Shown here: positions 1-64,000 of the stretch, piece by piece
How the letters are laid out: every line of letters starts with the position of its first letter
Position numbering within the stretch: position 1 is the stretch's first letter
Source of the DNA: Eledone cirrhosa
Lineage: Eukaryota
Direction of reading: 5' to 3'
DNA: 64,000 nt
NCBI GenBank assembly: GCA_964016885.1
Contig: OZ024742.1
Coordinates: 173,724,001-173,788,000, forward strand
Position numbers and translations under genes: made by a program
The notes under the pieces: model-generated
The model's database searches: none
The model's input: only the letters and a program-made list of their open reading frames with translations
What the model was told of the DNA's origin: nothing

Positions 1-1355
1 TTAATGAAACTACAGAAAGAGTCTGATATGAAAAAGTTTAAGTGTATTATTGGGAATCCCTATACGTTATCAAGGTGGGATATAGAGTAAAGATTAAAGC
101 CTTCGATTGTAAATCTTAGCCAGCACCTCCTAACCACCTGTCAGCCAGTTTCGAGTGGTATCGTCTAGCGAAAGAAATGGAAATTAATTTTTCCGAGTAC
201 TCTAGGAACGTGACTGCCATAGCCTTCGAGTGTGCTAGCGGGAAGTCTACCATCTTCGACAGACCATCGTCTATACCAAACGAATATTATTAATTCACAC
301 AGGAGGGGTTTATTTACGTGCCAGTAGAGGGAGGCATGATACAGCTAACATTTATGCCTAAGCCCAGAGTTTAGAAGTATAAGTATAATATGGCGGTCAA
401 AACAGGCGGCGCGGCGGGCTCCGGGGCAAATCCAACCGTTCCGAGTAATTTCATTTACCGAAAGAGGGGAAATTTATTTTTCCAAACACTCAAGGAAGGC
501 TGAACTTTCCGAGCGCCCGGCGCACAAACGGGAAAGCCACAACATCAGTCAAAAGTGGTAAAAACCAATGAAAATAGACTATAATTATTTTTAAATCCCA
601 GTTAGTCCGGGTTATAAGTAGTGTGGTTCTTTGGTGGCTAGGGAACTATGAAAGATGCATAAAGACCTGAGTAAGGAATAATAAGCAGAAAATCACAAAT
701 AAATAAAAGCAGGATACAAAGATACATTAATAAAGTAAAAAGTAAAATACATAAATAAATAAAACGCTGTCATAATGATGTAGTGAGACGGAGGAAATAT
801 ATGAGAACATATCGGAGGAATCAAAGCAAAGGGTAAATACAAAATAGATCAAGTTGCAGTAAGATAATACAAGGTTATACATATAGATATAGAGGATGGA
901 AGATATGGAATGGTATCAGGTGGTACCTAGTGTAAGTTCGGGTCCCAGAACTTCAGTGTGAATCAGAAAAAGCCCTGAAGTATAGAGTAGAGAGTTCAGT
1001 AAATACAATACATGTTTAAACATAATACGTAGAATTTTGTCGGAATCCGAATATTACCGACAAGGAAGCAGCATTGGATCGGGTGGGCGATAGACAAAGC
1101 ACAGAGCAGCCAAAATCCGAATGGTAAGTAGATCAGTTAATCCCATGCTGCCAATAGCTGTACACTGAAGTCAGTGCCGCTGTTCAATATTACATCCTGT
1201 TATTTTATTCATAATAATTAATTCCGTATTCGCACGACCAACTACACAAACGAAGACGGGTTAACTGCACTACGTTGAGTACTTTCCATAATATTGCATC
1301 AAGATTGACCATTCAGAATGACCAATTATATCCGGTAGTGAACCAACAAACCTAA
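1..1355. mobile_element. Right part of a non-coding element with ~155 bp terminal inverted repeats, ending in a TA run
   Basis: 60-760 is similar to 12510-13200 in the same orientation. 1200-1355 (...gtgaaccaacaaacctaaatata) is the reverse complement of 11757-11910. Confidence 0.65.
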
Positions 1356-1475
1356 ATATATATATATATATAAGTATTAAAGTTTCCGTTGAAAATTGAA
1401 AATGTCAGAGGAATGAAGAGTGCTTTATGTAAGTTACAGAGCTAAATATTTAATGTATAATAAACAATACAATAT

Positions 1476-1549
1476 AATTACCTCATTACCAAAGGTTTCC
1501 CGAATAAGATACAAGAAACGTCCGCATTCGTTCGTCAGACAAGGCAATT
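1476..1549 (-). ncRNA. Type I hammerhead ribozyme motif, probably in the 3' pseudo-LTR of the adjacent PLE
   Basis: Minus strand reads AATTGCCTTGT-CTGACGA-A CGAAT..ATTCG G-GAAA-CC TTT GG-TA^-ATGAGGTAATT: intact core, stem I 11 bp with G.U pairs, stem II 5 bp, stem III 3 bp, GUA triplet. Confidence 0.7.
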
Positions 1550-2029
1550 TAAATCATAGTGAAATATTTTAAAAACCTTTTCAAGAAAGGCTAAAGGTTT
1601 AACGGGCAAAAAATAAATAAAAGTAATAATACAAGAAATGTATAAAAAATAAAAATCAAGAAATATAGTAAGGGGACGTGTACATATGTGTGTATGTACA
1701 TATGTGTGTACATATATGTGTATGTACAACTGCATGTGTATAGTGAAAAAATGTGTGCGCAAGAACATACATGGGGGCAAACATATTAGTGTATGTGTGA
1801 CCACAAATACATATATATATATATGGTGAAAATAGAAATTGTAACATAATAGAGTTAGCGTACATAGAGACTTAGTATACACATACACACACGCACAACC
1901 ACATACATGTATGTGATATATACAGGGAAGGGAGTGTATAAAGTCAACGCAGTGTCAGACGAAGGTCGATACAAATATAAAATATGACGAATAAATGTAT
2001 AAGATAAGAATTTTAAAAAAAATTAAGAC

Positions 2030-2274
2030 AAAAAGAAAGTAAAGTGGGAGTGGTCGTAATATATAAAGTAACACAAGAAAAATAAATAAAAAGTAGAAAA
2101 ACATACATATACGCGAACAAGCTCATACACACATACATATATATAAATATATACACATACAGACAAAAACATGTGCACAAAAGCATACATACACATACAC
2201 GCATACATACATACATACATATGCACATATATATACACATACATGCACATCTATTCGCACCCACCCACGCGACC

Positions 2275-2308
<34 letters not shown>

Positions 2309-2452
2309 ATATATATAAGTAAATATATATTTACGTGTGAAAACACATGTACGTAAACGCACACACACACATGCACAAATACACGCACACATACGAATGC
2401 GTTCGTATACATATACAAACACGTATACACATACATGCACACATACGCATAC

Positions 2453-2540
<88 letters not shown>
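2030..2540. repeat. Compound (TA)n/(CA)n/(TACA)n microsatellite
   Basis: Directly visible; source of the YI/HT ORFs. Confidence 0.95.
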
Positions 2541-2542
<2 letters not shown>

Positions 2543-2869
2543 ACCGTCTGAATAAATGGGTACAAAATATACGCAAGTATACATATATAAAAGCGGCGAA
2601 GGACAACGGAAAATATCTGGAGTTAAAATCACAAGTGACTTGTGTGTTCTGGTAGTGAAAGAAAAGGGGAAGTAAATTAAATGTAAATAATGTATAATTG
2701 TTAAGATATAAAGTTAATGAATCAAATAGCATGGGGAGCGGGTTTCACTAGTGGATGCAAATTAAAAATAAAAGATAAGTAAAACTGAATGAGAAGTCTA
2801 TAAAGAACGTATTTTAAGGAAAGTGAAGAACAAGAGTGTATGGAGGATAAATGTCTGAAAGTGAGTTAA

Positions 2870-4400
2870 GTTCATATGAGCTGGAAAGCAAGTGTGATTT
2901 CATATGTGGGCAACTGGTGAAAATATCTGTTTTTGCATTAAGGCAGGTTTTTGGTGATTTAAAGTTCTGTAAAATCCAATATTATTCACATATGTAGAGT
3001 GCGCATCTTCTTGTTCCTCTTGCGTATTCTTTAGATTGGTTCAAAATTGATCAATCTAATTTATATTGGATACCTTGGTCCTTCAAATCCCAAATTCTGC
3101 TAGCCAGAGCTGTTGGAAATATTTTTTCAGGATGTCGGAAAGATGAGACATGTGAGTAATAACGCGTTTTGAATGTGTCTTGTGTCATACCCACATATCG
3201 TTCGCTGGTGGCTGGTAGGTTGTTGCTGGTGGTTGTCACTTTGGCCTCATATACAACGGCTTTGGTTTTGTATTTACCTTGTAATGGGCATTCACTTTTG
3301 ACTCTACAGGAACAATTTTGATATTCTCTTGGTGTTTTCTTATTAAGGATATAAGATTTAATAGAATGACCGCAGGAGTAGCTGCTTTTGACACAGTTTC
3401 TATTGAAGATCTTATAGTATCTATGTGTTCTAAGGAAATGTTTATCTAAGAGCTCTAGGAATGTTTTGCCTACATTAATTTTAACTGCTAAAGAGTATGG
3501 CGGTGTGAAGCAGGTTATTATTCTTTTCCTATTATCATGTTTAAAGGAGTTAGTATTGTTGGGTATGTACTTAATAGGTTCACTAAATCCACTATTTTGA
3601 AGGGCTTTATTATAGTAGGGGATGACTTATTGAAAATAGCTTCTGAGGAAGAGAGTATGGAGATCATACGGCTAATATTAGGGATGATATTTTTAAATAC
3701 TATATGGTAAGAGCCTTTATTTATGTATTTTAAATTATCATTTGGTTTATGGTACGGTTTATAAGAAGCAGTAGGCAGATCTAGGTTTATATCTAGAAAA
3801 TTAACATTAGAAAGTTGTGTGTCAATTGTAATTTTAAGATTAAAACTAGCGAAGGTTTTTATTAAGTCTTTCCTGAATCTGTCTAAGTTATAGCCAATAG
3901 AAGTACGAGAAAGTATTAGACCATCGTCACGATAAAGCCCAATGTTATGGTGAGGGAATTTCTCTTTAAGTGTGTAGAGGAGGAATAGGCCGACTAAATC
4001 ACACACGTTATCACTCTCAAAAGAACCCATTGAGACATCGAAGGGGTTCTCTGAGTTAGATTTTTTTACCCAAGTATCATTATTAGTAAACAGTAAAGTA
4101 TTTCTAGCATGCAAAATGACATTCTCTTCAATATCAAAAATATTAATAAACCTTTTGGCAAAATGTAATGCTTTCGTTAAAAGAAGGTGAGTAAAAGACG
4201 AGTAGAAGTCTACAATGTCAAATTGGGTGAATCTAGAACTATTTTTATCTTTAATATTGTTTAACCAATGTACTCCAGAAGAGCCATTGGAGTAATTCTG
4301 ATTTACTATTAATTCTGACTTAATATTAAAGATAAAAATAGTTCTAGATTCACCCAATTTGACATTGTCTAATCTTAGATCATCGGCAAAGTAGAAGATT
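2870..4400 (-). mobile_element. Degenerate Penelope-like element: RT followed by Cys linker and GIY-YIG endonuclease
   Basis: ORF 3518-4357 has FDIVDFY, PFDVSMGSF, GLYRDDGL, FLDINLD and YKPYHKP. Downstream: CSCRVKSECPLQG and VVYEAKV..RYVGMTQDTFKTRYYSH (3051-3239). Frameshifted and 5' truncated. Confidence 0.9.
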
Positions 4401-4783
4401 TAACTATTTATGATTGCACACTCGGAGATAATCAGGGGATAACGTTGTAAAAGCAGGTGTGGTTTAAGAAAACACACAACGCTCCCCCGTCACGTGGTGT
4501 GAAAAGGTTTATCGACAGTTAGAAATAACAGCCGATTCCTTTCAATATAATAAGCTGTACTAATAAACCTAGGAGCCGTAAATAGTACCAAAATTATATT
4601 AAGGATGTCATTTCTGAGAAAGGTGGTATGGCGTATGATTCCGATATTCTCAGACATGATATCCTTAATATACTTTGACATGGAGAGGAGAGACTGGCAT
4701 GCATGGGCGACTGCTAGTCTTCCACAAACACACCTTGCCTAGGCATATACCTAGGACGGGAATTTTCTTAGTGCGAAACTATG

Positions 4784-4831
<48 letters not shown>

Positions 4832-5137
4832 TTCCATTCCCTCCGATATTCACTATCTTTTTATTTCAACTTTTATTTCTCTCATATCTTTTGCTGAAGT
4901 TCCCGAAACTTAAAAACAGTGCTGCTAGTTTTGTTGTTTTCGTTTCCTTTTCACATACATATATGCGTTTGTGTATATATGTTTGCGTTTGTGTGCATTA
5001 TAGAGGCAAACACAGATATGTAATTGTGTATATGAAATGTGTAGCCTCGCGTACTTCTATGCACACACACACACATACATACACACACACATACACACAC
5101 ACACGCACACATACCCACATACACACACACACACACA

Positions 5138-5240
<103 letters not shown>

Positions 5241-6539
5241 ACGTGTGTGTGTGTGTAAATATATATATATATATTTCTGTAAGTGTATGTGGCTGTTTGT
5301 ATGTGTGTGGGAAGGAGAGCTGTGATTTTAATAAGAGAGTAGATCGGTTGAGACAGTTCTGACAAAAAGTTAAATGAGAGCTTCAGAAAGTCTTCGGCGA
5401 GAGATTAAATTGGTGAGAAGGTTTAAAGAAAATCATGTGAGACAAGAAGGATAATGTAGTCCTAGAATGAATGTGCCAGACATAAAAACAGAGTGGTCCA
5501 CAAATGAGTCTCCTCATTCAGAGATGAACGTGGATTAAATAACAACAGCAATAACAACAACAACGGCCACATCAACGAGTGTGAAGACTATCACTATACC
5601 AACGACCACATCAAAGACATAAAAATAATAGTAATCGAGCTTCAAGCCAACCAATGAGAATCTACTTCGTCACTATATACAGTACAAATAGCAACCTAAA
5701 TTCTATCAAACCCAGCCATATCATTTTAAAATATAAATTGCTTACAATAGATAATGCAGTCCTAGATACAAAATACCTGAACAAAGGATGTGACAGCTGT
5801 TGTCATACGAAGAAAACAAAGATGGATCAGTAATAAATTTGAAAATGTTACAATATATAGCATCAAGAAACATATAGCGAGCGAGAGGGAAAGGAAGAGA
5901 TTGGAAAGGCGCATCTTGATTGATGTGGTCTCCATGATACTCCATAATTTATGTACCTATTTATTTGTATTTTATATTATATTTATGAACAATAGCGCTT
6001 TCGGTCATGGATTCCTAACAACCCAATCACTGATTTACTGCAGTTTCGATGGTATCGTTATAAAAGAAAAGGAAAAAAGAAATTGTATTAAAAATGTTTA
6101 TTTGATATCTGTTTTGAATTATGGTTTAGGAATTGCTTTTTCAATTCATTTATTTGAGGGATATTAAAATTTGTATTTTTTTCTTTGGGTAATCCCATAA
6201 AGATTATTACTTAAGAATGGTTGGTCTTCAATTTTATGGCATTCAATTATATTTATAATATAGAGGAGTTTATTGAAGATTTAAAAAAATAAATACACAT
6301 ATTTCAAATTATGTTTTTTATCAAATATATGCTTATTCTTCTGGAGGACATTTGGTCAGCTGTTAAAGCCAGATATGGAGATGGAAATATAACCATCAAA
6401 TGCACGTGACAAAGACGTATCCGAGCAGCCCAGTCAGAATAAATATTATAAAATAATCATGTTCGATAACACCGGTCTGAAGTCAAATGTCTCGTGCAAG
6501 TGTAGGCGTTTCGACTTTAAAGTCATATGTATTGATTTC

Positions 6540-6728
6540 TAATATAAGCACAGGGCCAGTTTATTTGGGGGAAGGGACAACGATGATTAAGTCAACCCAG
6601 TACTTGACTGTTTCTTTATTTTATTTACCAAGAAGGGTCTAAGAGAAGTTAATCTCATTCGGATTTGAACTCAGAATGTTAAGAAATATTTATGCAATTG
6701 TTTACCACTACTACTAACTCACCAGCCT
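6540..6728 (-). mobile_element. Diverged tRNA-derived SINE copy
   Basis: gcacagggccag tail and ggatttgaactcaga B-box region match the family at 25102-25294. Confidence 0.6.
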
Positions 6729-7686
6729 TTTGTGTTGCTTGGTGATTCTTATAGTTGCCTCTCAAATTCAGTTACGACTGTCATGAATCTTCGGTAATGT
6801 TCGGAAGAATACGATAGCGATTGCAAGCGGCCGAAATGGAGATCTTCCGAAGGGTCTTCGAAGTGACGCTACTCGATATAGTGCGTATCTCGGAGATATT
6901 AAAATTTCTTAAATTATATACATATATGATCATAAATTAAAAAATTTTAAGTTTAACTCTAATTTTAATATTTTTTTACTTCTTAATTCTTTATTTTATA
7001 CTGCTTAAATCTTTCATTTTTTATTTTACTTCTAAAATATCTCGTTTTATTTTTTAAAATTACTTATTTCTTAAAAAATTACTTTTTAAATATTTTTTAA
7101 ACATTTTAAATAGATACCTTTTAAGTATTTTTTTTCTTTTCAAAGGTTTCTTGTGTATCTTCTGAGATTTTAAAAAAAATGTTCTCAATAATTTTTTCCA
7201 GAAAAAATTTTTCCTGAAATTTTTTCCAGAATTTTTTCCAGAACTTTTAATATTTTAAAATGTTGTAATATTTTTAAATATTTTAATACTTTTAATATTT
7301 TTTAATTATTTAATATTAGTGTTATAACCAATAACCAATTCTGGCTAAATATATCTTTCAACATTTATATCTTCGTCAAAATGGTCTCATACTAACTAAT
7401 AATTAAACAAAACTGGGATTTTCAATTTCTTCCCAATCTAAAACATTGAAAACATATAAAATAATCTTATTAACCCAGTTAATTTAATATAAAACTTTAT
7501 ACCTCATAGCTTATTAAAGCAATTATCTATAACATGATATACCCATTTATCCATTCATATATGTATTATTCTATCTATATTGTTCTATCTATTGATTCTC
7601 CTACTTTACATCTATTTTCAATTTATTTTTCAATATATCTTTATATATATTTATTTTTTTCTATATATCTATTTTTTCTATATATT

Positions 7687-9775
7687 TATAGCAAGAGTTG
7701 CCTCCCTTGTTGTGACGATCACATCACCAATAGAGTAACGCTCTCTAGACAGGAAGTAGCTAGAGTTGCTTCCCGTTGGGTTGGCAGAGCTCTTTTTGTC
7801 ACTTCCGTCCCAGGGCCTATAAAGGGAATACATTTCATCTCTCTAACTCTCATTTGCCTTTCGGCTCCTGACCTTCTAACCTGCCTGGCTCTTCAGCCAG
7901 GCGCGTTCGTCTGGCAACCCTAACATGGCCTCTTGCGAGCTAACTTCAAAACGGTAACAAATAAATTTACTTCATTCTTTCATCTACTACTCATTGACAT
8001 GTCAACTATACTGTTCTACATAACCTCAACTTGTTAATTAAACGTTATATACACAACTGAGTCTCCTGTTATATTCATACAATCTAGTATGTTGTTATAA
8101 GTGGTGATCCCGAATAGAAAAGAAAACAATAACAGAATCTGATGTTGTGTGAGTATGGAAAAAAGAAAATTAATTAGCAGTACCCCATTTTCGTTGGAAT
8201 GTGTCGACCAACATTTCGAATACGCAGCAAACATTATTAACAAGCTAGGAAAAGTTGGCAGACACAGAAACGAACACACGCACATGTGAAATGCTCGTCC
8301 ATAAAGACTCTTTTTCAACATTAACATTTATGTTTGCTGAATCTCAACTATTGCTTATTCTTTTCACCAAGTTTTTTTTTTCATAGTTCACAAAAAATTG
8401 AACTCGCCATATTTGTTATACTAAGTGGAGCCTTTCTTTCTTTTTCATCATATTTTCACGTTCACACACACACATTTTTCAAAATGGCTGCTAACGAACT
8501 GTTGCACGATCGTTTTCGCGCCATTTTCTCGCGCAATGAAAATTTTTATTTTTTCAACTTAACCTTGTTTGGGCACGTGTAGGCAGCACACATCTCGACT
8601 CACTGAGATACCACACGCCATGGATAATGTTTCTCGCCAAGGATTCTCCAGCCTTAAGCTATATTCTCCTCTTTGCCGCTTAAAAAATTTACTACGTAAA
8701 TTTGCCGTTGAAAACTGCGCATTTATTCAGAAGGCTTATTTCTTTGGTCGCTGGCCTCTTGACCCTTCCAGGTCAACGCATTCTCAACACCGACCATCAA
8801 CTTTGGCTGTTATTTCTAGCACTTTGCGTAACTCATCTTTTCTGGGAAAATTTTTACTGTGAATTTAAACATCGAATACGCTCACTCCGCGAGACAACAA
8901 CATCAACAGTAACACAGCTTCATCAACAACCAAAACCAGCAGAACAAGCCAGAGAATTTATTTTTGCAGCACTCTTCCTGTGAGAAAATCCATTCGGAGG
9001 TTCGAAATTTCACGTCATACCACAGACCAGAAACCACCTGCATTCATTCTCTGGAACACACTTTCTTTCCTGCTGTCATGTGATTGCACATCTGTGAACT
9101 GTATTTTGAACATTTGAACTTTGACCTCTTCTTTTACTTTGATTACATTGTATCTTTGAGTGACGGATAGATAGATGTCCAGTCGTTCTCTGGACAATAG
9201 CGGTTGGCTACCTTGATATGTATCATTGATTTTTACATGCATATATTTTGCTGTTTTCCTTTTATTGCAAACATTGTTTTTTTCGTAATTTTCATGCCTG
9301 GACTTTGGTGTTACAACATTCTCGCCATCTTACTTCATACATCGATCATTCGATTTTTATGTTTCACAAATCTGGCGGGGGATAATGTAGCAAGAGTTGC
9401 CTCCCTTGTTGTGACGATCACATCACCAATAGAGTAACGGAGTTGCTTCCCGTTGGGGTGGCAGAGCCCTTTTTGTCACTTCCGTCCAGGGCATATAAAG
9501 GGAATAACTTTCAGCTCTCTATCTCTCATTTGCCTTTCGGCTCCTGGCCTTCTAACCTGCCTGGCCCTTCGGCCAGGCGCGTTTGTCTGGCAACCCTAAC
9601 ATGGCCTCTTGCGAGCTAACTTCAAAACGGTAACACATAAATTTACTTCATTCTTTCATCTACTACTCATTGACATGTCAACTATACTGTTCTACATAAC
9701 CTCAACATGTTAATTAAACGTTATATACACAACTGAGTCTCCTGTTATATTCATACAATCCAGTATTTTGTTATA
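7687..9775 (+). mobile_element. Non-autonomous LTR retroelement (TRIM/LARD-like or internally deleted Gypsy)
   Basis: Direct repeats 7687-8099 and 9386-9775 (TGTAGCAAG start in the 3' LTR). PBS TGGTGATCCCGA at 8102-8113 resembles the tRNA-Trp complement. PPT GGCGGGGGA precedes 9386. 4 bp TSD TATT. No gag/pol ORF. Confidence 0.88.
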
Positions 9776-10154
9776 TATTTATAATAGTAAATATTATATT
9801 GTATTATATTAGAATTCTAACAATAATTAGTAAATATACGTAACATTAATATAAACTTAAGACTTATTTACGTTACATGAGTTCATCCTCTGATAAATGT
9901 CTTTCTTCTCTCTATCTCTCTATCTATCTCATAACAGTATTTTTTTTTCTCTTTTCACTCTCTCTTTCCTCTCTTTCTTCCCTATCTTACAGCGTAATTT
10001 AAATAAGCGGTTGTTTTTTTCAATTTTCCATACATTCATTTGCATATTCACACATAAGTTTGAATTACCCTTAATAAGTTTCCAATATCCAATAAATTTC
10101 CGACCGTTAAGGTTGATTGCTATGGGTATGTCGTTATTTATGAAACAAATCTTG

Positions 10155-10218
10155 TATTTTATCTGATGAAAACGCACCAAGTTGGCTTGGTCGCCCTTGA
10201 AATATATATAATAAAATA
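10155..10218 (+). ncRNA. Type I hammerhead ribozyme motif with partly decayed stem II
   Basis: TATTTTAT-CTGATGA-AA..ACCAAG TTGG CTTGGT..TT-GAAA-TATATA-TA^-ATAAAATA: stem I 8 bp, palindromic stem III. Confidence 0.6.
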
Positions 10219-10272
10219 AATATGGTTTTATAAATATATTTTCCATTTATTAATATCTTGGTATATTTTCCC

Positions 10273-10371
<99 letters not shown>

Positions 10372-11119
10372 TTGTGTGTGTGTTTGCGTCTGAGTGTGTG
10401 TATATATATATATTTGTTGCTATTAGAATTACTCCATAGATTTAATCCTATATCTCATCCCTATAATCGTTTTAAATAATTAACTATTTATGACCACTAT
10501 ATATTACATTATATTCAACACTCTAACAGAAGTTTAACAGACATGCATTTACACCTATTAAAGAAAACCAGATTATTAATGAGATTTCTTATTCGGAAAT
10601 AAAATTCCCTACAGGGAAAACTTTATTCTGACCACTCTAACACAATACAATACTTACACAAATTTAATTATTTTCTTACCTATATATTTTTTTTATATAC
10701 TTTTTACTTTTCTTTGGTTCCATCTATATTCTTCTACTTGTTCTATTTTTAGAACAAATTATTCGTCTTTAACAAAGAAATAACAAATATTTAGGATAGT
10801 TCTATACTAGTCTACTGGATATAATACACTGATATCTGCACCCCTTTTCCTCCAACTTTAATCTTCCTTGACCGTCCACACTTTTCTGAAATTTCTATAC
10901 AATCTGTTTAAATTCCTTTACACTTGAAACTTTCTTTTCTTAAAAGTCATTCGATACCTCATCTCCTGACTGCTAATTTATTCATCTACTACAACCAGCT
11001 TAATGATCTATATTGCCCCTTCCTATTTTTACTATTGGTCAATCTCAACCTTGTTCTTAAAAGGTTACTTATTCATACATGTTTTTATATTCTTCAATAA
11101 ACAAAACTCATTATTTCTG

Positions 11120-11218
11120 ATTAACTTTGCCTTTCATCCTTACGAGGTCGATAAAATAAAGTACCAGTAATACACTGGGTATTTGCTGGCCTTGTGCCTA
11201 AAGTAGAAACAATTATTT
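11120..11218 (+). mobile_element. 5'-truncated SINE with TSD
   Basis: ttaactttgcctttcatcc...ggccttgtgcctaaagtagaaac, flanked by an ATTATTTCTGA duplication. Confidence 0.8.
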
Positions 11219-11629
11219 CTGAAGACGGCGGGTAGAGGATACGTATGTATATTTTCTAACTTTGATAATTTGTAATATATTTTACATAGATCACTAATAG
11301 AATGATCATACAGAGAACTACCCCCCAGAAACGATCGTAAAATAATGAGTTTTACTGTGAATTATCCGTATTTTGTTTAACTTCATTGTCTTCACTATTT
11401 GTATTATTTTAACTCTGCATCCAATGAATTATATAGTTAAAATTTTGTATTTTAAACTTGGCTTCACGACATCTTCTACATACGGATTACATTGAGTTCT
11501 TCATACGGCTTGGACCCTACCATTAATTGGTGGATGTATCTATGTATATATATATATAAATAAATATATATATAAATAGAAGTTTAGTAAAATCGAAGCT
11601 TCGGCTGTAACCAATCCAACGAGATACAA

Positions 11630-13200
<1,571 letters not shown>

Positions 13201-13481
13201 ATAAAAATACATTAATAAAATAATGAAAAATAATAAAATAATAAAAAAAATAATAAAAAATATATACATTAATGAAATAATAATTTATTATTTTATTATT
13301 TTTGATTATATTATTATTTTTTATATGTAATTATGTGTGTTGCCTTCTTTCCGTCTCTGTGGAAATATATACCCTAATTATTTAGATATTTAATAGTCAA
13401 ATCTGCATAGAAGCAGCTTGCAATAAGCAAGCATATTGTTAAAATCCCATTCTCTCAACGCTTCGTAAATCGACAGGTTTC

Positions 13482-13580
<99 letters not shown>

Positions 13581-14397
13581 CTATGTGTGTATGTGTGTGG
13601 GTGGGTGGCTGGGTGTGCGTGTTTGTGTGAGTCTGTCTGCTTTGCATGTTTTTTATGTGCTTGTGTATCTTTGTATGAAAGTTAGCAGATTTCTTTTTTT
13701 AATAATAATCTCAAGGGTATTATTACTCCTAAAATATTCAACTAAATATATACATGAGGACTAGCATATTTCTCCTTGGTAACAAGTGAAAAACGAAGTT
13801 AACTAAATACTTAGTTTAAGAAACGTATTATCGTTCGCAAGAGCGAACGATTTTACTTTACGTCATAATTGTTTAAACTTAATATATGTTCATATAAGTT
13901 GGCTTTCGGTGTTCCAGTTGAGCAAATAACTTGTTCCCTTCAATAGACCCCTGAGAAGGCAGATTATTAAGTAGCGGCCAATAATTTACGATGTGCACAC
14001 ATCATGTAGACTTCACAAAAATGCCAATGTTATGGGGTGTAAACGTTAGACAATTAAGAATGAATTCGTTTGAAAAATTCCCTACTGAACATAATTAATT
14101 GCACATAGATTTCGGAATATTTGTCAGACCTCATACAAGTATACCTCGTAATTTGGGCTGCTGAAGGGATAAATAAATAACATTGACACGTGATATGTCC
14201 ATAACTACTAATTTGAGCCTTATAACCATGGGTATACACGCAAGTATGCAAACACTCTGATATGGAAAAGTAAGACAAAGCAAGCACAAAGGAAAGTCGG
14301 ACAAAAAAGTAAACAAATTAAGAATTATGTTAATTTAAATACCAAGTAATAGTAGTAGTAGTATATATATATATATATTTATATATTTATATAAATA

Positions 14398-14434
<37 letters not shown>

Positions 14435-14441
<7 letters not shown>

Positions 14442-14640
14442 CGAGTAGGAGTGCGACGGCTGAGCTCAAGCCGGTTCGAGGGGTAATTCTGGACTGAATT
14501 CTAGTCCAGAATTAGCCGTCGAAATGGCTTGAGCTCAGCCGTCGGGGTCCTACTTGTTCATATTACCCACTCTACTACCCTAGGTATTAAGTACATTGGT
14601 GCGTTATGGTCCATCTGGTTCCTTACCACATGTCCTTCGT
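14435..14640. repeat. Hairpin-plus-tail element in (TA)n, copy 1
   Basis: ~130 bp palindrome 14435-14563 followed by a ~77 bp tail; homologous to 60928-61118. Confidence 0.85.
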
Positions 14641-14776
14641 TATATATATATGTATGTATGTATGTATATATATATGTATGTATCTATGTATTTATATATA
14701 TATGTATATATATAAATATATATACATACTCACACACACATACATATATACATATATATTTATATATATATATATA

Positions 14777-15860
14777 TCAAGCAGAAATTGATTGACATAT
14801 ATATTTATATATCTAAAATAAACATGAAACAATCAGAGGGAATAATTTGTAAAAGTGTGTAAGCAAACATAGACAGATAGGTAACTAATTAAAGTTTAAC
14901 TAGAATTTTAAAAATAGATACCTTAAAAATTGATTAATCTTCCTTGTATATATTTCATTAAAGAAATATATTTCACCATTAATCGATCGGTAAACCACAG
15001 TAGCCAAATCCAAAATTTTCAACAACGAAGAAGATCTAACTATCTGTTTTTACACAGCAAATTCAAATCTGTAAATAAGGTATCCATTTTAAAGTTCTAG
15101 TTAAACTTTAATTAGTTACCTACCTGGCTATGTGTGCTTACACACTTTTACAAATTATTCGCTGTGATTGTTTCATATGTTTATTTTAGATATATATATA
15201 TATGTCAATCAATTTCTAGTTGATATAAAATGCTCGGATCTATTCGTTGGAATCTTGGAGCATATTCTACAGTGGATATGGCACATGTCTCTCTGATATG
15301 ACACCCTTAATTTAATGTTGATATATACACGGCCCCTTAATTGTAGAACTAACTCAGTTGAAAGCACTCGGCTGCTATTGCTAGTTGTCGATAACCCTAT
15401 TCACGCCACTGGGATGAAGCTGGTACTATGTGTGTATTTTTAAAAAATGCAACACGTGCTGCTAGTAATTCGCAGATTTGAATTTGCTGTGTAAACACAA
15501 ATAGTTAGATCTTCACCCTTGTTGAAAATCCGTTTTGGCTACTGTGGTTTACCGATCGATTAATAGTGAAATATATTTCTTTAATGAAATATATACAAGG
15601 AAGATTAATCAATTTATAAGGTATCTATTATTAAAGTTCTAGTTAAACTTTAATTAGTTACCTACCTGTCTATGTGTGCTTACACACTTTTGCAAATTAT
15701 TCCCTGTGATTGTTTCATATGTTTATTTTATATATATATATATGTCGATTAATTTCTAGTTGATATAAAATGGTCGGATCTATTCATTGGAATCTTGGAG
15801 CATATTCTACAGTCGATATAGCGCATGTCTCGCTGATATAACACACTTAATCTAATTTTG
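14777..15860. mobile_element. PLE pseudo-LTR/retrozyme-like unit: inverted segment plus partial tandem repeat
   Basis: 14777-15071 is the reverse complement of 15473-15765. 15075-15320 is directly repeated at 15617-15860 (period ~540 bp). Flanked by TA runs. Confidence 0.7.
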
Positions 15861-15864
15861 TTTA

Positions 15865-15996
<132 letters not shown>

Positions 15997-16296
15997 AAAT
16001 TTATTATATTTATTCACGTGACATTATATTTATTCACCAACCAAATTACTTTTCAAAAAAACCTACCATTTCGAGCCATTTTTTTCCACATAAAACAAAA
16101 GTAACATTCGAAATACAACCAGATGCGAGTAAAATCACAAACACTCCATCTCAATTCTACTATTGAAAAGCATAAGAACTGTGAAACCGGTAAAGTAAAT
16201 AAATATTCTTAAAACGACTCCAGTTGTATTTTCGATTTCATCTTTTTTCCTTATACTTTCACTCATTTTTTTTCATTTAAAAAACCCCCTCATTTT

Positions 16297-16347
<51 letters not shown>

Positions 16348-16541
16348 CGTAAAATAAGAAAATTATAAAATTAACTTACTTACTAAAAGTAAGTTAATTT
16401 TATAATTTTTTTATTTTACGTCTCTCATATTATTGTTCTGCAACCCCATGCATTGAACCACAATGTTAATAAGACAAAACCTATATATTTGCTAGCATTG
16501 ATATGCATCTGTGTGTATATAAATGTTACTAGATATAAATT

Positions 16542-16579
<38 letters not shown>

Positions 16580-16890
16580 AAATGAGGAGGTGGTTTTTTA
16601 AATGAAAAAAATGTGATGTCCTACACGAGTGAAAATATAAGGAAAAAAGGTGAAATCGAAAATGCAACTGGAGTCTTTTTAAGAATATTTATTTCCTTTA
16701 CCGGTTTCACAGTTCTTATGCTTTTCAAAAGTAGAAATGAGATGGAGTGTTTGTGATTTTACTCGCATCTGGTTGTTTTTCGAATGTCACTTTTGTTTTA
16801 TGTGGAAAAAAATGGCTCGAAATGCTCGGTTTTTTTGAAAAGTAATTTGGTTGGTTGATAACTGTCACGTGAATAAGTATAATAAATTGT
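15997..16890. repeat. ~300 bp inverted repeat pair enclosing (TA)n and a hairpin element
   Basis: 15997-16300 is the reverse complement of 16575-16890; near-perfect hairpin at 16338-16430. Confidence 0.85.
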
Positions 16891-17731
16891 GTTCGCGTTA
16901 CAAAGTTCTTATTGTATTTGCCTTTAATAAAAAGGGGCTCAAAATTCTTTTTCCATATATAAGTGAAATTTGGTGTGTTGATGCAGTCACTTGAATAAGC
17001 ATATCAACTTTCGCGCCAATTCGCCTTTGAGGGTTCTTTATTGTCATTTTCACTTTAAAAAGTGGCTCAAAAATGTTGTTTTTTATAAACGTAATTTGAT
17101 TGGTTTGACTGTCAGGTGAATAAGTACATTAAATGTCGCGCCATTTCGTATTTGGGGGTTCTCAACTGTTTTCACAGTCACATGATTTGTCCTAGAGAGT
17201 TTTGTGCAAAACAAAAGATAATGGTCAAGAAAAAAGGGATGGGGAGAATTGTTCTGTTTCAGTGAGTATGGCTGATATGCTGAGGTGTCAAAATTCAGAA
17301 TTTCTATTGAATGTTTGTATCGATAGTGGTGTGGTGGTTGTGGCGACAGGGTGGAAAATAGAGACATATATTTTTCTTTGTATGCTTTGTGTGTGTGTGT
17401 GTGTAGGAAAATGTTTCCATTAGTAGACATGGAGAAGGGAGTTATGAGTGTGCTTGGGTGTTATATGTGTGTGTGGGGAAGGGGTGTGATTCCATTAGTA
17501 GAAATGGAGAAGGAGATATGTGTGTGTGTATGGGTGCTGTATGTGTGTGTGCATGTGCGTGTGTGGAGGGTATGGTTAGCATGTTAAGGTGTTAGAATAT
17601 TAACGTATGTTAAAGTCTATTTAGCTCTTGTTTTTATTTTCGAATATAGAAGAGGCTGTTATGTGTGTGTGTGTGTGTTTGGATGGTTAGCATATTATGG
17701 TGTTAACATATTAATGTATATTAAACTATAT

Positions 17732-17820
17732 TAAGGAAAATATGCTTATTCAAAAATATAGACCAGCATTAAACTATATTTAATGCTGGTGTATATTTTT
17801 GAATAAGCATATTTTCCTTA
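17732..17820. repeat. Hairpin with 42 bp arms
   Basis: taaggaaaatatgcttattcaaaaatatagaccagcattaaa-ctata-reverse complement, one mismatch. Confidence 0.9.
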
Positions 17821-18114
17821 TTCATTCGTATTTGGTCTGTTGTATTGTTAGCGCAAAGATAAAGTGGGATCACTTGGAATTGTGGGTGTCTTACCGCTTG
17901 GCAGAGTCTCGTAATTGTTGGTGATGAATTATCATTCTGTTTCTGAGTGTGAGTTTAGTTTGCCCTATATAATCTTCATTGCATCCTTTACATTTAATGG
18001 CATGAACTAAATTGTTTCATGAGCAAGTGAAGTGATGTTTTGCAACAAAATGTTGTCCTGATAGAAATGTATACATGGTACCTTCAATGAGGTGTTGTAC
18101 ATGGTGCATTCAAC

Positions 18115-18289
18115 GAGGAGAAGGAAGAATATCGTGATTGTGGAAGAAGGAATAATTAAATATTCCTTGAAATTTACTTTGCGATAGGAAACTGTTTGAA
18201 AAATGGTGTTGCTAATATATAAATCTTCCATCTGGCTACAAGAGGCATTATGAATGCCTGTGATGTATTTTGTCGAGTAAGGGACAGTA

Positions 18290-18353
<64 letters not shown>

Positions 18354-19177
18354 CTAACTCTTTCACTCTTTCTCTCTCAGAATATCATATCCATGGATCT
18401 GTTTCTGCATATAGTAAAACACATTCATATCATTGATACTTTTGTGTCTTTGATAATAATCCAGTTAACCAAACAAGGGATATTAAGAATGTATTCAGTG
18501 CTAGTAGCTTCAGTAAAAACATGACATTCACAACCTTCTTCTTGGGTAATATTAACTAATATATAAATAATATGTGCTTTGTTTTTGACATTGTAAAATC
18601 TACTTTAATTACTAGAAATAAAGTCAAAATTCGTTGTAATTCTTGTTTTAAACCCAGTAGAACCCGATGGCACACAGTTTTGAGGAAACAAGTTTTCCAT
18701 GAATATTCTGTCGTTATCCAATAGATCCATATTGAAATGGAAGGAATTGACAGTTGAAAATAAAACATCAAATCCAGTGTTACGAAATTTTCTTTTGTGT
18801 ACTGCACACTATGCTATATATAACTTTGCTTAGCTCATCATCATACCTATCCCATGTCCCCATTAATCCCTTTTCTCGATACTTGACAATACTAAATGAT
18901 ATTTACTTATTGCTTTTCTGTTTTACAAAGTTATGTCAACTGTTGATTCCCATATTTTAACAACTTCCACTCTACCGGCAGTATCAGTAGAGGGTCGGAC
19001 GCCATACTTTACAACAAACAGTTACACATCTTTCCCGTCTGAGTTTAAATCCCGCTGAGGTTCACTTTGCCTTTCATCTTTACGGGGTCGATAAAATAGA
19101 GCACTAGTAACGCACTGGGATAACATTTGGCCTTGTGCCCAAAAAGAAGCAAATATTACATGAGAACAAAGAAAATT
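18115..19177 (+). repeat. ~1.05 kb block duplicated in inverted orientation at 57935-58990, including a SINE (18976-19157)
   Basis: Collinear reverse-complement match including the (CT)n/(GA)n tract and the SINE 3' flank aaatattacat. Confidence 0.85.
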
Positions 19178-19206
19178 GTGTGTATATATATATATATATG
19201 TCTAAT

Positions 19207-19249
<43 letters not shown>

Positions 19250-19252
<3 letters not shown>

Positions 19253-19830
19253 TTCAAATAAAATGAAAACGAAATTTCATTTCTCACTCTTAGTACGGCA
19301 CTTACTTAAATGTAAGTATGTGTGTATACGTACATACATATATGTATACAGACGTACAGTAGCATGCATATATATATATACATACAGGTACACATACATA
19401 TATGCAAGTATCAGTTTAGCGGAAGCTTATTATAACGCCGCTTTGTTCGTTTGTAAACAAACTGAACAGCCTGAATTTTATGCCGTACGGTGTTAAGGTA
19501 ACCACGTCACCTTTTTGTTCAACACTAACACAGGAACGATGTACTAGTTTCAAGCTTGTTAGCTATCATCAGCACCGTATACCCATCTGCCAGATAGTTG
19601 AACGTTCGAAAGTATATATTTTCCTCATGAAAATTAACGGCTGAGCAGCCTAATTTGCATATCGAGTGAGCTGAGTCGGTCAGGCATACCGAAAACGATA
19701 AGTTGAAATAAAATGAAAACGAAATTTCATTTCTCACTCTTAGTACGGCACTTACTTAAATGTAAGTATGTGTGTATACGTACATACATATATGTATACA
19801 GACGTACAGTAGCATGCATATATATATATA
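19250..19830 (-). mobile_element. Retrozyme-like/PLE pseudo-LTR unit: ~450 bp monomer with ~130 bp terminal redundancy
   Basis: 19250-19380 is repeated almost exactly at 19700-19830; hammerhead inside; flanked by TA runs. Confidence 0.75.
19536..19578 (-). ncRNA. Minimal type I hammerhead ribozyme
   Basis: ACGGTG-CTGATGA-T AGCT AACA AGCT T-GAAA-CTAG-TA^-CATCGT: perfect core, 6 bp stem I, 4 bp stem II, one-bp stem III with palindromic CTAG loop, GUA triplet. Confidence 0.85.
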
Positions 19831-19834
19831 TATT

Positions 19835-20275
19835 AAAAAACTAATTACCAAGGCAAAATTTACGACCAACATGGAATCAATGCAAGTGACGAAATGCGGG
19901 GACCCTCGATGTGGAACCTGTGAACTCATCGAAGAGGGCAAACAGTTGTCATTCAAAAACCATGATAATTTCAAGGTCAATGCTAACATGAACTGCAAAA
20001 CGAAAAACCTAATATATTGCGCAACATGTCCACAGTGTAAAGAGTATTACATTGGGGAAACCGGAACAGGATTACATGATAGAGTCCGGGTACATAAACA
20101 ACAGATTAAAGACCCCACAGTCAGAAATACCACATGTAGCGCACACTTTGCATCATGCGGGAGGGAAAATTCACAATCTTCCCTTTCTTCAAGATATGGT
20201 CGGATAACTAACATTTCCGCAGATATAAAGAAGAATTCTTCATTGAAAAATTTAAACCACTACTGAACACGAAAA
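19835..20275 (+). mobile_element. 3' fragment of a second PLE family: zinc-finger linker plus GIY-YIG endonuclease
   Basis: KCGDPRCGTC, MNCKTKNLIYCATCPQCKEYYIGETG, RVRVH and SAHF; frameshift near 20165. Confidence 0.88.
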
Positions 20276-20379
20276 AATGAATTAACACTCGGAGGTAAAA
20301 ATGAATTAACACTCGGAGGTAAAATTCCATTTCACTACCCCACCCTCTTCTTATGTATACACATGAATATCTGAATGAA

Positions 20380-20545
20380 CGGTGAGACACACACATATGT
20401 GTGTGTAGGGATGTATGGATGTATGTACGTGTGGGTATATATGTATGTGGGTGTGTGTATGTGTATGTGTGTGTGTGTGTGTATATATATACATATATGT
20501 ATGGATGTGTGTATGTTTGTATGTGTGTGTGTGTATATATATATG

Positions 20546-20618
<73 letters not shown>

Positions 20619-20665
20619 GTGTATATGTACATGTATGTATGTGTATGTTTGTATATGTGTGTGCG

Positions 20666-20742
<77 letters not shown>

Positions 20743-21035
20743 ATAGATATGTATGTTTATGTGTGTGTGTATGTATGTGTATGTACCTATATATATGTAT
20801 GTGTGCGTGTGTATGTACGTGCATTTATGTATATATGTGTGTACATATGTGTATGTTTCTGTTTGTGTATATGTATGTATGTAGATGTATGTGTATATAT
20901 ATGTATATATATGTATATGTATGTGTATGTGTATATGTGTCTTCATGTGCTCTTATACGCACATATATATATGTGTATGTGTGTATGTATGTGTGTGTAT
21001 GTGTATATATATGTATATATATGTATGTATATATG

Positions 21036-21068
<33 letters not shown>

Positions 21069-21146
21069 GTACATGTATGTGTATGTATGTATGTGTGTAT
21101 GTGTGTATGTGTATGTGTATGTGTATGTATGTGTATATATATATAC

Positions 21147-21182
<36 letters not shown>

Positions 21183-21315
21183 GTATATGTATGTGTATAT
21201 ATATGTATATGGATATGTATGTATGTGTATATGTATGTGTATATGTGTGTATGTGTCTGTGTGTATTTATGTGTACATATGTATATATATATGTGTGTAT
21301 ATGTATGTGTATGTA

Positions 21316-21347
<32 letters not shown>

Positions 21348-21348
21348 G

Positions 21349-21381
<33 letters not shown>

Positions 21382-21518
21382 TGTATGTATGTGTGTGTGT
21401 GTGTATGCCTCTCTCTTTATATGTGTATATGTATATATGGATGTATGTGTGTATATGTGTGTGTATGTATGCATGTATGTGTGTATATATACATATACAA
21501 ACATACATACACACACAC

Positions 21519-21595
<77 letters not shown>

Positions 21596-21639
21596 CACAT
21601 ATATATATGTGCAGATGTGCGTATGTAAGTATGTATGTG

Positions 21640-21681
<42 letters not shown>

Positions 21682-21975
21682 CGTGTATATGTATGTATAT
21701 GTACGAATGTGTACGTGTGTGTGTATGTATATATACGGTTGCGTGTATGTGTGTGTGTGTATATGGGGGCGTATATACACGCGCGCGTGTGTGTGTGTGC
21801 CTCTCTGTTTGCATGTATGCGTATATTTTTGTGACGATTTATGTGTGTTTATATATATATATATATACATGGATATTTGTGTATGCTTCTGGGCATACGT
21901 GTGTGAACGTTACCACACAAACTACTATGTATGTATCTGTCCATATCTATGTGATTGTATGTGTGTGTGTGTGCG
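20380..21975. repeat. 1.6 kb compound TA/TG/TATG microsatellite
   Basis: Directly visible; source of the 300-528 aa spurious ORFs. Confidence 0.97.
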
Positions 21976-22310
21976 AAGGGAGCGTGAGCTGGCAGCAGTA
22001 ATTTTGCCGACGAGACAGTGGTTGAGTGACAGCTCACGCCCTGATGATCAGCGGGCTGCTACCAGTGGTCAGAATAATGATGACGTCACTAACAAGTGCC
22101 CAACCCAAGGACGCGCAAAGCGGCTGAAGGTGGACGGTTTAGACCCGTAGGGTCCGAAACCCCAGAAAGAAGAAATTCTCCGAAATCAATAGACGTGTCC
22201 GGAGTCGTGTCGATCCACACCCAGATCGCATCTCGAGCTGTTCACCAGGGAAACAATTGTAACACACAATACATTGAGTTCCGATGCATCACTGATTTTT
22301 CGTTTTCCAT

Positions 22311-22382
<72 letters not shown>

Positions 22383-22383
<1 letters not shown>

Positions 22384-23200
22384 TCATGGTCTTCTTCATG
22401 ATGAAATCGATGACTATGAGGAAAATGAAAGGCGAAAGGATGCAGCCTTGTTGAACCCTGGCCAAGATGTCAAACATTTCCGTGTTTCCGTCCCTTGTCC
22501 TAACGCACCACCTGAAATCTCGGTACACCGACCTGAAGATGTTAATATATTTCCATCATGGTTGGTCAGCGTAACATTGAATGGGTAAACCACTTCCAAT
22601 ACCTTGGCAGTAACATCTCTAGTGATGGGGATGCTGAGGTGGACGTGCACACAATGGTGGGAAAAGCAGCGGCGGTCTTCCAGCGACTCCGTCCGGTATG
22701 GTCCAGGTGTTCCATCGGTTACGCCGCCAAACTCGGTGTTTACATGTCCATTGTAGTACCAACAGCGATATATGCCTGTGAGACATGGAAGAGTACGGAA
22801 AGTGTATGTAACAACCTTCATGTATTCCACCGTAGTTGCATTCGGACCATATTGAAAATTTCATGGAGAGACCAAGTTAGCAACGAGGAAGTGATGAGGG
22901 GGTCAGGATTGGAGAGGTTAAAGGACATTGTCCGGAAAAGGAGACGGCGGTTCGCGGGCCACATCCTTCGTTTACCGGCAGATCGACCTGCTGATATTGC
23001 CATGGATTGGGTACCAGAAGGTGGCAGGAGAGAACGGGAAGACCACGAAAAACATGGCGGAGCACATTCAGGGAAGACCTGCGGGAGATGGGAATTACCT
23101 GCAGATGTGCTAGAAGGGCCGCCAGTGACAGGATCAACTGGAGGAAGTTCGTCGCCCAATGTTCCCCAAGGGACTGGAGGAACTAAGACTAAGACTAAGA
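22383..23200 (+). mobile_element. RTE-like LINE 3' fragment with an inverted 5' segment, inserted in (TA)n
   Basis: + strand 22558-23190: FQYLGS, YACETW, ILKISWRDQVSNEEV, FAGHILR, then a (CTAAGA)n tail. - strand 22383-22556: VQQGCILSPFIFLIVID. Confidence 0.88.
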
Positions 23201-23211
23201 TATATATATAT

Positions 23212-23284
<73 letters not shown>

Positions 23285-23295
<11 letters not shown>

Positions 23296-23766
23296 ACTTG
23301 GAGAGGGTCATATTTGTGTAATAATATTGTCAGAATTAATAACAGAACACACTCACCGTTTGGTTGGTTTTCGCTTCTGTGTCTTTTATATCGGTTAATT
23401 TAATTTATTCAGTCCTCAATGTTACCATTGACTGACCAACGGTCAATAATACAAATATAATATACACACAAACATATATATAGTCTAATAAAGTTAGGCA
23501 TACAATATGGCGTAGGCATACAATACGACAGGAGGAAACATAATAGCAACACTGACGATGTTGCAGATGTGCAAAGAAAGAACTTTGTTAGACTATATAT
23601 ATGTGTTTGTGTCTATATTATATCTGTATTTTTGACCGTTGGTCAGTCAATGGTAACATTGAGGACCGAATAAATGAAATTAACCGATATAAAAGACATA
23701 GAAGCGAAAACCAACCAAACAGTGAGTGTGTTCTGTTATTATGACCCTCCCCAAGTATAACAATAT
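23285..23766. mobile_element. Fold-back non-coding element with ~190-210 bp inverted arms, in (TA)n
   Basis: 23285-23495 is the reverse complement of 23581-23766 (one ~25 bp indel); hammerhead motif in the spacer. Confidence 0.8.
23544..23595 (+). ncRNA. Minimal hammerhead motif, slightly degenerate
   Basis: AACA-CTGACGA-TG TTGCA GATG TGCAA A-GAAA-GAAC-TT^-TGTT. Confidence 0.55.
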
Positions 23767-23816
23767 TAGTTTAGACACACGATTTCGTATCAAAAACCTC
23801 TCAAAATTAATTCCCG

Positions 23817-23894
<78 letters not shown>

Positions 23895-25101
23895 TATATA
23901 ATATATATATATATCTGTTAGAACACGAAAAGTGTGAAACACAGAATGTTCACTTTTCGTGTTCTAACATATATGCCTAGCTTCTTTAAAAATTTTTCGG
24001 GGATAGCCGTGGTGGTGATCGTATGTCATTGGCTAATTTTCAACCAATCAGAGTACCTCTCTCTATATCTCTTCCACTGTTACTTACGCCTGTTTCTCTC
24101 TATCTGTTCCGTCTCTATTTATATCTCTTACTCTTTCGCTTTGCACTCCTCCCCTTCAATACCATCTCTCCCCCTCTCTATATATTTGTTACTCTATCGC
24201 TGCACGCTCCTCTCCTTCAATATATCAATTACACACGCTTTACACTCCTTTATCCCCAGCGCCCCTATATATACACCCCCTCTCCCGCATCTATATTTTA
24301 ATGTACCGTTGCACCGTGAATACATGTGTCTATATATATATATACATATATATTGTATATACACATTCATGTATGTGTATACACACTCATGTATGTATAT
24401 ACACTGGTTTTATGTGTGTATTGTAAATTTGTACTGTTAAAACACGAAACTAACATTCGATTGACACTTTGATTACCTGTACAGGCAATAGTTATTAGAA
24501 TGCTGTTGAAGTGTGTATATATTTTTGGGGGACATCCTGTATATACACACATTATATATAATACAATAAACAGATAAATACACACATATATATATGAGCT
24601 TATTTAATTATAAATATTGTGAATTTTTAACTCAGTTCAATTATATATATAAATGGCTTCTACAGGACTAGAACTGTTTCATTCGAAAGAAATCATCATA
24701 ATATTGAGAGGGGGGACTAGATAAAATATTTCAAATCAAATGTGTATAAGTTATAAGTTAAAATGTATAAATAGAGACGATAGTGGAGGTATATCTGTTT
24801 AGTGGAACAGTAGACGATAGAATTAAATACAGACGATAATCTCCCTTTAATGAAACAGCAGACGATAGAATTAAGGCAATTTAAATTTTAAGCATTTGCA
24901 TTTTTGCCTTTCATCGTTACGGGGTCGATAAAATAAAGTACCAGTAATACACTGTCACTAGACGACTTTCAAATTGAATTGTTGGTTCCATTTCTTTAGT
25001 ATTTTCAATTGTAGTTATCTACTTAAAAAGCGTTACACGGTTAGAGACATAATTCGTAAGTTATATCTTCCCTATTAAACCATTGCATTATTTCGCCTAC
25101 A

Positions 25102-25294
25102 GGGCGGTGAATTGGCAGTATCGGTAGAGGGTTGGACGCCATGCTTTCTAGCATAGTTACGTCCCTTTACAGTCTGAGTTCAAATCCTGCCGAGGTTAAC
25201 TTTGCCTTTCATCCTTACGGGGTCGATAAAATAAAGTACCAGTAATGTACTGGGTAATTTGCTGGCCTTGTGCCTAAAGTAGAAACAATTATTT
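25102..25294 (+). mobile_element. Full-length tRNA-derived SINE with ~15 bp TSD
   Basis: A-box-like TGGCAGTATCGG, B-box GAGTTCAAATCC, body ctttgcctttcatccttacggggtcgataaaataaagtacc, tail ggccttgtgcctaaagtagaaac; TSD ATTATTTCGCCTACA. Confidence 0.9.
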
Positions 25295-25511
25295 CGCCTA
25301 CAATAGAACAAAAATGAAATGTTCTTTAAAGAAACAGGAATATAACTTTATAAAAAAAAAAGTTGCATCCGCTTCTTTTATCATTGATAATTTTTTCGTT
25401 TTAATATTAATTGTTTTTTGCAGTTGTTTATATTAAAAATCTTACTGTAATATTTACTTAAACGAAGGCAAACATCTAAACTTATAGATTAATCTTGAGC
25501 GAAGGACTAGA

Positions 25512-25582
<71 letters not shown>

Positions 25583-25974
25583 GAAGAATGATAAAATTTC
25601 AAGCAAAGAGTTTAATTAGGTATATTTTGTAATATTATTAACTAATTATTATAATTAACGCGCATATTTTGCTATCCTCAAACACGTTTACACATGGCAT
25701 GAAATATAACTAATCCGAGATGGCTAGGTTTCATCTTCTAACTGGATAAACGAAATCCATTATGTCTTGACAACAACATGAGGTAACATTATGTTATTCA
25801 CAGACACACTTTGTACACTGTTCCATATCAGAATGTATTTCCTTCGTCACATTCACAAACAGTATTGAAAATATGTTCTTCGGCAAATAAAAATGTTTTG
25901 TTCATAATATTTCAACTAGCGATTGCTCTACTTCACGCACGACCACCATAAATTAATGACCAGCTCAACACAAG

Positions 25975-26146
25975 TATTGGTAGAGCGTCAGACACCATGC
26001 TTTGCAGTATTGTTATGGTCCTTTGCATTCTAAGTTCAAATCCTGCCGAGGTTAACTTCGACTTTCATACTTACTAATTCGATAAAATAAAGTACCAGTA
26101 ATGGACTGCCGTAATGGATTTGTGCCGAAAAATAGAAACACTATTA
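25975..26146 (+). mobile_element. Diverged SINE copy
   Basis: Same body: aagttcaaatcctgccgaggttaac...aaataaagtaccag. Confidence 0.75.
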
Positions 26147-26696
26147 ATGTGCAATAAGAGCAAAATATAACGACATTGCTCAATTATTTTATCTAATGTT
26201 GTAATAACACAAGGAAATGTTGTTTGTGTATTTTTTTTTATATTTGCTCATAGGCTTTTACAATTTCGCTCAGCCAACAACTATTAAAAAGTGAGTTGCT
26301 TAAGATAACAATTTAATCACAAATTGTTGCTATCTTTTAATACACTCCAACAAGTCATCAAATTATGTACAATAAAAACAAATCTTATTAATTTGCTCAG
26401 GGAATATAAAGAAAATGTATATACACTGATAATTGCAAATGTATGTAAATATTTTGTTTTTGTATTGTATATTTTATGTTTTCTATTATGTATAATATAT
26501 TGATTTAATATTGATTGCTTTTTGTAGTTGTTTATATTAAAAGTCTGAAAATATTTTTATACATCTTACACTAATATTTATAAGATAATTTATAATAACA
26601 ATTACATAATCTAATTACATTACAACGATAATTTATTATTAATATATATCCTGTTTAACTAGAGTTATTACAAGCGTTGCCTTAAAAAAATATTAA

Positions 26697-27653
26697 ACTA
26701 GACATGAAAAATGCGCAAGCTCAAAAGTGCCACAGAATGTTATAATAAACCTTCAAAAGTGTGGGACTAGAGTTGTTGCTAAAAAATATTGTAATCATTA
26801 TATATCGTACATTCTGTGGCATCCTTTATAAAAATAGCTTAAACCAACGAAGCCTTTATTTTTACGCTATTTCACTTAGTTAATTCTTAGAGTGTAACAT
26901 ATAAAAATAAATACATCTATGTTTAATGTAATAACAGCTATAAATAATTACGTAATATTATTATCATATACTCATAGTAACAAAATAATTGTGTTGAAAC
27001 TTAATATGATGCTTATATGAACGATCAAATCTATAATGATAATTTCTTAAATATACTAATAGTAAAATAATTTAGTTATCTATTGTTACATTTTCATAGA
27101 ACTATAATATTAACAATCGTATTGCATTATCAAATTTTTATCACTACAAACTTTCATATTGGAATTACCTTAAGCCACTTATTATTACTTCGCTTTCGTA
27201 CTTTTACAGCTGTAGATATTGCGCTGTATCTTATATCTAATATCAATATCTCGTGGTAATTTGCATGAAGTGTAAAATAGGTTTATTAATAACTTTAATA
27301 AGAAATGTATTATACAGGGCTGCGGAGTCGGTCAAAAATTAACTGGCTCCAACTCAGGATCCGATACTCCATTATTTCCTAAATTTCAGCTCCGCAGCTC
27401 TGTTATTATATTAATTAATTTATTTTATAGTTGTAAATCATATTTTTATATGTTACACTCTAAGAATTAACTAAGTGAAATAGCGTAAAAATAAAGGCTT
27501 CGTTGGTTTAAGCTATTTTTATAAAGGATGCCACAGAATGTACGATATATAATGATTACAATATTTTTTAGCAACAACTCTAGTCCCACACTTTTGAAGG
27601 TTTATTATAACATTCTGTGGCACTTTTGAGCTTGCGCATTTTTCATGTCTAGT
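26697..27653. mobile_element. Fold-back/MITE-like element with 213 bp apparently identical inverted arms
   Basis: 26697-26909 is the reverse complement of 27441-27653; termini ACTAG...CTAGT. Confidence 0.85.
27315..27402. mobile_element. 88 bp hAT-like MITE
   Basis: TIR CAGGGCTGCGGAG / CTCCGCAGCTCTG; 8 bp TSD gtattata/ttattata (7 of 8 match). Confidence 0.65.
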
Positions 27654-27682
27654 ATAATATATATATATAATATATATATATA

Positions 27683-27717
<35 letters not shown>

Positions 27718-27788
27718 AAACAGAAATAGCAACACAATCGCTACACCATATGGAATGAATATATTAGGTTAACGCTTGAAAAAGCAGG

Positions 27789-27838
27789 CAGACGTTCTTA
27801 ACGTTTCGGACGCTAGTTCTTCATTAGAAGAATGACTG
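27789..27838 (-). ncRNA. Degenerate minimal hammerhead motif
   Basis: cagtcattctt-CTAATGA (core G>A)-AGAAC TAGC GTCC-GAAACGTTA^-agaacgtctg. Confidence 0.4.
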
Positions 27839-27902
27839 AGAAATTAGTAAGATTGAAGGGACGAGCGTATCGGAATTGTAAAATAAAAATATATATATAT
27901 AA

Positions 27903-28198
27903 TAATAATAATTGCTACTATGGGCGCAATGCCAGCAATTTGTTCGGGGGGGGGGGCGATTAAATTGACGCCAGTGAGTGATTGGTACATTATTTTATCG
28001 ACACCTAAGGATGTAAGGCAAAGCTAACCTCGGCGGGTTTTGATCTCAATAATAATAATGGTTTCTGATTTCGGCACTAGAGTAGCAATTTCAGGCGAAG
28101 GGAAATCGAATAAATCGAAACCTATAAGTGACTGATACATTATTTTATTGATCCGTAAGGCTGAAAGTCAATTCTAAACTCGGGGAGATTTGAACTCA
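27903..28198 (-). mobile_element. Two 5'-truncated SINEs separated by (AAT)n
   Basis: Both carry ttttatcga/ttttattga..aaggc..ctcgg..tttga(a/t)ctc and abut AAT repeats. Confidence 0.7.
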
Positions 28199-28513
28199 AT
28201 AATAATAATAATAATAAGAAGAATAACAATAATAATAATGTTTTCTTTATTAACCACAAGAGTTTACATAAAGTAGACATTAAGGACAGTACAGGACAAT
28301 ACAGGACGGTACAAATGGGCATTTCTGCGTGTAAAAAAAAACAGAGGATGAAATAAAATAACAAAGAAAAATTCCCCAATAGGGGGGAGACTTCCGAGGG
28401 ACATTTGTGTAGAAAGCCCATTAAAAGACCACAGTGGCCCTGACCACCAGGGCAAGTGCCCTCTCCCAGTTTTCCACCTTTAATTTACAGACACATACTC
28501 AGAGAAGGCCCAT

Positions 28514-31500
28514 TCATTCGGGCCATACTGCTTCTCTCACCCATCTTTCAACAAAATGCTGGGAAGAGAGCACTTCCCTCTCTACCCTGATTTTCCTTTT
28601 CAGATGAAATTTGAAAAAGTTAATCAGGGCATCACCGAAGAGGTAAGTGCTCGTCTTCAGCCCTTTCAAACGTGTCCACCATACTATCTCTTCCGCCATG
28701 GCCACCAGACAGATAAAAACTGCCTGCCCTTCCCGGCTAAAGGAAGGGGGCGGGGCAATCCTCACGATGGACTCAGCTGATAGCTGGATCGGTCCTACAC
28801 GTGACAGCAGGTGTTCGACATAAACCCACAAGTCAGCAATGCTCGGACACTGGACGAGTGCGTGCAGGACGGTTTCGTCGCCTTGCGCGCATCTCGGACA
28901 TGCCCGGCTGACGGCACCTCCATGCCCGTAGAGTTTATCCCGAACTGGCAAAGCTCATCGGTAGCACTGCCAGGCCAGGGATTTCTAGAAGTTGTCCATA
29001 GGCCCTGGCCCGAAAGTTCTTCCGAAGAGATTGGCTAGTTGATTTTCGTCGACGCCTAGAGTTTCTCCAAGTACGTCGTCGCTCTTCCCCTCCACTAATC
29101 CCCTATAGAACGCCAAGGTGGAGTTTCCACCGATCACATTGCCCGATTGGTCGAGGGCTGTGAGCGCCTGAAGACATTCCAGTCTCCAAGCGCTCCCTCT
29201 CGGTCTTCGCTTGACCCAGGACTGCAGCTCCGTCAAGGAGACGAGCTGGGGAAAAACGTGTCTCGCAAACGGCGACCACACCTGATCACCGTCGAGGAAG
29301 AGGTGTAGATGTCGTAGCCTGAGTGCGTGTCTGCGCATCATCAGCCACGGCATGCCCAGCCCTCCACGTAGCGGGTGTTGACAGCAGATGAACCGCCTGA
29401 CCATCGGAGCGCGTCCCTTCCACAAGAAGCGAAAGAGCAAACGCTCCAGCGCAGTCAGGCGGGGCATAGGACAAGGTACGACGGTCAGGCGGTAGTAGAT
29501 GACGGATGCGATGTACGCGTTCGCCACCTCCGCTCGACCTTTCAGGGATAGCTTCCTCTCGGCCCATTTCTGGGTGAGAGAAGCCACCCTGATCGTCACC
29601 TCGTCCCAGTTTTTGTCCGTCTGGAGGTCTGGACCGAACCAGACCCCTAGCAATTTAACCGGTCCGTCCGTCCAGCGCCCGACTACGCTGTTGGACGGCA
29701 TGGACCTGCCTCTCCAGGTGCCGAGCTACAGGCCCACTGACTTTTCCTGGTTGATCATTGCTCCTGTCACCGCTTCGTATTCTCTTAGTGTAGTGCCGAT
29801 CGCCTCGATATGTTTGGCGTTCGACACCACTACGGTGACATCGTCGGCATATGCTGACACGGATCTTCCGCATCCTAGTTCGCGCGGGACCCCCCTCAAC
29901 GTCTCCAGTTTGTGCAGTAATGGCTCGAGAGTCAATACGTACAATAGGGACGAGAGGGGACATCCTTGGCGGACCGAGCGCATGATGTTGAACGGTTCCG
30001 AAAGATGACCGTTCACTCTCACTACAGAGCAGATGTCGCTGTGCATGGCAGCGATCCAGCCTCTGAAGACGGGCCCAAAGCCAGCCGCCCTCAGGACTGC
30101 CGCTAGGTAACGATGGTCGACCCTATCGAAGGCATTCGACTGATCTAAATTGATCAAAGACCCACCCGTGCCAGGTTCCCAAGCTACCCTCTCTACGATG
30201 TATCGCATGAGGTGGAGGTTGTCGTGTATGGATCTGTCGGGAATGGCGCATGTCTGTGCCTCTCCCACCAGACCACCAACGACAAGCGCCAACCTCTTTG
30301 CTAGCACCTTGGCCAAAATCTTGAACTCTGTGTTTAGCAGAGTTATGGGCCTAAAATTATCTATGTTATCCCCCTTGTTCGGATCCTTTCTCAGCAGTGC
30401 CACCGCTCCTCGGCTCACAGAAATGGGAATTCTCCCGTTCTGTTGCCAGTTGCAGTAGACGTCCGCCAAGAGGCCTCCGAACAAGTTTGGCATTTGTACG
30501 TAAAGTTCATAGGGCAGACCATCCAAACCAGGCGATTTACCCCTTGTGCAACTAGTCATTGCATCCCGTACTTCAGCGGTTGTTATCGGCTTTTCGCAAC
30601 ACTCCGCCTCAGTAGCCGAAAGCCGCGGCAGTCCGTCGAGGTAGACACTAAAGTCCATCCCTCGATCCGGCCCGCCACTGCCCCCGAACAGTTGAGCGAA
30701 GTGTCGCTGAAAAGCTTCACACATTTGCCCGGGATCGAGTAGCATGCGCCCGTCGTGGTCCACCAAAGACCGGATCGTGGCTTTGTTGCCACGACGCGCC
30801 TCCGCCACTAGGGCCCATTGAACGGCTTTCGTCCCCTCGTGTCTGAGAGCACGCACCCTAGCTCTGACAACGCAGCCTTCGTGCTTTGCATTGAAGAATT
30901 GGTCAAGGGCCAATTTCGCCGCAAGTACGTCGGTCGCGATGCCTTTGCTAAGCGCCTCATCTAATTTTCTAACTAATTCTCCCTCTGCTTTATTTTTCTC
31001 TATTGCTAAAGTCTTACTAAACCTAATGGACTCTATTCTAATTGCTCTTTTCAGAGCAAACCACCACTTGTTGTTGACGATGGCCCCCGTCAACGCCCGC
31101 TTAACTAGTGCGCTAATCCGGTCTCTGTAGGCCTTATGCGCTGGTGAGGACGCGTTTAGCTTCCAGTAGCCGGGTCCTTGTCTATGAAGCCTATCTAAGT
31201 CAAGCACACAGATCACGAATTTGTGGTCCGTGTAGCTGACTATCTTGAATTGTGGACAGCCTATGCTAGACCTATCTATTTCCCTACAAAATACTCTATC
31301 TAGATATGATCTGGATGACCCTACGCGATTTGTCCAAGTCCACATTGGTACATTCGGGAAATCCATTCGGTACCTGTCAGACAGTTCAAAACGTCTGAGC
31401 AGGTTGGTGAGACTCTTGCACCCTCCTTCCCTATCCACTAATCCCACACAATCCCAGCGTGCATCTAAGATCCCGTTCCAGTCGCCCACTAACACTAAAG

Positions 31501-31903
31501 AGCGGGACGTTCCAAGAAAGGTCTCCAGATGCCGGAAGAAATCAGGCCGCCCTGCTCCTGTCGGGGCATAGACGGCCACTAACCTGAAAGCTTGCCCGTC
31601 TCCGCTGGTCACGTCCAGCACCACCAACTTACCTTCTGGGTCCAGGAAGATGGCCCGTATGGCAAGATCCAAACCTCTCCGAAAAAGCACAGCAACTCCT
31701 CCCGCCGATCCCGGACGGCTGGGAGATGCGTACACATCGTAGCCGCCGAAGATCGGTGCGAAAGCCCGTGCTTCGGAGATTCTGGTCTCGCTGATGGCCA
31801 CTACATCTATGTTTAGTGACCTGAGGTCGTTGAGCAGGTGGCCCTGCTTCCATGACGACCCCAAGCCACGCGCATTTATGCTGCCTATTCTGAGTGAGGT
31901 CAT
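28514..31903 (-). pseudogene. Tx1 ORF2 (APE endonuclease-RT-zinc finger), broken by two in-frame TAG stops
   Basis: SINARGL, ISET, VYAP, GDWN, LDR, TDH; KSPGLDGLP, FRPITLLN, QGCPLS, YADD; CPRC..HALVQC. The three ORF pieces share one frame, and the stops align with Gln in copy B. Confidence 0.93.
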
Positions 31904-31937
31904 GTTGAAAAGGAGTGGAAAAGATGGGAAAGACCAC

Positions 31938-33926
31938 TTACCTTACTTCTCGTAGGGGAAGGACGGTTTGTCCATCATTTACACTTCTTGTGGCCTCCTC
32001 AGGAAGGATGTCCTTATAAATCCTCCTGGAGAGTGCTTGTCGGAAGTCTCCGATGTCTTTGGGGAATTTTTGTTTTAGTGTCATGTACGTTTTCTGTGTG
32101 ATGCGAGTGATTTGTATGTGTGGAGGTGGTGTGAATTTTGGGGTTGTTGTGTAGTCTTTTTCTGTGATGCTGGTGTTGTGTTGGATGTAGTGCAATAATT
32201 GCTTGTTGTTCAAATTTAATGCTGTGTAGTGTGTATCGTTTTGGTTGTTTTGTTTTGTTTGCGTTTGTTGTGGGTTTGTTTCTGTTTCGCACTTTGGTGA
32301 CTTTTGTGGCGTAGGTGATGGTGGTGTTGGAGTTAATGATGGTGATGGTGATGGTGTTGGTGTTTGGGTTGATGGGGTTGGTGATGCTGGTGTGGATGGT
32401 GGCATATATGTCCTAACTTTTTTGTTTCTTAGTTTATTTGTTTCCCTCTGTATTTTGTTTTTGGAGGGGGAAGGAAGAGAATTTTTTTCTTTTTTGGTTT
32501 CTTTTTTTTTTTCCGGATATCGTTTCCCACTCCTCGTCGTCACAATCTGTCTCCAGTTGTGATAGGCCGGGGAGTGGAAAATCCTCCACAGCCGTTAGTT
32601 TTGGTTGTGGTGTGGTGGATGGTGTAGGCGTTGGTGCTAGTTCTGAAGCGTTGGGTGGTGGTGGTGTTGGTTTTGCTGGTGGTGGTAGTGGTGTTGGTTT
32701 TGCTACTGTTGCTGGGGTTGTTGCTGTTATAGTTGCTTCTGTTGTTGCTGCTACAGTTGTTGCTGCCATCTCTGCTACTGGTGGTGTTGATGGTTGTGTC
32801 ACTGGAGTGGGTAGGAGAGGTAGCCTCAACCTTTTAGCCTGAAGGCAGAAAGCCCTTAGGTGGGTTCCTTCACCACAAACGACACACCTAGGTCTTCTGC
32901 CCTCGACAATTACCGTGAGGTGGCTGCCGTCAGTGAGGTCTATTACCTCTGGGATCTCCTCAATGCTTTTTTGGTCCGCTTGGATCAGGAGCTCCATCCC
33001 AGATCCGGACCAGTTTTCCTGCTTTTCTTTTTCTATTGTTATTATTTTCGTGTTGGCCTCGATGCCGGCGAGGACAGCCGCTATTAGCCAGGGAATTTCG
33101 ATGGCCGGTGGAACGTGGGTCACCCTGATCTTTACGAGTCTCTGGCCACAATAGCTTGGGACGAGTGTGAAGTCGTCACTTTTTAATGGGGCCATGGAGT
33201 GTTCTCTAGCCTCCTCTGGTGTTTCAAAGAACACATCCACGGTTCCCTACTTTTGCCCACGTCTGATGTGGGTTTTTCTTGCCCACACATGTCCCAAAGC
33301 TTTTTGGATTTGGGACTCGGATGCCCGTTCCACTCGGCGCGATTTTACATTTATTGTTCTATACGACACGGTGCATAGGCGCCGATGCTCCATTTTATTA
33401 GGTGGGGGGTGAGGCTGACCCTGTACCCATCTTTCTTTACCATTTGTTTGGCATTTTCTAAATCTTCTTGAGTTACGGTAAATGCTTCGAATTGTTTTGC
33501 TACTCTGGCGAAACTGAGAGGGGGTTTTATAATGTCATTGTTGTTGTTGTTGCTATCGTTAATATTAATTTTAGTTTCAGTTGTGGTGGTGACGTCAGTC
33601 GTCTTTGGTGGGGAAGAGTCCATTTTGCTTGATTTCATTTCGACATCACGAGTTAATTTATTTTTTTCTTCTTTTGTTTCTGTTGTCGCGGTGGTGGTGG
33701 TGGTGGTGGTTGTCGCGGTGGTGGTGGTGGTGGAGGCTTTAACACCTGCAGTCATTGGTAATGGCGGGAAATGAATGTCTGCCTGAGACAAATTTAAAAT
33801 ATTGCTACTGCTTATATTTTTTTTTGTGTTGGCAAACGTAGTAACATTTACAATGGTGGTGTCGGTGTGAGGTGTTATTTTGTGAGGAAGGCTTTCAGCT
33901 GCTTCGTGCAGAGGTGAAGTAGCCAT
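31938..33926 (-). pseudogene. Tx1 ORF1 (gag-like nucleic-acid binding protein), frameshifted
   Basis: CVVCGEGTHLRAFC knuckle; Pro/Thr-rich region; homologous to 46582-48087. Confidence 0.85.
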
Positions 33927-34173
33927 TTTTTTTCAAAGAAATTTTTTGATAATAATAAAAGTTAAAATTTTGGGCACAAGGCCCCAATCTTTTTAGGTGT
34001 CCTTTTCGGAAAACAATGTATGTGTGCTTTAACAATAAAAGTTAACAATAAAAGTTAACAATAAAATTTTCCATAAATGGCAATTTTTTAAACAAACGGA
34101 AATAACAAACCTTTGCGGAGCTCACGATAATACGATTTCCTACGTAGGTCGCCAATAATAATAATAATAATAA

Positions 34174-36320
34174 ATGACCACCTAATAACAAATGACCTAT
34201 TTCCCATTGAGCAGAAAGGGTGTAAACGAGGCTCATATGGCTGTAAGGATCAGCTTCTGGTTAACAAAATGATACTGGAAGATTGTCATAATAGACACAA
34301 AAATCTATCGATTGCTTGGATAGATTATAAAAAAGCATTCGATAGTTTGCCACACAGTTGGATTGAAAAATGTTTAGAGATTTTCAAAATATTCCCCGTT
34401 GTCAGGAGGTTTCTGTCATTCAGTATGAAGACAGGGAGAACGACACTCCTTTTGAATAGTGAAACAAAATCACTGGAAGCTGGAGAAGTTAATATTAATT
34501 GTGGAATTTTTCAGGGTGACTCTTTATCACCGCTTTTATTCTGCATCGCACTTATACCATTAAGTAAAATGCTCAATGAAACAAAACATGGATATAGAGT
34601 CTATGACAAAACCATTAATCACCTGTTCTACATGGATGACCTGAAACTATTTGCAAAAAATGATCAACAATTGCAAGGGATATTATCCACTGTGAAGCAG
34701 TTCAGTGATGACATTAAAATGGAGTTTGGACTGGATAAATGCGCCAAAGCAACGTTCACCAGAGGAAAGCTGCTGAAGAGTTCAGACATTAATCTTGATC
34801 GGGGGAACGTGATAAGAGAGCTTGATCAAGAAAAAACTTACAAATATCTAGGTGTTTGTGAAGGAGACGGAATCAAGCACTCGACAATGAGGGAAAGGAT
34901 AAGGAAGGAATGTTACCGCAGAGTCAGAGCAATATTAAGAACGGAATTGAATGCAAGGAATAGGATCGATGCCATAAACACGCTTGCCATACCAGTAGTA
35001 ACCTACAGTTACAATGTCATCAACTGGTCAAGCACAGAGATCCGTAGGCTCGATACAAAAATTCAAAAATTCTTAACCATGCACAGAATGCATCACCCTA
35101 AGGCAGACATAGATAGAATATATCTCCCTAGAAAAGAAGGAGGACGTGGGTTAATCCAGTTAGACATTGCGTTGAAAACTGCAACAATTGCATTATCCAC
35201 ATATCTAAGGGAATCAGATGATTGGATGATCAAACTCGTTTTGAAACACGAAAGCACCAAAAGATCATATTCCATTACAAAAGATGCACAAAGATACAGT
35301 AATGGACTACAAAATTCAGAAGTCCCATTTACTGCTGAAATGGAAAACACAGAAAAAGCAAAGCAGGTAAAAGTAACTGCAAAGAAAGAACTGCTACAGA
35401 AACTGGCTAAGAAATGGCAAGAAAAGCATCTGTATGGAAAATACCCAGAGCGACCTAACAATCCTGATGTTGACAAAACTTTAACCCATCAGTGGTTGGC
35501 ATCCTCTGGACTGAAATCGGAGACTGAAGGACTGATTATATCGGCACAAGATCAGTGTCTGCCAACACAAAATTACCAAGCCAACATAATAAAGAATGGA
35601 TGCAGCCCATTATGCCGTGTATGCAAAAAACAACCAGAGACCATTGACCATATAATTTCAATGTGCAGTCCTATAGCTCCAACCGAATACCTAAACAGGC
35701 ATGACAGAGATGCACAATACATACATTGGATAATGTGTAAGCATTTTGACCTGCCCCATCAAAAGAATTGGTGGGAGCATCAACCACCTCCCATACTTGA
35801 AAAAGATCACATCTCTATCTTGTGGAACTTTAGCATCCAAACAGACCGAAAAATAGATGCAAATAGACCTGATATAATATTGAAGGACTTTCAAAGGAGG
35901 GTATGCCTGCTAATTGATATGTCTGTTCCAATAGACAAGAATGTATCTATAAAAACATTTGAAAAATTGAGCAAGTATAAGGACCTGGAGATAGAAATTG
36001 GAAAAATGTGGAAATTGAGAACTAAAACAATATCAGTGGTTGTGGGCGCTCTGGGAATGATACCTAAGGGGTCTAACGACTACTTATCGCAAATCCCAGG
36101 AAACCCGCGTATAGGAGAAATACAAAAGATAGTACTAATGGGAACTGCCCATATACTAAGGAAGATCCTGTCAATATAAGTACATCACAAGTCTAAACAC
36201 TAAGGATGCATGTGTGAATATGTATGTTCTTTCTTGAACATGGCGGACCTTGTTGTCTCTTGAGGTCACTGGTTGTGACTTGGTGATAACTCGTATGAAC
36301 ATAAAGCAACATAAATGCAA
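34174..36320 (+). mobile_element. R4/Dong-clade RLE non-LTR retrotransposon, family X copy 1 (5' truncated)
   Basis: Starts right after (AAT)n with [16 protein letters not shown]; 3' UTR ends in (AAT)n. Confidence 0.92.
34269..36179 (+). CDS. RT-CCHC-restriction-like endonuclease ORF (636 aa, N-terminally truncated, otherwise open)
   Basis: [62 protein letters not shown]. Confidence 0.9.
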
Positions 36321-36340
36321 ATAATAATAATAATAATAAT

Positions 36341-36972
36341 AAACAGGCATGACAGAGCTGCACAATACATACATTGGATAATGTGTAAGCATTTTGACCT
36401 GCCCCATCAAAAGAATTGGTGGGAGCATCAACCACCTCCCATACTTGAAAAAGATCACATCTCAATCTTGTCGAACTTTAGCATCCAAACAGACCGAAAA
36501 ATAGATGCAAATAGACCTGATACAATATTGAAGGATTTTAAAAAGAGGGTATGCCTGCTAATTGATATGTCTGTTCCGATAGACAAGAATGTATCTATAA
36601 AAACATTTGAAACATTGAGCAAGTATAAGGTCCTGGAGATAGAAATTGGAAAAATGTGGAAATTGAGAACTAAAACAATACCAGTAGTTGTAGGCGCTCT
36701 GGGAATGATACCTAAGGGGTCTAATGATTACTTATCGCAAATCCCAGGAAACCCGCGTATAGGAGAAATACAAAAGATAGTACTAATGGGAACTGCCCAT
36801 ATACTAAGGAAGATTCTGTCAATATAAGTACATCACAAGTCTAAACACTAAAGATGCATGTGTGAGTATGTATGTTCTTTCTTGAACATGGCGGACCTTG
36901 TTGTCTCTTGAGGTCACTGCTTGTGACTTGGTGATAACTCGTATGAACATAAAGCAAGATAAATGCAATTGT
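36341..36972 (+). mobile_element. Family X copy 2, RLE domain and 3' UTR only
   Basis: Near-identical to 35693-36320; lies between (AAT)n tracts. Confidence 0.92.
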
Positions 36973-36995
36973 AATAATAATAATAATAATAATAT

Positions 36996-37768
36996 TGGTT
37001 GAAAAGAGGAGACCTTAAAAAGGCTACAGAAGGAATGTTAATGGCTGCGCAGGAGCAGGCCCTCAAAACGAAGTGGTTGAAACACCATATTTACAAGGAG
37101 GAGGCTAGCCCACTGTGCAGGATCTGTGGAGAGAGAGAGGAGACTGTGGCTCACATTGTATCCGAGTGTAAACAGCTAGCCCAGACCCACTATAAGGGCT
37201 GGAGACATGATGTGATGTGCAGGGTGATCCACTGGCACCTGTGCAAAGTAAACAATTTACCACATTCTGAGAAATGGTATGAGTATACGCCAGAGACGGT
37301 GATAGAGAACGATCAGGTGAAGGTGCTGTGGGATTTTAGGATACAGACGGAAAAGAAACTGGAACACAATAGACCTGACCTGGTGGTTGTGGACAAATAA
37401 AAAAGATCGTGCCTGATTGTGGATGTGGCCTGGCCATTCGACACGAGAGTGCAAGAGAAGGAGGGGGAGAAAATTAACCGATACCAGGACTTAAAGTGGG
37501 AGCTAAAAAGGATTTGGAACTGCCATGAAGTCAAAGTGATCCCGATTGTCGAAGGCGCACTGGGGACTATCTCAAAAAGTTTCCAGGGATGGTTAAAGAA
37601 AATCGGCCCCTTCACACTTTTTGCAACGCTTCAAAAGGCATGCTTGCTGGGGACAGCAAGCAAGAACCCTCCGATACGTCCTGAATATCTGAGGCTGCAG
37701 GTAGTGGCTTGATATTCATTCCAACAAACTTTCCAGTTAACTAACATTAATGACTGAGACTCAAGGAG
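36996..37768 (+). mobile_element. R4/Dong family Y, 5'-truncated copy
   Basis: CRICGEREETVAHIVSEC and RPDLVV; near-identical to 41955-42720; (AAT)n on both sides. Confidence 0.92.
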
Positions 37769-37947
37769 TAATAACAATAATAATAATAATAATAATAATA
37801 ATAGGGAAGAAGACGCACATGGTGGATAGAAGGTCGTGAAATCGCTCCCGTAAGTTTTGATTTTTAACATTTTTAAATTAATTGTGAAATAACAATTCTT
37901 AGTACAAATGATACATAAAGCATCCGGCTTAAGTCTCCCAAAATTCG

Positions 37948-38195
37948 GATCCATAATATATTGTTATATCGCTCAAATATTCAATTTTGTATTATACATT
38001 TTATATTCAAAAAAGAAAATGGTTATAAATGGAAGAAAACACCCTCTGTCTACACTATATAGAACAGCCAAATAACAACAATTTCACCAACACCACCAGA
38101 AACTAGATACACCACCTACCCCATCACCCCATCAACCCTCTGTGTATACTAAACACAACAGCCAGATAACGGCAATTTCGCCACCACCAATATCA
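37948..38195. repeat. Unassigned ~250 bp non-coding repeat, second copy at 48102-48345
   Basis: ggatccataatat...aaatggaagaaaac...aactagatacaccacc...cagccagataac is shared by both copies. Confidence 0.8.
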
Positions 38196-39229
38196 TCATA
38201 ATAATAATAATTACTATTATTATTGTCTCAAGTTTTAACAAAATGTTTAATTCCAATATTAAGAACACATGTCAACACATATACGCGACTAACCCCATAG
38301 ATTCACCGATCAAACAAAAATACAGTCTATTCAACAAAACTCAGTAACGACAACGCCATCACTACAGTCACCGCCGCCGCCGCCCATCAATCATTACTAC
38401 CACTATCCCATCACCGCCGCCACCACTCCTTCATTGCTACCACCGCATCCCCCCATTACTTTCTGTTAACTTACGAAAGGGGAAGGCGGCGGTATCACTA
38501 GACAATATTAATAAACAAGATTAATATTTAATTTTGGATCAGGAATGTTAGAGTCGAAAAGGAGGAAAATGACAAAATGACTAAATAACTAAAGATAATT
38601 TCACCACCAACACCATGAAAACTCTGGTCAACTCGACTCAACCGCTATTTCTACTCAAACTTCAACACCATCATTACAGTACTACGATCACATCACCACC
38701 ACCACTCCCTCATTATCGCTACCGCCGCTATTCTATCCCACTACTTCCTGGTAGTTGCTGCTAGCACAGCACCGCCACCACAACCACCACCACTGCCTCA
38801 TTATCACTACCGCCGCTATTCTCTCCCGCTAGCCCTTGCTACATCGTAGAATCCCCACTAAAAGAGGAGGGCATCAAAATATATAAATAGACTGAATTGA
38901 TGTCCCGGTCAAAATCAAAAATACAAAAATCAAAATCAAAGCAGCACAGCAACAACGAAAAACGTAAAGAAAATAAAAATGAAGAGAAAAACAAACAGAC
39001 GGACAGAAAAGGGAAGGGAAAAACTAAGTCAGACATTCAAACACCACATTACAATGAAACTTATGCTTATTCATTTTGGGGGTTTCTTTTGCCTGTTTGT
39101 TTGTTTGTTTATTTATGTTCGTCTACAGCGTGATAATGCCACACAAAAAAAAACGTGGAGTGACGAAACCACCGGAGGCGATGAAATCACCTGTGGTTAT
39201 GTAACCATACATTCGGCAATCCTCGATAA

Positions 39230-42200
39230 GAGTGTTTAAATGTCGATCCTAAACAGTTCGAATTACGGTGAAATGGAGACTAGAATGTCAGGTGCACCCT
39301 GGCTCAGCAGCAGGGACCTGGCTGTCAACCAAATACTGCTGGTGTCGGAGGAAGAAGAAGAAGGAAAGGGACCAGAACCAACTGGACGAAAGAATTGAAT
39401 AGAACTGTTATGCAATGTTACCTGAAGAGTAACCCCAAGGAGAAAGGCTATAGGAAACGCATGCATAACATCTGGAACGAGATTGGTCTATTTAAATTAG
39501 ATGAACAAAAATTGGCCGGGCAGGCTCGGGTAATAAGAACTGATGGGTGGATAAGCGAGCTGGAACTGGAGGAACTAAGCAGAGAGATTAGCTTGGAGAT
39601 GGAGAGTGGAGTATGCCAGGCAAACGAGCCAGTGGGAAATGAAGGTGAAGAGGTCGAGAGAACGGAGGAACCCCCCGAAGCAGACAATGATTTGAATACT
39701 GAGATAAATAATACCTGGAACAGAGATATGGCCATTAAGGAGATGAATGCTGACGGGCTAGGACAAGATTTGGTTGATATCCTAAACTTAGTGGTAGATG
39801 AATTGAACTATGATAGTGGGAGACCTATGAACCTAAGATTTGTAGACAGGAAAAAGTTAAAAGAAACAACAGCTAAGGTAAACAAAGTCATCCCATACCT
39901 TGAGGCGAGGAGCCTTCACCAGTGCAACAATATCCTCAAAGCAACAGCAAATACGGTGAGGAAACTACTTGGTATAAAAGCGAGAGGAAACAACAGACAA
40001 GAAAGAGCAGAGCCTTGGTGGAAGAAACGACTGAGTGGTCAAATCTGGGAAATGAGAAATGATATTGGAAAGCTTGAGTCCCTACTGAATGGGACACTAA
40101 AAAACATAGACACTAAAAATAGACTGGAAATAAAGTACAAAACTAGGAGGAAAAAGCTAAATATTATCATAGAGGAGCTGAAGCAACGCATTGTAGCAAA
40201 GAGTGCAAAAATCAGGCGATACGAGAACAAAGTCAGTCAGTATAGACAGAACCACATGTTCGACAACAACCAGAAGATGCTGTTTGGACAGCTTGAAGGG
40301 AAAGAAAGAGGCAACGACTTGATCCCTAGGGCGGAACAAACTAAAACATTCTGGAGAGGAATATGGGAGCAGGATGTTAGACATAATGACCAAGCACTGT
40401 GGATTGAGACAGTACAGAAGGAGATCGGTGAACAGGCACACCAACAAACTGATTTGAGTATCACAGTTGAAACTCTTAGGGGGCAGGCCAAAAAACTAAC
40501 CAACTGGAAATCACCAGGCCCAGATGGTGTGCAGAGGTATTGGATTAAAAATATAACATCCCTCCACCCGAAACTGACAACCATGTTCAATGACTGCTTG
40601 ATGTCAGGTGAGGTACCAGAGTGGTTGACAAAAGGTACCACAGTTCTGATAATGAAAGACCGAATCAAGGGTAATGATGTTACCAACTATAGACCTATCA
40701 CATGTCTGTCCGTAACGTGGAAACTGTTGACGAGCATTGTGTCTGAGGAAATCTACCATCGCCTCCACACAAACAACTTGTTACCGGACGAACAGAAAGG
40801 ATGCCGAAAGAAGTCACGTGATACAAATGACCAGTTACTTATTGATAAGATGGTAATGGGGAATTGCAAGAGGAGACAGACTGATCTTGCCATGGGATGG
40901 ATAGACTACAGAAAGGCATTTGACATGGTGCCTCATTCTTTGGATCACCAAAGGCCTGGAGATCTTCAAGGTGGCAGATAACATCAGACAGTTGTTGGGC
41001 AAAAGTATGAGGTCCTGGGAAACAGAGTTGACATCAACTGGAGAATCCTTGGGAAGCGTGAAGATCAAGAGAGGTATCTTTCAGGGAGATAGCCTGTCCC
41101 CTCTGTTGTTTGTGCTTGCCCTGATGCCCCTGACCAGTGTACTGCGAAAAGTGAGAGCAGGATACAGGTTGGGAAAGGGAGGGCTTACCATCAATCACCT
41201 CCTCTTCATGAACGATCTTAAGCTCTTCGGGAAGAGTGAGAAGGAGTTGGATGTGCTTGTTGACACTGTCCGTATTTTCAGCAGTGATATATGTATGCAG
41301 TTTGGTGTTAGTAAGTGTGGAGTCATTGGGATGAGGAGGGGTAGGTTGAGCAGAAGTAACGGAATCCAGATACCAACAGGTGAGATGATAAAGGAAATTG
41401 ACTCTGAGGAAGGATACAAGTATTTGGGCGTTCTGGAGGCTGATGGCATAAAGAACAAAAAAATGAAGGAATTGTTAAGAACTGAATACATTCGGAGAAT
41501 AAGGAGCGTATTAAAGTCACATCTGAACAGCAGAAATGCCATAAGCGCAGTAAATTCCCGAGCTGTGTCTATTATTAGGTACAGTGCGGGAATTCTGAGA
41601 TGGAATGTTGCTGAACAAAAAAAGAAATGGATAGGAAGACTAGGAAGCTATTGACTATCTACAACATGTTCCACAAGAGGAGGGATGTCGATAGACTCTA
41701 CCTAAGGAGATCTGAGGGTCGAAGAGGTCTTATCAGCATAGAGGACTGTGTTCAGATGGAGAAAAACAACCTACACAAATACGTGAATGATAGTAAGGAG
41801 CCAATGCTCAGAACTGTACTGAAGGAGGGGACAATAGGCCAGGGGATGTCCAAGGAGGAAATAACATCAAGGAGAAAGAGCAGCCTTCAGGAAAAATCCC
41901 TTCATAGTACCTTCTTTGAGAAAACTGAATTTAGAGATCCACAGACATGGAACGGGTTGAGAAGGGGAGACCTTAAAAAGGCTACAGAAGGAATGTTAAT
42001 GGCGGCGCAGGAGCAGGCCCTAAAAACGAAGTGGTTGAAACACCATATTTACAAGGAGGAGGCTAGCCCACTGTGCAGGATCTGTGGAGAGAGAGAGGAG
42101 ACTGTGGCTCACATTGTATCCGAGTGTAAACACCTAGCCCAGAATCACTATAAAGGCTGGAGACATGATGTGATGGGCAGAGTGATCCACTGGTACCTGT

Positions 42201-42720
42201 GCAAAGTAAACAATTTACCACATTCTGAGAAATGGTATGAGCATAACCCAGAGGCGGTGATGGAGAACAATCAGGTGAAGGTGCTGTGGGATTTTAGGAT
42301 ACAGACGGACAAGAAACTGGAACACAATAGACCTGACCTGGTGTTGTGGACAAGGAAAAAGATCGTGTCTGATTGTGGATGTGGCCTGCCCAGTCGACAT
42401 GAGAGTGCAAGAGAAGGAGAGGGAGAAAATTAACCGATACCAGGACTAAAAGTGGGAGGTAAAAAGGATTTGGAACTGCCATGAAGTCAAAGTGATCCCG
42501 ATTGTCATAGGCGCACTGGGGACTATCTCCAAAAGTTTCCAGGGATGGTTAAGGAAAATCGCCCCCTTCACGCTTTTTGGAACGCTTCAAAAGGCATGCT
42601 TGCTGGGAACAGCAAGAACCCTCCGATACGTCCTGAATATCTGAGACTGCAGGTAGTGGCTTGATATTCATTCCAACGGACTTTCCTGTTAACTAACATC
42701 AATGACTGAGACTCAAGGAG
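39230..42720 (+). mobile_element. R4/Dong family Y, near full-length with frameshifts
   Basis: N-terminal VMQCY..GYRKRM..EQKLAGQARVI domain; [37 protein letters not shown] and RLE across ORFs 39395-40981, 40920-41654 and 41627-42433; (AAT)n tail. Confidence 0.92.
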
Positions 42721-42763
42721 TAATAACAATATTAATAATAATAATAATGATATTAATAATAAT

Positions 42764-45700
42764 GGTTTCTTTATTGGCCACAAGGTCTGACATCAAGAAA
42801 AACATTACAGACGGCACAGGACGGTAGGGTACGGTACGATGTGGGTTTTGTGCGTGTAAATCTTTTTATTATTTATATAAGAAAAGAAAAAAAGGACATA
42901 GAAACGTATATATATATATAAACAATAAAAATGAAAATTGAAACAATGAAAAATTCCCCAATAGGGGGGAAACCTCCGAGGGTTACGCATGACGAAAACC
43001 ACACAAAAGACCACGGCCACCCTGACCACCAGGGCAAGTGCCCTCTCTCAATTTTTCCATCTCTCAAACTACAGACGTATATTCAAAGTGGTCCCGTTCA
43101 CTCGGTCCATTCTCGCTACATTCACCCACCTTTCAACAAACTTGCTAGAAAGCAACACTTGCTTCCCCACCCTGATTTTCCTCTTCAAGTGAAACTTGAA
43201 AAAGTTAATTAGGGATTCGCCGAAGAGGAAAGGGTCTGTCTCTAACCCTTTTAACCTTGTGTACCACACAATATCTTTCGCCATGGCCACTAGGCAGATG
43301 AAAACCGCCTGCCCTTCCTCCTCGAAGGAAGACGGCGAGACCATCTGCACAATGGACTCAACCGGATCAGCCCCACACGCGACAGCAACTGTTCGACATA
43401 GCTCCACAAGTCAGCATTGCTCGGGCAATGAACGAGTGCGTGCTCAACCGTTTCGTCGCTCTGCGCGCATCTCGGACAGGCTCGGCTGACGGCACTTCCA
43501 TACCTGTAGAGCTTATCTCGAACCGGCAGCGCTCCCCGGTAGCACTGCCAGGCCAGGGATTTTTGGAAGTTATCCATATACCCCGGGCTGAAAGTTCTCC
43601 GGAAGAGAGCAAACAGCTGATCTTCTTCGACGCCCAGGATCTCTCCGAGAATGTCATCGCTCTTCCCCTCCACTAGTCCTCTATAGAACGCCGAGGTGGA
43701 TGTGCCACCAATACTGGTGCCCAGCTGGGAGAGGGCAGTGAGCGCCTGGAGACATTCCAGTTTCCAAGCGCTATCCCTCGGTCTTTTTCTGACCCAGGAC
43801 TGCAACTCCGTCAAGGAGACGAGCTGTGGGAAAACGTGCCTGGCAAACGGCGACCACACCCGTTCACCATCAAGGAAGCACCAGAGATGTCGCAGCCTCA
43901 GCGCATGTTTGCGCATCATCAGCCATGGCATGCCCAGTCCTCCACGCAACGGGTGTTGACAGCAGATGGATCGTCTGACCATGTGGGTGCGTCCCCCCTT
44001 CCACAAAAAGCGGAAGAGGAGGCCCTCCATTTTGGTGAGAGTCGGGCTGGAGCAAGGGACGACGGTGAGGCGGTAGCAGATGACGGATGCGATGTACGCA
44101 TTCGCCACCTCCGCCCTGCCTTTCAGGGACAGCTTCCTCTCAGCCCATTTATGGGTGAGGGAGGCTACCCTGTTCGTCACCTCGTTCCAGTTTTTCTCCA
44201 ACTAGAGGTCCCGTCCGACCCAGACCCCGAGCAATTTAACCGGTCCGTCCGTCCAACGCCCCAGGACGCTTTCGGACGGCATAGACTTGTCTCTGCATGT
44301 GCCAAGCTGCAAGCCCACCGACTTTTCCTGGTTTATCTTTGCTCCTGTCATCGCTTCGTATTCCTTGAGAGCGCTGCCGAGCATCTTGACGTGCCTGGTG
44401 CTCGACACCACCACGGTAACGTCGTAAGCGTAAGCCGACTCGGATTTCCCGCATCCTAGTTCGTGTGGAACCCCCCTCATCGCCGCTAGTTTGTGCAGTA
44501 ACGGCTCGAGAGCCAATACGTACAAGAGGGACGACGAGAGGGGCAACCCTCGCGGACTGAGAGCATGATGCTGAACGGCTGCAACAGGTGACCGTTCACC
44601 CTCACAACTGAGCAGATATCGCTGTATATTGCTGCGATCCAACCCCTGAAAACGGGCCCTAAACCGGCTGCCTCGAGGACCGCCGCCAGGTACCGATGGT
44701 CGAACCTATCGAATGCTTTGGATTGATCCATGTTGATCAGGGCCCCACCCGAGCCAGGTTCCTTAACGACCCTTTCTATGATGTATCGCATGTGGTGGAC
44801 GTTGTCGTGTATGGATATGTCTGCGCCTCTCCCACCAGTCCCTTGACGACAAGCGCCAACTGCGCTGCTAAAACCTTGTCCAAAACATTGAACTCTGCGT
44901 TTAGCAGGGTTATGGGCCTGAAATTATCGATAACATCCCCCTTGTTCGGATCTTTTCTCAGCAGCGCCACTGCTCCCCCGCTCACAAAACTGGGAATGCT
45001 CCCGTTCTGCTGCCAGTTGCAGTAGACGTCTGCCAAGAGGTCGCGCAAGAAGTCTGGCATAAATGCATAAACTCGTAGAGCCGACCATCCAAACCTGGCG
45101 ATTTACCCCTTGTGCAGTTAGCCGTATTTCACCGGCTGTTGTTGGCTTTTCGCACACTGTGCTGCGGTCGTCGAGAGCCGAGGCAGTCCGTCGAAGCATG
45201 CACTGAAGTCCATGCCCCGATCCGGGCCGTCGCCGCTCCCGAAGAGTTCAGCAAAGTGCTGCTGAAAAGCTTCACACATCTGCTCGGGTTCGAGCATCAC
45301 GCACCCGTTTTGGTCAGACAAAAACCGAATTGTGGCTTCGTTTCCACGTAGCGCCTCTGCCACCCGGGCCCATTGGACGGCTTATTAACTCCTCGTGTTT
45401 CAGAGCATGCGCTCTAGCTCTGAAAACGCAGCCTTCGTGTTTTGCATTGAAGAATTCGTCGAGTGCCAATCTCGCCGCAAGCACGTCGGTTGCGATGCCT
45501 GTCCTAAACACCTCTTCTAGCTTTCTGAGTAGCTCTCCCTCTACTCTATTTTCCTCTATCACAACTCCTTTGCTAAACCTAATCGACTCTACTATAATTG
45601 CCCTTTTCAGGGCGAACCACCACCTGTTGTTGACGGCCGCTCCCGTCAACGTCCGCTTAACTAATACGCTAATCCGGTCTATGTAGGCTTTGCGCGCCGG

Positions 45701-48075
45701 GAAAGACGCGTTCAGCTTCCAGTAACCAGGCCCTTGTCTATGAAGTCTGTCTATGTCGATCTCACAGATCACAAATTTATGGTCTGTGTAGTCGACTATT
45801 TTAAATTGTGGACAACTTATACTAGCCTTATCTAGTTCTTTGCAGAATACCCTATCGAGATACAATCTGGATGACCCGATGCGGTTTGTCCATGTCCACA
45901 TTGGCACATTCGGGTGATCCAGTCGATACCTGTCAGACAGTTCAAAACGTCTGAGCAGGTTGGTGAGGCTTTTGCACCATCCTCCCCTATCCAATAGCCC
46001 CACACAATCCCAGCGTGCATCCAAGACACCGTTCCAGTCGCTCACTAACACTAAAGAGCGGGACGTTCCAAGAAAGGTCTCTAGACGTCTGAAGAAATCT
46101 GACCGTCCTGCCCCTGTCGGGGCGTATACGGCTACTAGTCTGAAAGCATTGCCTTCACTGCCGGTCACGTCCAGCACCACCAACTTACCTTCTGGGTCTA
46201 GGAAGATGGCCCGTATCGCGAGATCCAAGCCTCTCCGAAAAAGGACGGCAACCCCTCTCCCCGATCCTGGACGGCTGGGAGATGCGTAGACATGGTAGCC
46301 GCCGAAGATCGGTGCGAAGGCTTCTGCTTCGGAGATTCTGGTTTCACAGATGACCACCACATCTATGTTTAGTGACCTGAGGTCGTTGAGCAGGTGACCC
46401 TGCTTCCAAGATGACCGCAGGCCACGTGCATTTATACTGCCTATTCTGAGTACGGCCATGTAGGATGAGAAACGGGGCAAGTGAGAAAGGGTCACTTACC
46501 TTGATCGTGTGGTGAAGGGACAGTAGAACCGTCTTTTTCGCTGGTCATGGGTGTTTCCAAGAGGATGTCAGTGTATATCCTCTAGGTAACCGACCCTCTG
46601 AAGTCTCCTACTGCCTTGAGGAATTTTTGTTTTAAAGGTTTGTACTGTTCTATTGAGATTTCAATGATGCTTATGTTTGTCGGGAGAGTTCTTGGTGTTT
46701 GTGGGGTGTAGTAGTTTTTTTCTGTGATGTCTGTGTGCTCCTTTATATATTGTATGAGTACTTTTTTCGCCATGTTTATGACTGTGTACTTTTTGGGGGG
46801 AGGGGTTATTTTGTTGCTGTTTGTTGTGTGTTGGTGTTTTTTGGTGATGCTGGTGGTGGTGTGGTTGGTGTTGTCAGTGGTGCTTGTGGTGGTGATGGTG
46901 GTGGTGTTGCTGTAAGTTTCCTTGCTGCCTTTACCCCCCTTTGTAAGCCTTCGCTTTTGAAGTGTGAATCTAAGGGTTTTTTTTCTTTTTTCTGTTTTGT
47001 GGCAGACGGTTTGCCACTTCACTCCCGCCTCAAACTTCATGTCGGATTCCGTGGCGTCTGTGAGGGGTATGTGCTCCATGGCTGTTGATGGCGGTAATGG
47101 AGCCCTCTTCGGCAATTTTCTTGCTGGTGTAGCTAATTCAGATGTCGCTATTGGTGTTGCCGCCACTGATGATGATGCTTTAGTTGTCCGTGGCCTTGGT
47201 ACGGGTGCTACGGACGTTGCGCTCCTACTCACCGTGGAAGGGGCTTCTGCGTTTGTTGCCTGCTCTGCTCTTGGTAGCAGCGGACCAGGTATTGAAAGGA
47301 GAGGGGCCTTCTTCTTCGCTGTCTTCTGCGGGAAAAAGGCCCTGAGGTGACCCTTCGACCCACAGAGATGACATCTTGGCCGTCTTCCTTCTACACTTAT
47401 AGGGAGTTGGAGTCCTTCCTCGATGTCTATGATATCGGGGATAGTGTCGATACATTCCTGGTCAGTTTGTATAAGCATTTGCATGCCTCTACCTGACCAG
47501 TTCTCTCTCCCTATTGTTTCTACTTGCAGCATGGTCGTCCTGTGCAAGGACAGACGCGGCCAACCAAGGTATGGGCACGTCGATTGGGACCTGGGTAACT
47601 TTGACCCTCACAATTTTCTGCCCGCAGTAGGGGGGCACCAAGACTATCTCCTCACTCTTTAGGGTTTCCAAAGAGTGAGACTTTACCTCCTGGGGGGTGG
47701 CGAAAAGTACGTCTACTGTGGGGTACTTTCTGCCTCGGGTTATGTGGGTTTTGCGTGCCCAGAAGCACCCCAAGGTCCTTTTGGATCTGAGCCTCCGTGG
47801 CTCTCTCCACCCGATGTGAGATTTTGCTTACGGTGTGGTAAGTCACCGTCCGTAGCTGCTGGTCCTTGAAAAATATCGGGTGGAGGTTTCAGGGAGACTC
47901 TACTGGCGCTTCTTTTCACAATGGCCATTGCGACTGCCATCTCCTCCTCTGTGACTACCACTGTCTCGATATTTCGGGCGACACCTGTAAAAGAACTGTT
48001 CCCTTTTTCAGCAGCACCGCTATTGCTGCCGCTACTGGTCTTACTGGTGCTGCTGAGATCGCTATTACAGATAAT
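42764..48075 (-). mobile_element. Tx1-type LINE copy B, more decayed, 5' truncated in ORF1
   Basis: ORF2 pieces 45314-46495, 44202-45363 and 43069-44201 are homologous to copy A; ORF1 CHLCGSKGHLRAF; tail-to-tail with family Y across (AAT)n. Confidence 0.92.
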
Positions 48076-48351
48076 AACTAGACTCAACTCTCAGAAAATT
48101 AGGATCCATAATATCCTGTTATATCGCTCAAATATCCAATTTTGTATTATAAATTGTATATTCAAAAAAAGAAAATGGTTATAAATGGAAGAAAACCCCT
48201 TCTGTCTACACCACTATATAGAACAGCCAAATGACAGCAATTTCACCAACACCACAAACTAGATACACCACCTATCCCATTACCCCTCTGTGTACACTAA
48301 ATACAACAGCCAGATAACAGCAATTTAACCACCACCACCACCAATCCCAAC

Positions 48352-49905
48352 AAACAGAGACCATTGATCATATAATTTCAATGTGCAGTCCTATAGCTCT
48401 AACCGTATACCTAAAAAGGCATGACAGAGCTGCAAAATACATACATTGGATAATGTGTAAGCATTTTAACCTGCCCCAGGTTAAGGAAGGAATGTTACCG
48501 CAGAGTAAGAGCAATATTAAGGATGGAATTGAATGCAAGGAATAGGATCGATGCCATAAACACGCTTGCCATACCAGTAGTAACCTACAGTTACAATGTC
48601 ATCAACTGGTCAAGACCAGAGATCCGTAGGCTCGTTACAAAAATTCGAAAATTCTTAACCATGCACAGAATGCATCACCTTAAGGCAGATACAGATAGAA
48701 TATATCTCCCTAGGAAAGAAGGAGGACGTGGGTTAATCCAGTTAGACATTGCGTTGAAAACTGCAATAATTGGATTATCTACATATCTAAGGGAATCACA
48801 TGATTGGATGATCAAACTCGTTTTGAAACACGAAAGCATCAAAAGATCATACTCCATTACAAAAGATGCACAAAGATACAGTAATGGACTACAAATTTCA
48901 GAAGTCCAATTTACTGCTGAAATGTAAAACACAAAAAAAGCAAAGCTGGTAGAAGTAACTGCAAAGAAAGAACTGCTACAGAAACTGGCTAAGAAATGGC
49001 AAGAAAAGCCTCTGTATGGAAAATAAGCAGAACGAGATAACAATCCTGATGTTGATAAAACTTTAACCCATCAGTGGTTGGCATCCTCTGGACTGAAATC
49101 GGAGACTGAAGGACTGATAATATCAGCACAAGATCAGTGTCTGCCAACAAAAAAATACCAAGCCAACATAATAAAAAATGGATGCAGCCTATTATGCCGT
49201 GTATGTAAAAAACAACCAGAGACCATTGACCATATAATTTCAATGTGCAGTCCTATAGCTCCAAAGGAATACCTAAAAAGGCATGACAGTGATGCACAAT
49301 ACAGACTTTGGATAATGTGTAAGCATTTTGACCTGCCCCATCAAAAGAATTGGTGGGAGCATCAACCACCTCCCATACTTGAAAAAGATCACATCTCAAT
49401 CTTGTCGAACTTTAGCATCCAAACATACCGAAAAATAGATGCAAATAGACCTGATATAATACTAAAGGACTTTAAAAAGAGGGTATGCCTGCTAATTGAT
49501 ATGTCTGTTCTAATAGACAAGAATGTATCTATAAAAACATTTGAAAAATTGAGCAAGTATAAGGACCTGGAGATAGAAATTGGAAAAATGTGGAAATTGA
49601 GAACTAAAACAATACCAGTGGTTGTAGGCGCTCTAGGAATGATACCTAAGGGGTCTAATGATTACTTATCGCAAATCCCAGGAAACCCGCGTATAGGAGA
49701 AATACAAAAGATAGTACTAATGGGAACTGCCCATATACTAAGGAAGATTCTGTCAATATAAGTACATCACAAGTCTAAACACCTAAAGATGCATGTGTGT
49801 GTATGTATGTTCTTTCTTGAACATGGCGGACCTTGTTGTCTCTTGAGGTCACTGGTTGTGACTTGGTGATAACTTGTATGAACATAAAGCAAGATAAATG
49901 CAATT

Positions 49906-49907
<2 letters not shown>
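48352..49907 (+). mobile_element. Family X copy 3 (5' truncated, with stops) and an extra out-of-order 5' fragment
   Basis: 48483-49907 matches 34900-36320; 48352-48478 matches ~35630-35758; (AAT)n at 49908-49973. Confidence 0.9.
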
Positions 49908-49952
<45 letters not shown>

Positions 49953-50135
49953 TATAATAATAATAATAATAATAAACTCATATCTGTATATATACAGAGT
50001 GGATAACCGAGACTACGCCAATATGTATATAGATATACATATTTTTTCCACATGTAAACATGCGAGAAAATGCGAATTTCCCTATGAATTGAAAACAAAA
50101 AGGATAAACACCTTTAATCGATTTGTATGTAAGCA

Positions 50136-50167
<32 letters not shown>

Positions 50168-51827
50168 TGTGTGTTTGTATGTACGCATGTATATATGTAT
50201 GCATGTATGCTTGTATATATGTATGCATGTATTATGAGTGTATTATATATGTATATATATATATATGTGCGGGGCGTGTTCTTGTGTTTGTGATTTACAT
50301 TTTATTGTCGAACTTTCTAATTGGCGATTTTTATTACCATTCAGTTTTATTTTAAGAACTATATTGTACTACGAGGTTAACTGCTAATGAAAACTCTATA
50401 GATAATGAATAGAACAAGGATATGGTCAGAATGTGGAAGAGCTGTACTCCTACTGTCATCGCCTCCATCTCTGTCACCCTCCCCATCTCTCTGAATGGTG
50501 AGCAAATGGGGTCCCACGTGCTGGCCTCCACACAGCCCCGACAGACAGAAAGGAGCATGCGTTTCCCTGGAGGATGGTAAGGGAGATTCGCTGCAAGAGC
50601 CATTCTAACTCGTGATGTCCCTTATTTTAGCTATTCGACTAAAAAGCGATAAAAATATGAGTACTGGCTTCCAGGTGATCGAACAAATCCCTTTAGATCA
50701 GTGCCCCCGCTTGGCCGCAGTCTAAATAAAAGAATACATGAATAGATTAGAGGATGAAAGGAAAGAGAGAACAATATGTTTAGAAGGAATTTAAGAACAC
50801 ATACATTATCGAACATCATACATTAATATGATTTTCCTACTATTTTTCCACCACCCTCACAAAGGTTATCGTCTGCGTAATTTGCTGAAAATCAATAGAT
50901 GAAAGAAGAGATGTGTCGTTGGATTTAAAAGGTTAAAATTTAACTGAAATATTTAATGATTCGTCAGAAACTAAAGAAATGTTTCAGATTTGAGTCTTGA
51001 ATTGTTAAAAGTTTTAATTTCTCTCTTGGAATAATCAATGGCTTTAATCAAAACAATTTGATAGAATTATCGATAATGATACTGATACTGACTGGGATGA
51101 TGTTAAGAACTACAACAACAATAACAACAAAATCATATACTAATATGATAATCATAACTATATCAATGATATTACTAACATAATTTATTTTAAATGTATT
51201 TATTGGTTATTTTTGTTATTTTTCTTTTTTTTCGTTTTATTTTCTCTTATCTTCTCTTCTCTTCTCTTTTGTTTTGTTTTGAAATAACAATAGCAATGTA
51301 GTTTCATTTAAATATTCTACTATTATCAAATATTGAATTTTGTTATAAAAATCAATGTTTTAGTTGAATAATCAATCAAGGTGATTGATTTAGTAATTTA
51401 AACAAAGGTGAGTTGTTGATTGGATTAATTATGAAAGAAACAAGTTCCTGTTTAAATAAATTACTCTTGAAATATGCAGTAAACAAGAACAAAAACAACG
51501 CGTCAAAGTTAGATACAAATGTTGCACAACTATAACTCTACCTTATTCAGTTAAACATGCTTTACTTTCTATCCAGCGTTAAACTTTATTCAAAGTATAT
51601 TACAGTGTTGAATATATACTCGTTTATTCTTTTGTTCTTTTGCTTGGTACCGTCATTACTGTGCCCATGCTAGAGCAACGCCTAGAAAAGATTTTTAGTT
51701 AATGACATACATTAAATCCAGTAAGTAATTACTTTAAGTCTGGTACTTGTTTTATTGATCACTATTCCTCAAATCGCAGTTTGTTTACTAACGTTTACTC
51801 ACAAAGTATTGGGCAACATGACGCTAT

Positions 51828-52325
51828 AATAATTAGTTCTACTTTTGGCACAAGGCCAGCAATTATCCCAGTGCATTAATTATACTTTATTTTATCGACC
51901 CCGTAGGGATGAAAGGCAAAGTTAACCACGGCGAGATTGAACTGAGACCGTAAAAAACTGCAACTCTAAGCTGCAAAGTATGGCGTCTGACCCTCTACCG
52001 ATACTGCCAATCCACCGCCAATGACGCTATAATGATTGTTTCTACTTTTGGCACAAGGCCAGCAATTACTTAGTACATTACTGGTACTTTATTTTATCGA
52101 CCCCGTAAGGATGAAAGACAAAGTTAACCTCGGCGGGATTTGAACTCAGAATAGCAAGGGCCGTAACTCTATACGTCAAACCATGGCATCCGACCCACTA
52201 CCGATACTGCCAATCCACCGCCCTATAATAATTGTTTCTACTTTAGGCACAAGGCCAGTAAATACCCAGTACTGGTACTTTATTTTATCGACCCCGTAAG
52301 GATGAAAGGCAAAGTTAACCTCGGC
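51828..52325 (-). mobile_element. Three head-to-tail SINEs
   Basis: Copies ~51828-52020, 52031-52223 and 52225-52325 (partial), separated by ATGACGCTATAAT/CTATAAT. Confidence 0.9.
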
Positions 52326-54302
52326 GTCATTTATTTGTTCATGATACGACGCAGTGGGACTAAACGCGAAATCAAATAGTTGGCGAAGAAAACACCTTAT
52401 CTGGATGCTAGATTCTGAAGAGATATTGTAAACATAACACTTTAAAATGTACACAAAATTAGTAAATGTGGCAGTTTATAAACACTTGGACAGATATGAA
52501 TCTATAATCGTTAGATGATAATTTAACGTGACAATACGTTCCGCTTGACTAACTTTCAAACAGTTTCTATATACTCAATTTCACCGACATAGCATGAGTT
52601 GATCCGAGACTATAGTAAATATCACTTCTTCAAGATAGCTCGACGTGGGATCGAACATGCAACCTAATGATATCGAATTGATTTCGTCAACCTTTCGGCT
52701 ATACTGCTTTTACTCTTTGCACATAGACACTAACAGAATCAGGAATTTTTGTCAGTTGCTTGCGGCCAATAATTTAGTCTCTTTTATTTCAGAAATGCAA
52801 AGGAATTATGTATCCTGAGCAATTATTACAATTAACATTATCGATAAAAATAGTTAACAGAATTACTTGCTAAAGTGCCATTTATAGGGCTATTAGAAAA
52901 TAAGAGTGCCAAACCTCTGATAGTGGGTGTTGTATATAAATCATTTCTAATGAATACTTCGCCTGTCTACCTAAAATGGTCTTTGACAGCAATAATTATA
53001 ATCATTTGACCCTATAAATATGTTTTGATCAAGAAAATAACGTTATTATAAGTCTATAAAATATAATTGAGATGTCTCAACATTTACAGCAATGTTACTC
53101 AATGGTTTTCGTTCAATATTGGTTCAAATTCCTGAACTCTATGTAGAAAATAACATTAATCTGTCAGGATGCTACTACGTGGAGGCTTTTGAGAATAGAT
53201 TGGCATAAGTTCATTTCACAAAAGCTGGTAATTCTTCGAGTGGGGGGTTTGTGCCTATTTATTTGAATAGAAATCAATGCCACTTACGGTAAAGGTTATT
53301 AGTGGGCCGAGACAGTTGCATGATATATTAGATTTATTCAAATATTTTATTTATTTCATATCCTTCCTGCTTCAAATTTATCTTTTATCTTTCTAGTTCT
53401 TAGCAAAAATAAAAGTTGATTTCACTCCATCAATCAAGTTCACGTAACTCGTACAATGAGTTGGTGTGGTGCCACTCTAAACATTTTATTGTGTGTACAA
53501 AGAGCCTTAGAAATGCATTGCAGTGTCATGTCTTCTTCAAGCGTCCAGTCCCTCACTAAGTTTAGCCTGCTAGCAGAAGCTGTTATTGAATTGTGACTAA
53601 AACAGATCCCGGCGTCAAAAGGGAGAATCACGTGAGAACCAGTGTACCAATCCATTCCTAAAGATGCTTCTGCCAGACATCAAGGTATTCTCTCAAGCCG
53701 AACACCATGCTTTTGAGATAATGTTTCTTCAAATCCTTGATAATGGTACGAACGATATTACAAGAACGTTTCTTTTGAAATCATTTCACTCTATGTTTAA
53801 AGGAACATTAAATAACACTATGTCCAATGTTGAAATAGCATTTCCTTAATTTGTTTCAAAGCAACAATGTACTATTTTGCAATAATCATTCTTTAAATCC
53901 TGCGTAAAGGTATGTTCGGTACTGAAATAAGGTTCCTTCAAAGTATTTCCCTCTTTTTCAAAATAACATCAGATAAAGCTATGTCCAATATTGAACTAGC
54001 GTTTCTTTAAATCATTTCACTTTACTTTCAAAGAGAAATAATGATTCTTTAAATCCTAACAGCATATAGGAGAATGTAATTAACTCTACTCTTATTCATA
54101 TCTAACTCAATTAAACTCATAATCGCCGCATCGGGTTACACACTCGAACAACAAAACTTTATTGTTCTCACAAACATCGTGATTTTGCGAGGCTAAATAT
54201 ACTGAAGATACACCGGGTTTCAAATAGTTGAGCTAACCAAGGTGATACGTAAGCTAATAGCATTGCAGCGAAACTCTCTCCACATCCTAAACAAACCACA
54301 CC

Positions 54303-54305
<3 letters not shown>

Positions 54306-54394
<89 letters not shown>

Positions 54395-54420
54395 CACATA
54401 CTCCATACACACACACAAAC
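54306..54420. repeat. (CA)n microsatellite
   Basis: Directly visible. Confidence 0.95.
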
Positions 54421-57297
54421 ATATCCTGAACCCAACAGCAACAACACTTCCATAGATATCATTTTCTAGTTATGATATCCTTTTGACTAACAATCGACTA
54501 AACTTCTACATGGACCTTACCAAAACACAGCACAACACAATTATATACAGATTACGAAAGCAAAACACTTTCACAAACTCAAGAAATGAAATAAAGATTT
54601 TCTGAATTTAACACCGCTATGATCACCAACATAGACACTGTTGTAGATACATTCAACAAAATAAATAGAGATGTTTCAAAATAAAACCGTATCACAAGGC
54701 GGCATAAGAATACAAGCTCAATTACACAGCAACAAAAGGCTACACCAGCCTTCACACGCAGTCGAGTAAGACCTGGTACTATGTACCATGGTTTCGCTAA
54801 GTGCTTTATGTGCCCATGCATTTACGAACCGACACAGATAGACACTCGATGCTCCTTCCTTTAATCCAGCAGAACATTCAGGATGTAACAGCTGGAATGA
54901 GAGAAGGCTGCATCATCGCATCAGAACTGGGATGATACATTGTTTATCTACCCTGAAAGTATCAAAGGCAAAGTATACCTCGGTGTGCTTTCAACACAGA
55001 ATGCCGAGAGAACGAATAAATATCCAAAGCTTTAATGATTCTACTAAATGTTCCGCCTACACAGCAAATATAGCGAACATTATAAAAGCCACAGACATCT
55101 ACCATAATTCACAACAATTAAACACAACCTAAATAGAACAAAGGAATCAAGGATATAACACAGAGAGCGTGAGAGAGAGAATGGGAAGAGAGAGGGGGCA
55201 GAGGGTAGAAAACTGTAAAATATGTATCCAAAATAAACCGCAAAACTAAGAGTCTGATACTTTATGATAATTTAGCGACATCTCAGTGGTCACGCCACAT
55301 TCTTATATCCCAGTAAAAGTCACGTTATATCAATCAAGCACATCAAATGCCCAAACATATTTCTTGAAAATGTTTCTTTGGAATGGCATGAACTTCCGTT
55401 GGTTTCTACGATGAGTGTTCCATTTCTTCGTTCAATTCAACCGCCTGCTCACAAAATTACCGTTTTATATTGGTTGAGCTTTGCACAGGCACGTGTAATC
55501 TTAACGTAATCCCATGGTGTTTCAGCGTGACGCAGCATGAGATATGACTGCTCTTTGATTTGCAAATACAGTTTATCCGACGGGTTTCCATCAGTGGCTA
55601 TGGTAAATAAGACATACCCAAGATGCCAAATAGCAGAATCAAAACAGGGACCTATTGATTGAGAAACGAACTTTTAAACCATTTGGTCATGATGCATCCA
55701 CTGTTAACATACAGGTAAATGGTAATGATATAACATTTCATTTGCTCATTTTCACATAGAAGCCTGGAAAGTTCTATATTTTCTCAGTTTTAATGTTGTT
55801 CTACGTTTGCAAATGTCATCCAGTTCAGTAATATATTAGTTTCAGCGTAGTTACACTATATTACATAATTCTATAGATTTTTCTGGAGAACTAATTACAA
55901 TCTGGAGAATTGTTTCATGCGAAAAAGGTTTTTCTGGTGAATTTGCTGTATGAATGGAAAGGGAAAAGTAAAGGGTCCTGAGCACCTTGCGTATTATAAA
56001 CTCCGAGGTGTCACTGCAGCTGTACATATAGCCATTTATTTCTATTGAAAGTGAGAAAAAGAATCATAAAGGAAGAGTAGATCTCGGTGCAGAAGTTGTT
56101 CTTTTTTTAACAACCCTGGAATTTCAAAGTTGACATCGGAGGGATTTGAAACCAGTGTGCGGTGAGCAGAAACATATACCGAAGTATTTAATCGACACTC
56201 TAAATACTTTACCAATTCACCGGATTGCTCTATGAACACGAGCTTCTTAATAGTACTGCATTATTTTATATAGACTCAGGCTTCACAGACCATCCCACAT
56301 ATACAATACAACTCTATACATTGATACTACTTGACTTTTGAAATCTAATTAGAACATTTTTTAATATTCTACAAACAAAAACCATGATAATTAGTCGATA
56401 AAGATATTCCTTGTCGAACAGTCTGTTTTTTTAAAACATAGTCAATTTTAATACTTCTCCTCATCGATAAAATACTCGATTACTAAAATGTTGCAAAATT
56501 CCGGAGGGAACTTTCACCGGTAGAACTATTAAAATTTTATTCAAAATCCAATCGTTAATTTCTTTATTGTTTTAATTGTTTTCATTTATATTATCGCGTT
56601 TTTTTTGTTGTTGTTTTTTTTTTATTCCACAGCTATCCACATCAAAAGAAATGATATTAAGTTCGTTTAAATATGAAGCTTTAATTTTGGCACAGCATCC
56701 CTGCGGAGACAAGAAGTACAACCTTGAATGTTTTAGCCGCGTCTTGATTTCCTATTAAAATTTAATCTCTACAGTAATTGGCTTTATAATGATAGTGTTA
56801 CTGACACCTCTTATGCCAGTCATTGATAATTGGAAACATTGATGTCATTCATTGCTATTTGCTACTCAGCTCACGCCAATAGTACACACTTTTAACTAGT
56901 CACACACCTGTATAGAACATTATAGATGCAATGTGAATAATGAATTGACTATAAATCTTGCATATATAACACGAATATGTAAAATAATTCTCAATCTGTT
57001 AGATATCTAAGGTACTATAAAATAAACTCCAAAGGAATTGGTGGTTTTCTTTGTCGGCAGAAAGTATAGTGTTAAATTTATGAGTTTCAGTAAATTCACA
57101 TGACAGAAATAGTGAACACAGAGAGGCTGAATAGTTAAGGTGTTCGCTTCACAGTCATTAGGTCTCATGTGTGATCTTTCTACGTGGCAACTTGGGCAAG
57201 TGTAAGCTATCATAGACTCCATTCGACCCAATAGATATGAATGAAATTATGTAAGGTGGAAAATGTTAGAAAGTTTTGTATCATGCAAAATCACCAC

Positions 57298-57760
57298 AAT
57301 AATAATTATTTATACTTTAGGCACAAGGCCAACCAGCAAGGAAGAAAGGCAAAGCTAACCACGGCAAGACTTGAACACAGAACTTAAATAGATGTAACTC
57401 TGTAGCGCAGAGCATGGTTTCCGGCGCTTTACTGATACTGCCAATTCACTGCCCAATCACCTCAATGATAATCATTTCTAATTCAGGTACAGGGGAAACG
57501 ATCTGTGGAGATGAGAACGCCAATTATATCAACCGCAGTACTTGATGATACTTTTATCGACTTCTGAAGGATGAAAGGCAAAGTAGACCTGGGGTAGGGA
57601 CTTGAATTTAGAATGTACAGAGTCAGAACAAACACGGCAATGACATTTTATCCGACACCCTTACCAATTCTGCCAATCTACTAATTTAATCACCCCAATA
57701 ATAATTGTTTCTACTTTAGGCACAAGGCCAGCAATTACCCAGTGCATTACTGGTACTTTT
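57298..57760 (-). mobile_element. Three head-to-tail SINEs or SINE fragments
   Basis: Each is preceded by AATCACC(A/T/C)CAAT; family body and tail motifs present. Confidence 0.8.
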
Positions 57761-57934
57761 ACCCCAATAATAATGTTAATCAACGTGCCTGTGGAATGTT
57801 ACTCTCGTGGCCTCCATTAGCAGGTTGGAAGAACAACTGGACCACTCATTGTAGAAACCGACGGAGGTCTATTCGACGTGGTAAAAAAAAAGAGAATTAT
57901 AACGGCTTCAAAATGGCCCTTTGTTCGAGATAAA

Positions 57935-58990
57935 GAAATGTTCTTTTTGCTTATGTAATATTTGCTTCTGCTTTTGGCACAAGGCCAACAATTATGCCAG
58001 TGCATTTCTGGTGCTTTATTTTATCGACCGCGTAATGATGAAAGACAAAGTTAACCACGGCGGGATTTGAACAAAGACCGGAAAGGTTTGTAACTGTATG
58101 TTGTAAAGTATGGCGTCCGACCCTCTATCGATACTGCCAATCCACCACCATATTGATATGTAATATTGTTAATATATAACTACGGGAGTGTGGAAGTTGC
58201 TAAATATGTGAATCAACAGTTGACAGTACTTTGTAAAACAGAAAAGAAATAAGTAAATATCAGTTAGTATTGACATGTATCGAGAAAACGATTAATGGAC
58301 ACATGGGTAGGTATGATGATGAGCTAAGCAAAGTTATATATAGCATAGTGTACAATACATAAAATAACATTCGTAATACTGCATTTGATGTGTTATTTTC
58401 AACTGCCAATTCCTTCCATTTCATTATGGATCTATTGGATAACGACAGAATATTCATGGAAAACATGTTTCCTCAAAACTATCTGCCATCGGGTTCTACT
58501 GGGTTTAAAACACAGTTAGATAAACAAGAATTACAACGAATGTTGGCTTTATTTCTAGTAATTAAAGTAGATTTTACAATGTCAACAAAGCACATTTATT
58601 CATATATTAGTTAATATTACCCAAGAAGAAGGTTGTGAATGTCATGTTTTGACTGAGGCCAGCAGCACGGAATACATTCTTAATATCCCTTGTTTAGTTA
58701 ACTGGATTAGTATCAAAGACACAAAAGTATCAATGATATGAATGTTTTACTAAATACAGAAACAGAGCCATGGATGTGATATTCTGAGAGAGAGAGAAAG
58801 ACAGAGAGATAGAGGTACTGTCCCTTACTCGACGAAACACATCACAGGCATTCATAATGCCTCTTCTAGTCAGATAGAAGAGTTATATATGAGCAACACC
58901 ATTTTTCAAACTGTTTCCTATCACAAAGTAAATTTCAAAGAAGATTCAATTATTCCTTCTTCCACAATCACGATATTCTTCCTTCTCCTT
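57935..58990 (-). repeat. Inverted duplicate of 18115-19177, including SINE 57955-58149
   Basis: Collinear reverse-complement similarity. Confidence 0.85.
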
Positions 58991-59601
58991 ACAACACGGC
59001 ATGGTATTTAATCATAAATCTGTTTAAAGATACAAATATGTGAAACGATCACAGCTTGAAATGAGATTTACAAGGATTTTAATCTAGCTACCATTTGCCA
59101 GCTCTGCAGGAAATTACATTGAATTCCCTTCGGGTTTCGCTAAAATATTCTATGGCAAATTTATCTTGATGGATCCGACCCTGTTCCAATGAAGGTGTTC
59201 CATTGATGCCAACTACATTGAATACCATAATAAATGTGTCTCAAAAGATGATAATTCAATCAGAAATTCCCTCAACAAGAGGCAAGCACATACAATATGC
59301 CAGCTCCATACGAATTTCAGAAAATAAAGAATAAATAAAATGCTAGAAAAAATAAAATTAACAATTTCTGATATTTGCGTATATTTACATATTTCTAAGT
59401 GAAGGATAGTTTGTCAATCGAAAAGGCCCATATAATGTATTCTACAGGATTAACTTATTTATTTATGTTTAAGCAATTCCCCTAATTTTATTGCATTTTT
59501 GTTGAATCTCTCTTGTATCCAGGCGTTTATTTTTGCGTCTCTTTTGAGATCTTCCAATCTGGAATATGTTGATTGCTTTTAAAGGAACATACACCTTCAT
59601 A

Positions 59602-59676
59602 GGATGTTTAGCTCAATGGTACAGAGCGCGCAGACGGAATTTATGAGGTACCAATTTTGAATCTTTCTTGCAGCTT
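59602..59676 (+). pseudogene. tRNA-like remnant or SINE head
   Basis: TTAGCTCAATGGTACAGAGCG D-arm/A-box; T-arm degenerate (TTTTGAATC). Confidence 0.35.
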
Positions 59677-60189
59677 CTTGCCTCATTTTCCGTCAATAGG
59701 GGTATGTTAGATGATGTTTTAAGGTATTATCTATATCAACCGACTATATTGACAGTCATTTCCTGCGTTCAACAATTTCAAATCAGTCGACGTTCCAATG
59801 GATTGTTTCCATATATATATATATATAAATGTATACCCGAATGATTTGTATCGAGATATATCAAACATTAAAACATGAGATAATTTTCAAAGAATGTAAG
59901 TACATATAATTACAAATGAGCAGTATAGTGAAATTTAACAAAATATCAAACGGAACATATTTTTCCTTTCAGCTTCCTTTGTATGTAATTTTCTCGGACA
60001 CGACATCATTATTCATTTTAGTAATATAAAAAGATATATATTGGACGTGCTTCTACATGTGAGAACACGTATCTGAGGAGCTCCTCATTCAAAAGTCAGG
60101 ATCGAATTAATCCATCATTCCTCGAACTGATTGGCAGTGAAACATATGTAATTAAATATGTATATGATGCAATACTGATTCTTTGTTTC

Positions 60190-60264
<75 letters not shown>

Positions 60265-60652
60265 ATATTCTTATTCTTGCATCCATCAATCTGGTACGAC
60301 ATTGGATTTACACCAGGAGAGATTTGATTCAGCCCATATATCAGTGAAGTTTTAATCTACTTATTTCAATTATATATTGAAACCTAACTATTGCGTAACT
60401 ATAACATTCTAACGTGTTTAAATTAAACATCTGGTATTACATTAATTCAGAATAACACACATACTCACACCCTCTCGGTAAGTATCTTTCCCCTTCAACA
60501 AATTATTTTTCATTCTGCCTTGTTTTCGTTGGTTGCTTTCTCTTTGTTAATTTTCCTAATATTATTATTTCTAACGTGTTCTTTCTTCTCCCCTCAATAA
60601 TTTGAATGGATTAATTTTTTAACACATTCACTTTCTTCTTGCCTTTTGGCCT

Positions 60653-61125
60653 TTTATTTATTTCTTTACCTACTTTAGTCTTACGAGACTGTTATTGCTA
60701 TAAAAAGTGAAATAACTTAAACTCGTCGTCATATGAAATTATATATGTACCTGCGTAGGCTTAATTGGTATAGGTGATTATTTTATCTTTTCTTCTATTC
60801 CACGGACAACGCTTTGGCTTGTGTCAGACTCTATGACCCCGGGTGGAACAGTATTACCGTCGGTAAGGGTCGAAACCGAGAAACCTCATCTATACATCTG
60901 AAAACGTTATATATATATATATATATTAATAGGAACCAGTAAGACCCCGACAGCTGAGCTCAAGCCGTTTCGACGGCTAATTCCAGAATTAGCCGTCGAA
61001 ACGGCTTGAGCTCAGCTGTCGGGGTGTTACTGGTTCCTATTACCCACTCTACTACCCCAAGTATTGAGTACTTTGGTGCGTTATGGTCCACCTGGTTCCT
61101 TACCACATTTCCTTCGTTATATATA

Positions 61126-61176
<51 letters not shown>

Positions 61177-61204
61177 ATATTATATATATATATATATATA
61201 TATG

Positions 61205-61264
<60 letters not shown>

Positions 61265-61653
61265 CTGTTTCTCCCCTTCTCACTTCACCCACCCCGTTTG
61301 CGACGAATACAATTTCCTTGTTTCTTACATTTGGATTCATCTCGAAAGGTCTTTTTTCTAAGCGCTCATATATTCACCCAGCTTATGCTGACAGAATAAC
61401 TATGTAGCTTGTTCCCTTCCTATCTACGCTTAGCTTTCCTCTTTGTTGTTTACTCGTCTCACTCGTTTTACGCGTTTTAATTGTCCTAATAACTTAATTT
61501 AGTTATTATTGCACCAACGTGAGGTATATGATTTTTAATGCAATGAAATATCTATGATCGTTGGCAAATCACTGATGAGGGACTCATTGTATAACATGTT
61601 ATCCATGTGCAACCTGCAGTATTCTTCTCCCCATTTTTTTACATATATGTATA

Positions 61654-61688
<35 letters not shown>

Positions 61689-61701
61689 GTATACATGTAT
61701 A

Positions 61702-61741
<40 letters not shown>

Positions 61742-62038
61742 ATTTATTGTAAATAAAAAGACAAACGAATGACAGGACTCCAACGTTTTCAGATGTATAG
61801 ATGAGGTTTCTCGGTTTCGCCCCTTACCTACGGTACTGCTGGTCCACCCGGGGTCACAGAGTCTGACACAAGCCAAAGCGTTGTCCGTGGAGTAGAAGAA
61901 AAGATAAAATAATAACTTATAGCAATTAAGACTACGCAGCTACATATGTGATTTCATATGACGACAAGGTTAAGGTATTTCACTTTTTATAGCAATAACA
62001 GTCTCGTAAGACTAAAGTAGGTAAAGAAATAAATAAAG
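60653..62038. repeat. ~255 bp inverted repeat pair enclosing TA runs and nested elements
   Basis: 60653-60908 is the reverse complement of 61782-62038 (diverged). Confidence 0.85.
60928..61118. repeat. Hairpin-plus-tail element in (TA)n, copy 2
   Basis: Palindrome 60928-61041 plus a tail homologous to 14564-14640. Confidence 0.85.
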
Positions 62039-62710
62039 GAAATAAATATTCTTAAAAATACTCCAGCTGAATGTTTGATTCCTTTTCCTTATACTTTCAC
62101 CGTGTAGGACATCTGTTATTTTTTCTTTTTCTTTTGGTTTATATATATATATATATTAAGAGAGAGAGAAAGTGTTTGTGTGTGTGTACCTCGGCTCTTT
62201 ATTTGACATGAACATTTTTTATAAGATTCAATATACACACCCGGTCGTGTCTCAAGTCAGAGCATTCCCATTGCTTATTAACTCGAGACCGCCAGCTTTC
62301 TCTCTCTACAGAAATGACCTTCATCAGCCATTGTCCATAGGCGTAATAACCATAAGCTTTGAGCTTATTTCGTTTTAGCAACCATTCAGGGAATTTTCCT
62401 TAGAACCTAACTAATAATTGGCTTTTTTGTGGCAATATATATATCTTTTTAACACTAAATTATTAAAAACAATATATCGTATTTGTCGGCCTATTGAACG
62501 CCCATTTGCATAAGACGCTCCCACTTATTTTATTATACTTTACATGATATTTTGACGTTCATAGGCATTTTTATGAACCACGTCCAATATTCGCGGTTTT
62601 TCACGCTTAGCGGGTGCTGTGGGAACATAACCCTCGCGAATTACGGGAGACAACAGTGTATATAAATCGGGTAGTATATTGCATATTATACAAAATGTTC
62701 ATATATAATA

Positions 62711-63890
62711 ATGGGAAGATCAACCACCTGTCACATCCTGGTGCCGAGGAGGATATTAGAGGGAGCCAGAGCAAAGTGCCTTCCTGCGGTCATGGTTTTC
62801 ATTGACTTTAGGAAGGCCTTTATTTCTGTGGAGCGTCACTGCCTGATAAAGATATTACAGGCTTATGGAATCCCCAAGAAGATAGTGGACCTGATATCAC
62901 TGCTCTACACCAACATCAAAGCCCAAGTCTTTACACCTGATGGGATGACAGAGTTCTTTGAGATACTGGCTGGAGTGCTCCACGGAGATACATTGGCTCC
63001 CTACCTTTTTATCATCGTAGTGTACTATTGTATTGGCCTTGCACTGGAGAAACACCAGGACTCTGGCTTTACTGTTACACCGGCTCAGAGCAGGAGAGTT
63101 AAGGCGAAAAATATATCGGATGCTGAATTTGCCGACGACATAGTTTTGGTGACAAATACAGTGAAGGAGGCAGAGGATTTGATGCAGGAGGTTGAGACTG
63201 TGTCGATGAGTGTGGGGCTGAGAATGAATGAGACTAAAACAAAATATCTGGTAGAGAATGTTGAGAAGCCAGAAGAGATCACTAATGTAAGCGGGAAGCT
63301 GCTAGAATTGGTTGAGGACTTCCTGTATTTGGGAGCAAAGTTTGGGAATACGGAAGATGATGTGGTTGAGAGGAAGAGCAAGGCCTGGGCGGTGTACCAC
63401 AGCTTGAGATCGGTGTGGAAGTCGGACCTTCGTAAAGACCTGAAAATCCGCCTCTTCATTGCTGTAGTGGAGTCTGTGTTGCTGTACGGGTCTGAGACTT
63501 GGACACTGACCAAGAAACTCACTCAGATGGTGGATGGGTGCTACACGAGAAAGCTCAGGATGGCTCTGAACATTAATCAGTATACACTGAGGATGAAAAA
63601 CTCAGAGCTGAATGGGAACCTCCCAAACGTCAGCTCAAAAGTGACACAGAGGAGACTGAGGTTAACTGGACATGCTCACCGACATCCAGAGTTGACATTG
63701 CACTCAGTGCTCCTGCGGAAGCCCCTACACGGACACACTGGAAGAGGAAGACCAAGGTTAACGTATGTTTATGCCCTAAGGACAGACACTGGTCTGTTGG
63801 TGACGCAGGATATGGCAGCGATAATGAGGGACAGAGACCGCAGGGGAGAACTCGTCCATGGATCTCGGGAATTTTACCCGCCCTAGATAG
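62711..63890 (+). mobile_element. 5'-truncated RTE-like LINE RT (391 aa open frame)
   Basis: FIDFRKAF, GVLHGDTLAPYLF, FADDIVL, FLYLG, LLYGSETWTL, RGRPRLT. Confidence 0.9.
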
Positions 63891-64000
63891 ATATATAATA
63901 ACCATCCTTTGAGCCTCGGTATGAATAACAATGGTTGTGATTATGTCAATGCTATTATTAGCAAGAAAATGTGGGCACTCTGGTGATAGCGCGTCTTGTT

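What the first reader, a model, noticed from the sequence alone, without database searches (positions are those of the whole stretch)
19250..19830. Canonical minimal hammerhead inside a ~450 bp terminally redundant non-coding unit (retrozyme-like)
Seen: ~130 bp terminal direct repeats, TA-microsatellite flanks, and a hammerhead with perfect core, palindromic CTAG stem III loop and predicted cut between 19542 and 19541 on the minus strand. Known: minimal type I hammerheads with a palindromic stem III mark PLE pseudo-LTRs and non-autonomous retrozymes, which can form circular RNA and cleave as dimers. Inference: a cephalopod retrozyme or solo pseudo-LTR family mobilised by PLEs; a GIY-YIG remnant abuts it on the opposite strand.
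Basis: partly seen in the sequence, partly recalled or inferred. Interest (0 to 1): 0.75.

Follow-up and report, generated by a model that had tools for sequence, protein, structure and literature searches.

The report
Hammerhead retrozyme beside a Neptune fragment
This is one copy of an abundant 450-base non-coding repeat that carries a predicted self-cutting hammerhead RNA and was likely pasted into TA repeats by a Penelope-type transposon enzyme; it is a known kind of element, and the coding fragment beside it belongs to a separate family that is only a possible helper.

Summary
Observation confirmed, with corrections. A type I hammerhead lies at 19578-19536 (-), predicted cut 19542/19541. 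It has a helix III, so it is not 'minimal', and a U.U pair closes helix II. The 136-bp repeats are not terminal repeats: the copy is 1.3 monomers of a tandem 450-bp unit. The 32-nt core has 10,672 exact matches in the genome. Of 80 sampled insertions, 47 are back-to-back arms in (TA)n, one ending at a 'long' site and one about 60 nt earlier. That is the Penelope 'tail' footprint, also shown by coding families here. No coding element carried this unit as its own end. 5' ends do not pile up at the cut site (3 of 129), and arms reach 10 monomers with shared alleles, so the template was circular or uncut RNA; no RNA data were available. The GIY-YIG is a separate Neptune-type family (N1), never abutting in the 80. 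Two TA-free N1 joins to the sister family make N1 a possible helper. Verdict: new member of a known kind (non-LTR retrozyme). The scan has noted such elements many times elsewhere in this genome.

The parts
19250..19699 (-). Complete 450-nt monomer of retrozyme family A (m1 = 19699, m450 = 19250)
   Evidence: 97-98% to the best 40 scored copies; 7 differences from the majority over 310 nt
19700..19817 (-). 5'-truncated upstream partial monomer (m333-450); produces the apparent 136-bp direct repeat
19536..19578 (-). Type I hammerhead motif; predicted cut between 19542 and 19541; U.U at the base of helix II; palindromic helix III
19250..19309 (-). About 60-nt 'tail' between the short end (m390-393) and the long end (m450); this copy ends at the long site
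19368..19380 (.). Internal (TA)n of the monomer, variable in length, and a target for later insertions in other copies
   Evidence: L189, L191, L240
19209..19249 (.). (TA)n target at the long end
   Evidence: 402 exact long-end/TA junctions of this subfamily
19818..19833 (.). TA tract at the junction with N1; could be the internal TA or target TA; the junction is unique in the genome
19833..20277 (+). 5'-truncated Neptune-type PLE (family N1): CxxC linker and GIY-YIG, frameshifted near 20161; a separate family
20278..21482 (+). N1 3' UTR (27-bp duplication, then TA/TG microsatellite); the N1 terminal region is absent from the window; end coordinate read by eye

Best explanation
The unit is a non-coding 450-bp repeat with a predicted self-cleaving hammerhead (a non-LTR retrozyme) that is likely copied into (TA)n microsatellites by the RT/GIY-YIG protein of a Penelope-like element. 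Shown: high copy number, tandem arrays, TA targets, two fixed 3' ends about 60 nt apart, back-to-back arms, shared alleles within an insertion, and no 5' pile-up at the ribozyme cut. Inferred: the PLE protein nicks both strands of a TA tract and starts reverse transcription at two internal sites of the RNA, as shown in vitro for a Poseidon element (PMC11167929), one site per arm. The two cDNAs then join by short microhomology. The template is likely an RNA circle made by dimeric hammerhead cleavage and ligation (about 0.5), otherwise an uncut multimer. The window copy is a long-end arm of 1.3 monomers that stops in a TA tract. The N1 fragment is likely a separate insertion stacked in the same TA tract (about 0.75).
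For: Copy number: 10,672 exact core matches. Architecture in 80 of the first 100 listed of 402 long-end sites: 47 two-armed with the short end, 10 two-armed with another second end, 15 single in the chain (at least 5 resume and finish at the short end after an interruption), 8 too short to class. End histogram: 64 long, 53 short, 21 other of 138 (biased to long ends by the sampling). Coding families show the same rule: N1 has one long and one short end in 10 of 10 copies with both ends visible; N3 and N4 also have two end sites. Inversion junctions overlap by 1-8 nt in 35 of 50 (BLAST overlaps). Diagnostic alleles agree in 913 of 930 same-arm and 273 of 282 opposite-arm comparisons, where random pairing would give about 348 and 101 disagreements. 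5' ends within 5 nt of the cut: 3 of 129. Arms reach 10 monomers (L254). Ribozyme under selection: helices I and II keep pairing through double changes in sister families B and C, which align along the whole monomer; helix III is palindromic in 8 of 8 motifs without the descriptor asking for it; substitutions 1.0% in the motif versus 2.1% elsewhere; no variant at 5% or more at 19528-19583 in three runs of one sample. A dimer fold gains about 6 kcal/mol over two monomers.
Against: No cleavage, transcript or circle was shown. The U.U closing pair and the 2-bp helix III predict weak monomer activity, and helix I has only 0.13-0.56 pairing probability in the circular fold. The 81-nt motif does not fold better than shuffles (z -0.68). 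The within-family conservation test on 40 copies was not significant (Fisher p 0.22). In the preprint, 8 of 9 Xenopus retrozymes did not cleave. No helper with a homologous terminus was found. The covariation is partly by construction, because the motifs were picked with a pairing descriptor. The tail length (57-60 nt) matches N4 (about 64) better than N1 (35-41).
Confidence: 0.85

Rival explanations
1. Same element, but the template is an uncut linear multimer (read-through of genomic arrays, or template jumping), and the hammerhead plays no part in insertion.
For: In vitro, hammerhead mutants did not affect Poseidon insertion and unprocessed RNA was the dominant substrate (PMC11167929). The absence of 5' ends at the cut fits this equally well. 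Arrays are homogeneous, so allele concordance does not exclude it.
Against: Most arms are shorter than 2 monomers, yet 5-10-mers persist, which needs some way to regenerate multimers. The motif is conserved across families A, B and C.
Confidence: 0.35
2. The window locus is one hybrid event: one arm primed on retrozyme RNA and the other on N1 RNA, so N1 is the helper of family A.
For: The geometry is head-to-head, as in two-armed insertions. TA-free joins of N1 to sister family B occur at L068 (about 200 nt of B running straight into the N1 RT) and L343 (a ~23-nt B-like filler at an N1 inversion junction, 17 nt exact, absent from N1). A two-template insertion exists: U103 has an A long end joined directly to the short end of another family.
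Against: The window junction is a TA tract and unique. The N1 arm lacks both of its own ends. N1 was absent within about 3.7 kb in 80 of 80 family-A insertions, while N3 appeared in 4. Family A stood at 0 of 31 truncated N1 5' junctions in 40 copies taken in list order; the same configuration occurs with N5 (L339) and with B (L321, where both ends are short). Tail lengths differ.
Confidence: 0.25
3. The unit is the ordinary pseudo-LTR of an autonomous PLE that I did not sample.
For: Family N5 carries a hammerhead with the same U.U architecture about 390 nt after its endonuclease in 6 of 8 N5 loci. GIY-YIG candidates number 10,597 and only a few dozen were examined.
Against: No ORF was attached at the 5' side in 80 insertions. 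Monomers join head to tail with no coding sequence (524 exact junctions). No homology to the termini of N1, N3, N4, N5, P1 or P153.
Confidence: 0.08
4. A DNA-level satellite or inverted-repeat element spread by recombination.
For: Tandem arrays and variable TA tracts.
Against: Fixed polar 3' ends, scattered 5' truncations, inversions with microhomology, and the same footprint as coding retroelements.
Confidence: 0.03

Closest known systems
Metazoan non-LTR retrozymes (Cervera and de la Pena 2020, PMC7229834, passages read; Li, Clavereau and Pollet 2026, 10.64898/2026.07.22.740005, parts 1-3 of 5 read)
   Same: Non-coding tandem monomers, GC under 45% (37%), one type I hammerhead per unit, co-occurring with PLEs. 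The axolotl motif HHR_Amex2 also has a U.U at the base of helix II.
   Different: 450 bp is at the upper edge of the reported 150-450 bp. No RNA evidence here. Strict TA targeting and two-armed long/short ends were not in the passages read. No parent pLTR found, unlike 24 of 57 Xenopus families.
EN+ PLE insertions with tail and inverted 5' copy (Craig et al. 2021, PMC8557442, passages; Frangieh et al. 2024, PMC11167929, main text)
   Same: Partial tandems, an inverted 5'-truncated arm, a tail at one end only, AT-rich targets, two initiation sites.
   Different: No ORF; the tail is about 60 nt rather than 30-40.
min-HHR in PLE pLTRs (PMC4209133, passages)
   Same: Type I, palindromic positions 15.2-16.2, predicted to act as a dimer.
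   Different: Has helix III, a 6-bp helix I and a 4-bp helix II; lacks G10.1-C11.1; not attached to an ORF.
Non-autonomous Chlamys elements such as MRC1 (PMC8557442, passage)
   Same: Non-coding PLE passengers with multicopy head-to-tail insertions.
   Different: Those generally resemble an autonomous family at the 3' end, and most Chlamys lack hammerheads.

Membership tests
non-LTR retrozyme | Type I hammerhead in each unit | tested here: met
non-LTR retrozyme | Tandem monomers of 150-450 bp, low GC, non-coding | tested here: met
non-LTR retrozyme | Dispersed and non-autonomous, not attached to an RT ORF | tested here: met
   no ORF at the 5' side in 80 insertions; nearby PLEs end at their own termini
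non-LTR retrozyme | Self-cleavage in vitro | not testable with these tools
   prediction only
non-LTR retrozyme | Expressed as linear and circular monomer RNA | not testable with these tools
   needs RNA data from this organism
PLE-mobilised element | Two 3' end sites (tail), inverted 5' arm, AT-rich target | tested here: met
PLE pseudo-LTR | Identical to the 3' terminus of a coding PLE | tested here: not met
   29 N1 loci, 30 short and 40 long GIY-YIG loci (partly the same places); sampling not exhaustive
min-HHR | No helix III; G10.1-C11.1 | tested here: not met
plant LTR retrozyme | Type III hammerhead in each of two LTRs | tested here: not met
   type I, and it lies outside the repeated 136 bp
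Neptune-type PLE (fragment N1) | RT, then CxxC linker, then C-terminal GIY-YIG | tested here: met
   (RVT_1 E 5.6e-10; GIY-YIG E 4.6e-4, under the cut-off); no tree was built, so Neptune versus Nematis was not resolved

The most novel reading that the evidence does not exclude
The young Neptune-type family N1, which shows no canonical hammerhead in its own terminus and no sequence homology to the passenger, copies circular family A/B retrozyme RNA round and round from two internal start sites. The window is a hybrid in which one arm came from each RNA. This would give a named enzyme-passenger pair for testing rolling-circle reverse transcription of animal circular RNAs.
Probability: 0.2. Interest if true: 0.65.

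Novelty: new member of a known kind. Interest (0 to 1): 0.3.

Why it matters
How animal retrozymes move is proposed, not shown. This young family keeps a clean Penelope footprint, and near-intact candidate helper ORFs exist in the same genome. The published in vitro PLE assay could therefore test directly whether a PLE protein primes on a retrozyme, and whether on a circle. As a finding it is ordinary: the class, the PLE link and the two-site tail are in print, and this scan has noted many such families in this genome.

Tried and rejected
No RNA holder was listed; this says nothing about expression. The three runs laid are contigs of one sample of unstated kind; their depths are not copy numbers and none bridged the junction. 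The whole-window Rfam scan gave only microsatellite-driven matches. A DNA search with the 3' end returned only the window itself because common words are skipped. L079 and L153 looked like pLTR-ORF units but are separate PLEs with their own ends in the same TA tract. The hammerhead near L064 is a separate family-B insertion. Three N3 neighbours end at their own termini before the retrozyme. Local alignment of the family-A end to five PLE ends was not significant. The idea that a looped-out hairpin reduces all tails to about 40 nt was considered by eye and dropped, because N4 has a ~64-nt tail. The circular-fold z of -5.7 is inflated by TA/TG repeats; the unique part gives -2.05 (sense) and -0.63 (antisense). 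A search with both parts together found no second locus with both in one match. Literature searches for a cephalopod retrozyme and for twin priming in PLEs listed no paper describing this family; I saw listings only, and supplements, Repbase and subscription journals were not seen.

Full report
Observation. The window holds a 136-nt direct repeat at 450-bp spacing with two mismatches, between TA tracts. On the minus strand, 19578-19536 reads as a type I hammerhead: 6-bp helix I, CUGAUGA, a U.U pair plus 4-bp helix II, GAAA, and palindromic ACUAGU, with the cut predicted between 19542 and 19541. Rfam support is weak (HH9, 19.1 bits), but the 32-nt core has 10,672 exact matches in the 3-Gb genome and the reversed control has none. 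By the definitions in PMC4209133 (passages) it is the canonical metazoan type, not a minimal one. PMC7229834 (passages) describes an axolotl motif with the same U.U that cleaves weakly alone and better as a dimer.

The unit. Other copies show head-to-tail monomers of about 450-550 bp, the variation lying mostly in an internal TA tract. The window copy is one monomer (19699-19250) plus 118 nt of the preceding one, so the 'terminal repeats' are partial-tandem redundancy. For the window's subfamily there are 402 exact long-end/TA junctions and 524 monomer-monomer junctions. I fetched 80 of the first 100 listed long-end sites, skipping some already held, clustered or late in the list. An automatic rule classed 47 as two arms back to back with the second ending at m369-397 (nearly all m388-393), 10 as two-armed with another end, 15 as single and 8 as too short. 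At least five 'single' ones resume after an interruption, in three cases an element nested in the internal TA. Ends followed by TA fall at two sites about 57-60 nt apart in 117 of 138 cases.

Mechanism. Coding PLE families in this genome show the same footprint: N1 has one long and one short end in 10 of 10 copies with both visible, and N3 and N4 also have two end sites. PMC8557442 (passages) describes the tail and the inverted arm. PMC11167929 (main text) shows that a Poseidon protein cuts and extends both strands of AT-rich DNA and starts at two internal RNA sites that define the tail. I infer the same chemistry here. Both arms normally come from one template: diagnostic alleles agree in 273 of 282 opposite-arm and 913 of 930 same-arm comparisons. 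Only 3 of 129 5' ends lie within 5 nt of the ribozyme cut, and arms reach ten monomers, so a cut linear monomer is not the usual template. A circle and an uncut multimer both fit; the same paper found unprocessed RNA to be the dominant substrate in vitro.

Is the ribozyme under selection? Sister families B (75-80% identical) and C (67%) align along the monomer, and helices I and II keep pairing through double changes. Across eight motifs from five families, 11 of 14 pairs change on both sides and helix III is always palindromic. The helix I and II part of that count is partly circular, because a pairing descriptor picked the motifs; U.U or another non-pair at 10.1-11.1 holds in 7 of 8. Within family A the motif varies less than the rest (1.0% versus 2.1%), but a site-based test on 40 copies was not significant (p 0.22). 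Activity is untested.

The neighbour. The GIY-YIG at 19833-20277 belongs to a young family, N1 (175 exact matches). Its full copies encode RT, a CxxC linker and GIY-YIG and end in an unrelated terminus in which my descriptor found no canonical hammerhead. The window fragment is frameshifted and lacks that terminus. The junction is a TA tract and is unique. N1 was not near any of the 80 family-A insertions, and family A was at none of 31 truncated N1 5' junctions among 40 copies taken in list order. Other TA-targeting elements stack against N1 in the same way (L339, L321). Nesting is therefore the simpler reading. Against that, two TA-free joins place family-B sequence at N1 5' junctions (L068, L343), and U103 joins an A long arm directly to another family's short arm. 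N1 can thus probably copy this RNA lineage, but its tail length (35-41 nt) fits worse than that of N4 (about 64). No coding PLE ended in this unit among the loci examined; the sampling is small against 10,597 GIY-YIG candidates.

Comparison and verdict. It meets the sequence-testable features of metazoan non-LTR retrozymes, and it fails those of min-HHRs, plant LTR retrozymes and, as far as sampled, ordinary pLTRs. A PLE origin for such elements is argued in 10.64898/2026.07.22.740005 (parts 1-3 read). Searches listed no paper on this family; supplements were not read. Earlier scan notes report many similar families in this genome. I had seen the two-ended pattern, before looking them up; one note prompted the further hybrid search. 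New member of a known kind; interest 0.3.

Noticed in passing
L062, L064, L065, L066, L061 (N1 copies): N1 has two overlapping ORFs (about 400 and 796 codons) with a TTTTTTA slippery-type heptamer in the overlap in 5 of 5 copies matched: a candidate programmed frameshift. L143 has one continuous 1096-codon frame. PMC8557442's Fig. 1 legend already mentions frameshifted ORF1 in PLEs.
   Followed up: partly
N1 copies L063, L068, L271, L321, L323, L326, L347: 5' truncations appear to cluster in a ~65-nt stretch of the RT region (7 of about 51 truncated copies, counted by hand and post hoc).
   Followed up: no
L105 / U103 (G000:C1:14.405 Mb): Two-template insertion: family-A long arm joined without TA to the short arm of another small TA-targeting family.
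   Followed up: partly
L142, L146, L147, L150, L158, L170, L182: Coding family N5 carries its own U.U-type hammerhead about 390 nt after the endonuclease.
   Followed up: partly
many loci: About ten further hammerhead families sit in TA tracts, most with a palindromic helix III; TA tracts collect stacks of elements.
   Followed up: no
L087, L104, L153 and other subfamily-2 copies: A second subfamily has private substitutions concentrated at m225-290, shared by monomers of an insertion.
   Followed up: partly
window 18977-19130: Very high-copy SINE-like repeat next to the target; it resembles an octopus SINE by my recollection only.
   Followed up: no
window 17894-18085 (-), 1538 (-), 22400-23190 (+): An older GIY-YIG remnant, a second hammerhead-like motif, and a LINE-like 3' fragment ending in short tandem repeats (by eye).
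   Followed up: no

What the first reader, a model, noticed from the sequence alone, without database searches (positions are those of the whole stretch)
27900..49973. 22 kb retrotransposon stack in one (AAT)n microsatellite, with strand sorted by endonuclease class
Seen: AAT runs on the same strand at ~27900, 28049, 28198, 34154, 36320, 36972, 37769, 38200, 42721 and 49908 separate the elements. All five RLE elements are on + with (AAT)n tails; both Tx1 elements and the SINEs are on - with (ATT)n tails. Known: Dong/R4 elements target (TAA)n and some Tx1 families target microsatellites. Inference: two unrelated endonucleases (RLE and APE) converged on the same repeat but prime on opposite strands, and each insertion regenerates the target.
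Basis: partly seen in the sequence, partly recalled or inferred. Interest (0 to 1): 0.72.

Follow-up and report, generated by a model that had tools for sequence, protein, structure and literature searches.

The report
Opposite-strand retrotransposons stacking in AAT repeats
Two unrelated kinds of jumping gene and a short passenger element sit end to end in AAT repeats here and across this animal genome, facing opposite ways almost without exception, likely because each kind cuts its own strand of the repeat and leaves fresh repeat for the next arrival.

Summary
The stack is real: two SINE fragments, two Tx1-like LINEs (APE; minus strand, ATT flanks) and five Dong/R4-like LINE copies (RLE; plus strand, AAT flanks). 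The targeting is genuine. Elsewhere in the genome, 5′-truncated Dong-like copies have AAT upstream in 110 of 139 (ATT 0), and Tx1-like copies have ATT in 25 of 45 (AAT 0). A CR1-like LINE with ATT tails has it in 0 of 26. 172 of 174 LINE–LINE neighbours obey the polarity. SINE and Tx1 target duplications begin Y|ATTA, which points to a nick at T|purine on the AAT strand. Corrections: the run at 38200 lies inside Y's 5′ UTR. The T2/X junction (~48075) has no run, so 'one microsatellite' is unproven. Polarity looks like a trait of these two lineages, not of endonuclease class: TRAS/SART (both APE) face opposite ways, Keno/Utopia (APE/RLE) share the same 3′ flank, and a sister Tx1 here targets (ATCT)n. 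Dong–TAA targeting is known. I found no paper on an (ATT)n-targeting Tx1 or on this pairing. The scan has already reported the same phenomenon at least eight times on other DNA of this genome. New variant of a known kind.

The parts
27899..27910 (+). (AAT)n run; (ATT)n tail of SINE a; left end of stack
27911..28047 (-). SINE a, 5'-truncated at the B-box, old (top-10 identity to other copies 79.6%)
28048..28059 (+). (AAT)4; tail of SINE b and 5' flank of SINE a
28060..28197 (-). SINE b, 5'-truncated at the same place, old (73.9%)
28198..28239 (+). imperfect (AAT)14; (ATT)n tail of T1
28240..34153 (-). T1: full-length Tx1-like LINE (ORF1 in pieces, ORF2 APE+RT with a stop at ~29728), young (98.4%); 5' UTR carries a SINE/3'-end-like motif with a short ATT run at 33949
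34154..34173 (+). (AAT)6 between T1 head and X1 head
34174..36319 (+). X1: 5'-truncated Dong/R4-like RLE LINE (RT, CCHC, PD..D), 98.6%
36320..36342 (+). (AAT)7
36340..36970 (+). X2: 3' fragment of X, 98.2%
36972..36994 (+). (AAT)7
36997..37768 (+). Y 3' fragment, 95.4%
37769..37803 (+). imperfect (AAT)11
37803..42720 (+). Y: full-length second Dong/R4-like family (ORF frameshifted; 33-47% aa to X), 96.4%; 5' end shared by many copies
38198..38223 (+). AAT/ATT runs internal to the X/Y 5' UTR (not an element boundary)
42721..42763 (+). imperfect (AAT)14; Y tail meets T2 tail
42764..48073 (-). T2: second Tx1-like family (79% nt to T1), decayed, missing ~610-710 bp at its 5' end, 94.0%
48074..48345 (+). 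junction without a full AAT run, then a fragment of the X/Y 5' UTR
48349..49906 (+). X3: displaced 130-bp X piece plus 1.4-kb X 3' part, 97.0%
49907..49974 (+). (AAT)22 with one interruption; X3 tail, right end of stack

Best explanation
[quoted passage not shown] Shown: polarity, 5'-flank enrichment, repeat on both sides of new copies, and 10-22-bp target duplications starting Y|ATTA for the SINE and for several Tx1 copies. Inferred: the Tx1 APE nicks the AAT strand at T|purine (5'-AAT|AAT-3'); the RLE nicks the ATT strand (register not resolved); RNA ends reading AUU or AAU pair with the primer; T1/T2 mobilise the SINE. Each insertion leaves repeat at both ends, so any seed (a native run, a SINE tail or a CR1-like tail) likely grows into a polarised array over successive waves. 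Occasional 5' deletions remove a run, as at ~48075. The polarity is probably inherited in each lineage, not fixed by enzyme class.
For: 5' flanks of truncated copies (195 loci after dropping 4 that overlap the window; duplicates removed): X 50/65 AAT, Y 60/74 AAT, none ATT; T1+T1b+T2 25/45 ATT, none AAT. Full-length T 24/24 ATT; full-length X/Y 16/25 AAT, most of the rest degenerate (AAG) runs. Null 118/20,000. Control: a CR1-like LINE has ATT tails in 26/30 but ATT or AAT at 0/26 5' junctions. Neighbours: 172 of 174 LINE-LINE pairs are in the allowed orientation (4 of the 172 are splits of one element). Arrays appear in 4 of 39 randomly chosen 10-kb stretches (L164, L167, L178, L180). T1 3' end: 8,898 exact copies; 84 of the first 100 have (ATT)3 (counted by eye), none poly(A), (AAT)3 or ATCT. 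X 3' end: 4,212 copies; at least 96 of the first 100 have (AAT)3 by eye, none ATT. SINE TSDs: 36 informative of 153 against 0.7 in shuffles; 30/36 start ATTA, 34/36 follow a pyrimidine. T1/T2 show the same signature (L002, L120, L122, L135). The SINE and Tx1 3' ends share a CTTGTG..AA..AGA(AAC) stretch. Copies range from 74% to 98.6% identity to their relatives, which fits growth in waves.
Against: No biochemical test. About 21% of truncated X/Y and 44% of truncated T 5' junctions have no run of 9 nt or more (some are library artefacts such as SINE interruptions, but several are plain unique flanks). Two neighbour pairs break the polarity (L147 tail-to-tail T1; L095 inversion), and one T1 tail (L135) runs into AAT. 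The SINE is loosely targeted: 41 ATT, 1 AAT, 107 none at 5' ends. RLE target duplications and nick register were not resolved. Clade membership was not tested on a tree with named references. Loci were mostly picked by an intact 3' end, and the X sample comes from one contig.
Confidence: 0.8

Rival explanations
1. Strand and repeat choice are set mainly by pairing of a read-through RNA tail (AUU, AAU or AUCU) with the primer, with a loosely specific endonuclease, so the target is inherited through the tail.
For: No poly(A) in 100 T1 ends. T1/T2 and the ATCT family T3 share nearly the same 3' end and a near-identical hairpin loop (TNRVGSSRS vs ANRSGSSRS), yet differ in target. RNA-target annealing is proposed for SART1 and R1Bm (PMC7265360 passages).
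Against: The pyrimidine at -1 of SINE TSDs (34/36) lies outside the pairing stretch, which suggests protein read-out. A CR1-like LINE with ATT tails is not targeted at all (0/26). No ATCT tail among 100 T1 ends. The T1 and T3 endonucleases differ at 39% of residues. Endonuclease swaps transfer TRAS1 specificity to SART1 (PMC7265360 passage).
Confidence: 0.12
2. Endonuclease class itself fixes the strand (RLE gives AAT sense, APE gives ATT sense).
For: In this genome every APE-associated element seen next to the runs (T1, T1b, T2, SINE, CR1-like tails) reads ATT, and both RLE families read AAT.
Against: Only two independent targeted lineages are compared. TRAS/SART (both APE) go opposite ways in one repeat; Keno/Utopia (APE/RLE) share the same 3' flank (PMC10088271, PMC7265360, PMC4640811 passages).
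Confidence: 0.1
3. The runs are only templated tails, and the elements cluster passively or by tandem duplication or misassembly.
For: CR1-like elements here do make ATT tails without targeting. No public contig bridges the window's junctions.
Against: Truncated copies carry the repeat at the 5' side with fixed polarity. The window's copies are 79-97% alike with different breakpoints, not duplicates. The same layout occurs on many contigs and in random stretches. Two short-read contigs of run X2 show truncated X preceded by AAT (X2 may be the source sample).
Confidence: 0.03

Closest known systems
Dong, DongAg, DongBg, D. stevensoni Dong (R4 clade; PMC3812793, PMC7998251, PMC3774820 passages)
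   Same: Single ORF with RT and C-terminal RLE, N-terminal Myb/SANT-like domain without zinc fingers, (TAA)n target read on the sense strand; Dong-R4 is reported as abundant and recently active in octopus (PMC13282606 table 1).
   Different: Nothing essential for X and Y alone. No HDV-like ribozyme was found by my crude descriptor. X and Y share a ~700-bp 5' UTR (72-80%) although their ORFs are only 33-47% identical.
Kibi (TC)n, Koshi (TTC)n, crocodilian Tx1 on (TTCC)n/(TTTC)n (PMC4494074 passages and section 15)
   Same: Tx1-type APE LINEs inserted in a microsatellite, written as a pyrimidine-rich unit (sense orientation assumed from the naming, not checked).
   Different: The target here is (ATT)n, with sister families on (ATCT)n; neither turned up in my searches. 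The target is shared with an RLE element.
TRAS1 and SART1 of Bombyx telomeres (PMC7265360, PMC10088271 passages)
   Same: Two families share one simple repeat in opposite directions and form mixed arrays; TRAS1 nicks at T|A.
   Different: Both are R1-clade APE elements at telomeres. Here the partners are RLE and APE and the target is a dispersed microsatellite.
Keno (Tx1, APE) and Utopia (RLE) in U2 genes (PMC4640811 passage)
   Same: Convergence of an APE and an RLE element on one target.
   Different: Same 3' flank, hence same orientation; the target is a gene, not a repeat that each insertion renews.
SINEU and Tx1-Mar (PMC4494074 passages)
   Same: A SINE assigned to a Tx1 partner by shared target preference.
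   Different: Here the SINE has a tRNA-type head (A/B-box-like motifs seen by eye) and a shared 3' end, and is loosely targeted to ATTAT.

Membership tests
R4/Dong clade (X, Y) | single ORF with RT followed by CCHC and PD..D/ExK endonuclease | tested here: met
   Intact 1216-aa ORF in L101; RVT_1; aligned to R2 proteins through CCHC and RPD..D
R4/Dong clade (X, Y) | N-terminal Myb/SANT-like domain without zinc fingers (PMC7998251) | tested here: inconclusive
   Model pLDDT 90. Top VIA-align rows include NgTRF (Z 5.5, rmsd 5.5, 76 aa), Zeste (5.3, 3.1, 67), R2 residues 141-215 (5.1, 4.9, 75) and ISWI SANT (5.1, 3.1, 63), but all Z < 6 and the top row is unrelated. Foldseek gave nothing at E < 0.001. 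No Cys/His finger in the first 160 aa of X as printed.
R4/Dong clade (X, Y) | insertion in (TAA)n, repeat on both sides | tested here: met
   110/139 truncated 5' flanks AAT, 0 ATT; 147/156 3' flanks AAT only
R4/Dong clade (X, Y) | RT phylogeny with named Dong/R4 sequences | not testable with these tools
   Homolog search returned no named Dong/R4/Hero reference
R4/Dong clade (X, Y) | HDV-like ribozyme at the 5' end (B. mori Dong, PMC3774820) | tested here: inconclusive
   Home-made descriptor without a positive control found none; Rfam none
Tx1 clade (T1, T2, T3) | two ORFs; ORF2 with N-terminal APE, RT, C-terminal zinc knuckle; L1 group | tested here: met
   best solved relative L1 ORF2p E 9e-40 against R2 1e-18
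Tx1 clade (T1, T2, T3) | RT phylogeny placing it in Tx1 rather than L1, near Kibi/Koshi | not testable with these tools
   Closest hits are unnamed fish and environmental proteins at 25-30%; the Tx1 label rests on recall of the architecture
Microsatellite-specific Tx1 elements | more than 20% of flanks in one repeat (criterion of PMC4494074) | tested here: met
   25/45 truncated and 24/24 full-length 5' flanks ATT; T3 12/15 5' flanks ATCT (by eye)
SINE mobilised by Tx1 | shared 3' end and shared target-site signature with the LINE | tested here: met
   mobilisation itself untested, and T3 or other sisters could contribute
TRAS/SART-type opposite-strand pair | both partners R1-clade APE at telomeric repeats | tested here: not met
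   One partner is RLE; the sites are interstitial. It works like TRAS/SART but is not a member.

The most novel reading that the evidence does not exclude
In this Tx1 lineage the target repeat and strand are partly carried by the element's own read-through RNA tail, so a family can switch target (ATT versus ATCT) with little change in the nicking loop. The fixed opposite polarity to Dong-like elements makes thousands of mixed arrays whose read-through transcripts are antisense to the other class, i.e. self-assembling transposon traps.
Probability: 0.12. Interest if true: 0.75.

Novelty: new variant of a known kind. Interest (0 to 1): 0.45.

Why it matters
It gives a natural, very high-copy test set for how LINE endonucleases choose target and strand: two unrelated enzymes on one 3-bp repeat, sister Tx1 enzymes on ATT and ATCT, and a SINE (64,768 exact 3' ends) whose duplications mark the likely cut site. 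It also offers a mechanism for local transposon pile-ups, such as the unexplained hotspots reported for Octopus vulgaris (PMC13282606; link untested), and warns that (AAT)n markers in such genomes are often retrotransposon junctions. Each ingredient has a precedent, so the surprise is moderate.

Tried and rejected
(1) Empty allele and assembly check: contigs of four public runs laid on 26700-28400 and 47800-48700 bridged no junction; no verdict. No RNA holder listed. (2) A DNA search with the X 3' end found nothing because its words are too common; replaced by a pattern search. (3) Rfam gave only low-complexity hits; ARAGORN found no tRNA. (4) An HDV-ribozyme descriptor found none and had no positive control. 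(5) Co-insertion of a Tx1 and a Dong copy at one break: 6 of 16 truncated head-to-head pairs lack a run of 9 nt or more (3 have none; the window's junction is similar), against 0 of 21 pairs with a full-length partner. Not adopted, because a deletion across the run turns both heads into truncated ones by itself, and X/Y heads also meet shortened tails (L150) and unique DNA without a run. (6) RLE target duplications: too few imperfect sites to place the nick. (7) Homolog searches gave no named clade references. (8) The original Dong paper is not held; a guessed paper id was unrelated. Kojima and Fujiwara 2004 was not read, and Repbase was not available. (9) Literature searches for an ATT-targeting Tx1 or this pairing: 0 papers with all 6 terms; listings only, except the papers cited; nothing found, but subscription journals are mostly not covered and no supplements were opened.
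Full report
Observation. Self-comparison and domain scans give this order: SINE-, SINE-, T1-, X+, X+, Y+, Y+, T2-, a UTR fragment and X+. T1 and T2 carry Exo_endo_phos and RVT_1 and are closest to L1 ORF2p. An intact X copy elsewhere (L101, 1216 aa) aligns with R2 proteins through the CCHC and RPD..D region. X and Y are distinct families (33-47% aa). The window lies on contig C3 of a 3.0-Gb genome. Its octopus-like nature is my recall plus earlier scan notes, not a test.

Corrections to the map. T1 is full-length and ends at 34153: the stretch 33990-34153 follows T1 in other copies, and the short run at 33949 is in its 5' UTR. Y 37803-42720 is full-length, and the run at 38200 is internal to the 5' UTR shared by X and Y. 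T2 stops at 48073, while 7 of 14 other copies examined extend ~610-710 bp further to an ATT run. The junction has only ATAATAA and 12 other bases before a UTR fragment. A deletion there could even have fused two arrays, so 'one microsatellite' is open. Public contigs did not bridge it.

Is it targeting or only tails? I fetched loci around T1, Y, X and T2 3' ends and 39 arbitrary 10-kb stretches, then scored junctions on each element's sense strand (195 loci, the 4 overlapping the window dropped). Truncated X: 50 of 65 AAT. Truncated Y: 60 of 74 AAT. Truncated T1/T1b/T2: 25 of 45 ATT. The opposite repeat never appeared. Full-length T: 24 of 24 ATT. Full-length X/Y: 16 of 25 AAT, most others AAG-degenerate. 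Random positions: 118 of 20,000. The misses include library artefacts but also true unique flanks. The key control is a CR1-like LINE (label recalled from its C-terminal motif) whose tails are ATT in 26 of 30 copies but whose 5' junctions show the repeat in 0 of 26. Templated tails alone therefore do not give the pattern, although such tails do seed arrays (a Y copy in 1 and a SINE within 400 bp in 8 of the 30).

Polarity. Of 174 neighbouring LINE pairs, 172 are in the orientation the rule allows: Dong head-to-tail 75, Tx1 head-to-tail 15, mixed head-to-head 37, mixed tail-to-tail 45. Four of these are splits of one element. The two exceptions are a T1 tail-to-tail pair (L147) and an inversion (L095). 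Four of 39 arbitrary stretches hold such arrays. Exact 3'-end counts are 8,898 for T1, 4,212 for X and 64,768 for the SINE (lower bounds). Among the first 100 listed, T1 ends are ATT-type (84 with three units, by eye) and X ends are AAT-type (at least 96, by eye).

Cut site. Pure repeats hide duplications, but the SINE often lands in short sites. 36 of 153 copies have informative 10-22-bp duplications against 0.7 in shuffles; 30 start ATTA and 34 follow C or T (two are one ancestral insertion inside T1). T1/T2 copies in imperfect sites show the same (L002 18 bp, L120, L122, L135). On the other strand this reads TAAT|purine, a pyrimidine-purine step like L1's TTTT/AA (PMC1950540 passage) and TRAS1's TT|AGG (PMC7265360 passage). 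I infer that the Tx1 enzyme nicks the AAT strand there and that it also moves the SINE, whose 3' end resembles the Tx1 3' end. For X and Y the orientation implies a nick on the ATT strand; the register could not be placed.

Class or lineage? A sister Tx1 family, T3 (67% aa to T1 over ORF2; endonuclease 61%), has almost the same 3' end but sits in (ATCT)n: 1,660 exact ends with that tail (the tail was in the pattern) and ATCT at 12 of 15 visible 5' junctions (by eye). APE class thus does not fix the repeat. In print, TRAS/SART (both APE) face opposite ways in one repeat (PMC10088271, PMC7265360, passages), and Keno (APE) and Utopia (RLE) share the same 3' flank (PMC4640811, passage). The simplest reading is two inherited habits that meet on one repeat: Dong's TAA sense strand (PMC3812793, PMC7998251, PMC3774820, passages) and the pyrimidine-rich sense strand of microsatellite Tx1 elements (PMC4494074, passages and section 15; orientation assumed from naming).

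Growth. Top-10 identity to other copies rises from the SINE fragments (74-80%) through T2 (94%), Y (95-96%) and X3 (97%) to X1, X2 and T1 (98%+). This fits seeding at old SINE tails and filling over several waves. The order is inferred.

Known versus new. Dong-R4 and L1-Tx1 are listed as recently active in O. vulgaris without target analysis in the parts I read (PMC13282606, part 1 of 3 and passages), and R4-Dong is noted as cephalopod-enriched (PMC10294476, passages). My searches found no (ATT)n-targeting Tx1 and no RLE/APE pair on opposite strands of one microsatellite. Repbase, Kojima and Fujiwara 2004 and supplements were not seen. Earlier notes of this scan describe the same arrays and the ATCT sister family in other windows of this genome; they are unchecked AI notes and I count only my own tests. 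Verdict: real, well supported as targeting with fixed polarity, mechanism inferred; a new variant of a known kind; interest 0.45.

Noticed in passing
L165, L173, L174, L189, L200-L219: Sister Tx1 family T3 with nearly the same 3' end targets (ATCT)n and forms its own tandem arrays; L165 holds an open 1145-aa ORF2.
   Followed up: yes
window 37803-38505; L098, L101, L110: X and Y share a ~700-bp 5' UTR (72-80% nt) although their ORFs do not align at DNA level, suggesting a UTR swap; the UTR carries its own AAT/ATT run, at or beside which a SINE (L057, L149) and a truncation (L077) occur.
   Followed up: partly
L108, L143, L145, L147 versus window 28240-34153: T1 ORF2 occurs with two different 5' UTR/ORF1 regions (T1, T1b); T1b's ORF1 is 72% like T2's, suggesting ORF1 exchange.
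   Followed up: partly
window 33949-33985: T1's 5' UTR contains a copy of the SINE/Tx1 3'-end motif plus a short ATT run just before the ATG, conserved in other T1 copies.
   Followed up: partly
L100, L101, L160: A T1 subfamily carries the same SINE inserted at about position 1946 with a 20-bp duplication and has spread with it.
   Followed up: no
L033, L125, L138; window 48073-48083: Truncated Tx1 and Dong heads joined with no repeat between them; probably 5' deletions, co-insertion not excluded.
   Followed up: partly
L044, L265-L294: CR1-like LINE with templated (ATT)n tails and no 5' targeting; its tails attract SINEs and Y.
   Followed up: yes
L075, L086, L095, L107, L114, L180: A further Tx1-like 3' end (neither T1 nor T2) abuts AAT runs in the ATT-sense orientation.
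   Followed up: no
window 51817-52326: Head-to-tail SINE array, period 203 bp, 2.6 copies.
   Followed up: no
window 62675-63886 and 19766-20266: Another LINE fragment (RVT_1 + DUF6451) and a weak GIY-YIG hit (Penelope-like, label recalled) outside the stack.
   Followed up: no
L021, L058, L082, L154, L158: AAT runs often grade into (AAG)n just before full-length X/Y heads, which begin with a GAAGAAG-like stretch.
   Followed up: no
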